A stretch of 64,000 bases of DNA from Hydrolagus colliei (Eukaryota): NCBI GenBank assembly GCA_035084275.1, contig CM068742.1, positions 21,514,001 through 21,578,000 of the forward strand, in the 5' to 3' direction. This document shows, piece after piece, positions 1 through 64,000 of this stretch (position 1 is its first letter; each line of letters opens with the position of its first letter). The notes beneath the pieces were generated by a model that was not told where the DNA came from, ran no database searches, and saw only the letters and a program-made list of their open reading frames with translations. The position numbers were made by a program, and so were the translations under genes.

Positions 1-454
1 TCTAGGGTGCATCCTCAACCTCTAGTGGCTGAACCACGTTTAATATTAATGTTTTGTTTCCCATATCATTTCCCTCAATGGATTATAACTGCGCTAGGGG
101 AACAATGTTGTCAAATATTCTGTTCTTACTTCCTATTTTACCCACCCTGGGGTTACCTTTACCTTTACCTGTTGCCTTTACCAATTACCTTATCAGTAAG
201 TGTGGTGATATCATACGACACCAACAACAACAACAAAATTCAACCACAAAATTACGTTTATAGAGTGCCTTTCACGTTGGGAGGACATCCCAAGACTCCC
301 TGTCTGGGAGCTCTTCTGCATATTACTAGATAAGCAGATGGAAATTCTTTGCTTTTTGTAGCAATTTGATAGTGGTTACTAAAATGCTCCCACAAAATAT
401 ACAGCCATCCATTTTACAGTATATTCCGTGAAGTACTTTGAGACGTCTCAAAGG

Positions 455-965
455 TGTGATTAACAACAACAACAAAATTACATTTTATTAGAGCGCTTTC
501 ATGTTGGAAGAACTTCCCAAGGTGCTGAACAGTCACGTCGGGACCTGAGCAAAGGGGAAAGGCAGGGTAGTGGGGAGGGGGGAGAATTAGCAGAGGAAGA
601 AGAGAGTTGGGAGGGCTCCAGAAGGCACAATCGAAGAGGAGGGTCTTGAGACCAGCCTTGAAGGAGGTAAGGGAGGAAGCGAGATGAATGGACTGTGGGA
701 TTGAGTGTCAGAGTATGAGGGCAGAGAGACTGAAAGCCCGTACACCGACAGTAGGGTGGGTTAGGCGGGGGACATGGAGCAGACCAGAGCCCACTGAATG
801 AAGAGGGCGAGCAGATTCATAGGGGGACAGCAGATCAGAGAGATAGGAGGAGGCAAAGCTGTGAATGGCCGTGAAAGTGAGGATGGGCATCTTGAATTCA
901 ATCCTCTGGGGGATGGGGAGCCAATGGAGCTGGACGAGGTTGGAGTGATGTGGTCACGGACCTTG
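455..965 (-). mobile_element. L2-type LINE 3' fragment
   Basis: (aac)n tail with the shared L2 3' end (cattt...agcgctttcatgttggaagaacttcccaaggtgctgaacag). Minus-strand frame resembles the L2 RT C-terminus (YLSDLLSPY..ARPLHS.GSGLLHVPR). Confidence 0.8.
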
Positions 966-1689
966 GTGCGCTATATCAAATGCAAGGATTACTATTATTA
1001 ATTAAAATTCCCAAACGGTCACCAAGATTCTGGAGAAAATAAATGGCTGTATGTTTCTTAAAAGTTGTGATTTGCAGTGTAATAGTTTGGCTTCTGTTTC
1101 TGTTGAGGGGCTGGCTGCTGCTTTGAGGAATTCAACAAGTGAAGTAAAAAGAAAGAACAGATAAAAACAAATGAAAGGGGTAGTGAAAGATGAAAGGAGA
1201 GCCAAGTGATTAAATGGAAAGTGTCAATTTGGCTTGCCTTTGAGTCAGAAGATTTTAATTTCCAACACCATATCGGAACTTTGAGCTCACAGATTAAACT
1301 AAGGTTTTCAGGTAGACATTAAGGATCCCATGAAAAACGGAGGGAATTTCTACTGATGGTCTTAGCATATAACCAAATATAATTGTTCATTCACTGCAGG
1401 CCTATTTGTGAAACATTATGGCGTGCCAATTCACTCCTACAAAACACAAGGTCACTTGTGGTTCACAGTAAATTCATGTGAAACGCTTTGATACACCCTC
1501 CTGACATGAAAGATGTTATATCAAATACACAGAATATTATAACAATCCTTGCATTTGGTATAGCACCTTATCATATTGTAAGGATGTCTCAAAACGCTTC
1601 ACAGGATTTACTTGAAGTAGAGTGACTGTGTATTTGAAAGCCAATGCGGCAGCCAAATTGCGCACAGCAACGCCCCACGAACAGCTATG

Positions 1690-3527
1690 AACAACAGATC
1701 AGGGAAATGAATGCATGGCTGAAAGTGTGGGATGAGAAGGAGGGCTTCCATTTCATAGAACACTGGCACCACTACTGGGACAGGAATGAGCTGTACTGCT
1801 GGGATGGGCTACATCTGAATAGGGCTGGGACGAAGGCACGAGTGAAAAGAATAAAAACTGCTGTAAAGGCTTTAAACTAGTAAGGGGGATGGAAACAATA
1901 ACAAAAACATAAGTCTAGGAGAGGATGAGAGCAATAATCAAGATAACAAGCTCTCTAGGAAAAGAAAAGACAATAGGAAGTTATCACGAAAGGTGTGTAA
2001 AAAAACAAAAGGTGGGAGAAGAACATTGTCAGGGCATTTAGGCATGCTTGGGACAGTTACCAAAATAACAACAATAATAAAATTGCACTTATATAGCGTC
2101 TTTCACGTCGGGAGGATGTCGCAAAGCGCTGAAAGTTACGTAATAAATAAGTTGAAAGTTATGTTATAAATAAGTTATGTATACAAATGCATGTAGCATT
2201 CGGAATAAAACAAGTGAGTTAGAAGCATAAATTTAACAACAATAACAACTTGGATTTATATAGTGCCCCCCCCCCACACCAGATAGTCTTATAGTGCTTT
2301 CCAATAACAAATCCTGGTGCCAAGCCAGGGGAAGGGGAAGAAAGTGACCGAAAGCCCAGTCGAAAAGAAAGGTCTTCAGCCGAGACCTGAAAGTATGAAG
2401 AGAGGGGGTGAGGCGAAGGGAGTCGGGAAGGGAGTTCCAGAGCCTCGGGGCGTAGTGGCTGAAGGCACGGCCGCCGATGGTGGAGCAGAGGATTCGGGGA
2501 ACAATGAGGAGGCCAGACCCGGTGGAGTGAAGGCAACGGGTACTGTTGTGAGGAGAGAGGAGGTCAGAGAGATATGGGGGTGCAGAGGAGTGGAGGGATT
2601 TAAAAACAAGAGTGAGGATCTTGAAATCGATCGTGTCCAGGACAGGGAGCCAGTGCAGTCTGGCAAGGACTGGGGTAATTGGGCAGTGGAGTTTGGTACG
2701 GGTAAGAATGCAGGCGGCAGAATTCTGGATGACCTGGATTTTATGAATGGTAGAGGAGGGGAGACAAGCGAGGAGGGCATTTGAATAGTCCAGCTGAGAA
2801 CAACAACAATAACAACAACAATAACAACAAAGTTACATTTATAGAGCGCCTTTCACATCAGGAGGACGTCCCAAGGCGCTGAACAGTCAGGATGGCATCC
2901 AAGCAAGGGAGAGGGGCAGGTAGGGAGGGGCGGGAGAGAGTTAGGAAGGGAGGGAGAGATTTGGTAGGGCAGCAAAAGGCATGGTCAAAGAGGAAGGTCC
3001 TGAGACCAGCCTTGAAGGAGGCGAGGGAGGGAGTGAGGTGAAGGGACTGTTGAATGGAAAAGTGACAAAGGCATGGATCAGCTTAAAATATATGAAGTAA
3101 TAGCCATTATGGAGACCTGGGAGCTAAATATTCCAGGCTATAAGATCTTTAGAACATACAGGGACATTGGAAAAGGACGAGGAATAGCAATATTGATATT
3201 ATAGCAGTGGAAAGCAAAGATTTCAGTGAGGGCCATCAGGTAGTGGAGACACTGGGTAGAAATAAGGAACAACAAAGAAGATAAGACTCTGTTGAGAGTA
3301 GCCTACAGACCTCAAGAGAGCTGTGATGTAATGGGGAAATGTACAAATATGGAGATCAGGGAAGCATGTAGTTAAAGCAATGTGGTTATAATGGGAGATT
3401 TTAATTTTCACATAGACTGGGAGAACATGGACACCTCGGATAGTAAAAGCAATGAATTTCTAGAATTTATTCAGGACAGTAGTTTGGAACAATATGTGTT
3501 AGAACCAACAAGGGAACAAGCCATAAC
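1690..3527 (+). mobile_element. CR1-type LINE (ORF1 esterase end plus ORF2 endonuclease start), interrupted by L2 insertions
   Basis: 1690-1880 encodes NAWLKVW..KEGFHFIEHW..YW...ELY..DGLHLN (SGNH ORF1 end). About 2160-2220 gives the ORF2 start (MYTNA.SIRNK). 3080-3527 has IAIMETW and VIMGDFNFHIDW endonuclease motifs. Confidence 0.8.
2235..3050 (-). mobile_element. Two L2-type LINE 3' fragments nested in CR1
   Basis: (aac)n tails at about 2235 and 2800, each followed by an L2 3' end. The minus strand reads as L2 RT C-terminal sequence (IQNSAARILT, SIDFKIL). Confidence 0.8.
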
Positions 3528-4030
3528 AACAACAACAATCAGAACTTGGATTTATATAGCGCCCTCCATGCCAGACGGTGTCTCAGAGCGCTTCTCCAAA
3601 GCGGAGCCTGAGGTCAAGCCAGTGGGAGGGTGAAGGTGACTGTAGGCATGATCGGAACAGAAAGGTCTTCAGGCGCAACCTGAAAATAGAAAAGGAGGGG
3701 GTGAGGCGGAGCGATTGAGGGAGGGAGTTCCAGAGTTTCGGAGCGTAGTGACTGAAATCATGGCCATTGATGATGGAATGGAGGATTCGGGAGACAAGGA
3801 GGGCAGACCTAGCAGAGCAGAGGCAGCGGGTACTTCTGTGAGGAGACAGGAGGTTAGAGAGAGAGGGGCGTGCAGAGGAGTGGAGGGATTTAAACACAAG
3901 AGTGAGGATCTTGAGTCGATCTGCTCTGTGACAGGGAGCTAGTGAAGTCTGGCGAGGACTGGGGTAATCAGGGAGCGAAGCTTGGTTTAGGTGTTAATTG
4001 CGGTGGTGGAGTTCTGTATGAGCTGGATTT
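3527..4030 (-). mobile_element. L2-type LINE 3' fragment
   Basis: (aac)n tail. Minus frame FKSLHSSARPSLSNLLSP...FSHYAPKLWNSLPQSLR...FRLRLKTFLF. Confidence 0.82.
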
Positions 4031-4037
4031 TGTGAAT

Positions 4038-5565
4038 GAACATAAGAATATAAGAACATAAGAATTAGGAGCAGGAGTAGGCCATTCGATCCCTCGAGCT
4101 TGCCCTGCAGTTCAATAAGATCATGGCTGGTCTTCTGACCTAACTCTAATTACCTGCCCTATCCCCATATCCCATTATCCCTCTATTTTTCAAAAAATCT
4201 ATGAGTCTCAGCCTTGAAAATGTTTAAGGATTTAGCATCTACAGGCTTCTGGGGTAGTGAATTCCATAAATTGTGAAGAAATGTTTCCTCAACTCTGTTC
4301 TAAAAGGTTGACCCTTAATTTTAAGACTGTGACCCCTGGTTATAGATTCTCCTACCAGGGGAAACAGTCCCTCCTTGTCTACTTTATCCAGCCCTTTAAG
4401 AATCTTATATGTTTCAATAAGATCTCCCCTAATTCTTCTGTACTCTAGAGAATACAGCCCTAGTTTATTCAACCTATCCTCATAGGTCAGTCCCCTCATC
4501 CCAGGAACTAACCTAGTGAATCTACGCTGCACCAGCTCTAAGGCAAGTATGTCCTTTTTTAAATAAGGAGACCAAAACTGTGCACAATACTCTTTGTGTG
4601 GTCTCACCAAAGCCCTATACAGTTGCAGCAAGGCTTCCCTACTCTTGTACTCTAAACCTTTTGCAATGAACGCTAACATGCCATTCGCCTTCTTAGTTGC
4701 TTGCTGTACCTGCAAACTAACTTTTTGCAACTGGTGTACAAGGATACCCAAATCCCTCTGAACACTAACATTATCTCATCTCTCCCCCTCTAGAAAATAA
4801 TCTGTTTTTCTATTTTTACTACCTAGGTGAATAACTTCACACTTCCCCACATTAAATTCCACCTGCCACCTACTTGCCCACTCCCCCTAGCCTATCTATA
4901 TTCCAGTGCAATCTTTTTGCATCATCCTTAGAGCTTGCTCTCCCACATAGTTTAGTGTCATCCGCAAATTTAGATACGTTACATTCAATGTCCTCGTCTA
5001 GATCATTGATGTAAATTGTAAATAGCTGAGGCCCAAGCACTGATCCTTGTGACACTCCACTAGCCACATCCTGCCAATTTGAGAATGACCCGTTTATCCC
5101 TACTCTCTGTTTTCTACCCATTAGCCACTCTTTAATCTATGATAATATGCTCGCATTAATCTAGTGGGCCTTAACCTTGTGCAATAGCCTTTTATGTAGC
5201 ACTTTGTCAAATGCCTTCTTAAAATCTAAATATACTACATCTACTGGTTCCCCCCCTATCTAACCTGCTAGATGCATCCTCAAAAAACTCTAACAGATGA
5301 GTTAAGCATGACTTCCCTTTTGTAAAGCCATATTGACTCTGCCTAATCTTGTTATGGTCTTCCAGGTATCCCAGAACGACATCCTTAATTAAGGATTCAA
5401 GAATTTTCCCTATCACTGATGTCAGATTAACTGGTCTATAATTCCCCATCTTTTCTCTCCCACCCTTCTTAAATAGTTGTGTTACGTTTGCAATCTTCCA
5501 ATCACTGGGAACCGTTCCCGAATTCAGAGAATTTTGAAAGATCAAAGACAAACCATCCACTATCT
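4038..5565 (-). mobile_element. CR1-type LINE ORF2 (RT to 3' end), frameshifted
   Basis: Minus-strand ORFs GNYRPVNLTS, QGSVLGPQLF, SKFADDTKL, LYRALVRPH.EYC.QFWSP, QRRFTRL, RGDLIETYKI. (cataagaa)n 3' tail at 4038-4060. Confidence 0.92.
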
Positions 5566-5570
5566 CAGTT

Positions 5571-5907
5571 TATAATATAATCCTTGCATTTCATATAGCG
5601 CTTTTCACATCTTATCAACGTCCAAAAGTGCTTCACAGAATATACTGTAAACTGAATTGACTGTATATTTGTGGGCGAATCGCGGCAGCCAATTAATTGC
5701 ACACAGCAGTGTCCCACAAACAGTCGTGGATTGAAATGACCAATTTTATTATTCTGGTTTTTTTGGATGGTTTATTATTAGGCGTGTGGAGTAAGGAAAC
5801 TTGCCCAAGGTTTCGCCCTGACCTGCCTGGATTCGAACACAGGTCTCCCCAGCTTGGTCTTCCCAGCTTGCAAGACAAGTACTCTAACCACTGAGCCACA
5901 GGAGCTC
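5571..5907 (-). mobile_element. tRNA-derived Deu-domain SINE with L2-like tail
   Basis: Reverse complement starts GGAGCTCCTGTGGCTCAGTGGTTAGAG (A box) ...TGTGTTCGAATCC (B box), then the Deu-like core TGTTTGTGGGACACTGCTGTG...GGCTGCCGCG and a GAAAAGCGCTATATGAAATGCAAGG tail. Confidence 0.88.
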
Positions 5908-6410
5908 CACAATGTTGGCCTCTATCTCGAGAGGCCTGGAATACAAAGGGGGAAGAAATGATGCTTCAGCTGTATAGAGTGTTAGACAGGCCCTAGCTGG
6001 ATTACTGAGTTCAGTTTTGGGCACCACACCTCAGCAAAGATATATTGGACCTGGAGAGCAGTGCAGGTTCACCAGAATGTTCACCAGGCCTAAAAGGGTT
6101 AAGTTACGAGGAAAGGTTGTATAAATTGGATTGTATTATCTTGAGTTTAGAAGGTTGAGGGGTGATTTGATTGATGTATTTAAGATGATAAAGGGATTTG
6201 ATGTGGTAGATAGAAATAAGCTGTTTCCTCTGGTGGGGAATCTAAAACAAGGGGCCATTGTCTTAAAATTAGAACTGGGCCATTTAAGAGTGAAATCAGG
6301 AAGCATTCTTTTTGCTCAAAGGGTCTGTAAAGGGTCAGAAATCTGTAATTCTCTCCCCAAAATGTCATGGATGCTGGATCCATCCACACCTTCAAGAGTG
6401 AGGCAATGGA
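5908..6410 (+). mobile_element. CR1-type LINE 3' fragment, degraded
   Basis: Residual motifs LYRVLDRP.L.Y.VQFWAPHL and LEFRRLRGDLIDVFKMIKGFD. Confidence 0.8.
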
Positions 6411-7989
6411 ATAGTACCAAAAATTCTGATGTTTTGCACAATTACTGAATCAAATTCATTCTGCAAATGCACATTTTCTCATTGCTTCATAATACTGGTT
6501 GTGGAGGTGAACACCACAGCCATCCCACCCCTCAACCTCAGGACAATGGTTTGGGTTTTCAAAATTGTTCAACTTGACAGATGCCTCGTTTTGACTGTGC
6601 TTCCCCCATCCCCGACCAGTATTGGAGTATTTGCCTTAGAGGCTTCTTGTTAAATTAAATCAGCATCCTATTTTTAACTTTACTGAAATGCCCAGCTTTG
6701 TGGTAGGTAGGAATACAGCATGGAAGTGACCACAACTACTTTTGAAGGGGCTTTTTACATGTAAAATGAAGCCGCTGGAACAGACTTTTACAATTCTATT
6801 GTCTCAATGCTTTTTCTGAGACCTTGCATCGACTGCCTTTCACCACCTGTCTAGTTATTTTATCTTTAATCCATTATGCTCTTCTTCGTTTGCCTGTGTG
6901 CCCACATACTTTTATTTTGCATGCTTTTATTTTGGTGTTCAGTAATGTCTTTGTTCATCAATAAAAGGGGAAGGTAGGGAAAGAAAGGATATCTGCACTT
7001 CTGCAGTGTAACTTCTGTAGCTTTACACATCCTTTTGGAATCTATTGAGACAGCCACAAGGGTCTCACAGGAGCCTGCCAAGAGACCAATAATGTAGCCA
7101 TGATGCAATGATAATAGTCAGCCATATGATCCGTCTGTGAAGAAATGAGATGTTATTGTTCCTTGTGTCTGTTAAAGTAGCTCCAGTTCCTCCTGATAAT
7201 TGTGTGGTTGTGAAGCCTGGAGTATTTCAGATGATTCAGTTACAGATTCGATTTGGCGATACTTTCAGTCAGACAGAGGGAAGAAAAATTAAAAACATCA
7301 AATATGACAGATGCTTTTAGCATCCTCATTCTTAATTCATGTCATAAACACAAACTTATTTATGCAGCGTAATGTTCCTATTTGTTACTGTTACAGAGAG
7401 TGTTAGCAAGCAAATTTTTACTCTTTGTCTGTGTATTTGAAAGCTTTTCAGTGGTGTTTTTTTCCTTCCCTCAAACAAAAGTACACCAGCTGCTTTCAGT
7501 GAAACAAATGTCAATAAAGTCTGTGTAAGAGGCAACTGAGATCATCAAAGTAGAATGAGTTTTCAAAATATATAGAGAAATGAATTATATATGTAAACAA
7601 TCCTTTCATTTTCATATTTTGTGCTTCCAATTACAGTAGAACATCAGTTATCCACATGTCTATTTATCTGCATCAGGTTTAGATGTGGTAGTGGATGTGG
7701 GACACGTAAAAAAGTTGCATCTTTGTGCGAGGAAATTGCTAGCTTAGTAACCTCACACTCATGTACAAGCTCTATGGGATGCTACCCTGGGTGAGGGGCA
7801 CTATATAAATGCAAGTTCTTCCTATTCGTTTCATAACAAATGTTAAAGAAAAATATTGGCATTCAAGTTTTACAGTGGCTCATACACAAATGGATTACAT
7901 AGTATATAAACTACCAGCAAGCTGATAACATATAGCAAAAATGACCACAGACACAAAACTGCTAGCTGAGTAGAATATTGGTAACTGTG

Positions 7990-8280
7990 AAAAACTTAAG
8001 CATATACCTTACAAGCAAGAGACCTGAGTTTGTTTCCCAGCAAGGCGAAACCTTAAGCAAATTTCCTTAATCCACGCACCTGGTAATAATCCCTCCAGAA
8101 AACCCCCCAGTAATAAATTAGTCATTTCAATCGACAGCTGTTTGTGGAACAATTGGCTGCTGCGTTTCGCCCACAAACATCCAGTCGATTCACTTTACAG
8201 TATATTTTTGTGAAGAGCTTTGAGATGTCTAGAAGATGTGAAAAGTGCTACATCAAACGCAAGGATTATTTTATTTATTA
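7990..8280 (+). mobile_element. tRNA/Deu SINE, degraded
   Basis: GAAACCTTAAGCAAATTTCCTTA body, TGTTTGTGGAACAATTGGCTGCTGCGTTTCGCCCAC core and a GGATTATT tail, as in the other copies. Confidence 0.75.
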
Positions 8281-8534
8281 ACCCCAAAAAGGTCACACGA
8301 AAGGGAACCTTTTAGCTGCGTGTAACACAAAGAGAACAAAGTTAGCAGAAGGAGAAAGATGGAGAAGTAAATCAGCACTGTGCCTGAGACATAAAACATT
8401 TTCATACCTGTTAAAAATCCCTGAATCACTTTGCGATTTGAAGACCAAATGAAATGATGAGTTATCAGTGGTACATACATAGAAACACCATTTTGAAAGT
8501 TTGAAAACCTGATAACTCATTATTTCATTTGGTC

Positions 8535-8630
8535 TTATGAGATATCCTGGGTGACTAGTTATGAGATATCCTGAGTGACAGGTTATGAGATATCCTGGGT
8601 GACTAGTTATGAGATATCCAGGGTGACTAG
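8535..8630. repeat. 24-bp minisatellite, 4 copies
   Basis: Unit TTATGAGATATCCTGGGTGACTAG repeated at 8535, 8559, 8583 and 8607 with 1-3 substitutions and no spacers. Confidence 0.93.
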
Positions 8631-8800
8631 TTATCATAACATTTCTTATGGGAAATAGCCAGGAAATTTAATGGATGACCAGTTATGCAGGGTTAACAAT
8701 TTATCCCGGGGCAAATAATTAGGGATTCACTGTACTGTAGTTTCATTTCTTTCAAATGCCTTGCTCCCTTACTGTTTGTTTGTTTTTGTTTTTGTACCAG

Positions 8801-8915
8801 TTAGAGGATGATATTATAGCAAAAAGCAACTATCTACAGACCATGAAAAACTTCGCGCAGCAACAGACTTCGGATGATTGGATGATCCTGGAGTTTTCCC
8901 AGCTTGGATTTATTG
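8801..8915 (+). CDS. MGAT4B-like: MGAT4-family alpha-1,3-mannosyl-glycoprotein 4-beta-N-acetylglucosaminyltransferase, first coding exon visible in window (LEDD...EFSQLGFI)
   Basis: tttgtaccag|TTAGAGGATGAT...TTTATTG|gtaaaa. Translates to [38 protein letters not shown](G), matching MGAT4[40 protein letters not shown]. 115 nt, ends in phase 1. Confidence 0.96.
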
Positions 8916-10694
8916 GTAAAAACAACTATAGTCAGATAATTTTTATATGTGGAAGTGGATCTATTTGGGATTCAATGTTTAGCATGTATTTAAAAACTGT
9001 TTTATATATTCTTATTTCTCAGAACATCTTTAATGAGCTGCAGTGAGCTTTCGTGAAATTACTTTCTCACTTGGCTCACAAAAGGCCTTGTGTGAAACCA
9101 TGCAAAACAGACTAGGGATGTTCCCAGGCCTGGGATGAATTGAATAATCTCAGCAGGGCAGCAGAATAGTCTGGCTTCAGCATCGCAGGGAAGAAACACA
9201 TCAATCTATCATTGGTCTATGCTAAAAAGTGGCCATGTTTAGATGAGTGTAGGACAGGATCTAGTTTGGCTGTGATATCCCCACAGGTTGCTGGCACTAA
9301 TTGTCTCAGATCACACACGACCTCTTTCCCTTCAGCCTCTGGAATTAATCTCAGTTTTGTTTGAGATGTGACAGTGGCACTACAACAACAACTTGCATTT
9401 ATATAGCACTCCAAGCTGATCAGTGTCTCAGAATGCTTAACAGTAGCAGAGTCCGAAGCCAAACCATGGGGAGGAACGAGGTGACCATAATAACAACAAC
9501 AACAAAATTACACTTGGATAGTGCCTTTCAGGAGGACAGTCAAAGAGGAAGAATCTTCACTGCAACGTTATGCAACCAAGAACCAGGTGGAATCTTGACC
9601 CAAATCTCACATTGCCTTTCATTTTTGGTGCTGTTGTCCTTGGCCAACAATGATATCTGAAATCTCACATTGTCCAGAATATTAACAGGGATTGAGTTGC
9701 CTTTTATATGAACTGACAAAATTAAATAGAAATAGATTTCCATTTCTAAGTATATTCAACTGTGTCTTGAAATTGGAAACAAGGTCTTCATTCACCCTTC
9801 TTTGCCTTCACAAAAATACAAAAAGTCTTGTGTTTTTAGTTTGCCATTGTTTTCAAAAGAAACTGCTAACTGTTAATCATATTATAAAAGAGAGAGTTAT
9901 TTTGTAGCATTTTTGTAGTTTAAATACAAAAGAACTGTACTGTATTTCAGAATTTGGAGCAAAATTTGGTTTGCAGAAATCATATCGAGTTTCCTACATT
10001 TTACATCCTCAATAGGGTGTAGCTTTTAAGGAATAAATTGAAGTCTACTTCCACAGATGAATGCTGACATTTGAGCTCCACTGTCTCCATTTTTGCAGCT
10101 ACTGCTATATTGCAAATCTTTAAACATGAAACAGATTTAAGAATCCTTTAGGAGCCTGGATTTGAAAGCTTGCTAATGGTAAAAATAATAATATCACACA
10201 AAAGTAATGTTTTAAAATAAGCTTATTTCTCAATCCAAACTGCTGGAGAATTACATACTTATCTTTATGATACTTTAATGAACAGCATAGTATCCTGTCC
10301 AGCACATTTGTCTGTTACCTGATAGCCCAGCTCACAGTAGGTGCCTTGTTTTTCGTATCTTCATACTTTTCACATTTATTAATGTTTGCCCCTTTTTAAT
10401 TGAAAAGAGGATCAGATGTTAGCCTACAAACTGCCTGCTGCCCAGCTGGTGCTCTATCGATGACCATACTGCTTAAAGCTCTACTATCAGTTTCCCAGTT
10501 TTCTATCTTACATCAATCAATACATTTCAGTGGTCTTCACTTAGCAACTCATTCTAATTACATTTGGTAATTCTATACTGCAAATGCTACCAGATTTATA
10601 AAAGAGACTGTCTTTAAACAAGCAACAAATAGATAAGTTGGGGCTCTGCCTTCTTGAAGAGAGTTGTCTAACCTTCCTATAGAGGTATCCCTAT

Positions 10695-10837
10695 ATTTCG
10701 CCCACAAATATAATCAATTCTCCTACTCTCCTTCATCCTGCTCTGATCCCTTCCCCCCTGATCTTGTCCCTACCTGACTGTACAGAGCCTTGGGATGTCC
10801 TCTCGACGAGAAAGGCGCTATGTAAATGTAAGCTCTG

Positions 10838-10870
<33 letters not shown>

Positions 10871-10895
10871 CGATCGATCGATTGATTGATCGATC
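10695..10895 (+). mobile_element. Deu-SINE variant 3' part with alternative L2 tail and (GATT/GATC)n microsatellite
   Basis: TTTCGCCCACAAATATA (Deu end) then CCTACCTGACTGTACAGAGCCTTGGGA...GAAAGGCGCTATGTAAATGTAAGC and (attg)n. The same structure occurs at 55190-55345. Confidence 0.7.
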
Positions 10896-10976
10896 CCTGG
10901 TATAGCACCTTGGGATGTCCTCCTGATGTGAAAGGCACTATACTACAAGTATATACAAGTGTTTGTTGTTGTTGTG

Positions 10977-11280
10977 ATTCTGTAGCTCAGTGGTTACAGC
11001 ACTCGCCTTGCAATCAAGTGAGTTTCAGGCATGGACAAACCTTGGGCAAGTTTCCTTACTCCACACTCCTAATAATAACCCCTCAACAAAATAATAATAA
11101 AAAATTGGTCATTTCAATCCATGACTGTTTGTGGGACACTGCTGTGTGCAATTCGCTGCCGCATTTCACCCACAAATATACAGTGAATTCACTTTACAGT
11201 AAATTCTGTGAAACGCTTTGAGACTTGATAAGATGGAAAAGCGCTGTATCAAATACAAGGATTATTATTATTTTTACAGT
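10977..11280 (+). mobile_element. tRNA/Deu SINE
   Basis: CTGTAGCTCAGTGGTTACAGCACTCGCCTTGCAA head, Deu core and GGATTATTATTA tail. Confidence 0.85.
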
Positions 11281-11339
11281 AATATTGTTATCTCTACCTC
11301 TCAAGGTCCCTTTGGCTTGCCCACTCCCTTTCCTCCTTT

Positions 11340-11730
11340 GCCTATCTCTCTGACCTACCAATCTGCCCGTTCCTATCAGCCTGCCCGTTCCCTCCATGCA
11401 GCGGGCTCTGGCCTGCTCCATGTCCCCCGCCCAAACCATCCTACCATCGGTTGCCAGGCTTTCAGTCTCTCGGCCCCCACACTCTGGAACTCCATCCTGC
11501 AATCCCTTCGCCTCACTTCCTCCCTTTCCTCCTTCAATGCTGGTCTCAAAACTTCCTCTTCAACCATGCCTTCTGCTCCCCTCCTAACTCTCCCCCCTCT
11601 CCTACTCTCCTTCTTCCTGTCCCTACCCCAACCTAACTGCTCAGGTCCCGATCTAACTGTTCAGCGCCTTAGGACGTCCTCCCAACGTGAAAAGTGCTCT
11701 ATGAATATAGTTTGTTGTTGTTGTTGTTCA
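11340..11730 (+). mobile_element. L2-type LINE 3' fragment
   Basis: SYQPARSLHAAGSGLLHVPRPNHPTIG.QAFSLSAPTLWNS and a (ttg)n tail. Confidence 0.82.
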
Positions 11731-14700
11731 GATACACTGAGACTGTGGAACATTAGGGTCACAGGATCAGAGTTGCAAATGGCATTTCAGGACATTTATC
11801 AGGAAGTATTTCCTTACCCTGAAGGTAATTAATCACTGGAACTGTAAAGGGTGATTGAGGCTGATGCCAACTTTAAAGTATTGTGCAGACATTTTTATCC
11901 TTTGCTAAATTCTAACCATCTGATCACTTGCCAAGCATTGCTTTTGTTAAGTGTTTCCTTTTCTTGTAGATAAAATTGCTGAATGACTCATCAGATGACT
12001 GTTGCACAAAGATTTGCAGACTAGGTATTTCTTTATCATAAAAATCTAATTCAAGCAGTCCTAATCTAAGCATAACAAATTGAATTTGCATTGAATATGC
12101 GCCAAAAGTTGAGGACCATCAAGGAGAATGATTGAGTTGAGGGCTAGAGAAATGTCTGACAGCTCAATGTCTAAAGAAAAAGATTGAACTGGGAGGATGG
12201 TCTCATGTGTATTTTGATGGTATAATGTGTTTGAGATAAAATAGTCCGAAGAGCCCTTTACACTGTCTTTAAATAGTGTCTTAGTTAGCAGAAGGAAGAT
12301 TTGCCAGAAAAAACACATATCATCGTTGTCGTGATGTTGGACACTGGCAGTTTTTGTCGTGCAGGAGTATAATTTGATTCAAACTGGATTATGACATCGT
12401 AGTATATAGACTCAAATATAATGTGCTCCAGTGTAGCACAGGTCCAATTATAATGCTGGGGTGGACATGGATCCGGGGTGTACCAGGTGTGAGGTACACA
12501 ACTGGTTTGGGGCTCTAATTGCCCTAAATCATAGGCATGGCATGTATAAGGCACAAAAAGCCTTCCAACATCAGCACTTCTTAGTAAGCACTGGAAACCC
12601 TCACCAAAGCAGTCACCGTTGATTGTTCAGCTTCCTGCAGACTGCACCGAACTGCAAGAGATGATGAAAGGTGCCAGTGAATGTTAAAAGCCAGGAGTAA
12701 TGTCAGCAGATGACTCAGAAGCATTGACCAGTGACAATTTGTATAAATCAACGTGTTCTAAAATGTTTCTGATTTTATTTATTAAATCACGCGCTACTGT
12801 GAGGTCTGACTGCACGATAAATAGCAACGAATGCTGGCCAAAGTTCTTTCTCTGCAGTTTATTTATATTTGAAAAATTCCAATAGGTTAAATGGGTTTCT
12901 TATTTTATGCCTCTGACTTCGTTTATCTAGCAGATGTCCCTCCCTACCACTTGTACTTCACCTCAATGGTTCGGATCAAAACAAATTGAAGTCTGCAGAT
13001 ACTTTTTGTCCACCCAACAATATGTCTTAAATTACCAATGGAATACAATCAAGAGTTTGAGATTGAAAGACATTGATTGCTGATAGGAATAGTGACTGTC
13101 CTAAGAAAGAGAACCTGACCAGTTTAGGACCGAACTACTGGAGAACCTTTTATAATGGGCACTCCTCATAATGCAGGTTTGCTTATAAGGCGAGCGGACC
13201 TGCAGACCAGTGAGCTAAACAATGGATGCTGTTGATTTCACTTCCTGCTCAAAGTGTATGTGCAGAAAGTGACAAATCCCAACCAGGTTAATAGGTTTCA
13301 TTGTCTCTTGTGAGGCTGGCATCTTTCTGTGCACATATGATCAATTGCCCTAAGGTAGACACTAATTCCTATTTTGCTGAATTCACTACCTGTTGATCTT
13401 GAGGGCTGCTTTATTCCCTCAACCAAATTCATGCATTAGCATGATAGAACAATAATCATTTCTTATAACTGCTGAGTTCCTGTCACTGCATGGGTTGTTT
13501 GAAGATGTCACTGAGCGCAGGCAGAGCTCTCTCCCATAGGGAGGGAGAAAGAGAAGTCTTTAATTCCTTATTTTTCATGCATGTTTACTTGCCATTTATT
13601 TGGGGAGCAGAACTGTCAGAAGCCAGGAGCAGATGGTCAGTTTATGTTCTTCACAAGTGAATTGATGTTGATGGATGGTAGACACTTACTTGAAATTTTG
13701 CTAGCTTTTGAAAAGAGGAGAATCTGGGAAGGGATGGGAGGGAAATATAGGCAGTTACTCGGTTCATATTAGCTGTGTTAAAATTGAGAACATAATTTCA
13801 AACTAACAAGAGGAACACTGGTTCAAATTTGGCTTTGAGTTAACCTCCTAGAAATGTGACATAAGTAGAATACAATTCTATAGAACTTATTCTACCTTAA
13901 TTACAGAATTGGCTGCTCCTGTAATAAGGATAATGATGTCGGAAACAATCTAATCTGAAATCTTCCTTAAAGAAGTGGCTTGAGTTTCTAACTATTCAAC
14001 TGCAGTGAATGTCCTAAATAAATTGAACAATGTAAGCAGCTCCAGTGATGGTTTAAAAAGCTAAGGTCAATGGGGAGTACATTATATTCAAAGCACTCCT
14101 AGCTAGAAATAGGGCAAAAAAAACACTTTAATGAAACAGTGCTGCCCTGTAGTAAATTTATTGAGGACGGGAGGTTTGGTCTGAGAGCTCATCTATTATG
14201 GAGTGAAGTTATCTTCAGTGAAAAGCCCATTTAAGTGTGTGAGTGGAAACTGTCCTACATGGAAATCATAGAATGTTAGAACACAAAGGCTGGTGTTTTT
14301 CTCCACGTCAGCCACCTAGTTTAATTTGTCTATTCCCATACCCTTAACTATTCTTTTGCAACCATCTCCTGCATCTAATTCCCTTTTAAAATAATTTATG
14401 GATTCTCATTTAGCAATGCATGTGGGAGAGAATTCTACATTCCTACTATCCTCGATACGAAGAAATGAATCACCAGCCAGTGTAAATATTCTATTACCAT
14501 TTATTCTATACCAATCTTTAAGGTCTCAATCCTTCAACCCTCTCAGGTCCAGTGAAAAAAGTAAAAAAAAATTTGTGTCTCTCTTTATAGTAAAACCCTG
14601 ATAACATGCTATTAATCCTGTTAACATGCTGTGTCATTTCAAACAACAACAACAACAAAATTACATTTGTATAGAGCCTTTCACATCGGGAGGACATCAA

Positions 14701-14809
14701 ATCTCCCAGTGTCATGGTGAAAAATTCCCAAGATTAAATTTATCATTTACTTCATGGCTATTCGTGAGATATTGCTCTGGCCACGTTTACCTACAAATCC
14801 ACACTTTCT

Positions 14810-16830
14810 ACAACAACAACAAAATTACACTTGTATAGCACCTTTCATGTCAGGAGGATGTTTCAAGGCGCTGGGCAGTCACTGTTTCAGACCCGAGCTA
14901 GGAACAGTGTGGGAAGGGAAGTAGGGGATTAGGAGCTGCCGGTGGGACCATCGAAGAGGAGACTCTTGAGGTGAGACTTGAAGGAGGCCAGGGAGGGGGC
15001 GAGGCAAAAGGACTGCGGGATAGAGTTCCAGAGGTTGGGCATAGAATGGCTAAAGGCACGCCTGCCAATGGTTGGGTGGGTGGATCGGGGTTCGTGGAGC
15101 AGTCCAGAGCCCGCTGAGCAGAGGGGGTGGGCAGGTTGGTAAGGCATTAGGAGGTCACAGATACAGGGGGGCAGGAGGCCATGGAGGGCTTTGAATGTGA
15201 GGACCAGGATCTTGAATTGGATCCTCTGGATGATGGGGAGCCAATGGAGTCGGGCGAGGATGGAGGAGATTGGATCACAGAGTTTGAAATGGTAGAGGAC
15301 ACAGGCTGCAGAGTTCTGGATCATCGGCAACCTGTGGAGGGAGGAATTGGAAAGGCCGACAAGCAGGGAATTTGGATAGATGAGCTGGGATATGATGAAG
15401 GCATGAATGAGGGTTTCAGCGGCTTTGGGGGTGAGATAGTAGTGGAGTCGGGCAATATTGTGGAGATGAGGAAAGGCAGAGCGAGTCATTGCTTGGATGT
15501 GGAGGAGGAAAGACAGTTGAGGGTCGAACAAAACACCTAGGTTCCTGACTGGCTTGGTGAGGTTGAGTGTGCAACCATGGAGGTTGATGCTGCCAGCACC
15601 TGATGCATGAAGGCGCTGGCGCAAGCTGATCAATAGGGCCTCTGTCTTGTTAACATTCAACTGTAGAAAGTTAGCTGTCATCCAGGACTTGATATATGAC
15701 AGACAGTCTGTCAAGACAGTAGTAGTTCTAGGGTCGAGGGTAGAGGCAGAAAGATAGAGTTGGGTGTCATCCGCATGCATGAGGAAGTTAACCCCATGTC
15801 TGCAGATGATGTCACCAAGTGGGAGCATGTAGATATTGAAAAGTAAGGGACCAACAAAACAACAACAAATAACATTTGTACAGTGCGTTTCACATCAGAA
15901 ATATGTCCTAGGATGCTGGACAATCATGTTTTTTTTGGACCTGAGCAGTGAGTTGGAGTCAGAAGGGGAGAAAGACTGAGCAGGTGGGCATGTGGGGTGG
16001 GGGTGACCATTGGCACAGTCAGAGTGGAAGGTCTTTGAAGGAGGTAAGAGAGGAGGTGAGTTGGAGATATTGCAGGACAGAGTTCCAGAATGGGGAGGGC
16101 AGATATGTTGAATGCCTGACTCCCCCCAATGGTGGGGTGGGAAGTGCGGGGGTGCCTGAGCCTGATATGAGTTTATGAGGATGAAGAGATGGGTGGGAGC
16201 TAGACCGTGGAGGGCCTTGAAGGTAACAATGAGCATTTTGTACACGATTCTATGAGTACTAGGAGGCCAGTAAAGCCAGACAAGAATGGAGGTGATAGGT
16301 TCCCAGAGCTTGGTAGAGGCATCCCTCCCCTCAGCTTGGGTTTGAAGCAGTGACTGTCCAGTGCCTTGGGAAGTTCTCCTGACATGAAAGCGCTATACAT
16401 GTGTAATTTTGTTGTTGTTGGTGCGGGTGAGGACACAAGCTGCAGAGGTCTGAATAATCCGTGGGTTGTCAAGGGAAGAGTTGGGAAGTACAGTGATCAG
16501 GCAGTTGGCGTAGACAAGCCGGACATAATGAAAGTAATAATGAAATGGATCAAGATCTCGGACAGCCTATGCTGAGGGCTAGTGGCAGAGGTGGGCAATG
16601 TTATAGAGATGTGGAAATGCAGAACGGGTCACGACACGAATGTGGGGTTTGAAATATAGATGCGGTTTGAAAAGGACACCAAGGTTTCGGATTGGCTCAG
16701 GGAGGTGAAGAGTGCAGCCATGAATGGTGATAGTGTCAGCAGCTGAGGTGAGGAGCGAATCGGGAGGGCAGTAAATTGTATGAAGTGCTTTAAGATGTTT
16801 GAACAATGTAATAAATATGGTGCCATGTTA
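14810..16830 (-). mobile_element. Cluster of L2-type LINE fragments including RT core
   Basis: Minus ORF 14929-15828 with [42 protein letters not shown]. Further truncated copies at 15860-16830. Confidence 0.88.
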
Positions 16831-16974
16831 AATTATTATATAGTCATCTGTAGGTTAAGAATTAATTTCACAGAATGCCAATAGTTGTGGAGTCTGTTAG
16901 TACAATGTTTACATAAGCCCAGAAATGTATTGAATGTTTCAATCAAAAATAATTTCTTTACTGTTTTGATCCAG

Positions 16975-17105
16975 GAAAGTTGTTCAAGACTGCACATCTG
17001 CCATTAATAGTGGAATTCATTATCATGTTCTACAAGGACAAACCTATAGACTGGTTACTCGATCACGTATTATGGGTGAAAGTGTGCAATCCTGAGAAAG
17101 ATGCT
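16975..17105 (+). CDS. MGAT4B-like: MGAT4-family exon (GKLFK...VCNPEKDA)
   Basis: gatccag|GAAAG...GATGCT|gtaagt. (G)[43 protein letters not shown]. 131 nt, phase 1 to 0. Missed by the ORF track. Confidence 0.96.
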
Positions 17106-17834
17106 GTAAGTTTGTTTCTTTTTCTGAATTGATGCCTCAGGCAGCAACAATGCAGCAGCCGCAAACATCTGTCAACTGTGCTTTTTTTCAATCTTTTGTC
17201 CACTTCCACATTAAACATTGATCGGCTAATGGATATCTTCAGTTATTTATGTTCGATTGACATTGGGAGTGAATGAAGAAAGACAAACTCAACTCCTCCA
17301 AGTCAGACTGTGGTAGATGATGGGGTGGGGGTGGAAAGAGATTAAGAATTGTATACACAGTGAACTATTTACTTCATTTTAAAAAATACAGTTTCTTTAA
17401 TGTGGAATTCAGGTGTTAAAAACGTGTTTAAGGCATACTAAAATAGTGATGGAAAAGGGTACTTTTCTGTCTCCCATCGGATTGATTTCAAAGTCGTAGC
17501 CTTCATGTAGAATTCCCTTCCTCACTACCTTCGCCTCATCCCCTCTTTTCTCAGCTTCACCTCTTTTCTACCCCTGCCCCTGGCTTGGTCCTGGCATTCA
17601 CTATTGTGAAGCGCTCTGAGACGCCATCGGTGTGGAGGGTGCTATATAAATCAAAGTTGTTTTTGTTGTTGTACCGACTCCTGACTGTTCAGCGACTTAG
17701 GAAGTCCTCCAAATGTGAAAGGCACTCTATGAAATGCAATTTTAGTTGTTGTGGTTGTGCCCCTAACCTCTGGCTAGAAGGCAAACCAACTAAACCTGCT
17801 ATCTTGGTCTTTATACACATACCTTCTCTTTTAC

Positions 17835-18050
17835 CCACATGTGTCTTTGTGTGTCTGTCTGTGTGTGTATACGTGTGTCTGTGTGTACATGTCTGCGCAT
17901 GCATCTCTGTGCATGTGTGTGTCTGCGCGTGTGTGTCTGGGTATGTGTCTGAACATGTATGTGTCCATGCAATTGTTTGTGTGTGACACTGCAGACCCTC
18001 ACAGTGTGTATATGTACGTGTCTGTGCACGCATGCACACAGTGGGGTAGT
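17835..18050. repeat. Degenerate (TG)n microsatellite tract
   Basis: gtgtgtctgtctgtgtgtgtatacgtgtgtctgtgtgtacatg... It explains the spurious CV/HT-rich ORFs here. Confidence 0.85.
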
Positions 18051-18084
18051 TTATTCATGTTGGCATGTTTCTGATTCAGACATC

Positions 18085-18392
18085 ACACCTGTGGTCACTC
18101 AGAACCCATGACTTGATGATAATCCCTCAAAAAAACAATAATAAATTGTTTTTTTCAATCCATGCCTGTTTGTGGGACACTGCTGTGCACAATTGGCTGC
18201 CACGTTCGCCCACAAATATACAGTTTGTACAAATATACAGTCAAGTTTGTGGGACACTGTTGTGCACAATTGGCTGCCACGTTTCACCCACAAATATACA
18301 GTCAATTCACTTTACAGTATATTCTGTGAAGCGCTTTGAAACATCGATAAAATGTGAAAAGCGCAATTATCAAATGCAAGGATTATTATTAC
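18085..18392 (+). mobile_element. Deu SINE with internal tandem duplication of the Deu core
   Basis: TTTGTGGGACACTG(C/T)TGTGCACAATTGGCTGCCACGTT...CACAAATATACAGT occurs twice (about 18168 and 18246), followed by the standard tail. Confidence 0.82.
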
Positions 18393-18506
18393 ACAATAAG
18401 TGAATGTGCATTTTATAGTGGACCAGGCATGGATGATGATCTCAGGCCAGTTAAATGTTTGCTTGTCTGCTTTCTGCTGTGCAGCTTTTGCATTTCAAAT
18501 TGTATA

Positions 18507-18836
18507 CAGTTAAACCTTGATAATCCAACATTCCGAAAGCCAGCAACTAAAACCGGCGAGATTTCAAAATACAAACATCATTCATTTTTCCCGATGTCCA
18601 TCAAATCCCCCCCAATTCAGAACAGCAGCTTGCAACTCCCGCTGGCGCCACTCTGTTATCAGGCACTGTGGTTGCCGCTCAGGCACAGTTTGGCTTCAGT
18701 GCCTGTGTTTACAGCTCACGTGGTGTATGGGGCGGGGCTTCCCCAGCCATTTCTAGGGTAGGTTCCAAATACCGGCAAACTCCAAAATCCGGGAGGTGCC
18801 TGAGCCAAACCGTGCCGGATTATCGGGGTTTTACTG
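18507..18836. mobile_element. Tc1/mariner (Tigger-like) MITE, 330 bp
   Basis: Left TIR CAGTTAAACCTTGATAATCC and right TIR reverse complement CAGTAAAACCCCGATAATCC. Flanked by TA on the left and CA (likely mutated TA) on the right. Confidence 0.8.
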
Positions 18837-20952
18837 CACCAGTTTGCTTTGCTTCCCATTTGTCAGTTGTCAATATGAGGTTAGTTGGCAGCACTCTTGA
18901 GTCATGAACTATGTCAGCACATTGTTTAGGATGACATTCCTGTTCAGTGCTGGGGGAAAGGAGTATTGTTGTTGTTGCCATCCTTTGGATGAGATACTAA
19001 AACAAGGTCCAGTCTGTTTGTTCAAGGGAAAGGTGGTGAAGGAATGGACAAGAGGAGGGAAAGGAGGACAATTGATAGGGAGGGTGGGGATATGGCTAAA
19101 GGAGGAGAGGTTGGCTCCCCGGGTCAGGGATCGATGGGCTTTGCACCGGAAGTGGGGCAAGCGGCAGTCAGACAATTTTTCTATTTATTCAGCTAACTCA
19201 ATCTGGATTAGGACAGAATCTCATGATTAAATCCAAAGAGCCATTTTTGACACAGAGATTAGTAGAGGCTTTGCTGAAATCACTAGGCCCAGCATTCTGT
19301 TTACCAAGCAATTATTACCTGTTTTAATGTGCACTACAGCCATAAAAAGGATTAGTATAAATCAGATGGAAGATTTATGCAACATTTGGTTTATTGATTT
19401 TATACATTCTCCCCAGGTATTAGCTTCCAAGATACAGTGTGTGTAATGTGTATTGCTAGTGATTACTGCACTCAGCCAATGTAAATTTTGCTGAAATATT
19501 GTTAACATGAGATGGCTAGGGATTTAGGTGTGAGCAATTTGCTTTACACAATATTCCCATCTAATCCCATTTCTCAAAAACCTGGTGTGCAAATCATGTC
19601 ATACATCTTTAATATTGCCATGTGATTTTTGATCATCAGTGTGATTAAAATGCCTATCAGGAGAGTTTGATTTATCCATATGTGGGATAGCCCGCATTCC
19701 TGTATTGAGGCACCATTTGTTCCTGCACTTGATGCTGTCAATCAAAACTCCCAACCCAGGATAACAATATATATATTCCTTTTGTCATTTTATTGAAGTC
19801 TGAAGCCTTGAATATAAAAGGTATACCAAAGTAATTCTTCACAGAAATCTAATTTATGGTGGGGTGAAAATTGGTACCTGTGAGGCCTTAATGATCACTG
19901 GTGGTCATTATCACATCACAGGAAACTCTGCCATGTTGAGGTGTGTCCATACCTCCATCGTGGTTTTGGGCCTGAAGACAGCCCATGGGAGTCATTGCAT
20001 TTGTGGCAGAGTTTTTCTATGACTCTCACTCCAGTGCAGTACATGTAAAATAGGGCTCTCATGGATCAATATTTTATAATAATAATAATCCTTGCATTTG
20101 ATATAGCGCTTTTCATATCTTATCTACGTCTCAAAGCACTTCACAGAATATACTGTACTGTAAAGTGAATTGACTGTATATTTGTGGGCAAAATAGTTAA
20201 ATAATTAAGATGGTAACCCACAAATCAGCACTCTACAGACCAGCAAATCTAATGTTGCCTTGAGGTCATAACTGATAATAATAATAATAATACTAATAAT
20301 AATTCTTGCAATTGGTTTAGCGTTTTTCACTTTGGATGACGAATCAAAATGCTCACAAGATTTACTGTAAAGCATAATGAATATGCATTTTGCAGGCAAA
20401 AGTGCAGCCAATTTGCAATGTGGCATGTGCCATAAATAGTTGATCCCATGGTACCATTCGTAAAGAGAAAAGAGTTTCTTCTGGTGTCCTGACCCAACAA
20501 TCCTCCAGATAAATTTGGCCATTCACTTCAAAGCCCAATCCACAAATACATGGACACTTCGCACTTCACAGTAACAATCCTATGAAGCACCTTGGGACGT
20601 TTCAACTATGCAATATCAGAGAAATATGATTATTATACCATAACAAGGAATTTGATCAGACCTGTAATGCATTCAATATCAGTCACAGCATGCCTTGGAA
20701 TCATCTCTTCATTCTGGGCCTCATAACAATAACTGGACCTGATACAATTGTTACATTTGCCTACAAATAAGGCTTATGATTATTATTGTTATTATTATTA
20801 AAAACTGCCTTTATAGTTCACGGAAAAATCCTGTGAAGAAGCACTTTTAGATTTTTGGGATGCCATGATAAGGCTTTGTATCAAATGTAATGATTATTAT
20901 TGTTATTATCACCTTTAAGCATTGCTGGGTGCATTTTGTTTCTTTTTTTCAG

Positions 20953-21060
20953 AAACACTGCGACAGACAGAAGGCCAATTTACGAATACGTTACAAGCCT
21001 TCTCTCTTCCAGCATGTGGGAACTCACTCTTCACTGGCTGGAAAAGTGCAGCCTCTAAAA
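20953..21060 (+). CDS. MGAT4B-like: MGAT4-family exon (KHCDRQK...GKVQPLK)
   Basis: tttttttcag|AAACAC...CTAAAA|gtaagt. [36 protein letters not shown]. 108 nt, phase 0 to 0. Confidence 0.96.
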
Positions 21061-21850
21061 GTAAGTTTAAAAAATATATACATATTCAATGGACAGCAGG
21101 GAGTATAAAGCAAGAATGTTGGACCATCTAAATTGAATTTGATCTGTCTTTTCATAAAATACTAATACTTTTGGAAGTAAAATGGCATCATGGCTTAATA
21201 TCTCATACAGATTCCTTCAGATGGATATCAGGAACAATAAAATAAATTTTTAAAAGTTCACTTAAAGTTACCTTTTTCGTTAAATCAGCCATAGACCCAT
21301 AGAAATCTACAGAACAGAAAACCATTTGTTCCAATCTATTCTGATCTATTGCCTACCCTTTCTTCATCCATGTTTATGCTAATGTTTATCTTAGATTTTA
21401 AGATAAATCTGATGCAAATCACTGCTATGTTGTTTTGGTACTGCAGACGTTCTTCATATAGGTTCTAAGTCTGATCAATAGAATGGTATTGCAGACAAAT
21501 GCATTATTACAGAATGCACGCAGATTGATTGAGGCTTTCTGCCATTGCATCATGTATCTGATATTATTTACTTATATTAGCAAATGTAGCAATTTGCTGA
21601 AATTTTAAGCAGTGAATTAAAGCATGAAATAAAATGTAAATGGTGATAAATGAATGGGCAAATCCATTGTATATTGTCCTACGTGTTCATCTTTCAGATA
21701 GATATTTGTGGCTTACTGTATTCCTCTTAACCAAAGCAGATTGTGTCCAGACAATAGGTCCTTTGGGATATTTAAATAGTGAACTATGTTTCTAAGTGAT
21801 CTCACCTGAAGATATACACCAACTTGCATTTGCTCCGAAATACTATATAC

Positions 21851-24038
21851 TAGGGAACGGCGATATGGGATTTTTCCGGATATGGATATATCGGTTTGCT
21901 CATACCTGCTTAAACCGATCTATCGAGTTTTTATACTGCGCATGCGCGTGCATTCGAAGTGCGCGTGCATTGATGGCGCGCGCGCATTTATGGGGCGTCC
22001 GCACCATAAATGCGTCCATCGTCAGTGCGTCTGCACTGACGATGCGCGCGCAGTCGCGGTGCACGCAGATTTCGAAATGCGTGCTCTAGGTCCAGAAAGT
22101 TTGTAATGTTGGTGTCAAGGTCTGTTGAATTATACAATGTTGTTTGCTCCCTACCTCCCCCTCTCCTTCTCTCCCTCCTCTCCTCTCTCCTTCTCTCCCT
22201 CCTCTCCTCTCTCCTTCTNNNNNNNNNNNNNNNNNNNNNNNNNNNNNNNNNNNNNNNNNNNNNNNNNNNNNNNNNNNNNNNNNNNNNNNNNNNNNNNNNN
22301 NNNNNNNNNNNNNNNNNNNNNNNNNNNNNNNNNNNNNNNNNNNNNNNNNNNNNNNNNNNNNNNNNNNNNNNNNNNNNNNNNNNNNNNNNNNNNNNNNNNN
22401 NNNNNNNNNNNNNNNNNNNNNNNNNNNNNNNNNNNNNNNNNNNNNNNNNTCTCCCTCCTTTACCCTCTCATTCTCTCCCTCCCTCTCCTCTCTTCCTCTC
22501 TCCTTCTCTCCCAACTTTCGCCCTCTCCCTCCCTCCCATCTCTCCTTCTCTCCCTCCTTTCCCCTCGCTCCTTCTCTCCCTCCTTTCCCCCTCTCCTTCT
22601 CTCCCTCCCTCCCTCCCTCTCCTCTCTTCCTCTCTCCTTCTCTCCCTCCTTTCCCCTCGCTCCTTCTCTCCCTCCTTTCACCCTCTCCTTCTCTCCCTCC
22701 CTCTTCTCTCTTCCTCTCTCCTTCTCTCCCAACTTTCCCCCTCTCCTTCTCTCCCTCCCTCCCTCCCTCCCCTCTCTCCTTCTCTCCCTCCTTTCCCCCT
22801 CTCCTTCTCTCACTCCCTCCCTCCCCCCTCTCCTTCTCTCCCTCCCTCCCTCCCCTCTCTCCTTCTCTCCCTCCTTTCCCCCTCTCATTCTCTCCCTCCC
22901 TCTCCTCTCTTCCTCTCTCCTTCTCTCCCAACTTTCCCCCTCTCCTTCTCTCACTCCCTCCCTCCCCTCTCTCCTTCTCTCCCTCCTTTCCCCCTCTCAT
23001 TCTCTCCCTCCCTCTCCTCTCTCCTTCTCTCCCAATTTTCCCTCTCTCCTTCTCTCACTCCATCTCTAAACACAAAATAGAACACACACACACCAAAAAC
23101 AAAATCTAGACATTTATTCTCCTCCATTTCTTGCTTGAAACTGTTTCTATGTGTGTGTCTGACTAGACACACACATAGAAGCAGTGATAATCTGGCTTCT
23201 AACTCTCTCACACACAAAAATAACACTTACAGCCACAAAATGCCACTAATGTTTATGTAGTCTGAAGTCTGAATTAATGTCCTTCGCCATTGGCAAGCTC
23301 TCCTTTGCTATGCAAAAAGTGACAGCGTTCGTGATACTTTGCCACTTTTTGTCCCCTCTCTGGTACAATGTTCTCCTCTTAAATAAAGCAGGAATTGTTT
23401 GAGCTGCACTGGCCCCACTACCTGTCGCTTTCTCCGAAGCGCTGGTTCGACTTCCTGCTGTTGTCGACAATAATTTCGCACTGAGGGCAGCGTGCTGGGC
23501 GGGGTGGTGCTGCTTAATGTGATGTCGCAGGTTGCTCGTGCTCGAATCAGATGTCTTAACCAAGACCTTGCAAACTGTACATCTATACACACCATTACTG
23601 ACTGCATTGTTTTCAAAGTAGTCCCATACGGGGCTTCTTTTCCCCATGATGAGAAAGGTAAATTTTCAAACTACAATTTTCAGCGATGCGACTTTGTTAA
23701 GACGCCACGACTCACGTTGAGTATACACAGTAAAGTGTGCGTGCGCATCGGATGTGCGCGCCCGTTAATTGTGCGCGCGCACCGAATGTACGCGCATTCC
23801 ATGCTCTAGATCTAGGAGGTTGCAATGCCGGCGACAAGGTAAGCTGGAAAAGATCGCATTACACTGATAATACCAACAATATTGATATATTGCCAGGAAC
23901 GATATTAAAAATATATCGATGTATATTTTTAAAATCGAATCTCTCGATATAACAGTTTTTTTAGAATCACCATATCGGCATACCGATCTGAAAATCATAT
24001 CGGGTTTAATCGAAAAACCGATTAATCGCCGTTCCCTA
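21851..24038 (-). mobile_element. Internally deleted hAT DNA transposon, copy 1
   Basis: Perfect 14-bp TIR TAGGGAACGGCGAT...ATCGCCGTTCCCTA and exact 8-bp TSD CTATATAC (21843-21850 and 24039-24046). CGAT- and GCGC-rich subterminal repeats, CT-rich minisatellite with N gap 22219-22449, and a BED-finger ORF on the minus strand. Confidence 0.95.
23246..23647 (-). pseudogene. Truncated hAT transposase N-terminus (BED zinc finger), 133-codon ORF
   Basis: MGKRSPVWDYF...YRCTVCK.....SSTSNLRHHIKQHHP is the BED pattern W..F...C..C...TSNL..H...H. It is followed by ITNAVTFCIAKESLP, typical of Ac/ZBED1-like transposases. No DDE catalytic domain follows. Confidence 0.88.
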
Positions 24039-24555
24039 CTATATACTAAAACCTTGTTTATCTGGTAACCAACCAAACGCCATACTCAACCAACCGGTGT
24101 CTCCCAATGCAATTCACCATTCCAGCAACTGGATCTCATACTGTAGCCATCTGGGACACTCGCTGTATGCTCACTTTGTACATGTGTGGCGCATATGCAC
24201 TTATTAAACTTTACAAACGCTGGAATGCTTTTTTACCGATCATTTTGCCGAGTGTGCTGGAATGCTTTATTGGTAAGTATCCATACAATATTCTGTTATG
24301 ATTTAGTCTATTATTAATATGGTATGTTTTAAAATAAATTAATTTTTTTGTTGTTGGATTTTCAGCAACTTGCCACTTGAATATCCGGCTTATTTGATTA
24401 ATTGGCATTGGTCAGGTCCCGAGGGTGCTGGATAACAAAGGTTTTTACGTAAAGAGCATCATGTAAATGCAAGCTGTTCTTGTTGTTTCTATGTGTTCAA
24501 AGTACCTCCTTTGAATTTCCAGTTATTATTCTGACCATTTTCTTTTAAACTAAAG

Positions 24556-24749
24556 GATAAGGATTTTGGGAAACAACAATTGCATAAAGGGCATTCAAAT
24601 CCGCCGGCGGAATTGCACACCAGTTTGAAAGTCTATCAGCAATACAATCTGGCCAAGGCCTACCAAGGCGAGAGTTTCTTCTGGGCATTTACTCCTGAGG
24701 CCAGGGACTTCATCCAATTTAAATTCTTCCAGCCACTGCAAGTGGAAAG
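24556..24749 (+). CDS. MGAT4B-like: MGAT4-family exon, start of C-terminal lectin domain
   Basis: taaag|GATAAGGAT...GTGGAAAG|gttagc. [64 protein letters not shown](R). 194 nt, ends in phase 2. Confidence 0.95.
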
Positions 24750-26034
24750 GTTAGCACAGATTGTTATTCTTATGAACTTGTCATAATGGCACAGAACCTG
24801 ATGAACGTATGTTACTTTTTTAATCTCAGGAAGCAGGGTCTGTCCAAGCCAAGGGTGCCTGTGTTGTGGATGGCATTTTCTCCAGACTTGGGTTCCCAAT
24901 GCACGTGACACTATATGCTGTATGGGAGAAAATGCACTTTGTGCTGCTGTCCCTTTTTCCAGCGGTCACACAAATAGCAACAATGCAATCTGCTTGTCCC
25001 TTGTCTTGTCCGCTCTACCATCGGAAACTCTGTAACTGCTTGCATCAATCAGTCTGCCTTGCCTCCTCTTTGCTTATTTTCAGATTGCACCTGAAGACTT
25101 GCCTCTTCGACCATGCCTACAGTCTCTGTTCCTTTCACTTCTGCTCCCAACTGTAACAATGCTATATGTGTCAGCCTGGCTCAGTTGGGAGCACTCCCTT
25201 CTCTTAGTCTGGAGCTTGTCGGTTCAAGTTCCATATTGGGACTCTGAATTCAGTCTAAACCAGTGGTGGCTAACCTTTATGATCAGCCAACAAAATAAAT
25301 TATCATGCTGAGTCCACTCTTTGAAACAGGGGAAGTAATCCCATTAATAATATTGATACTTCAGTGTTCCCTCTGCCGTTCATGCTGTTTCATTATTAAT
25401 AATAATAATAAATAGTCCTTTGATTTGATATATTACTCTTTATATCAAGGGGACAATGTACTTCACAAGATATACTGCGTATTTGGAGATGTACAGGGCA
25501 ATGCATTTGCACCACACATTATTCCATAAACAGCCATGAAGTGAATGACCAATCAGTCAGTAGGCTAGATTCACTGGAGAACTCTTTACGAATAGGTTCA
25601 TGGGATCTTTAACAAACACGTTTATGCCAAAAATCAAGAAATATTCAATTCAAGATAAAGCTGAAAACAGACTACCAATTAACTTGTACTTACCCTAGAA
25701 GAGTGCCAATGTTTTTGTTTGGAGGGTAAGGGTGGTTTGGGGAGCTTCACAATCGCCCCACAGCCACAGTTTGGCCACTGGTCTAAACATACACTCCAAT
25801 GCAGCTGCACTGTGGAAAGTGCTATCCTTCAAATGAGACGATAAACTGAGTTTGTGTCTGTCTATTCATGTGTACCTTAGAGATCCTATGGCAATATTCA
25901 TAAAGAGAATAAACCACACTGGAAATGTATTTGGGATTAGAAGCTGAGTGTTCCATTGAATTTAGTGAGGTTGATATGCAGTTCTGGGAGCCATGAATCC
26001 TCAGAATTACAAGCATTTAAGTGAAATTTAGTTA

Positions 26035-26415
26035 ATAATAATAATCCTTGCATTTGATATAGTGCTTTTCATGCCAGCTGGACGTCTCAAAGCGCTTCAC
26101 AGAATATACAAATGTTTGTGGGACACTGATGTGTGTAATTGGCTGACGCGTTGCTCCCTCAAATATACAGTTAATTTACTTTACAGTGTATTCTATGAAG
26201 CCCTTTGAGATGTCTAGAAGACGGGAAAAGCGCTATATCAAATGCAAGGATTATTTATTATAAATGAATTGATTGTATATATGTGGGCGAAATATATATG
26301 ACGCACAGAAGTGTCCCTCAAACAGTCATGGATTGAAATGGTCAACTTGTTATTTTTTTTTGTAAGCCTTCACTTGTAAGGCGAGTGCTCTAACGACTGA
26401 GCTACGGGACTCCTC
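26035..26415 (-). mobile_element. tRNA/Deu SINE with internal rearrangement
   Basis: Tail at 26035, an inverted Deu/tail piece at about 26110-26255, and the tRNA-like head reverse complement at 26375-26415. Confidence 0.75.
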
Positions 26416-26547
26416 AAGCTACAGTACTCCATGAGATGTTTGTCCCACAAGAAAAGTGCTATGTCAGTGCAAGTTATTGCTGTGATAAGGATTATATATT
26501 GCTTAGTTTCTGCCTTGTTTACTTCTAATTTCTGTTTTGTTTGACAG

Positions 26548-26626
26548 ATACCTCTTTAAAAGTGGGAATGTAGAACACCCAGGAGACAAACTTTTCAATA
26601 CAACCGTAGAGGTTTTACCAGCAGAC
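26548..26626 (+). CDS. MGAT4B-like: MGAT4-family exon ([26 protein letters not shown])
   Basis: tttgacag|ATACCTC...GCAGAC|gtaagt. 79 nt, phase 2 to 0. Matches MGAT4B FFFRSGNIEHPEDKLFNTSVEVLPFD. Confidence 0.95.
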
Positions 26627-26876
26627 GTAAGTAATTTAATGTATAAATGCTAGAAGCTCCTGGCTAACCAGCCTACTTGGTAAGTGAAACATTTATGTGA
26701 TATCACATCAGTACCTTGCTTAACTTAATCGTTTAGTATTATGCACATATTATGCACCCCATTTGCCCACATAAAATTTGCACTGAAATCTCAACTTGCA
26801 ACTTGGCCTTTTATTGCTTTGACAAAGAGAAACATAATAATACTTGCATAATTTCATCTCACCCGCCAAACAATTA

Positions 26877-27187
26877 ATAATAATCCTTGCATTTGATTTA
26901 GTCCTTTTCCGTCTTCTAGACGTCTCAAAGTGCTTCACAGAATACTGTATACTGTAAAGTGAATTGACTGTATGTTTGTGGGCGAAACGTGCCAGCCAGT
27001 TGCACACAGCAGTGTCCCACAAACAGTTGTGGATTGAAATGACCAATTATTGTTTTTTTTCTTGAGGGATTATTATCAGACGTGTGGAGTAAGGAAACTT
27101 GCCCAAGTTTTCATCCTGGCTGGGAATTGAACCCACGTCTCTCACTTGTGTGGCGAGTGCTCTGACCACTGAGCAACAGGGCTCCTG
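26877..27187 (-). mobile_element. tRNA/Deu SINE
   Basis: Complete head-core-tail order on the minus strand, same family as 5571-5907. Confidence 0.87.
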
Positions 27188-27539
27188 TGAACAGTCATGT
27201 TATTGAGCAGTCATGATACCTGATAATTGGAATTTAATGAATATTGAGATATCTCTCTTGTTGAATCTTATAAAAATAATTCCAAGTTTATCAGCATCTC
27301 AAGGATCTTTTAAAATTCTTTTATTTACAGATCTTTGTTGGGAAACAGAGTTAAAGAGAATGCTTTGTTCAAGATCTAGATGCCCCCTCCCCTCGATGTT
27401 CCAAGTGCATATTAGGGCACAGAGATAATCTGGTTTGTGCTGATTCTCAGCTGTAACAGAAGTTGAGGGCACAACATTAACTTCAGCACCTTGGGAAAAA
27501 ATTATCTGAGTTCCTACTTTTGACCGTTATACACATAAT

Positions 27540-27872
27540 AATCATAATAATCCTTGCATTCGATATAGCGCGTTTCACATCTTATCGACGTCCCAAAGCG
27601 CTTCACAGAATATACTGTAAAGTGAATTGACTGTATATTTGTAGGTGAATTGCGGCAGCCAATTGCGCACAGCAGTGTCACACAAACAGTCATGGATTGA
27701 AATGACCAATTCTATTATTGTGTTTTTTTGGGACGGATTATTATTAGGCGTATGGAGTAAGGAAACTTGCCCAAGGTTTCACCCTGACCTGCCTGGATTC
27801 GAACACAGGTCTTCCCAGCTTGGTCTCCCCAGCTTGCAAGACAACTAACCACTAAGCTACAGGAGCTCCACA
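27540..27872 (-). mobile_element. tRNA/Deu SINE
   Basis: Close to 5571-5907, including the CCCAGCTTGGTCTCCCCAGCTTGC insert in the tRNA loop. Confidence 0.88.
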
Positions 27873-27994
27873 TAATAACACTACACAATGATCTCTGTTG
27901 GAACACGCTTTTAACCTGCATTGAAAAATTGAATTTGTTTAATGATGTTGTATTAATGATTCTTTTTGACCTCTCTTTTCTGTCAATCTTTCAG

Positions 27995-28082
27995 AGGAGT
28001 GTCCTTGAGAAAAAATCGTTGCAAGACTTTAGCGTCAAAGACCCCAAATACAAAATAACAAAAGATGGATATTTAAAAATAG
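27995..28082 (+). CDS. MGAT4B-like: MGAT4-family exon (RSVLEKK...DGYLKI)
   Basis: ctttcag|AGGAGT...AAAATAG|gtaaga. RSVLEKKSLQDFSVKDPKYKITKDGYLKI(G), ending in the conserved DGYLxIG. 88 nt, phase 0 to 1. Confidence 0.92.
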
Positions 28083-28641
28083 GTAAGAAATGTTTTGAAT
28101 GTGTTTGCATCACTAATATCCAGCTATCATAAAAGGAGATACAAAATACAGACTTCTGTCATTAATTGGTGTAATGCACGTGTCAACCCATAGGTACACC
28201 AGTAACTGGAAACAGACGTCATCACACTAGAGTTCCACGGTTTAATAGCATGACCTACTTATGACTTAAGGATTATTTTACTGGCATTCTTTGCAACTCC
28301 ATCACTAAAATGAATCACATTACAAATTGTCTTATTTGAGACACCAATGTGTATAGAATACCATGATTACAAAGAGTTGCATGTCCCAGTATGTGACATA
28401 CAGCTGGGTCCTGTATGTCACATATTGTTACAATTACTATCTATGGATCTGTCCTCATGCCCTGATGGAGAATTATGGGAAAACTGGCAAGAGTGTTGTT
28501 TCTCTCCAGCGCAGCATTTGCATTGAGCTTTGCATCAGTTGATATACAGATGAACAGGCTGGCAAATCTCACCCATGGATTGATCCAGTTGGAGTTCAGT
28601 ATCATAGCTTCTCCTATCTTGAAATTCATTCAACTATGCAT

Positions 28642-30555
28642 TAGGGAACCGCGATATGGGATTTTTCCGGATATGGATATATCGGTTGGCTCATACCTGC
28701 TTAAACCGATCTATCGAGTTTTTATACTGCGCATGCGCGTGTATTCGAAGTGCTCGTGCATTGATGGCGCGCGCATTTATGGTGCGCGCTCAGTCGCGGT
28801 GCACGCGCATTGACGGTGCGTCCGCACTGACGATGCGCGCGCAGTCGCGGTGCACGCACATTTCGAAATGCGTGCTCTAGGTCCAGAAAGTTTGTAATGT
28901 TGGTGTCAAGGTCTGTTGAATTATACGATGTTGTTTGCTCCCTACCTCCCCCTCTCCTTCTCTCCCTCCTCTCTCCTTCTNNNNNNNNNNNNNNNNNNNN
29001 NNNNNNNNNNNNNNNNNNNNNNNNNNNNNNNNNNNNNNNNNNNNNNNNNNNNNNNNNNNNNNNNNNNNNNNNNNNNNNNNNNNNNNNNNNNNNNNNNNNN
29101 NNNNNNNNNNNNNNNNNNNNNNNNNNNNNNNNNNNNNNNNNNNNNNNNNNNNNNNCCTTTCCCCTTGCTCCTTCTCTCCCTCCTTTCCCCCTCTCCTTCT
29201 CTCCCTCCCTTCCCCCTCTCCTCTCTTCCTCTCTCCTTCTCTCCCTCCTTTCCCCTCGCTCCTTCTCTCCCTCCTTTCACCCTCTCCTTCTCTCCCTCCC
29301 TGTTCTCTCTTCCTCGCTCCTTCTCTCCCTCCTTTCCCCCTCTCATTCTCTCCCTCCCCTCTCTCCTTCTCTCCCCCCTTTCCCCTCGCTCCTTCTCTCC
29401 CTCCTTTCCCCCTCTCTTTCTCTCCCTCCCTCTCTCTTCCTCTCTCCTTCTCTCCCAACTCTCCCCCTCTCCTTCTCTCCCTCCATCTCTAAACACAAAA
29501 TAGAACACACACACACCAAAAACAAAATCTAGAGATTTATTCTCCTCCATTTCTTGCTTGAAACTAGCATGTAATGTCCACGTGTAAATGAGATCTATTA
29601 CAATAGAAAAGAGAGAGACAGACAGTCTAACTGTTAGAGTTAGAAGCCAGATTATCACTGTTTCTATGTGTGTGTCTGACTACACACACACATAGAAGCA
29701 GTGATAATCTGGCTTCTAACTCTCTCACACACAAAAATAACACTTACAGCCACAAAATGCCACTTATTCTTATGTAGTCTGAAGTCTGAATTAATGTCCT
29801 TCGCCATTGGCAAGCTCTCCTTTGCTATGCAAAAAATGACAGCGTTCGTGATACTTTGCCACTTTTTGTCCCCTCTCTGGTACAATGTTCTCCTCTTAAA
29901 TAAAGCAGGAATTGTTTGAGCTGCACTGGCCCCACTACCTGTCGCTTTCTCCGAAGCGCTGGTTCGACTTCCTGCTGTTGTCGACAATGATTTCGCTCTG
30001 AGGGCAGCGTGCTGGGCGGGGTGGTGCTGCTTAATGTGTTGTCGCAGGTTGCTCGTGCTCGAATCAGATGTCTTAACCAAGACCTTGCAAACTGTACATC
30101 TATACACACCATTACTGACTGCATTGTTTTCAAAGTAGTCCCATCAGGGGCTTCTTTTCCCCATGATGAGAAAGGTAAATTTTCAAACTACAATTTTCAG
30201 CGATGCGACTTTGTTAAGACGCCACGACTAACGTCGAGTATACACAGTAAAGTGTGCGCGCGCATCGGATGTGCGCGCCCGTTAATTGTGCGCGCGCACC
30301 GAATGTACGCGCATTCCATGCTCTAGGTCCAGGAGGTGGCAATGCCGGCGACAAGGTAAGCTGGAAAAGATCGCATTACACTGATAATACCAACAATATT
30401 GATATATTGCCAGGAACGATATTAAAAATATAACGATGTATATTTTTAAAATCGAATCTCTCGATATAACGGTTTTTTTAGAATCACCATATCGGCATAC
30501 CGATCTGAAAATCATATCGGGTTTAATCGAAAAACTGATACATCGCCGTTCCCTA
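28642..30555 (-). mobile_element. Internally deleted hAT DNA transposon, copy 2
   Basis: TIRs TAGGGAACCGCGAT (one mismatch) and ATCGCCGTTCCCTA, with exact 8-bp TSD CTATGCAT (28634-28641 and 30556-30563). Colinear with copy 1, N gap 28981-29155. The BED ORF has GTA>TGA at codon 7. Confidence 0.95.
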
Positions 30556-31342
30556 CTATGCATACAAGTTATGGGCAGTGTGCCCCATTGCCCCAATCCC
30601 ATGCCCATCATCAGTACCTTCATTGAGTGGTTGGAGGAGCACCTAGTGCACCAGGTTAATCTGGGGAATTCAGTATCCAGAAAGAATAATCATCTGACCA
30701 GACACCAACAATGGTCCAACACTTGCACAGGACCCAACATTACTGCCATTATGCTCGATGATGACATTAAAGCCAGTATGACAAATTGTAAGATTGAGGT
30801 CTATTTTGGTGGATTTACACAAGTGTTCTCAAAAAGTCAATCCTGCAGATACTTAGCTGTGATGTGCATCCATTTACTGTACAGAATCAATATTCCCAAG
30901 TTTTTTTAAAAAATTGTTGGGACTTACAGTTTCAACTCTGTAATGTAGAACACCTCAAAGCATCCCTCTCTGTACAAGAATGCGTATATCTATCATATAT
31001 ATAGGACCGCATATACAAATGCATCTTGCGTGCCAGATCGAATCATACAAAGGATCACTCATTTCAGTTCATTTTGACTACATGGGATGAAGTGATAATT
31101 ACTCTTTCATTTGATATAGTGCTTTATCATGTTATCAAGGCACCTAAAAGTGTACTGCAAATTGACGCAAACTTAAATATCTTATACCCCATATCAAAGC
31201 TATAGAGCAAATGACACATCAATATGGAAATCTGTAGAACAATTACCCCAAAGTACATCTACAAAGGGTAGGTTCAGGTTATCATTGCAATGTTTAGAAT
31301 GTGGCAATACTGTTGAGGCCCAAGATATTACCAGATACTTGA

Positions 31343-31738
31343 ATGCTCCAAACATATCAGCTTTTGAAAGCTTCTGGCACCAGATTCGTTTTAGAATGCA
31401 TGTCAAGTACCGAGCATGATAGAACTTGCAGTACACCCGCTAGATCAGCAAATATGATAATCTTGAGGAGTCTTGTTGACAATGAGTTGGGAAATTTACT
31501 ACACCGCCAAAATGATACAGCTTTGACCCAAACATTTAACACAAATCCCATCGCTTTTATTATGTGTGCCATTTCATTCCAAGATTTTTCAAGCATTTTG
31601 CGGTTTGAAGATAGTGACTTGATGCAACTAAAGGCTTGCCAATATCATCAGCTAGCCAACTATATTGCTTTTATCTATCTGAAGGTGAGCACTCCTCTCC
31701 TAGAATGTTACTCAAAGCATGTATCAGGAGTCCATTAA
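31343..31738 (+). pseudogene. Possible very old piggyBac-like transposase remnant
   Basis: PIAFIMCAISFQDFSSILRFED has the M-x4-F-x7-RFxD spacing of the piggyBac TMSxxRFxxIxxxLRFDD motif. No TIR or TTAA TSD seen. Confidence 0.3.
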
Positions 31739-32794
31739 AGCCCTGCGCAGTATCAATGGTGATATGCATCCACGTTTACCGATGGTCTCTCACATTATCC
31801 AATGCCTCTCTACCTCACCATTTATTGCTGATAATGTACATCCCACATTTTAGAAGGTAACTGACCATACTGGGAGGTGAATATTTATCCCCTGTATCCC
31901 TCTGGTTCCATCTGACTCTGAACTAGTTTTGAACATGGAAGTATCACCAATTCTCCATCATCCTGTTCACAGGAACAGATAACATTGGCCTATATTTTTA
32001 ACAGCATTTTTCTCACATGAAAACAATACATCACATAACGATTTCTTATACCTCTGGTCTCAAATGTTTCACTGTATCATATCAAATGTTTTACACCCCA
32101 ATGTATTGAATTAACTTGCATCAACAATAGCATTGCGACATGATCGACTATTTTCTAACTATCTATCTATACTAATAAAAACAAGTGTTGATTTAGAGAT
32201 AACAGCATCAGAAATATGATGTTTGTTATGGTCTTGAAATGTAAGATTAGAAAAAAATGTGAAAAATTCATTCTTAAGTATTTTCCTAATTGTTTTCCAA
32301 AATTGCTAAACAAAACTATGGAATAATTGTTCTTAGAAATTAAGACTGACCAACATCTTTGCCAAATTCTTAATTTTTCAGATGGTGGACTGAAGGTTAA
32401 GACCAAGTGAATTTCAGGCCTTCACACCAATAGCCAAACAGTATAGAGCTTAAACGGTTCCAGAAGAGTATTTGTCAACATTATTGTCAGTGAGCTCCCA
32501 TGGGAGATTGGCCAGTTCTTTACAAAAGTTTTTGAAGGTGTACGATTCCAAGATACTGGGCTTTACTTTGAGAGATTGGTTTACAGCTATTATGAATTTG
32601 CATTAATGAGAAAGATAAAGCATTGTGAAGTGAATAAAAAATTCAAATGAATAAGACTGGGGCAAAGGATTCCATTTACTGTAAGCAACAGAGATGCTAA
32701 CCTTGCTTCTCTTTGTCCAAAGGAGCCCTGAGAAGGCAATAATGTGTTTTTCTTTCTTCCCAACATTAGACACAAAAACTTATGAGAACATGGA

Positions 32795-33015
32795 ATGGAA
32801 TTCACTACCCCAGAAGGCTGTAGATGCTCAGTCCTTGAACATTTTCAAGGCTGAGACTGATAGATTTTTTTTTAAATAGAGGGATTAGGGGATATGGGAA
32901 TAGGGCAGGTAATTAGAGTTAGATCAGAAGATCAGCCATGATCTTATCGAATGGAGAGGCAGGCTTGAGGGGCCGAATGGCCTACTCCTGCTCCTAATTC
33001 TTATGTTATTATGTC
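32795..33015 (+). mobile_element. CR1 3' end fragment
   Basis: WNSLPQKAVDAQSLNIFKAE.DRF, 3' UTR GGCCGAATGGCCTACTCCTGCTCCTAATTCTTATG and a tail. Confidence 0.85.
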
Positions 33016-33324
33016 CTAACATGTGGAATTGTACACTAGGCGTTCGCAATAAAAAATATGTATTTTCAGTCAAATTTATCCTTTAATGTGCTTTAATTTC
33101 ATAAACAAAATTAAAATACATTTCTTTTCCAAATTTTGAACATTTAATTTGTGGATTTATAGTTAAATAGTTATTTCCTTATATAACAAGATATGTATAT
33201 GTTATTTATGGCATTTGACCAAAATTGTCGAGTTCATAACAGCCTATGGACATTTCTGACTATGCTATTCAGAAATGGCTAGAAACTACCCCCCAAATTA
33301 ATTTAATGGCGCGATTACGCCAAC

Positions 33325-34500
33325 TTGATGTCTGACAGGCTTGTCGGAGTTTGTAACACTTCCCTCCACATCCAGAACTCTGCAACTCATGTTCTCTACC
33401 ACACCCGGGTCTACGACCCTAATACCCTACCCTCACCCGTCTCCACTGGCACCTCATCCCCCATCCCCAGAGGATGGAGTTCAAAATCCTTGTCCTCGCA
33501 TTCAAAGCCTTTGGCCTTGCTATTTCCTACTTCTGTGACCTGCTAACAACAAACCAACCTGTCTGCTTCCTCCACTCAGCAGACTCCAGCCCACTGCCCG
33601 GCCTCTTCCACCATTGCCGGTTGGGCCTTCAGCCTCTTTGCCACCACACTTTGGAACTCCATCCCACAGTCCCTTTGCGTCGCTCCCACTTTTGCCTCCA
33701 TCAAAGCCCATCTCAAGACCTTAACTTCAACCACACATATGGCCACCCACCCAACTCCTACCCTCCCTGTCTTCCACCTCTTCTGATCACATTCCCCTGC
33801 TTGGGTCCAAATCACTGATTGTCCAGTGGCTTGGTTTGTCCTCCCGACATGAAAAGCACAACAACAACAATGCTGTACAACAATTTGTACAGCACTTTTC
33901 ACGTCAGGAGGACATCCCATGGTACTGAACAATCAGGGGGCAGGACCCAAACATGGTGGGGGGAATGGGGAGGCAGATTTTGGATGAGGGAGTTCAGAGA
34001 GGTAGGAGGCGGTCAAAAAGGAGGGTCTTAAGACAGGCCTTGAAGGGAGCAAGAGAGGGAGCAAGTCAACGGGATTGTGGGATGGAGTTCCAAACAGTGG
34101 GGGCAAAAAGGCTGAAAGGGTGAAAGCCTGGATCGGGTGAGAGACATGGTCGGAGCCTGCTGAATGGAGGGAGTGGACAAACTAAGGGGTCAGAGAGGTA
34201 GGAGGGGCCTTGAAGGTGAGGACGAGGATCTTGAATTCGATCCTCTCGGGAGCCAGTGGAGCTGGGTGAGGGTGGGGGAATTGCAGTTGTGGATCCTGGT
34301 GCATGAGAGGACTTGAGCTGCAGAGTTTTGGATGATCTGCAGCTTGTGGAGGAAAGAGTTGGGGAGGCCGACAAGTAGGAATTTGCTGTAGTTGAGCCTT
34401 CAGGTGACAAACGTGTGTGTGAGGGTTTCTGCACACGTTTCTGCATCCTGAGGGGTGAGGCATTGGCAGAGTCGGGCGATGTTGCAGAGGTGGTAGAAGC
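33325..34500. mobile_element. Two L2 3' fragments in opposite orientation (33325-33900 +, about 33990-34500 -)
   Basis: IQNSA and EFKILVL motifs on each strand, with L2 3' ends at about 33830-33930. Confidence 0.75.
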
Positions 34501-34512
34501 CAATGCTTGTCA

Positions 34513-34842
34513 TAATAATAATAATAATCATTGCATTTGATATAACGCCTTTCACATTTTATCGACTTCTCAAAGCGCTTCACAGAATATACTGTTAAGT
34601 GAATTGACTGTATATAGATTTGTGGGTGAAACGCGGCAGCCAATTGCACACAGTGGTGTCCCACAAACAGTCGTGGATTGAAATGACCAATTTTTAATAT
34701 TGTGGGGTTTTTTTGGACGGATTATTTGGCGTGTGGAGTAAGGAAACTTGCCCAAGGTTTCGTCCTGATCTGCCTGGATTCGAACACAGGTCTCATGCTT
34801 GTAAGGCGAGTGCTCCAACTATTGAGCTACAGGAGCTCCACA
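34513..34842 (-). mobile_element. tRNA/Deu SINE
   Basis: Complete head-core-tail order. Head reverse complement GGAGCTCCTGTAGCTCAATAGTTGGAGCACTCGCCTTACAAG. Confidence 0.88.
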
Positions 34843-34984
34843 TGGCACCGATACAGGGGAGAAAGGACAGTTTCAGGGTCAAACAAGACACACAGGTTCC
34901 TGACTGGCATGGTGAAGTGGATTGTGCATCCATGGATGCTGATGCTGCCATTGTCTGAGGTGTGGAGGCGCAACCTGCACCCTA

Positions 34985-35850
34985 ACCACAACAACAACAA
35001 AATTGCATTTATATAGCGCCTTTTGCATTGGGAGGACGTCCCAAAGCGCTAAACAGTCAGGTTGGGATCCAAGCGCGGGGGTGGAGGCCGGGGGAAGGGG
35101 AAGGAGAGTGGGAGACAGGGAAGAGTTAAGGTGGGGGAGCCAAAGGCGCGGTCGAAGAGGAAAGTCTTGAGACCGGCCTTGAAGTAGGAAAGGGAGGAAG
35201 CAAGGCGGAGGGGTTACGGGATGGAGTTCCGGGTTACGGGATGGAGGCTGAAAGCCCAGCCACCGATGATTGGGCAGTTAGTGCGATGGACGTGGAGCAG
35301 GCCTGAGTCTGCTGAACGGAGGGTGCGGACAGGCTGATAGGGAGACAGCAGGTCAGAGAAATAGGCGGGGCAAGGCCATGAATGGCCTTGAAAGTGAGGA
35401 TGAGGATCTTGAATTCGATCCTCTGGGGGATGGGGAGCCAATGGAGATGGGCGACGGTGGGAGTGATGTTGTCGCGAAGCCTGGGGAGGCCTAGGTGTAC
35501 AGGAGAGTACGCGAGCTGCAGAATTCTGAATGATAAAAGTAGTGGCGGAGTCTGGCAATATTGCGGAGGTGGTGGAAGGCTGTGCCGGTCATGGAGCGAA
35601 TGTGGGGGAGGAAGGATAGTTTGGGGTCAAACAAGATGCCTAGATTCCTGATTGGCTTCGAGAGGTGGAGAGAGCAGCCTTGAACGCTGATGTTGTCAGC
35701 GCCTGAGGTGGGGAGACACTGACATGAGCCAATCAGGAGGGCCTCTGTCTTGTTGACATTGAGCTGTAGGAAATTTGCCCTCATCCAGGACTCAATGTTG
35801 GACAGACATGCAGTCAGAACGCCAGTAGTCCTGGAGTCGAGGGTGTGCGT
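34985..35850 (-). mobile_element. L2-type LINE 3' fragment
   Basis: [36 protein letters not shown] motifs and an (aac)n tail. Confidence 0.88.
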
Positions 35851-35859
35851 GGAGACCCC

Positions 35860-36630
35860 TGACTCGAACCCTAACCCTAACCCCCAACCCGCACTCTAAC
35901 CCTAATGAGAACCCTAACCATAACCTCCATCCAGAAACCTATTCCCCCAAACCTTTCTCCCACACAAAAAAATATATTCTTACTTAAGGAAAGAAGCAAA
36001 CCCAAACGAAATTTGACAAAACCCCAGCACAGGGCGTTATCAGGAAAATACGAGCCACGTAAATCAAGATCCCCAAAATTTATAAAACCTAACTCCTGCG
36101 AGTGCCATGAATGTTTCTCTATGAAAAAACCCAAACCAGTAAACACAGAAATTTTTTTCAAGCACATGGCTGTTACTGTGATTATAAAGCTGGTCTAGTT
36201 TGAGAAAATCATTTGTGCTGCCAGACAAAATGGGATCACAAATTGAGAGAGGGCAAGGATTGAATGTGAACCTAGGCCTACATTCCCAACCTAGGAAAGC
36301 AAAGGCAAAAACAAACTCCAAAAAAACAGAAAAAGTGCACATCAAGAACCCTTCCTAAAACTAACAAAACTAACGCAGGGCTGCTCAAAAAATTAAACGA
36401 AACTAAACTTAAAAAACATAAAACCAAATTCCGGAATAAACACACAAATGCCAGCAGATATAATTGGAGCGAATAGAATATAATTTAATAAATGAAAACC
36501 CAAGCAGACAATTCACAGCAAATACCCTAGACAGGCTAAATAGTTTAGCCTTTAAACATTAGAATAAAACAATGGCCAACAAAAGAATACACGGAGAGAG
36601 GGCCATTAGCACTCAAACACACTAAACACA
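35860..36630 (+). mobile_element. Penelope-like element, upstream 5'-truncated unit: CCCTAA tract plus collapsed ORF2 (RT N-terminus and GIY-YIG remnant)
   Basis: Frameshifted motifs in the expected order: PNLS (about 35948), FIKPNS(C)E resembling PF.PKS.WEP (about 36079), PDKMGSQI resembling PADKGS.I (about 36220), KCQQI(Y)IG resembling C...YIG (about 36447), LE*N.W and KRIHGER.IS resembling QRR.AER.WI (about 36560-36610). Highly degenerate. Confidence 0.55.
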
Positions 36631-37829
36631 TTCTATGATTCTACGACATAGATTTTTAGATTCATAGAATTTTACGGCACAAAAGGAGGCCATTCGGCCC
36701 ATCTAGTCTGTGCCGGCTCTTTGAAAAGAGCAATTCAATCCGACTGCCCTGCCCGCTCCCCATAGCCTAATAGACCTGTTCTCCCTAAATAAAGATCTAA
36801 TTCCCTTTTAAAAGTTGTTATCGAATCAGCCTCCACCACCTTTTCAGGCAATGCATTCCAGATTCGAACAACTCGCTGAATGAAAAAATTTCTCCTCAGC
36901 TCCCCTCTACTTCGCCTTGAAACTATTTTAAATCTGTGACCACGAGTCACAGATTCGCCCACGAGTGCGAAATAGTTTTTCTCTATTTGCCCTGTCGAAA
37001 CCCCTCATGATCTTATAAACCTCTATTAGGTCTCCCCTCAATCTTCTCTGCTCCAGAGAAAATAACCCTAGCCTATCTAGCCTCTCCTCATAGCTGAAGT
37101 CCCTCAATCCTGGCACCATCCTAGTAAATCTTCTTTGTACCCTTTCCAATGTCTTCACATCCTTTCTGTAGTGTGGTGACCAGAATTGAACACAGTATTC
37201 CAGCTGAGGCCTCACCAAAGTTTTATAAAGGTTAGTCAGCACTTCCTGACTTTTGTACACTATACCCCTATTTATAAAGCCTAGTATCCCATATGCCTTC
37301 TTAACAGCCTTGTCTACCTGTCCTGCCACCTTCAACGAGTCACTAACACAAATCACCAGGTCTCTCTGTTCCTTCACACCATTTAAAATTGTACTATCTA
37401 GCCTATATTGCCTCCCTTCATTTCTTCTCCCAAAATGCATCACCTCACACTTCTCCGCATTAAACTTCATCTGCCATGTGTCTGCCCACTTTACCAATTT
37501 GTCTATATCCTCTTGCAGATGGCTACTATCCTCCTCACTATTTACTATTCTCCCTAACTTAGTGTCATCTGCAAACTTGGAAACTGTACTCCCTACACCC
37601 AAGTCCAGATCATTGATGTAGATTACAAAGAGCAGTGGTCTCAAAACCGATCCCTGTGGCACACCACTGCTCACTTCCCTCCAGTCTGAAAAACAGCCGC
37701 TCACTACAACTCTCTGCTTTCTGTCTCGCAGCCAGTTGTGGATCCACTCTGCCACTGTCCCTTTTACGCCGTGGGCCTTTAATTTCCTAATAAGTCTCTC
37801 ATGTGGCACTTTGTCAAATGCCTTTTGTA
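36631..37829 (-). mobile_element. CR1-type LINE, 5'-truncated, RT C-terminal half with a 293-codon open frame
   Basis: VPQGSVL, FVIYINDL, SKFADDTKL, LYKTLVRPQLEYCVQFWSP, RGDLIEVYKI and a (ttctatga)-type tail at 36631-36670. Inserted into the Penelope-like element. Confidence 0.94.
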
Positions 37830-37895
37830 GACAGTCTCTCTTTTGTTGCCCACAGATATAACTTGAAACTTCCCTCCAAAGAGAAACTTAAAAAT

Positions 37896-37934
37896 CTCTT
37901 TGAAAAAGCCACAGGAATTGGTGAAACATCGGAG
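37896..37934 (+). ncRNA. Minimal type I hammerhead ribozyme motif (degenerate) at the Penelope pLTR position
   Basis: CTCT-TTGAAAA-A-GCCA[CAGGAAT]TGGT-GAAA-CATC-GGAG. Stem I CTCT/GGAG, stem II GCCA/TGGT, GAAA box intact. CUGANGA reads UUGAAAA, and GAAACGTC reads GAAACATC. Confidence 0.6.
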
Positions 37935-37949
37935 GAGATACTTTTAGCC

Positions 37950-38860
37950 TTCCAGTTCGGAAAGCACCCCAAACCCCAGAGAGTCATGCTCCCCCTCCCC
38001 TGCTCTTCCCCCTTTTCTTTCTCTCCCTCTCTCTCTTTCTCGATTTTTCTCAGCCTTTTTTTTAGTTCCCTGGGCAGATAAGCACCGGAAAGCACAGAGT
38101 GGTAGGCTGAGAAACTGGGACCTTCGGATCCCCAAACAAAGCTCCAGCCAGAGGCCCAATCTCCCGGGGTAATCCCACTTCCCTTTTCTTTCTACACCTT
38201 TCTACACCCCACCTTCCAAAGCAACATGGTGCAGACTCCATGCAGATTGCAAAAACGCAACCGAACATACCCGAGTGAGGCAGGTGGGCCCCAAAATAAC
38301 ACACACGGGGACGCATTTACAAGGGCAGTCAGGGCCTTTTTTAAACTGATCCACATATATCATCACTTAATTTTTTTAAACAGTAATCCCGAACCCCCAA
38401 AAGGGATTCAAAACCAGGTAGAAAAGTTGACTGAGTTTGTTAAACCAGCCATACCGTCAGAAGGAACTCTCTGTAAATTGGCCAAAAATACAGCGATGTG
38501 GGCAAAATAGACCCGCAATATCCTAATCAAACATTATAAGATTAACATAATTGAACTAAATAATGGAATCAGGTCAATTGGACTAATAGCCCGAAAGGAA
38601 GAGACCTTCACAGTGGCATTCTCCTGGACAAGGAAAGCCCTAAAACAAAAATTTTAAATGTCGACCGCAGATCGGACAAGGCAGCACATTTTTTAAATTA
38701 GCAGAGCAGAAACCCCCCCACATAATAATAACACCCCAACTAACAATAATTTCAATAACACCAAATTTAACAACACCCCCACTAAGCGTACTCCCACCCC
38801 CACTCCCTGCAGTAAGAACTCTCCCGTCCCGACTAGACACAAATGGAATTCACTCCAATG
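37950..38860 (+). mobile_element. Penelope-like element, downstream unit: 5' region and ORF1 N-terminal part
   Basis: Frame 38226-38640: FKLIHIYHH...PPKGI...LTEFVKPAIPSEGT...N.A.WAK*TRNILIKHY. This resembles the upstream-ORF N-terminus I recall from fish Penelope-type elements (recalled, not searched). A P/N/T-rich linker follows. Confidence 0.6.
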
Positions 38861-38959
38861 TGTCTGTACACTTGCACCTAGATATTGGACCGGCGGCATC
38901 TCAACCGCCGACAGTGACGGTAGGTGCTTGGGGTGTAGCGAGAGCCCCTAGGACAATAC

Positions 38960-39810
38960 AGGCTAACTCCACACCCTTCCTCTCCCACCGACTTCACTTA
39001 GTCTCCTCCAACGGCTTCTCTTCCAGCCCCTGCACAGTCACATGCGGCGTTCCCCAGGGTTCTGTCCTTGGCCCCCTGCTCTTCACCCTCTCCACTCTCC
39101 CCCTGGGCGACATCATCCACAGACATGGGTAAATTTCCACATGTATGCGGATGACACCCAACTCTACTTATCCGCGTCAACCCTCGATTCCAGGATCACT
39201 GGTGTTCTGACTGCATGTCTGTCCGACATTGAGTCGTAGACGAGGGCAAATTTCCGACAACTCAATGTCAACAAGATGGAAGCCCTCCTGATTGGCTCAC
39301 GTCAGTGCCTCCACACCTCAGGCGCTGATAACATCAGCGTCCAAGGCTGTTCTCTCCACCTCTCGAAGCCAATCAGGAATCTGGGCATCTTGTTTGACCT
39401 CGAACTAACCTTCCTCCCCCACATCCGCTCTGTGACCAGCACAGCCTTCCATCACCTCCGCAATATTGCCAGAGTCCCCCATTACCTCACCCCCCACATC
39501 CATGCCTTTATCACTTCAAGGCTCGACTATGGGAACTCTCTCCTCATCGGCCTCACCAGCTCTTCGCTTCACAGGCTGCAGATCATTCAGAATTCTGCAG
39601 CTCATATACACTCCCGTACCAGGCTTCGCAACCACATCACTACCACCCTCGCCTGTCTCCACTGGCTCCCTGTCACCCAGAGGATCGAAGTCAAGATCCT
39701 CATCCTCACTTTCAAGGCCATTCACGGCCTTGCCCCCGCCTATTTCTCTGACCTGCTGTCTCCCTATCAGCCTGCCCGCACCCTCCGTTCAGCAGACTCA
39801 GGCTTGCTCC
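38960..39810 (+). mobile_element. L2-type LINE RT fragment inserted in the Penelope-like ORF1
   Basis: [47 protein letters not shown]. Confidence 0.9.
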
Positions 39811-40228
39811 GTGGGCGAAACGCGGCAGCCAAATTGCGCACAGCAGTGTCCCATAAACAGTTGCAGATATGGGGCCAGAGGAGAAAGGGGGAAAAGAAGG
39901 CGGGGGGGGAGAGGGAGAGGAAGGGAAAGGTGGTGTAGAGCAAAGTCAGGGAGGAAGAGGGGGAGAGAAAGGGGGGGGCAAAGGAGAGAGGGAGGGAAAG
40001 GTGGATGGGGGGCAAAATCAAAGGGAAAAGGGGCCAAGAGGAAGAGAAGGGGAAAAGGGGGAAGAGAAAGTGGGGAAAGGGAGTGCGGGAAGAAGATGGG
40101 GGCGGGGGAAGCCCAGGGAGCAAGGGGGGGATCAAACAACAACAATAAACAACAAAATCAACAACAATAAACAACAAAAGCAACAATATTAACAATAAAA
40201 TCAATAACAATCGACAACTAACAATAAT
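39811..40228 (-). repeat. Deu-SINE core fragment, GA-rich tract and (AAC)n tract
   Basis: GTGGGCGAAACGCGGCAGCCAAATTGCGCACAGCAGTGTCCC, then a purine-rich block (39870-40130) and (aac/aat)n (40133-40228). Confidence 0.75.
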
Positions 40229-40489
40229 CCAGTTCCTTCTCCCCGCCGCCTGCCCGGACGGTCTTCAAAACTGCGGGAAACAGAGCCCAGTGTGGTGAGA
40301 GGCCCCAAAACCTACTGGCTCCTCAGCTGGTGTACCTGGTGACTTGGTGACGGCCCTGGTACCTCGGACACGGCTTGTCTGGCCAGCTCGCACAGCAGCA
40401 GCAGCAGCAGCCTGATTGCCGGTCACAGGATCAGGGATGGAGATGGGAATTTCTCCCCTCCATGCCCAACAGGGAATTGATAAGAACTG

Positions 40490-40970
40490 ATCAAAAAATT
40501 AAATACAGTAACTGTCCACAAAAGGACAGATCGTAAAAATGCAGACGGGATATTAAAACCCTCAAAACCAGTCATAATAATTGGGGACAAAAACCTCACA
40601 ATAACAGGTTGTCCAAATGCACACACACAGGAGCAGGCCTTTCCAGAGGCAAACTTCCATCATGTGCATAAAATGTTAAAACAAAATCAAACCCTGTGAG
40701 GAGATCAGGCAGGACATTTTCTCCCTCGGTTTCCACAACCTGGGTCAGCAACCAAAGACTGCCATTAAATAATTGAAGGCTATGTTAAAAAGGGCCAGGC
40801 AAGGTTTCCCCAAAGTAGAAATCCTTGTCTCAGAAAGTAATTTTAGCCACAATTTAAACAAAAAAGAAAGGACTACCTTAGAGGAAGTCAATACATTTAT
40901 TGAAAAGACAAGATTAAAAACAATAACACCCAATGGATTAAATTCCTAGTAAAATAGTTAAACAGGGAAG
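40490..40970 (+). pseudogene. SGNH/GDSL-esterase-like ORF1 C-terminal domain of the Penelope-like element
   Basis: VTVHKRTDRKNADGILKPSKPVIIIGDKNL (block I, IIGDSN-like), QAFPEANFHHV (SFPGA-like), then after a frameshift IFSLGFHN (block III), KTAIK*LKAML..A...FPKVEILVSE.NFS.NL...E...L..VNTFI. Contains stops. Confidence 0.65.
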
Positions 40971-41014
40971 CCGACAAAAATAAATCCCGACCGCAACTCT
41001 AAAATCCAGCCCCC

Positions 41015-41514
41015 AACACGAACCCCAACCCTAGCCCTAACCCTAACATAAACCCCAACCCTAACCCTACACCCCAACTGGAAACCTAACCCCTAACCCC
41101 AAATCCTAACTCCCAAACCGAACCCTAACCCTTAACGTGAACCCTAATATGACCCCTAATCCTCGTCCCGAAACCTATCCCCCCCCAAACCTTTCTCCCT
41201 CACAAAAAAAATATCCTTACTTAAGGAAAGAAGCAAACACATTCATGAGCCCAAACGAAATTTGACAAAACCCCAGCCCAGGGGATTATCGGGAAAACAC
41301 AAGACAAGTGTATCATGATCCCCAAAATTTATAAAACCTAACCCTAACCCTTAGGATGGCGTGAAAACTTTTACCAATACCAACACCAATACCCTAACTC
41401 TAACCCTAACTAACTCTAATCCTAAGGATGGATACTAACCCTAAGGACTCCCTAATCCTAATCCTAACCCTAAGAATGGAAACCCTAACCCTAAGGATGG
41501 AAACCATAACCCTA
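41015..41514 (+). repeat. Degenerate (CCCTAA)n-like tracts flanking a Penelope ORF2 N-terminal fragment
   Basis: Tracts at about 41015-41160 and 41337-41514. The intervening 41172-41342 is a direct repeat of 35938-36092 (CCAAACCTTTCTCCC...CCCCAAAATTTATAAAACCTAAC). Confidence 0.85.
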
Positions 41515-42440
41515 GGTGGAGTATGCATCCATGGATGCTGATGCTGCCATTGTCTGAGGTGCAGGTGTGAGCCAATCAGGAGGGCCTTGTTCTTGCTGAC
41601 GTTCAGCTGTAGAAAGTTGTCTCTCATCCAGGACTTGATGTCTGACAGGCAGTCTGTCAAGACATCAGTAGTCCTGGAATTGAGGGTGGAGACAGAGATA
41701 GAGTTGGGTGTCATTCGCGTACATGTGGAAATTTACCTTATGTCTCTGGATAATGTCACCCAAGCATATAGAGGTTAAAGAGGAGGGGACCGAGAACAGG
41801 GCCCTGAGGAACACCTGAGCAAAAGATGGTGTGGGGGCTGAAAGAGAAACAGTTGGCAGAGACAATGTGTGAGATAGATACGACATGAACCAGTCAACGA
41901 CAGAACCTTGAAGGTTGAGGTGAAAGGAGAGACAGTGGAGGAGGATTGACTGGTCCATGGTGTCAAAGGCGGCAGAGAGGTTGAGGAGGATGAGGGAACA
42001 GAGGGAGCCCTGGTCACAGATGGACAGGATGTCATTTGTCAACTTGACTACGGCTGTTTCCGTGCAATTACAGGTGTTCGTAAAGAGAGTGGCCAGGGGG
42101 GAAGGAGTGAAGCTGGGAAGCAAAAACCCTTTCAAGGACTTGACCAGAGCAGTTTCCGTACTGTGAGCTGTACAGATTCCCTCAATTTTGGACTCAAGGA
42201 GATCCAGAATCTCCTCACAATCAAAATCAGAGGAGGGAATAGGCAAAGCATGGGGAGGTCGACAGAGGAGCCGGTTGTATTGTGGAGAATAGGAGTCTGG
42301 GGTTGCCATTTGTCTCCCAAGACAATTGGACGGAGTGGGAGGAGAGGAAAGAGCAAAGCTGGGAAGCAACGACTCTTTCAAGGACCTTAGGAAGAAAAGG
42401 CAGGTTGGAAATGTGCGGTAATTGGAGAGCAGGGATGCAT
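41515..42440 (-). mobile_element. L2-type LINE derivative with internal deletions
   Basis: HSTETALVK / TETAVVKLTNDIL, LLNLSAAFDTMD, YANDTQLYL, RDNFLQLN. Confidence 0.82.
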
Positions 42441-42467
42441 CCAGGAAAGTTTTCTTCAGGATATGGG

Positions 42468-42965
42468 TTATTGTGGAGTCCTGTACCTCAGTGTTTAGAA
42501 CACTTGACCTGCAAGCGAGAGACCTGGGTTTGATTCCAGGCAGGGCAAAACCTTGGGCAACTTATGTTACTCCACTTGTCTAACTACAATAATAAAATTG
42601 GTCATTTCAAACCACGACTGTTTGTGGGAAACTTGCTGTGTGCAATTGCCTGCTGCGTTTCACCCACAAATATACAATCAATTCACTTTACAGTATATTT
42701 AGTGAATCGCTTTCAGATGTCTAGAAGACTATATCAAATTCAAGGATTATTATTATTATTATTAATAGTAATCCCTGAAAAAAACAATAATAAATTGATC
42801 ATTTCAATCCACGACTGTTTGTGGGACACTGCTGTGCACAATTGGCTGCTGCATTTCACCCACAAAATATACAGTCTATATACTTTACAGAATTCTGTGA
42901 AGGGCTTTGAGACATCTAGAAAATGTGAAAACTGCTATATCAAATGCAAGGATTATTATTATTGT
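42468..42965 (+). mobile_element. Two tandem tRNA/Deu SINEs
   Basis: Head GGAGTCCTGTACCTCAGTG...GGGTTTGATTCC, two Deu cores and two GGATTATTATT tails. Confidence 0.82.
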
Positions 42966-42974
42966 GGGTGTTTT

Positions 42975-44060
42975 GAATCAGATGGGAACGGTACTGGATG
43001 ATAGGGAGAGATTAATGTTGTCGGAGAGTAGGTGGGGGGTAGGGTGCAAGGAGTTAGAGCTGGGAGGTGATTAGAGGGGTGGCAATGGGGTCAAGGGATC
43101 AGGTAGTGGGCTTCATAGGCGATGGGTAGGGGTCAGAGTATAGGGCAGAGATGGGGATGGATTAGCAGTTGGGAGGGCAGAGGCAGCTGAACAGATTCCC
43201 TGAATTGTGGACTTGAGGAAATCCAGCATCTCCTCACAATGAGTTAGAGGAGAGAATAGGCGATGTTTGAGGGGGTGGATGAAGGAGCCAGTTGGTTGTG
43301 GAGAATAGGAGCCTGGGGTTGCCCGGCACCTCCAAGAAGGACAATTTGGTGGAGGTGAGAGCAGAGCGATCAGTTTTGATGTGATCCAAACAGATATGCC
43401 AGTGGACCATTAGGTCAGATTTGAGGTAGCTGGTGAACCAAGGTGAGGTTCATGATTAGGAAGTAGTTTGGCGAAGTGAGGGGGCAAGGAATCGGGGGTA
43501 GTGGAGAGGGTAGTATGTAGGAGAGTATGTGAGAAGGACAGGTCGGTGCTAGATTTAGGCCAGAGGGGGAGGAGTTCAGATCGACTCCAGGACTGCATAG
43601 AGGGATTGTGGGGATATTTTCTTCCAGGGACAGTAGAGGATGGAGGTGCATTTGGTGGAGATGGGAAGAGGGATTGAGGAGTTAAAGGAGATGAAGTGGT
43701 GGTCGGAGATGGCCTTGTCAGTGACGGTGATATCCAAGACACTACGGCCCCAGGTGATCACCAGGTTGAGTGGGTGGCCATGAAGGTAGGTGGCGGAGTG
43801 GATGTGGAGGGAGAGGTTGAGAGAGGAGAGAAGAGTAGAGAGGGGAAGTCTGAGGAGATCGAGTAGGAAGGGGATGAAGTGAAGGTTGTAGTCGCTAAGG
43901 ACGAAGAGGTAATCGGAACAGAGGCAGAGGGAAGTTAGGAGGGTGGAGATAGCGATGATGAAAGTGGGGAGATTTGGGGGATTTTGAGGGATAGATTTGA
44001 GGGACACACCAGCGCCACGGTAGCGGCCAAAAGGTTATACAAGTGTAATTTGTTGTTATT
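42975..44060 (-). mobile_element. L2-type LINE endonuclease region
   Basis: Minus frame with GRYRGAGV, LSDYNLH (GDFN-like), ATYLHGHPLNLVIT, ISDHHFI. Confidence 0.78.
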
Positions 44061-44284
44061 GTTTGTTACAACTCTCATACAGTTTGGCCAGAGAAAAAGT
44101 GTTTGATGGTGGGTCCAAATGTAGGAACTGGAGGTAAAAAGGACTGACTCTGTGTTTCAATGCAATGATTCATGCCCAAATTAAACTTTCCACTTGTTAC
44201 CAACTTAAGTTTGCAGGCAGTTGAATATGGCATACTATTTTCCTTGAGAGTGACATAATAACTATGTTTCATTTATGCTTTAAG

Positions 44285-44397
44285 GTTCATTTGTGGATGG
44301 AATTACAGAAGGAGAAATTGAGATGTCAATTGGAAAGATTGAGGCTATTCGGTTATCTATTCAGACAGAATCCCCTGTTTGGGTATTACTGAGTGAG
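44285..44397 (+). CDS. MGAT4B-like: MGAT4-family penultimate coding exon
   Basis: gctttaag|GTTCATTT...AGTGAG|gtaaaa. (G)SFVDGITEGEIEMSIGKIEAIRLSIQTESPVWVLLSE versus MGAT4B GSFYKGVAEGEVDPAFGPLEALRLSIQTDSPVWVILSE. 113 nt, phase 1 to 0. Confidence 0.95.
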
Positions 44398-44589
44398 GTA
44401 AAATTTAACTTGTTTCACAGAAATGCTTACAAAGCTATTATTGTGAAATATTTACTGTTTTACCATGATTTTCTCCTAGGAAAAGAGCACAAATAATTTA
44501 TTGGCAGAAATCCCACCACAATCCTACAAGCGTGCTGAAATGTAGGAGTGAAAATTGTTGTTTCTTAATAGAATTGAGGCCCAAAACTC

Positions 44590-45990
44590 CACCTTGTGTC
44601 CACTCTTTCCTCTCAAACCACTCACTCCTCGAACCCCTCCGATCGGTTTCCGTGCTTCCCACAGCACAAAAACTGCTCTGGGCAAGGTCACAAATTACAT
44701 CCTGACCATCTGTGACCAGGGCTCCCTCTGCCTCCTTGTCCTCCTCGACCTATCTGCTGCCTTCAACACCATAGACCACACAATCCTCCTCCACCGCCTC
44801 TCCTCCCTCCTCAACCTTCAAGGCTCTTTCCTTGACTGGTTCCAATCATATCTCTCCCACCGCCTTCACTTCGTCTCTTCCAACGGCTTTTCCTCCAGCT
44901 CCCGCACTGTCACATGCAGCATTCCCCAGGGCTCTGTCCTTGGCACCCCCTGCTCTTCACCATCTGTATGCTCCTGGGTGACATCATCCGCAGACATGGG
45001 GTAAATTTCCACAGGTATGCGGATGACACCCAACTCTACCTTTCTGCACCCACCCTCAACTCCAGGATTACTAGTGTCCTGACTGCATGTCTGTCCAACA
45101 TTGAGTCCTGGACGAGGGCCAACTTCCTCCAACTGAACGTCAATAAGATGGAGGCTCTCCTGATTGGCTCGCGTCAGCGCTTCCATACCTCAGGCGCTTA
45201 CAACATCAGCATTCAAGGCTGCTCTCTCCACCTCTCGAAGCCAGTCAGGAATCTGGGCGTCTTGTTTGACCACAAACTGTCCTTCCTCCTTCATATTTGC
45301 TCCATGACCGGTCCAGCCTACCACCACCTCCACAATATTGCCAGACCCCGCCACTACCTCAACCCCCCACACTGCTGAAACACTTATACACGCCTTTGTC
45401 ACATCGAGGCTCGACTACGAGAACTCTCTCCTTGTCGGCCTTCCCAGCTCCTCTCTTCACAGGCTGCAGAACATTCAGAACTCTGCAGTTCGTATACTCT
45501 CCCGCAGTAGGCTCCACGACCACATCACTCTCACCCTAGCCCATCTCCACTGGCTCCCCATCCCCCAGAGGATCAAATTCAAGATCCTCGTCCTTACCTT
45601 CAAGGCCATTCACGGACTTGTCCCCGCCTATCTGACCTGCTGTCTCCCTATCAGCCTGCCCGCTCCGCTCAGCAGACTCTGGTTTGCTCCGCGTCCACCG
45701 CCCTAACTGCCAAACCATCGGTGGCCAAGCTTTCAGCCTCTCTGGCCCCACACTCTGGAACTCCATTCCGTAATCCCTTTGCCTCACCTCCTCCTTTTCC
45801 TCCTTCAAGGCCGGTCTCAAGACCTTCCTCTTCGACTGCGCCTTTGGCTCCCCTCCTAACTCTTCTCCCTCTCCTATTCTCCTTCTCCCTACCCCAACTC
45901 TCCCTCCCCCTGCTCGGGTCCTGACCTGATTGTTCAGCGCCTCCTGACATGAAAGGTGCTCTATAAATGTAATTTTGTTGTTGTTAGCCA
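44590..45990 (+). mobile_element. L2-type LINE RT to 3' end
   Basis: [51 protein letters not shown] and a (ttg)n tail at about 45975. Confidence 0.92.
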
Positions 45991-46522
45991 CTGTGTCTAG
46001 AATTATTTTGGGTTATAATTTCATATGAATTAATCAGGAAACTGTTTTACTGCAGTTCTTAATAAAAACCAGTTTGATATCAAGACTTTTCCACAATCCT
46101 GTGTGATTTGAAGTTTTAAGACAGATTGGTTTTACAGGTTCACACCTTTGCTATTTTAACACATCGAATCTTGCTCAGAAACCATGCAATCTCTTGTCAA
46201 TAGAGCTGCTGAAAAAAAATCTAAGGGTGTGAATTGTCTCAAATTTAGCCCAATGGTTGGACCCGAAACCGGTGTCAATGATTTCAGCATTGCTATTATT
46301 ATTGCAAAGATCAGTGGAACTTCACACAAATTGAGTGAAACAACAATCAAAACCCAGATAATTTTAAACCTGTGATATTCTGGTTTGTTTTGCCTAATGG
46401 TGATCCACAAATCCACTGGAAAATAACAGTTCCACCTACCTCACCATTCAGGCATTCAGCTTATCTGCCCTATTCTCTGGAATCCCTTCGACTCACCCCC
46501 TCTCTTACCTTCTTGAAGACTT

Positions 46523-47003
46523 TAACAACAACAACAACTTTGATTTATATAACGCCCTCCATGCTGGACGGTATCTCAGAGCGCTTCACAGTAGCAAATC
46601 CCGGGACCGAGCCAGGGGCAGGAGTAGAAAGGTGACCAAAGGCGCAATCGAAGAGACAGGTGTTTAGTTGTGATCTGAAACAGGGAATAGAGGGGGCGAA
46701 GCAAAGGGAGTGAGGAAAGGGAGTTCCAGAGCCTCGGGGCGTAGTGGCTGAAGGTACGGCCGCTGAGGGTGGAGCAGAGGATTCGGGGGACATGGAGGAG
46801 GCCAGACCCGGTGGGGCGAAGGTAGCAGATGCTGGTTTGGGGAGAGAAGAGATCAGAGAGGTAGGGGGGTGCAGAAGAATGGAGGGATTTGTAAACAAGG
46901 GTGAGGATCTTGAAGTTGATCCTCTCAGGGACAGGGAGCCAGTGAAGTCTGGCAAGGACTGGGGTAATGGGGGAGCGAAGTTTGGTGCAAAGTTTCCTGT
47001 TTG
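46523..47003 (-). mobile_element. L2-type LINE 3' fragment
   Basis: (aac)n tail, FSHYAPRLWNSL and [24 protein letters not shown]. Confidence 0.88.
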
Positions 47004-47768
47004 ACCGTTCTTTCAGCCATCCTTTCTCCTCTTGTCCCCTCATTCCCCCACTCCGACCTTGAATGCAAATCTTAGACTGTTCAACACCTTGGGACATCCT
47101 TCTGACATGAAAACTGCTGTATAAAGATAAATTTCAGCCTTTTCAGCCCATTGAGTCTGTTCTGCTAGTTTAGTCAATCATAATAGATCTATTAATCCCA
47201 TTCCCCTACTCTTTCCCTATAATTCTTCTTTCCTGGACACCTACCTATTTCTCTTTTCTTATTGTCCCAAATGTTTCACCCTTTGCAGACATATTCCAGT
47301 ACAGTCCATATTTTCAATATCAACACCAACTTGCATTTATATCACGTCTTTCAAGTAGAATAGTGTGCCTGAGTGCTTAAAGAAATGTTTCATGACCATA
47401 TTACATGCAATCATTTCATAAGGACACAATCATTTCTTGCAACAGGAGTACATTAAAAGAAAACTGCATGGTTGTTGAATGACAAAAGAGGGAACAGAAG
47501 CGAGTAAGGAGATGGCCTCTTAAGAAAAAATAATTAGGCTTCAGATTTTTAAACTAAATTCATGTAATTTTTTTGAGTGGAAGTTAACATTATCATATAC
47601 ATGTATTACATATAAAGTTGATGTGAATATCTTATTTGTGTACACATTTCTAGCTCATTCTTTTGAGTAATTAAATAAATGTGTGTTTTCCAGATTTTTT
47701 GTTAATTGTTATTGTGTGTGAATGTGTGTGTGTGGAGAGGGAAGGGAAGAATAGATTACATTAATAAT

Positions 47769-48064
47769 AAACAAAAACAGAAATTGCTGGGAACGCTCAG
47801 CAGATCAGGCAGCATCTATGGGGAAAGGAATGAGTCAATGTTTTGAGTATCTGGCCCTTATATCGCGCCCTTCAAGGACTAAGTTAGTCCTTAAAATTTA
47901 GTCCTTAAAAGCCTCTCCCTCCCAACATTCCCTAGTTCTGACAAAGGGTTGTGGACCCGAAACTTTGACTCACTTTTCCTTTCTCTATAGATGCTGCCTG
48001 ACTTGCTGAGTGTTCCCAGCTATTTCTGTTTTTGTTTCAGATTTCCAACATCAGCAGTATTTTG
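47769..48064 (+). mobile_element. Penelope-type inverted-pLTR insert (large hairpin)
   Basis: Left arm 47769-47847 (AAACAAAAACAGAAATTGCTGGGAACGCTCAGCAGATCAGGCAGCATCTAT...) is the near-perfect reverse complement of 47956-48037. Ends CAGATTTCCAACATCAGCAGTATTTTG and carries a hammerhead motif. Confidence 0.82.
47934..47970 (+). ncRNA. Minimal type I hammerhead ribozyme motif (degenerate)
   Basis: AGTT-CTGACAA-A-GGGT[TGTGG]ACCC-GAAA-CTTT-GACT. Stems I and II pair. The core differs from CTGACGA and GAAACGT only at two CpG guanines. Confidence 0.75.
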
Positions 48065-48148
48065 AGTTTTCATTTAGGTTACATTAATATTTGCAACAAA
48101 AATCAGAAATAACTGTTAAAAACAAATTCTGCTTGCATATTTTCTCAG

Positions 48149-48172
48149 ATATTCATTAAGACAACTACGTAA
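48149..48172 (+). CDS. MGAT4B-like: MGAT4-family terminal coding exon (IFIKTTT-stop)
   Basis: gcatattttctcag|ATA TTC ATT AAG ACA ACT ACG TAA. Matches the MGAT4B end IFLKKAD* in length and pattern, phase 0. A short exon, so less certain. Confidence 0.8.
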   Translation: MFIKTTT

Positions 48173-48770
48173 CTGCAAGAAGGAAATTCCACCCTTCAAA
48201 AATACTCCATCGGTATTTTCTCTTCAACCAAGGAAGTTTGATGGAGATGAATTTCTTCTACCACTGTGCTGCCTAGTGATGCCACATTAGAAGGACAATT
48301 AGGTCATGTTCATCAAACCTGAACCAGAGTAGACAGTAGGTGGGGCTAATTAATTGTAGAGACATTGAAGATATGCAAATAATTTAAACATAAACTTTTT
48401 AAAATATGTTGAACTTATTTATAATATGCTGAATTTGTTTTTCCTATTTTGCTTCAACAAACAAAATTTGCGGCTCTCTCTTTATGGAGAGAGCCGGGGA
48501 ATGGGATTGACTTTGAATAGCTCTTTTCAAAGAGCCGGCACAAACTTGATGAGCCGAATGGTCTCCTTTTGTGCTGTAAAATTCTATGATTCTATGAAAC
48601 CTTTACTCTCACTAGGAGGCTTTTAAAACAAGAAAGGTGTACCATATTTTAATGAAAACTTAAATTTTCTTGCCAGCAAGGAAAAGGGTTGATGAACTTT
48701 AAAAACAATTCAATCGAATTTGATTTTAGAATTATCTTTAAAGTGAAGTAGAGTGTCATGCTGAAATGGG

Positions 48771-48924
48771 GAGATCAGAGAGGTAGGGGGGTGCAGAAGA
48801 GTGGAGGGATTTGAAAACAAGAGTGAGGATCTTGAAGTTGATCCTCTCAGGGATAGGGAACTAGTGAATTCTGGCAAGGATTGGGGTAATGGGGGAGCGA
48901 AGTTTGGTGCGAAGTTTCCGTGTT
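48771..48924 (-). mobile_element. L2 fragment duplicating 46849-47003
   Basis: Near-identical sequence and the same non-L2 end (GGAGCGAAGTTTGGTGC(A/G)AAGTTTCC). Confidence 0.8.
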
Positions 48925-50209
48925 CCATAATGTTTAATTTCATTTGGAATGTTTAATTTCAGAACACTGCTGCCAATCCCCTCCAAGATCTGTCAATGAG
49001 ATCTTGGGGTTGGACTGAAATGAAACATGCTGGTTGATTTGTCTGTTCTTCGCATGATCTTCTGACAACAGTCAGATATGTGAGAAAGCAAAGAACTTTG
49101 ACAACAAGTCTTGGACTGTAAAACAAATTGCATGCACAACACCACACGGAGCCAATTTTTGTGTACAGGCAGATTTTTTTGATATGTAAAAGTAGACACA
49201 CAATTTTGTATTAACATGATCTCTGATTACGAAGCACCCACCATCACAAGCAAAGGGAAGTCAAGATTTTCAGTTTAAATTCTGTCAATTGGTTTTAGTC
49301 AAGCAAGTGTCTGCCACATGTGGAAACCCATCTCCTTGATTAAGAATCGCCTGCAGGGTGCATTGTGGGGCTACTAAGGATTTTAATCAGCTAAACCTGC
49401 TCACCTTACCATTGGAAATACTGGATACAAGACAAAATTACATTTGTAAAACACCTTTCGCATCGAGAGGCTGTCCCAAGTTTCTCAAGTTGGGAAACTA
49501 CTTGTCCAAATAAAACCCATTAGGACTTTGGCTTTCAGATTTAACTGGAGCTGGGAAAAATTCCAGCCCACAATCAGCTTCTCAAAGTCCGCTAATGAGC
49601 CAGACCAACTGGTTACAGATCTGTCTGGTTTATAAACCCGCTTACCAAACCTGCAAAAAAGAATCAACTCAATTTCATTATTCCATTGCCAGGCAAGTCA
49701 AAGCTGCCCCAAAAAGGATAGTGGTTAGTTATTCATAAGACATCTGATTTTTGACAGTGTCATTCCATAATTCCATTAACTTTCCTTGAAATGGATATGA
49801 TTGTTATCTTCAAGCCATCATTCCATCTGACTTGAGTTTGGTTCAGCCATCTGTCTGGAAGCTGCCTAAGATCATGTCAATGAGGAAGGCATTGGCAGTT
49901 AGGATAATAAACCTTATGAGATCAAGTGTTCAACCACTTCAGATATTGGTCTATTACAACTAACCAGTTTTAGTTTTTTTCTAATGTAGGTCTCAAACCC
50001 CTGACCGTTCATTTTAAAATCTACCTGAGTTTGCATAGCAATAACTGGTCTTTAGTCTGATAACATGGCATGACAAAAAACAATAATTTAATGCTTCCGT
50101 TGCAGTGTTGATGTTTCTGGGATCAGATTGCATATGAAGTTTTAGTCACGAAGATGTAGGATATTGAAGTCATTGTATTGTTATACATTGTCAAAGTATG
50201 TCAATACTT

Positions 50210-50700
50210 AACACCAAGCTCTGTGACCACATCACTCCCACCCTTGCCTGTCTCCATGGGCTTTCCATCCCCCAGAGGATCGAATTCAAGATCCTCGTCC
50301 TCACTTTCAAGGCCAGTCATGTCCCCGCCTATCATTCCGACCTGGTTTCCCCCATGAAGCTACACACCCCCTCCGTTCAGCAGGCTCCGGTCTGCTCCAT
50401 GTTCCCCCCCGACCTGCCCTATCATCTCTGCCCCCACACTCTGGAACTCCATCCCACAGTCTCTTCATCTGGCTTCCTCCCTTGCCTTGTTCAAGGCTGG
50501 TCTCAAGACCCTCCTCTTCGATCATGCCTTCTGCTGCCCTCCCAACTCTCTCCCTCTCCTCCTAACTCACTCCCGCCCCTCCCCATACCCTTCCCCTCCC
50601 CCTTGCTCAGGTTCCGACCTGACTGTACAGCTCCTTGGGACGTCCTCCCGACATGAAAGACGCTCTGTTAATGTAATTTTGTTGTTGGTGTACGTTGTTG
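50210..50700 (+). mobile_element. L2-type LINE 3' fragment
   Basis: [29 protein letters not shown] and an L2 3' end with (ttg)n tail. Confidence 0.85.
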
Positions 50701-51287
50701 TCAGCTTCCCAAAAAGAGCACCTTTTCAATCCTTTAATTGCAATATACTGTTAGATATTTAATTTTTTTTAAGTTGATGCTTTTCACTGATAGTCAACTA
50801 TTTCATATCACAAGTTTCTTATGTTTCTTGTAATTAGTTGCTGAGTAATGCCTCAGACCTGAATATGTTTCAGTGGAAAAATAAAATCAACCTAAATCTC
50901 TTTCATTTTTTACTATTCACATTTTCAAATTCACTGCACACTGAACGATGGTTTGAGAAGACATAGTAGCTACTGCATTTGGCATGTGACTATTTTGTTT
51001 GGAAAACCCAGGTGAAGACAAAGTCAACAAAACATTCCATTCCATTTTATACTACCGTGTACCAGAAATAACCATATATTGATTTGGACATTATCTGCCC
51101 TAATATTCTCTATTAATTTTCCTCTTTTCAAGACAGTGACTTATTCTAAGAACGGGCACCAATAGTCTCAAATTAACAAAAGTGTCCCGAGATACAATTT
51201 ATCTTGTGTGAGCTCTAATAATTAACGTCAGCAAACAATCTGACCATTGTCAAAAGATTAGATTCAAGCCTAGTATCTTAGTATAGG

Positions 51288-52610
51288 TAAACCTCTATTT
51301 AGGACGGGGTTGTGTTCCTGAAAAACTGTATCTAGATCGAAAAGTCCTAAATCGAAACGCGATTTCCCATGCGATCCCATTATATAACCAGAGATGCGTT
51401 CTTTTCACAAAATATTTGGGCCTTAAACCCACGGCATACTGTAACACGCAAAACCACACAGCATTACACACAAAACCACACAACGTAACACACATAAGAC
51501 AAGAAGGGGTACTGGGGTAACTACAGTATTGTACTTTAATACAGGTATCCCGCCCCAACCACGGCCTCGTCAACCCCGAAATTCATGCATCCACGGTTTG
51601 CTAAATGTGACAACCTTTGCAACCGCGTTTTGCGCATCTGCGATTTAAATCCACGGGTTTAAATTTTCAAGTTTCACTCCTCCAAACATGGGACCACATT
51701 CATCCGCGTATTGGTGTGTATTCATCCGCTCTGCATTTCCCGCCTATCAGCATCTACTGATTTCTACCCCACATGGTCTAGCTGCACTCGTGGATCTAAA
51801 GGGACAGAGTGTGTGCGAACAGCTAGCATATGGCACTAGGACCCAGTTTGCGATGTTGCAATCAACCAGCGACAATGCTTCTCGTTTAGGATTAAGATAA
51901 ATACAGTAAAATGAATTTATTGTCGCTTCTCCATAGCCTAGCTAGTAAGTTTGGGAGCATTGCCTGCCAGGATCTGCAGATCTCTCTCTGTAAGTTCTCT
52001 AACCCCACCCCCCCTTCTCTCTCTCACCTCTCTCTGACTCACCTACTCTTCCCCGTCCACTCTCTCACCCCCCCACCTTCTTTCTCTCACATTCTCTCTC
52101 TGACTCACCTCTTTCCCCTACCCCCCCTTCCCCTACCCGCCCTTCTCTCTCACCTTCTCTCTCTGACTCACCTTCTGTTTCCACCACACCCCACTCCTCC
52201 ACCCCTCCTTTTCTCTCATCTTCTCCAGCCCTCCTTGTCAGCCCCCCCAGCCCTCCGTGTCACCCCCCCACCAACAGCCCTCCGTGTCACCGCTCACCCC
52301 CCAGCCCTCCATCTTACCCACCCCAGCCCTCTGTGTAACCCCTCCCCCCCAGCCCTCCATGTAACCCCTCCCCCCAGCCCTCCATGTAACCCCTCCCCCC
52401 CAGCCCTCCGTGTCACCCCCCCCCCCCCCTCAGCCCTCCGTGTCATTCCCCCCCCCCCCACCCTCTATGTTTCGGATAGGGCCCTGCATTTCCCAACCGC
52501 GAAAAAGTAAACCTACTCCCCATATCCCCATGTTTCCCATTGGGGCCTGCATTTTCCAACCACGATTTTTCCAACCGAGGAGGTTTACAGGAATGTATCC
52601 CCGTGGTTGG
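51288..52610. mobile_element. Tigger/MER2-like DNA transposon ends with internal C-rich minisatellite
   Basis: TAGGTAAACCTC...GGGGTTGTGTTCCTGAAAA (51288) and TA-CAGGTATCCCGCCCCAACCACGG (51542). The right end has GGAATGTATCCCCGTGGTTGG (about 52590-52610). Repeated CCAACC(A/G)CG boxes and an approximately 20-bp CCCCCAGCCCTCCGTGTCAC unit at 52240-52455. Confidence 0.45.
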
Positions 52611-54759
52611 CAAACTTTAATACAATACACTACTGGCAAACTTTAATACTAGCAGTGTGACAGTGGTAGTGGAACTTGCAGCTTCCCCACTCATCTTGAT
52701 GTTGTGGAGCCCATAGCGTCTTTTAACTTTTGAAACCACCCTCTGCTAGCACTGAAAGATTGTGCTGTTGAGCCTTCTCCTTCCTGATCATTTAACTCCC
52801 TAAACAATTATTTTGCCTTCTCTTGGATAACCAGGGTGTTGAGTGATATATTACGCTGGTTCTGATCCTCAATCCAGACATTCTTTCTATGTGTTCCATC
52901 ACATCACTCCTATGTTTGCTAATCTGCTTGCACCTGTAACACACCTTGAACTTGCCAGTATATTGTCCATATTCTGTTTTATAGTAGCCACCATCGATCT
53001 AGCTAGCCGGTTAAAACGCATGCCGGGTATTCGGCTAAAAGCAGCAAAAAAAATTAAAAAATACATTTTTCTGGATAAATTCCGATTAATCGAATGCGGA
53101 CCTTTTTTTGGATGTGCCGGGTTATACGGAAGTTACAATCAGGCTGTATTATCTGCTCCATCACAGTCTTCATCCTTTCCAAAACACCTTGGCCAAGATC
53201 TTGTAATCTACATTGAGTAACGATACTGGCCTCCAATTTCTTATCACCTCTTTTTCCCTTTTTTAAAAAAAAAATCACTCCCAGGTCAGGGTTAGAGACA
53301 CAGTAAAGTTCCCTCTAAACTATCCTTCCACACAGCCAGGTTTCAGGCAGAGTAACTCTTATCTCTGAATAACAACAACAATGTGTATTTATATAGCGCC
53401 CTTCACGCCAGGCTGCATCTCAGAGCGCTTCACAGTGGCGGAGCCCAAGGGCGAAAGGTGACCGTAAGCACGGTCAAAGAGAAAGGTCTTCAGGCACAAC
53501 CTGAAGATGGGGAAGGAGAAATTAATGTGAATGTGACTCTCACTGCTGTGCATATGCGCACATGTGGGTCTGTGCATGTCTGTTTATATGTGAGTGCATC
53601 TGTGTGTGTTTCTCATACTTACTGTCTTACTCTCTGTCTGAGTCTCTCTCTCTCTGGGAAGAGGCAGTGAAAGAATTCACCCTGTGTCTGTTCCAGTATG
53701 TCTCTGTCTTGTTGTGTTCATGTATGTGTGTGTGAATGACTGGGAGATACAAGATCTTTGTGCCATGGCTCCCGAGCTGGGGGGTTGGGTCCACGAGTAG
53801 GTGAGAAAGGGAAAGATGATCAAAGTCTTAGCCAAAGAGGAAGGTCTTGAGATGGAACTTCAAAGAAACGAGGGAGGGGCCCAGTCAGAGGGATTCTGGG
53901 ATGGATTTCCAAATGGATAGGCTGAATGCCAGACGGCCAAAGGTGAGGCAGGGGATATGACGCACACATTCTGCAGTCCCCAGGTCTTTGGTCTTGCTCC
54001 TAATACTCTCTAGAATTTGGTGAGTGGGTGCATCCCTCCAATGAGAGAGTACACATTCCATTATAATAAATATCTCAGTAATTTCCAAGTGTAGGTGGGA
54101 AGGATGGAATTCTCGGCTTGGTTTTGGATGCTCTTACATATGGTGACTGGGTTTCTCCATGTGTCAGATTCCCAGCTGACCAAAACACATTGCCCCCAAA
54201 AACAGCCAAGTGCTTTGTGAATGTACTCACATGAGGTGCTGCAAAATACAATCATTATTATATATGATTCCAGGGACGAAAAGCCGAAGGTTTGTGTCTC
54301 CTGGTTTACACGAAGCACTTCACACAGAAATTGATGATCACCTGCCCAGGAGATGCTCCAGTCGGTCACACTCTTCCTGTATGTATTTTACAACCTGTGT
54401 TTGACCTAACAGTGGAGGGAAAATTGTGAAATTTTTGAACATATTGTGTGAAAATACTCACAAATAATCACATTCAGTGTGTTCTCTCCATGTGGAAACT
54501 TCAGTGACTGATGACAGGCGACTGTCTGGTGTCACACACTTTGTTTGTCTAAAGATGTTTAATCCTAAACCTAACATTAAGGGCAGCACAAAAACAGGCA
54601 CATTTTCTGTATTGTGTACATCAGCACATTACTGGCCTGAACTTCAAAGATTTGAAAAGTTAGTATCAGTTTTATGGGTATGTTTGTCACGGTTCAGTGT
54701 TCAGTGAGAGGGGAACATCTTCCCTAAAAACTGCCAGTGAGTGAAAAATCACAGACAGC

Positions 54760-55345
54760 ATCACATCCCTCCCCCCACCCCTCTTCTTCCCTCACTCCCT
54801 TTCCCCACTTTCTCTCCCCCCCTTTCTCCCCTTCCCTCCCTCTTCCCTCTTACCCCCCTTCCTCCCTGATCTTGCCCCCACCCACCTTTCCCTCCCTCTC
54901 TCCCTTACCACCCTTTCTCCCTCCTCTTCCTCCCTGACTTTACCCTACCCCACCTTTCCCTCCCCTTGCCCTCTTTTCCCCCTTTCTCCCCTAGTCCCAT
55001 TTCCAAGACTTTGTGGGACAATGCTGTGCACAATTTGGCTGCCGTGTTTCGCCCACAAATATACAGTATTCTTTTCTGCTCTCCTTCCCCCTACCCCGAC
55101 CCCACCCCTTGCCACCTTTCCCCTCCTTTTCCCCAAATTCCACTTCCATGAATGTTTGTAGGACACTGCTGTGCGCAATTTGACTGCTGTGTTTCGCCAA
55201 CAAATATACAGTCAATTTTCCTACTCTTCTTCATCCTGCCCCGAAACCTCCCCCACTGCTCTTGTCCCTACCTGACTGTACAGCGCCTTGGGACATCATC
55301 TCGATGTGAAAGGCGCTATATAAATGTAAGCTTTGATTGATTGAT
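54760..55345 (+). mobile_element. CT-rich / double Deu-core SINE variant with alternative L2 tail
   Basis: Pyrimidine tract, Deu cores at about 55010 and 55155, then CCTACCTGACTGTACAGCGCCTTGGGAC...GAAAGGCGCTATATAAATGTAAGC(TTGA)n. Confidence 0.7.
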
Positions 55346-56059
55346 CTAAAGCTTGATCCATAATCTAATATATTTATTATTAGTGTGCTATATTCTGATA
55401 TCTCACACTGAATATTTAATATTATCATTGTTGTATCTCAGACATCACATATACTGAATATTTATTATTGTCCTATCTCTGATATCTCACACACTGAATG
55501 TTTAAAATTGTTAATATTTTGTGCTCTGATATCTGATGAAATTCCCCTCCAACCTGGTCATGAACAGTATGTGTTTCTTTTGGACAGTGTCTGGATCCAA
55601 CAATTCTCTGTGGAAACTGGAATATTACACAGATAAAAGTTTAAAAACAAAAACACGCATTTGTTGTCAGTGTACAGTGAGAGAAAACTATTTTTTTCAG
55701 CATTTTATCAGGTCATAATGTGGTCTGGCAGCACTTTATAGTGATCACTACTGTGTGACTGTCTCTCGCTGGGAAACACAGTGAGGTGCTGAGCACAGGA
55801 ACATGAAGGAATATTAATCTGGGGAATGTTTATCCCGGACACTGGGAGAAACATTCTTCTCTTTCCCATCAGCTTCAGCTTCACGGGATCTTTGTTTTCC
55901 TGGGACAACCTCCCCACATGATGTAATTTTATTATTGTTGTTTTACATTGGCAATCAGTGATTCCCTCATTAAACCACAGACCATAGGTCTTTGGGTCTG
56001 AACGGCTGAGACCTCAACCCATCGTTATGGACATTAATTATTGAGGTTACTAAAGGACA

Positions 56060-57355
56060 GCCAGCAAGGTTAATAAAGGACAACAAGCACAGATTTGCTA
56101 AAGGCAAATCTTGCCTGACGAATCTGATAGAATTTTTTGATGAGGTAATGGAATGGGTGGAAGAGGGTAGTGCAGTCGATGTAGTTGATATGGACTTTCA
56201 AAAGGCATTTGACAAAGTGCCACCTGAAAGGCTTATAAAGGAAATAAAGACCCACGGCGTAAAAGGGACAGTGGCAGCATGGATCCAGAACTGGCAGGGA
56301 GACAGAAAGCAGAGTGTTGTGGTGAACGGCTGCTTTTTTGACTGGGGGAATTGTATGGTGGCGTCCCTGAGGGATCAGGACTACTGTTCTTTTTAATTTA
56401 TATTAATGATCTGGACTTGGGTATAGGGAATACCATTTTGAAGTTTGCAGATGACACAAAGTTAGGAAAAATAGTAAATAGTGTGGAGGATAGTAGACAT
56501 CAGCAAGAAGATGTAGACCAAATGGTAAAATGGGCAGACACATGGCAGTTGAAGTTTAATGTAGAGAAATGTGAGGTGATGCATTTTGGGAGGAGAAATG
56601 ATGGGAGGCAATATAGGCTCGGTAGTGCAATTTTAACGGGTGTGAAGGAACAGAGAGACCTGGGGGTTTGTGTGAGTGATTCTTTGAAGGTGGCAGGACA
56701 GGTAGACAAGGCTATCAAAAAGCATACGGGATACTAGGCTTTATAAATATGAGCATAGAGTACAAAAGTCAGGAAGTTCTAACAAAACTCTGTAAAACTT
56801 TGGTTAGGCCTCAGCTAGAGTACTGTGTATGATTCTGGACACTACACTTTAGGAAGGATGTAAAGGCATTGGAAAGGGTGCAGAGGAGATTTACTAGGAT
56901 TGTATCAGGAATGAGGGACTTCAGCTATGAGGAAAGGCTAGAGAGGCTAGATTTATTCTCATTGGAACAGAGAAGGTTGCAAGGAGACCTAATAGATGTT
57001 TTTAAGATCATGAGGGGATTCGACAGAGTAGGAGGGAAAAACTGTTTCAACTGGTGGGCGTATCAGTGACTCATGGTCACAGATTTAAAATAGTTTCAAA
57101 AAGAAACAGAGGAGATGAGGAGAAATGTTTTCACCCAGCAAGTTGTTCAAATCTGGAATGCATTGCCTGAAAAGGTAGTGGAGGCCGATTGGATAACAAC
57201 TTTTAAAATAGAGGTAGACGTTTATTTTGGGAGGACGGGTGTGCACGGTTATGGAGAGAGAGCTGCGGAGTGGGATTAAATTGCCCTTTGTAAATAGCCG
57301 GCAGACTTGATGGGCCGAATCGCTTCCTTTTGTGCCATAAGATTTCATGATTCTA
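56060..57355 (+). mobile_element. CR1-type LINE RT to 3' end
   Basis: GKSCLTNLIEFFD, MDFQKAFDKVP, KFADDTKL, QRRFTRIV, GDLIDVFKI and a ttctaaga tail. Confidence 0.92.
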
Positions 57356-57867
57356 AGAAGGGATTTCTCTGTCTTACCATTCTCTAGCATTAGATGGTGA
57401 TAACCAGACCTAGGGACTGAGGAATAAAATTACTGTCATGGGATTTAGTCTTTATTGATATCAACACAGGACAAGGAATAAAAACCTATTTGTCACTTAT
57501 AACACAACACTGAGGAAAAGCTTTTGAGTTGTGACACAAGGCTTTGTTGTTGTTCTTGTTGAAAAGTAAGATTTTGTACAGTGAATATTGTCCTCACTTT
57601 CAAGGCCATCCCCGCCCATCTCTCTGACCGTGCCTTCTGCTGCCCTCCTAACTCTCCCCTGGGAATCCCAGAGGGATCCACCCTGTTTTTATCCAGGGAA
57701 TAAGTGGTTTCCTGCCAGGTTTAAACTGTAGATTTCCATCCCTGGCCCCAGCTGTCAGTGTAACCTGTGTCATTTTTATCAAAGGATGGAATGTCTCTGT
57801 GTATATTTAATATTAGAGAGCACATGGCTGAGTGTGTTGCACTGGGAGCCAACAATTCACAGCAACA

Positions 57868-57881
57868 CCGCCCCCTGCTGG
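57868..57881 (-). promoter_or_regulatory. Consensus CTCF-binding motif
   Basis: Minus strand CCAGCAGGGGGCGG fits the core CCASYAGRKGGCRS at all 14 positions and lies in non-repeat DNA. Motif match only. Confidence 0.55.
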
Positions 57882-58069
57882 TCACAGCCCTTCCCCGCTC
57901 ACCCAGCCTCTTCCTCTTCTCCCCAGCCCCTCCTCCTCTTCCTCCTCAGCCTCTCCTCACCCAGCCCCACCCCACTCACCCAGCCCCGCTCCCCCCCCCA
58001 ACCAGCCCCATCCTATCTGGTGTCAATCGCAGATTCTCAGCCATTCAGAGTATTTCTCGCCGTGTTTCG

Positions 58070-59515
58070 AACAACAACAATAACAACAAAATGACATTTG
58101 TATAGTGCCTTTCACGTCAGGAGGACGTCCCAAGGAGCTGGATTGTACAGACTGAAGAGGATAAATATAAGCCAGGCTTCTATCTGTGTCCAGTGCTGTG
58201 AGGATAGGGATAGCAGAACTACCTAGGGAGGACGTCCCAAGGCACTGAATAATCAGGTCAGGACTTGAGCAAAGGGGGTAAATAGGGTAGGACAGGGGGG
58301 AAACGGGAGGGAGAGAGTTAGAGCACAGTCGAAGACATGATCGAAGAGAAGGGTCTTGAGACTGGCCTTGAAGAAGGCAAGGAAGGAAGCCAGGTGAATG
58401 GACTTGGGATGGAGTTCCAGAGTATGGGGACAGAGAGAATGAAGGCCCGTCCACCGATGGTAGAACGGGTTGGATGGGGGTGAGGTTCTAGGAGCAAACG
58501 AGAGCCTGCTGAATGGAGGGAGCATGCAGATTCATAGGGGGACATAGGGGGATCTGCTGGGGATGAGGAGCCAATGGAGCCAGGCAAGGGTGGGAGTGAT
58601 GTGGTTGGGGAGCTTGGTGTAGAGTTCTGGATGATCTGAAACTTGTGGAGGGAAGAGCTGGGAAGACTGACAAGGAGGGATTTTCCATGGTCGAGCCTTG
58701 ATGTGACAAATGCATGGACTAAGGTTTTGGCAGCATGAGGGTTGAGGCAGTGGCAGAGTCTGGCAATGTTGTATAGGTGGTGGAAGGCAGTACTGGTCAT
58801 GGCATGGATGTGGGGGAGGAAAAACAGTTCAGGATCAAACAAGGTGCCCAGGTTCCTGACTGGCTTACAGAGGTGGAGAGTGCAGCCTTGGAAGCTGATG
58901 CTGTCAGCTCCTGAGGTGTGGCGGCGTTGACACGAGTCAATCAGGAGGGCATCAATCTTGTGGACATTCAGCTGGAGAAAATTGTCCCACGACCAGGACT
59001 CAATGACAGACAGGCAAGCAGTCAGGACGCTGGTAGTCCCGGAGTTGAGGGTGAAAGTGGAAAGGTAGAGTTGGGTATCATCTGCATACATGTGGAAATT
59101 TATCCCAGATGAAGTAGGGTGAAGAGGAGGGGACCAAAGACAGAGCCTTGAGGAATGCTGCACGAGACGGTGCGGGGGCTGGATGAAAAGCTATTGGTGG
59201 ATACAAAATGAAGGCTGTGTGAAAAGTAGGACCGGTTGCAGTCAAGGACAGAACCTTGAAGATTGAGGTTGGAGGAGAGGCAGTGGAAGAGGGCGGTGGA
59301 AGAGGATTGAGTGGTCCATGGTGTCAATGGCGGCAGATAGGTCGAGGAGGACGAGGAGGCAGAGGGAGCCCTGGTCACAGATGGTCAGGATATCATTTGT
59401 GACATTGACCAGAGCAGTTTCTGTGCTGTGAGCAGAACAGAAGCTGATTGGAGGGGCTCACGGAGGAAGTGGGATGACATAAAGTAGCAAAGCTGGGAGG
59501 CAATGACTCTTTCAT
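58070..59515 (-). mobile_element. L2-type LINE RT to 3' end, with deletions
   Basis: Minus ORF with [33 protein letters not shown]; [13 protein letters not shown] upstream. Confidence 0.88.
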
Positions 59516-59518
59516 GAT

Positions 59519-60710
59519 GAGGGTAGTGCAGTTGATGTAGTTTATATGGACTTTTGAAACGCATTTGACAAAGTGCCACATGAAAGGCTTATAAAGAAAA
59601 TAGAGACCCACGGCGTAAAAGGGACAGTGGCAGCATGGATCCAGAACTGGCTGGGAGACAGAAAGCAGAGTGTTGTGGTGAACGGCTGCTTTTCCAACTG
59701 GAGGGAAGTGTACAGTGGCGTCCCCGAGGGATTGGTATTAGGACCACTGCTCTTTTTAATTTATATTGCTGCTCTGGACTTGGGTATAGGGAGTACCATT
59801 TCCAAGTTTGCAGATGACACAAAGTTAGGAAAACTAGTAAATAGTGAGGAGGATAGTAGTCATCTGCAAGAAGATAGAGATGGAATGGTAAAATGGGCAG
59901 ATGAAGTTTAATATAGAGAAATATGAGGAGAAATGAAGGGAGGCAATATAGGCTCGGTAGTGCAATTAAGGTGTGTGAAGGAACAGAGAGACCTGGGGGT
60001 TTGTGTGAGTAATTCTTTGAAGGTGGCAGGACAGGTAGACAAGGCTATCAAAAAAGCATACGGAACACTAGGCTTTATAAATATGGGCATAGAGTACAAA
60101 AGTCAGGAAGTTCTAACTAAACTCTATAAAACTTTGGTTAGACCTCAGCTAGAGTCCTGTGTACAATACTGGTCACCACACTTCAGGAAGGATGTTAAGG
60201 CATTGGAAAGGGTGCAGAGGAGATTTACTAGGATGGTACCAGGAATGAGCGACTTCAGCTATTAGGAAAGTCTTGAAAGGCTAGATTTATTCTGATTGGA
60301 ACAGAGAAGGTTGCAAGGAGACCTAATAGATGTTTTTAAGATCATGAGGGGATTCGACAGAGTAGGTAGGGAAAAACTGTTTCAACTGGTGGGCGTATCA
60401 GTGATTCGTGCTCACAGATTTAAAATAGTTTCAAAAAGAAGCAGAGGGGAGATGAGGAGAAACTTTTTCACCCAGCGAGTTGTTCGAATCTGGAATGCAT
60501 TGCCTGAAAAGGTAGTGGAGGTCAATTCAATAACAACTTTTAAAAGAGAGGTAGACATTTATATGGGGAGGATCGGTTTGCGAGGTTATGGGCAGAGAGT
60601 TGGGGAGTGGGATTGAATTGCTCTTTTTATAGAGCTGGCACAGATTTGAAGGGCTGAATGGCCTCCTTTTGTGCCGTAAGATTCTATGATTCTATGATTC
60701 TATTCTATGA
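59519..60710 (+). mobile_element. CR1-type LINE RT to 3' end, same subfamily as 56060-57355 and 36631-37829
   Basis: SKFADDTKL, LYKTLVRPQLESCVQYWSP, RNFFTQRVVRIWNALP and a (ttctatga)n tail at about 60682-60708. Confidence 0.92.
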
Positions 60711-61144
60711 AGGTGGAAGCAGTAGGCCAGAGGTTGTCACTTTCATCTGGGGGAAACTTTCCAGCATCATCTCGGTTGGGAAATCTGTGCGGATAAAGGA
60801 AAATAAATATATTGCAACCGGAGACTTTTCTTCTTTTCCTTGTTTGATTATTAATGTGTATCAAGTTTCCCAGTTGATCACGGACTCCCTCCCTCTATTG
60901 ACCCACATGGCCCTTCCTGCCAGTTATTCCAAGTTTGATTTGAAGATAAATAAAAAAGGAATTTATTTTATTTTTGCTTATTTGTTCACAACAATTATTG
61001 AATCCATTTTGTGAACACGGTGGGAAAATTAGGATTGTGGAATTACAGAATGATGGAAATCTTCCCATTGAGACTCTGCTGGTAGAAAAGGGACAGATCT
61101 CGTCAACATCTCCATTCGCACGGCTCCCACCTCCTCCACCTTCC

Positions 61145-61890
61145 CAGTCTGCCCCTAAAACTCTCCGAACCTGTGCGCGTCATAGACATCAGGTTCGACC
61201 CCCAGTTGTCCTTCGTCCATCACATCCAGTCCCTCACCAGCATCGCCTTCTTCCACCTCCAACGGAATGCCCATCTCCGGCAATACCTCACCCCAAAAGC
61301 CGCTGAAATCCTGGTCCACACCTTTGTCACCTCTTGGCTGGTCTACTCCAATGCCCTCCTCGACAGTCTCCCCTCCTCCACAATCCACAGAGTCCAGCTG
61401 ATTCAGAACTCTGCTGCCCGCGTTCTCACCCGCACCAAACATTGCTCCCCCATTACCCCAGTCCTTGCCAGCCTCCACTGGCTCCCTGTCCCCAAGAGGA
61501 TCGATTTCAAGATCCTCACCCTTGTCTTCAAATCCCTCTACTCCTCTGCACCCCCCCTACCTCTCTGACCTCCTCTCTCCTCTCCTCACCCGTTGCCTTC
61601 ACTCCACTGGGTCTGGCCTGCTCCATGTCCCCCGAATCCTCCGCTCCGCCCTCGGCGGCCGTGCCTTCAGCCACTATGCCCTGAGGCTCTGGAATTCCCT
61701 TCCTCACTCCCTTCGCCTTGCGCCCTCTTTTCCCAGTTTCAGGTCCCAGCTAAAGACCTTTCTCTTCGACCGCGCCTTTGGTCACCTTTCTACCCCTGCC
61801 CCTGACTCGGTCCCAGGATCCATTATTGTGAAGTGCTCTGAGACACCGTCCGGCATGGAGGGCACTATATAAATCGAAGTTGTTGTTGTA
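61145..61890 (+). mobile_element. L2-type LINE 3' fragment
   Basis: FDPQLSF, IQNSAARVLT, LHWLPVPKRIDFKILTL, FSHYALRLWNSLP and a (ttg)n tail. Confidence 0.9.
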
Positions 61891-61944
61891 GTTAATTATT
61901 TTTCCCAAATATACTTTCAAAAAACTGGATATTGGACTGAGTCT

Positions 61945-62350
61945 GAGTGAGTGTGGGCCTGGTGTGTGTGTGTGTGTGGGGGAGTGTGTTGGCCTGGGTG
62001 GATGTGAATGTGTGGGGGCCAGGGTCTGTGTGAGCCTGAGGTGATGTAAATGTGTGTGAGTGTGGATATGAGTGTATGTGGTTTTATGTGAATATGGGTA
62101 TGTCTGTGTGTAGATATGAGTGTGTATGGGTGTGTGAATGTATGTGGATGTGAGTGTCTGGATGTGTGTGGATGTGAGTGTATGTGTGTGGATGAGAGTG
62201 TGTGTAGATGAGAGTTTGTGAGTGGATGTGAGTGTGTGTGGATATGAATGTGTGTGGGTCTGGGTGGATGTGAGTGTTTGCACGTGTGTGGTTGTGAGTA
62301 TGAATTGAGTGTCTTTGTTTAGAATGTATGAGTGTGGCTGACTGTGTGTT
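61945..62350. repeat. Degenerate GT-rich simple repeat
   Basis: gtgtgtgtgg / gatgtgagtg units. Explains the spurious H/T-rich minus ORF. Confidence 0.85.
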
Positions 62351-62597
62351 TAAGTGAATATGTTGCTGGACGCGGATATGTTTCTGGGTATGAAGTATTA
62401 ATTTGAACGGGAAATATTTAGCAAAATCTTTTATCTGATGGGAGTTGGCATCTTGTCATGGTTGGCAAACGCAGAAGAATTCTTTCCTACTGTTCCAGTC
62501 TTCTGTAGAAATGTTTAATTTACTGATCACTTCCTTCGTCTCAATGACAGATGATTTGTCATGTTTAGACTATAACATTGTCTTTCCTTGTGTCCAA

Positions 62598-63463
62598 TAG
62601 GGTCCGGCAATATATCGATATATCGCTAAAACCCAATATAATTTTCACATCGATATGACGATATAGACATTTCAAGAATATCGATATATCGAAAAATTGA
62701 TATATCGAGGTAAAAAATCGGGATGCGAGCACACTGAACTACAAGACCCAGAATGCTCATCTCTATACACAATGCACAGACGAAGGGGCAAAGCCGCCAT
62801 ATTGTATTCACAGTCCTCGAATACAATATACAGGTATGCAAGGGGTGGGGGTGAGAGAGATGGCTGGGGGGTGGGGTGGGGGGTGAGGGGGAGGGAGACT
62901 GCTGGGGGAGGGGCCACGGGGAGAGAGACGACTGGGGGGTGGGGGAGAGAGATGGCTGGGGGGAGAAGGGGAGAGAGACGGCTGGGGGGAGGGGGAGAGA
63001 GACGGCTGGGGAGAGAGGGAGGGAGACGGCTGGGGGGAGGGGGAGAGAGACGGCTGGGGGGAGAAAGTTGGCTGGAGGGGGGAGAGAGATGGCTGGGGGG
63101 GGGAGGGAGAGAGAGATGGCGGTGGGGGAGGGAGAAATAGACGGCTGGGGGGGTGGTGGGCGAGAGAGACGACGGGGGTGGGGGAGAGAGGGAGAGAGAC
63201 ACAGATACACACAGACAGAAAAACACAAAGATGGAGAGAGTGAGAGACACACAGAGAGAATGATATTTACCTCCTGAGAAGATAGGCCCCAAATGCGCGT
63301 GCACCCGGAATGCGCGCGCACCAGGAACGCGCGCGCATTCCGAATGCACGCACCGCGCGCGCATGTGCAGTACGAAAAACCCGAAAATATCGATATTTCG
63401 GTATATCTCGATATGAGCCCATCGATATATTTAATCGGAAAATTTCCATATCGACGGACCCTA
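62598..63463. mobile_element. Non-coding hAT MITE (866 bp) related to copies 1 and 2, opposite orientation
   Basis: TIRs TAGGGTCCGGCAATAT and (reverse complement) TAGGGTCCGTCGATAT, with exact 8-bp TSD GTGTCCAA (62590-62597 and 63464-63471). ATCGAT-rich subterminal repeats, GCGCGTGCA block and a G/A-rich minisatellite. Confidence 0.92.
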
Positions 63464-63694
63464 GTGTCCAAGTCACTTTGACGTGAGGTAGTGCATTAGC
63501 CACAACACAGATCAGCATTACAGCGGATTCCATCAGAACCTGTTTCTGTGAAGGCGGCAGGAAATAGACCTTGACATCTCCACAGGGACCCTCAGTTTCT
63601 AGAAAATGAAAAGAAGCTTCAAAGTCAAATAATAGCCACTATCAATGATAATAATAATAATAATAATAATCCATGCCTTTGAGGTAGCATTTTG

Positions 63695-64000
63695 CACATA
63701 AGAACATAAGAACATACGAATTAGGAGCAGGAGTAGGCCATTCGGCCCTTTGAGCCTGCCCCACCATTCAATAAGATCATGGCTGATCTTCTCACCGAAC
63801 TCTGATTACCTGTCCTATCCCCATATCCCCTCATCCCTCTATTTTTCAAAAATCTATCAGTCTCAGCCTTGAAAATGTTCAAGGACTGAGCATCTACAGC
63901 CTTCTGGGGTAGTGAATTCCATAAATTCACTACCCTCTGAATGAAGAAATGTTTCCTCAACTCTGTTCTAAAAGGCTGACCCTTAATTTTAAGACTGTGA
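63695..64000 (-). mobile_element. CR1 3' end, runs off the window edge
   Basis: (cataagaa)n tail and RKHFFIQRVVNLWNSLPQKAVDAQSLNIFKAE. Very similar to 4038-4330. Confidence 0.9.

Follow-up and report, generated by a model that had tools for sequence, protein, structure and literature searches.

The window analysed here, a 64-kb stretch of the Hydrolagus colliei genome, contains at positions 34963-41513 what is most likely one complete insertion of a non-autonomous element without a reverse transcriptase (RT) gene, derived from a Penelope-like element (PLE) with two ORFs. RT, endonuclease and hammerhead are all missing from the copy, and thus its PLE nature rests on the homology of its ORF1 (35-45% identity to teleost relatives) and on its architecture. 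The copy is now dead, as it contains stops, frameshifts and three nested insertions.

Limits and anatomy of the element

The block is flanked by a 48-nt target-site duplication (TSD) (Table 1). The pieces of old L2 sequence on either side overlap in L2 coordinates only across the TSD stretch; the element landed in this old L2 and produced a 48-bp target duplication. The TSD sets the start of the element at 34963, and not at 35860 as was assumed in the original prediction. When the three later LINE/SINE insertions are subtracted, 3119 nt (about 3.1 kb) of the element's own sequence remain. As predicted, this is an A/C-rich plus-strand unit, with the order CCCTAA tract, R, leader of about 0.9 kb, ORF1, CCCTAA tract, R', CCCTAA-like tail.

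The CCCTAA tracts, already noticed in the original prediction, were recovered both by TRF and by pattern search. All 16 matches to CCCTAACCCTAA (at most one mismatch) in the 64-kb window are inside the element and on the plus strand, with 0.32 expected. The predicted direct repeat extends over 35869-36093 and 41098-41342, its core being 91% identical over ungapped columns. Together with the preceding tracts, R and R' form units (35857-36093 and 40990-41342) that are direct terminal repeats (pseudo-LTRs), as in PLEs. The terminal tract abuts the right TSD copy.

The L2 insertion at 34991-35856, overlooked previously, is 87-90% identical to other L2 copies of the window and 74% identical to the old L2 flank; CCCTAACC is found on both sides of it. 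The CR1 insert foreseen at 36631-37829 has an RVT_1 match on the minus strand and shares 82-84% identity with two further copies, at 56199-57359 and 59557-60703 of the window. The expected L2/SINE insert was located at about 38976-40227 and consists of an L2 fragment and a second repeat. The beginning of the latter, 39811-40107, is 79% identical to 54771-55056, and the segment 39811-39861 recurs about ten times within the window.

Table 1. Features of the insertion and its flanks (window coordinates)
Feature	Position	Strand	Evidence and remarks
TSD, left copy	34915-34962		old minus-strand L2 sequence; 45/48 identical to right copy
Left terminal segment: 17 unique bases, then CCCTAACCA	34963-34990	+	between TSD and tail of nested L2
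Nested insertion 1: young 5'-truncated L2 fragment, (TTG)n tail	34991-35856	-	within left CCCTAA tract
Left telomere-like (CCCTAA)n tract, degenerate	35857-35925	+	TRF period 6, 9.7 copies; pattern search
R, left terminal direct repeat (pseudo-LTR-like together with tract)	35926-36093	+	repeat of 41148-41342
Leader X1, A-rich, non-coding, upstream of ORF1	36094-36630	+	takes the place of the 0.8-1.5 kb leader in relatives
Nested insertion 2: CR1-like 5'-truncated LINE (RT C-terminal half and 3' end)	36631-37829	-	293-aa ORF, RVT_1 E 1.7e-17
Leader X2 with CT-rich low-complexity stretch	37830-38225	+	predicted hammerhead site, unsupported
ORF1 start and helical N-domain, single frame, in-frame stop 38508-38510	38226-38654	+	family N-domain HMM
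ORF1 linker, first part, A/C-rich low complexity	38655-38860	+	between the two domains; linker variable in family
Nested insertion(s) 3: L2 fragment and second repeat	38861-40227		preceded by 38861-38975
L2 fragment within insertion(s) 3	38976-39811	+	83% identical to 44852-45691; RVT_1 hint
Second repeat within insertion(s) 3, GA-rich and AAC-rich arrays	39811-40227		repeats elsewhere in window
ORF1 linker, second part, or foreign DNA	40228-40483	+	composition: G-richer than rest of element
ORF1 SGNH/GDSL-like C-domain, three pieces (frame shift near 40690, stop 40770-40772)	40484-40946	+	family HMM
Internal/right telomere-like (CCCTAA)n tract, straight after ORF1	40990-41147	+	TRF period 6, 18 copies; pattern search
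R', right terminal direct repeat	41148-41342	+	repeat of R
Terminal tract, CCCTAA interleaved with AGGATGG-type units	41343-41513	+	TRF period 21 and 16 arrays; pattern search; right element end
TSD, right copy	41514-41561		matches left copy

The ORF1 family

A large search produced three true matches, and a word search with their alignment yielded an ORF1 family of 87 members. The ORF1 pieces of the copy, as predicted, belong together: they give colinear matches to the HMMs of this one family, with its helical N-domain and SGNH/GDSL-fold C-domain, the best reversed control having E 2.3. The N-domain HMM matches 38106-38507 (E 2.9e-16, HMM positions 2-66) and 38511-38654 (E 5e-5, positions 70-111), and tblastn searches of this region with the ORF1s of the relatives L001, L004 and L005 give E-values from 1e-13 to 7e-9. 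The SGNH-like domain, which had been recognized by its motifs IIIGDKN and SLGFHN, matches the C-domain HMM at 40484-40696 (E 3.9e-13, positions 2-64) and 40773-40946 (E 2.1e-8, positions 94-139); the middle piece 40680-40769 (positions 62-91) has E 0.78, yet is colinear. Taken alone, the C-domain pieces of the window match no Pfam profile. Leader X1 has no Pfam, ORF2-HMM or cross-species match, and no repeat of 40228-40483, the possible second linker part, was found elsewhere in the window.

The C-domain of the family has the SGNH/GDSL (flavodoxin-like) fold. Pfam PF13472 is matched by 52 of 81 members, and the best PDB profile match is 4c1b, the ORF1 esterase of ZfL2-1 (E 1e-5). In the AlphaFold model of this domain the pLDDT is 96.9, and the top Foldseek matches of the model are PAF-AH, sialate O-acetylesterases, TAP and ZfL2-1. 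The five-helix N-domain has no match in PDB and is not a demonstrated coiled coil.

The catalytic Ser, Gly and Asn are not retained in the copy. Firstly, the block I Ser, which 79 of the 81 members of the family have, is absent (GDKN). Secondly, the block II Gly (78/81) is replaced by Glu in FPEANF, and the block III Asn (67/81) by His in GFHN. Profile positions 140-178, the last 40 or so, which include the catalytic His of block V (Asp-x-x-His), are undetectable in the window; a block V candidate selected by eye at 40904-40963 has a profile score below zero. The ORF1 of the source element probably was non-catalytic already before the insertion, since not only the catalytic Ser, Gly and Asn but also the conserved Trp have changed, whereas the repeats and the TSD differ by just 6-9%. 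This takes the divergence of the repeats and the TSD as a measure of age, which would be underestimated if the repeats had undergone gene conversion.

Relatives and alternative interpretations

In the relatives L001, L003, L004, L006 and L009-L016, an ORF2 with IKPADKG, YLDD, RVT_1 and GIY-YIG lies directly 3' of ORF1. Pfam RVT_1 and GIY-YIG were observed in four relatives, the GIY-YIG domain scoring above the Pfam cut-off in the ORF2s of L004, L006, L009 and L012. Every relative with sufficient flanking sequence has ORF1 followed by an ORF2 with PLE RT and GIY-YIG, and never an APE-type, CR1 or L2 ORF2. Thus the association of this ORF1 with a Penelope-type RT and endonuclease, proposed in the original prediction, is seen throughout these relatives, so that neither of the outcomes named beforehand as refuting that prediction applies, and the anticipated layout of SGNH ORF1, RT and GIY-YIG exists in, e.g., L001, L004, L006 and L009-L016. 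Among the 14 loci scanned, 13 (all but L012) carry a minimal PLE hammerhead 5' of ORF1; its core is perfect, helices I and II are present, and helix III is palindromic. Head-to-tail arrays are formed by L006, L010 and L013/L014.

Reverse-complement telomeric repeats on the sense strand occur in the window copy and in L003, L006 (a variant), L009, L012 and L016; they adjoin the hammerhead only in L009 (8 nt apart). Of the five relatives on chromosome-scale sequences, four are no more than 31 kb from a chromosome end. Intact teleost relatives are situated at chromosome ends and have their 5' ends facing outward; in two species they lie beside (CCCTAA)n arrays. The window copy is interstitial.

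One possibility, which we consider unlikely, is that the block represents a complete PLE with both ORFs, in partial tandem, and that its ORF2 collapsed in situ, so that R and R' represent the ORF2 start and 35938-36630 contains relics of the RT N-terminus and GIY-YIG together with a hammerhead. Indeed, R/R' is situated where ORF2 begins in the relatives, just after the ORF1 stop, and the 105-aa stop-free segment 35881-36195 aligns to residues 106-168 of the L001 ORF2 (NLTKxQxRAL...IKP), a Smith-Waterman score reached by 4 of 500 shuffles. The same segment ranks first among 3064 window pieces scored with the ORF2 N-terminal HMM, and R' matches the same profile positions. However, this alignment was one of 30 tried, and the HMM E-values are 4.7 and 40 with reversed-sequence controls at 1.8; the similarity of R to the ORF2 N-terminal motif is weak and non-significant. 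Moreover, neither the IKPADKG region nor the RT core was found in the window by ORF2 tblastn or by two ORF2 HMMs (constructed from 3 and 12 relatives and judged against reversed-sequence controls), and in 35938-36630 these searches performed no better than the reversed controls. No GIY-YIG was found in the window, the weak profile matches being only BED-finger-like ORFs elsewhere in it. Rfam reports no hammerhead in the window at E<=10, a search of the element for the core pattern was negative, and the descriptor that recovers the hammerheads of 13 of the 14 relative loci finds none in the window even at three core mismatches. Finally, the order in the relatives, tract, leader (with the hammerhead), ORF1, places the sequence after the tract in the 5' leader and not in ORF2.

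It is very improbable that there is no single element here, and that unrelated fragments, interstitial telomere-like repeats and a host SGNH pseudogene came together in the block by chance. Repeats are densely stacked in this region, and several teleost homologues are annotated as host genes ('uncharacterized protein LOC...'). On the other hand, the TSD flanks the block exactly, a CCCTAA tract precedes each terminal direct repeat, all telomere-like dimers of the window fall within the block, on a single strand, and the annotated teleost 'genes' lie in tandem PLE arrays with ORF2. Even less credible, and largely refuted, is the derivation of the esterase ORF from a CR1/L2-type LINE that lies near telomere-like repeats by accident: CR1 and L2 fragments are plentiful in the window, two of them inside the block, and the nearest solved structure by profile comes from the CR1-clade ZfL2-1, but the ORF2s and hammerheads of the relatives are of the PLE type, the N-domain is also common to their PLE ORF1s, and the nested LINE pieces either lie on other strands or consist of RT fragments that have boundaries of their own.

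The RT-less PLE derivative remains the best explanation. The original prediction is thus retained in part: the element, its ORF1 domains as one family, the tracts, the terminal repeats, the inserts and the PLE link stand, whereas the limits are corrected, and the hammerhead, the RT and GIY-YIG relics, R as the ORF2 start and the two-ORF structure of this copy are not supported.

Known systems and proposed origin

PLEs with an esterase ORF1 have been described, Neptune1_Ren from a sponge and BRIDGE1_FR from Takifugu, both in Repbase (Schneider et al. 2013, PMC3905857, supplementary file 2), and hence such a lineage is not novel; the paper makes no mention of CCCTAA tracts. Compared by layout, these elements, with the esterase ORF1 5' of the PLE RT/GIY-YIG ORF, are the same as L001, L004, L006 and L009-L016. 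The window copy differs from them in having no ORF2, in the substituted Ser, Gly and Asn, and in the undetectable block V His. The ORF1 family shares with the CR1-clade LINE ZfL2-1 (4c1b) the SGNH flavodoxin-like fold and the position of the esterase, which in both cases is the C-terminal domain of the retrotransposon ORF1 and follows a helical N-terminal region, but its partner ORF2 encodes PLE RT and GIY-YIG rather than APE and RT.

Athena, Coprina and Terminons are described as endonuclease-deficient, telomere-attached PLEs (Gladyshev and Arkhipova 2007, as cited in PMC8557442), and Terminons are reported to carry GDSL esterase ORFs as well (PMC5408684). According to these accounts, they resemble the window copy and some of its relatives in having reverse-complement telomeric repeats on the sense strand. 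However, the relatives encode an intact GIY-YIG and so are not endonuclease-deficient, and the window copy, interstitial and flanked by a TSD, bears the signs of endonuclease-type integration.

The Adineta vaga Pen3a carrying an NRPS gene is a pLTR-flanked, RT-less PLE derivative mobilised in trans (PMC3846280), and thus provides a precedent for RT-less cargo between pLTRs; non-LTR retrozymes (bioRxiv 10.64898/2026.07.22.740005) are another system for comparison. Like the window copy, both have direct terminal repeats around non-RT cargo, are bracketed by TSDs and need an autonomous PLE. On the other hand, the cargo in the window is the element's own ORF1, no hammerhead survives, the repeats begin with telomere-like tracts, and the TSD is longer, at 48 bp against 8-10 bp. 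The latter is the length published for Adineta PLEs, and this discrepancy counts against the preferred explanation, as does the fact that no autonomous partner was seen from the H. colliei genome.

By analogy, the copy may have been made in trans by the RT and endonuclease of an autonomous relative. The template would be a transcript of a head-to-tail array, longer than a single unit, which would explain the terminal direct repeats. With its ORF1 and telomere-like end repeats kept and the RT gene absent, the copy is an ordinary representative of a known class.

Limits and composition of the insertion

An old minus-strand L2 is present as two pieces, the left one at 34841-34962 and the right one resuming at 41514. 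They overlap by 48 nt only (34915-34962 and 41514-41561; 45/48 identical). This 48-nt duplication is the target-site duplication (TSD) bracketing 34963-41513, and the element thus starts at 34963 and not, as in the original prediction, at 35860. This TSD is far longer than the 8-10 bp reported in Adineta vaga. A single TSD of about 180 bp, taken from both L2 flanks, was ruled out, as the L2 on the left is another, younger copy.

Three nested insertions were found within these limits. Two of them, a CR1-like fragment and an L2 fragment followed by a second repeat, had already been set apart as inserts, and are confirmed as such by the RVT_1 match and by identity to other copies in the window (82-84% to two further copies for the CR1-like fragment). 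The third is a younger, 5'-truncated L2, which shares 87-90% identity with other young copies, against only 74% with the old L2 flank. The sequence CCCTAACC occurs on either side of it, and thus it was inserted within the left CCCTAA tract of the element. Removal of the three inserts leaves an element of 3119 nt, whose plus strand is A/C-rich, as predicted. The region of ~6.6 kb resembling a mosaic is one dead insertion derived from a Penelope-like element (PLE), with three nested LINE/SINE insertions, surrounded by repeat-dense vertebrate DNA.

The telomere-like tracts were analysed by pattern counting and TRF. The pattern CCCTAACCCTAA (at most one mismatch) has 16 matches in the 64-kb window, all on the plus strand and all within 35869-41494, with 0.32 expected; the predicted CCCTAA tracts are therefore real and specific to the element. 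The predicted direct repeat is also present, at 35869-36093 and 41098-41342, and in its core 91% of the ungapped columns are identical.

Other repeats were observed in the window. A motif of ~50 nt encoding '...CLWDTAV...' is found at 39811-39861 and at about 10 other sites on both strands (among them 5671-5724, 11124-11173, 18166-18213 and 42814-42863) with 86-90% identity, and is probably the conserved core of a SINE family. Two near-identical BED-zinc-finger-like ORFs (23246-23647 and 29664-30107, both on the minus strand) contain VYRCTVCKVLVKTSDSSTSNLRHHIKQHHPAQH. Each adjoins a GA-rich array (22086-23000 and 28877-29458), and both arrays contain an assembly gap (N runs at 22219-22449 and 28981-29155). 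These pairs look like a local duplication of about 6.4-6.8 kb.

Features of the element and of its relatives (element coordinates refer to the window)
Feature	Location	Strand	Details
Nested younger L2	34991-35856	-	5'-truncated
R, left copy of terminal direct repeat	35926-36093
Nested CR1-like fragment	36631-37829	-	293-aa ORF, RVT_1 E 1.7e-17
ORF1 N-domain HMM match	38106-38507		E 2.9e-16, profile 2-66
ORF1 N-domain HMM match	38511-38654		E 5e-5, profile 70-111
Nested L2 fragment	38976-39811	+	then second repeat up to about 40227
ORF1 C-domain HMM match	40484-40696		E 3.9e-13, profile 2-64
ORF1 C-domain HMM match	40680-40769		E 0.78, colinear, profile 62-91
ORF1 C-domain HMM match	40773-40946		E 2.1e-8, profile 94-139
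R', right copy of terminal direct repeat	41148-41342
Minimal hammerhead	L001:458-487		descriptor
Minimal hammerhead	L003:4189-4225		descriptor
Minimal hammerhead	L004:223-259		descriptor
Minimal hammerhead	L006:612-645		descriptor
Minimal hammerhead	L010:4057-4086		descriptor
Minimal hammerhead	L013:5831-5861		descriptor
L009, Paramisgurnus dabryanus	CM084872.1 4275-21942		~4-22 kb of 31.9 Mb
L012, Channa argus	CM065111.1		last 13.7 kb
L013/L014, Corythoichthys intestinalis	CM059168.1		9-31 kb
L015, Misgurnus anguillicaudatus	CM050771.2		13-26 kb from end

The ORF1 family and its esterase-like domain

No match was obtained with Pfam for ten stop-free pieces of the element, nor in a word-index protein search with the N-terminal and SGNH pieces, whose length range left out full ORF1s. 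ESM Atlas gave no usable match to the N-terminal and SGNH pieces, and phmmer against PDB no relevant match to single element pieces. An exhaustive search with a 71-aa piece (40484-40696) produced three true relatives of 422-617 aa, and their alignment led to 87 members of the ORF1 family. The named members are 'uncharacterized proteins' of teleosts, except for one protein of a 'Cetobacterium' metagenome bin and one wolffish protein with a kinase-like automatic name. The former (P0010), deposited as a protein of a 'Cetobacterium sp.' metagenome-assembled genome (MAG), almost certainly comes from DNA of the fish host that was assigned to the bin of a gut bacterium, as the family is otherwise restricted to fish.

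The family HMMs were compared with every stop-free piece of the window in six frames (3064 pieces). They match solely this element, and reversed-sequence controls reach E 2.3 at best. Thus the N-terminal ORF fragment and the 'SGNH-like' stretch, joined into one ORF1 in the original prediction, are indeed two domains of a single ORF1. It is split by the nested L2 fragment with its second repeat.

The N-domain model (m0e8e3d659f23; alignment A5; window 38319-38654) is a confident fold of five helices (pLDDT 92.6). Among the relatives in this alignment the residues HH, P, L, HY and A are invariant and W is nearly invariant. Neither a PDB structure (fold search, E<=0.001) nor a Pfam family matches this domain.

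Pfam Lipase_GDSL_2 is matched by 52 of the 81 family C-domains, and OSK by six. The solved structure closest to the family profile of the C-domain comes from a LINE: it is 4c1b, the esterase of the zebrafish ZfL2-1 ORF1 protein (E 1e-5). The AlphaFold model of the C-domain (pLDDT 96.9) is matched by Foldseek to PAF acetylhydrolases, sialate O-acetylesterases, thioesterase I and ZfL2-1. The family C-domain has an SGNH/GDSL fold. The window segment assigned to it matches an SGNH profile and is not part of a CR1/L2 ORF1.

The catalytic residues are kept in most family members (Ser 79/81, Gly 78/81, Asn 67/81, His 76/81). The window copy contains GDKN, FPEANF and GFHN in place of the catalytic motifs and has lost the invariant Trp. 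The replacement of the catalytic Ser involves two base changes. No block V was detectable in this copy with the family HMM, and a candidate read by eye (DKIK...QW...LN, 40904-40963) was ruled out by it. With a divergence of only 6-9% in the terminal repeats and the TSD, Ser, Gly, Asn and Trp are nevertheless all replaced, and from this comparison we infer that the source ORF1 was already non-catalytic.

Relation to Penelope-like elements and origin of the copy

In the relatives, ORF2 of 611-798 residues lies directly 3' of ORF1 wherever the flank suffices. This order was observed in metagenome/Logan contigs (L001, L003, L004, L006, L010, L011) and on fish chromosomes (L009, L012-L016); a metagenome scan yielded only three loci. 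The lengths are those of stop-free frames, and L012-L016 were likewise taken as stop-free frames. In four ORF2s analysed with Pfam, GIY-YIG was above the cut-off in all and RVT_1 had E<=2e-5 in three. The predicted esterase ORF1 was checked for an SGNH profile match, membership in CR1/L2 ORF1s and linkage to a Penelope-type RT/GIY-YIG; the first and the last were found, and the second was not.

Hammerheads were sought with a scripted descriptor demanding the cleavage base and the CUGANGA...GAAA core together with helices I and II and a palindromic helix III. In 13 of the 14 loci scanned, each unit has a single hammerhead 5' of ORF1; L012 has none. Helix II covaries (GCC/GGC, GCA/UGC, GAC/GUC), and the structures correspond to the dimeric minimal PLE hammerhead of Cervera and de la Pena (PMC4209133). 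Rfam reported no hammerhead in eight relative loci; its release 15 (E<=1-5) misses genuine minimal hammerheads in L001, L003, L004 and L006.

Within the element no hammerhead was observed by the core pattern or by the descriptor when as many as three mismatches in the core were allowed (0.15 expected in shuffles), nor in 34000-43000 by Rfam at E<=10, and this part of the original prediction is not confirmed. Two candidates read by eye were dropped, as helices I or II cannot form: a 'decayed hammerhead' at 38070-38160, and CTAATGA...GAAAC straight after the CCCTAA tract (35903-35941 and 41152-41181). The predicted RT/GIY-YIG relics were not recovered either: tblastn with ORF2, and two ORF2 HMMs built from 3 and 12 sequences and used at full length and for the N-terminal part alone, gave no significant match across the window.

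The repeat R had been read as the start of ORF2. Indeed, the piece 35881-36195 ranks first in the window for the ORF2 N-terminal HMM, aligning to the NLTKxQxRAL...IKP motif, and its Smith-Waterman score is reached by 4/500 shuffles, with 30 comparisons made. However, its E-value of 4.7 is no better than that of reversed controls, and the origin of R from the ORF2 start is a sequence hint that we consider doubtful. Comparison of the leader, R and linker with all relative loci by blastn and tblastx gave noise only; an antisense-frame tblastx match (E 0.013) was discounted, being not colinear with the Smith-Waterman alignment.

The order in the relatives (L009, L006, L003) is telomere-like tract, leader with hammerhead, ORF1, ORF2, 3' region, and again the tract; head-to-tail arrays are common (L006, L010, L013/L014). 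The window copy has this order minus ORF2 and its 3' region, and its second unit stops after R'. The simplest reading is that an ORF2-less array was transcribed across more than one unit and that the RT and nuclease of an autonomous relative copied this transcript in trans. PLE pseudo-LTRs are enough to mobilise unrelated cargo in trans, with TSDs (Arkhipova et al., PMC3846280).

An esterase ORF1 in PLEs is already published, and the window copy adds a member to a known class. Schneider et al. (2013) mention it in their main text, and their supplement names Neptune1_Ren and BRIDGE1_FR (fugu) (PMC3905857); giant Athena-related Terminons are reported to carry GDSL esterase ORFs as well (PMC5408684). 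The finding mainly resolves the annotation of the window. If it is right, a cartilaginous fish also carries the esterase-ORF1 PLE lineage of fugu and a sponge, and at least one copying event of an ORF1-only, RT-less form left a clean TSD.

Chromosome ends in teleost relatives

Five family proteins are on chromosome-scale fish records, four of them within about 31 kb of a chromosome end. At these four loci the sense strand of ORF1 runs inward, with its 5' end outward. The fifth, in Oncorhynchus keta, is 0.46 Mb from the end and in the opposite orientation. The end-proximal relatives are intact, with both the esterase ORF1 and the RT/GIY-YIG ORF. Satellite arrays that include (CCCTAA)n surround those of P. 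dabryanus (period 1394 nt) and C. argus (period 875 nt). The region 7102-7242 of L009 contains a perfect (CCCTAA)17 followed, 8 nt later, by a perfect minimal hammerhead (7212-7242), which precedes ORF1 by about 760 nt. Telomeric PLEs that lack an endonuclease are described as arranged in this way (PMC8557442); unlike these, the relatives retain GIY-YIG in ORF2. In the literature, with Repbase and Dfam outside the comparison, we found no description of such GIY-YIG PLEs at chromosome ends. We treat this arrangement as a lead, not a result.

One tentative possibility, which we would rate below even, is that the window copy is an interstitial offshoot of a fish-wide (cartilaginous and bony) lineage of GIY-YIG PLEs, residing mainly at chromosome ends and priming on telomeres, with RT-less derivatives spread in trans. 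The unit RNA would have (CCCUAA)n as its end, which in L009 immediately precedes the hammerhead that would cleave it. This tail could prime on telomeric G-overhangs, as in endonuclease-less Athena/Coprina, and ORF1-only derivatives lacking RT would then spread in trans. If true, vertebrates would have their own counterpart of telomere-attached PLEs. The intact teleost relatives, which join a GIY-YIG nuclease with a hammerhead and, in some cases, (CCCTAA)n tracts, are a more interesting lead than the window itself and, if confirmed, would bear on how PLEs switch between telomere-primed and endonuclease-mediated integration.
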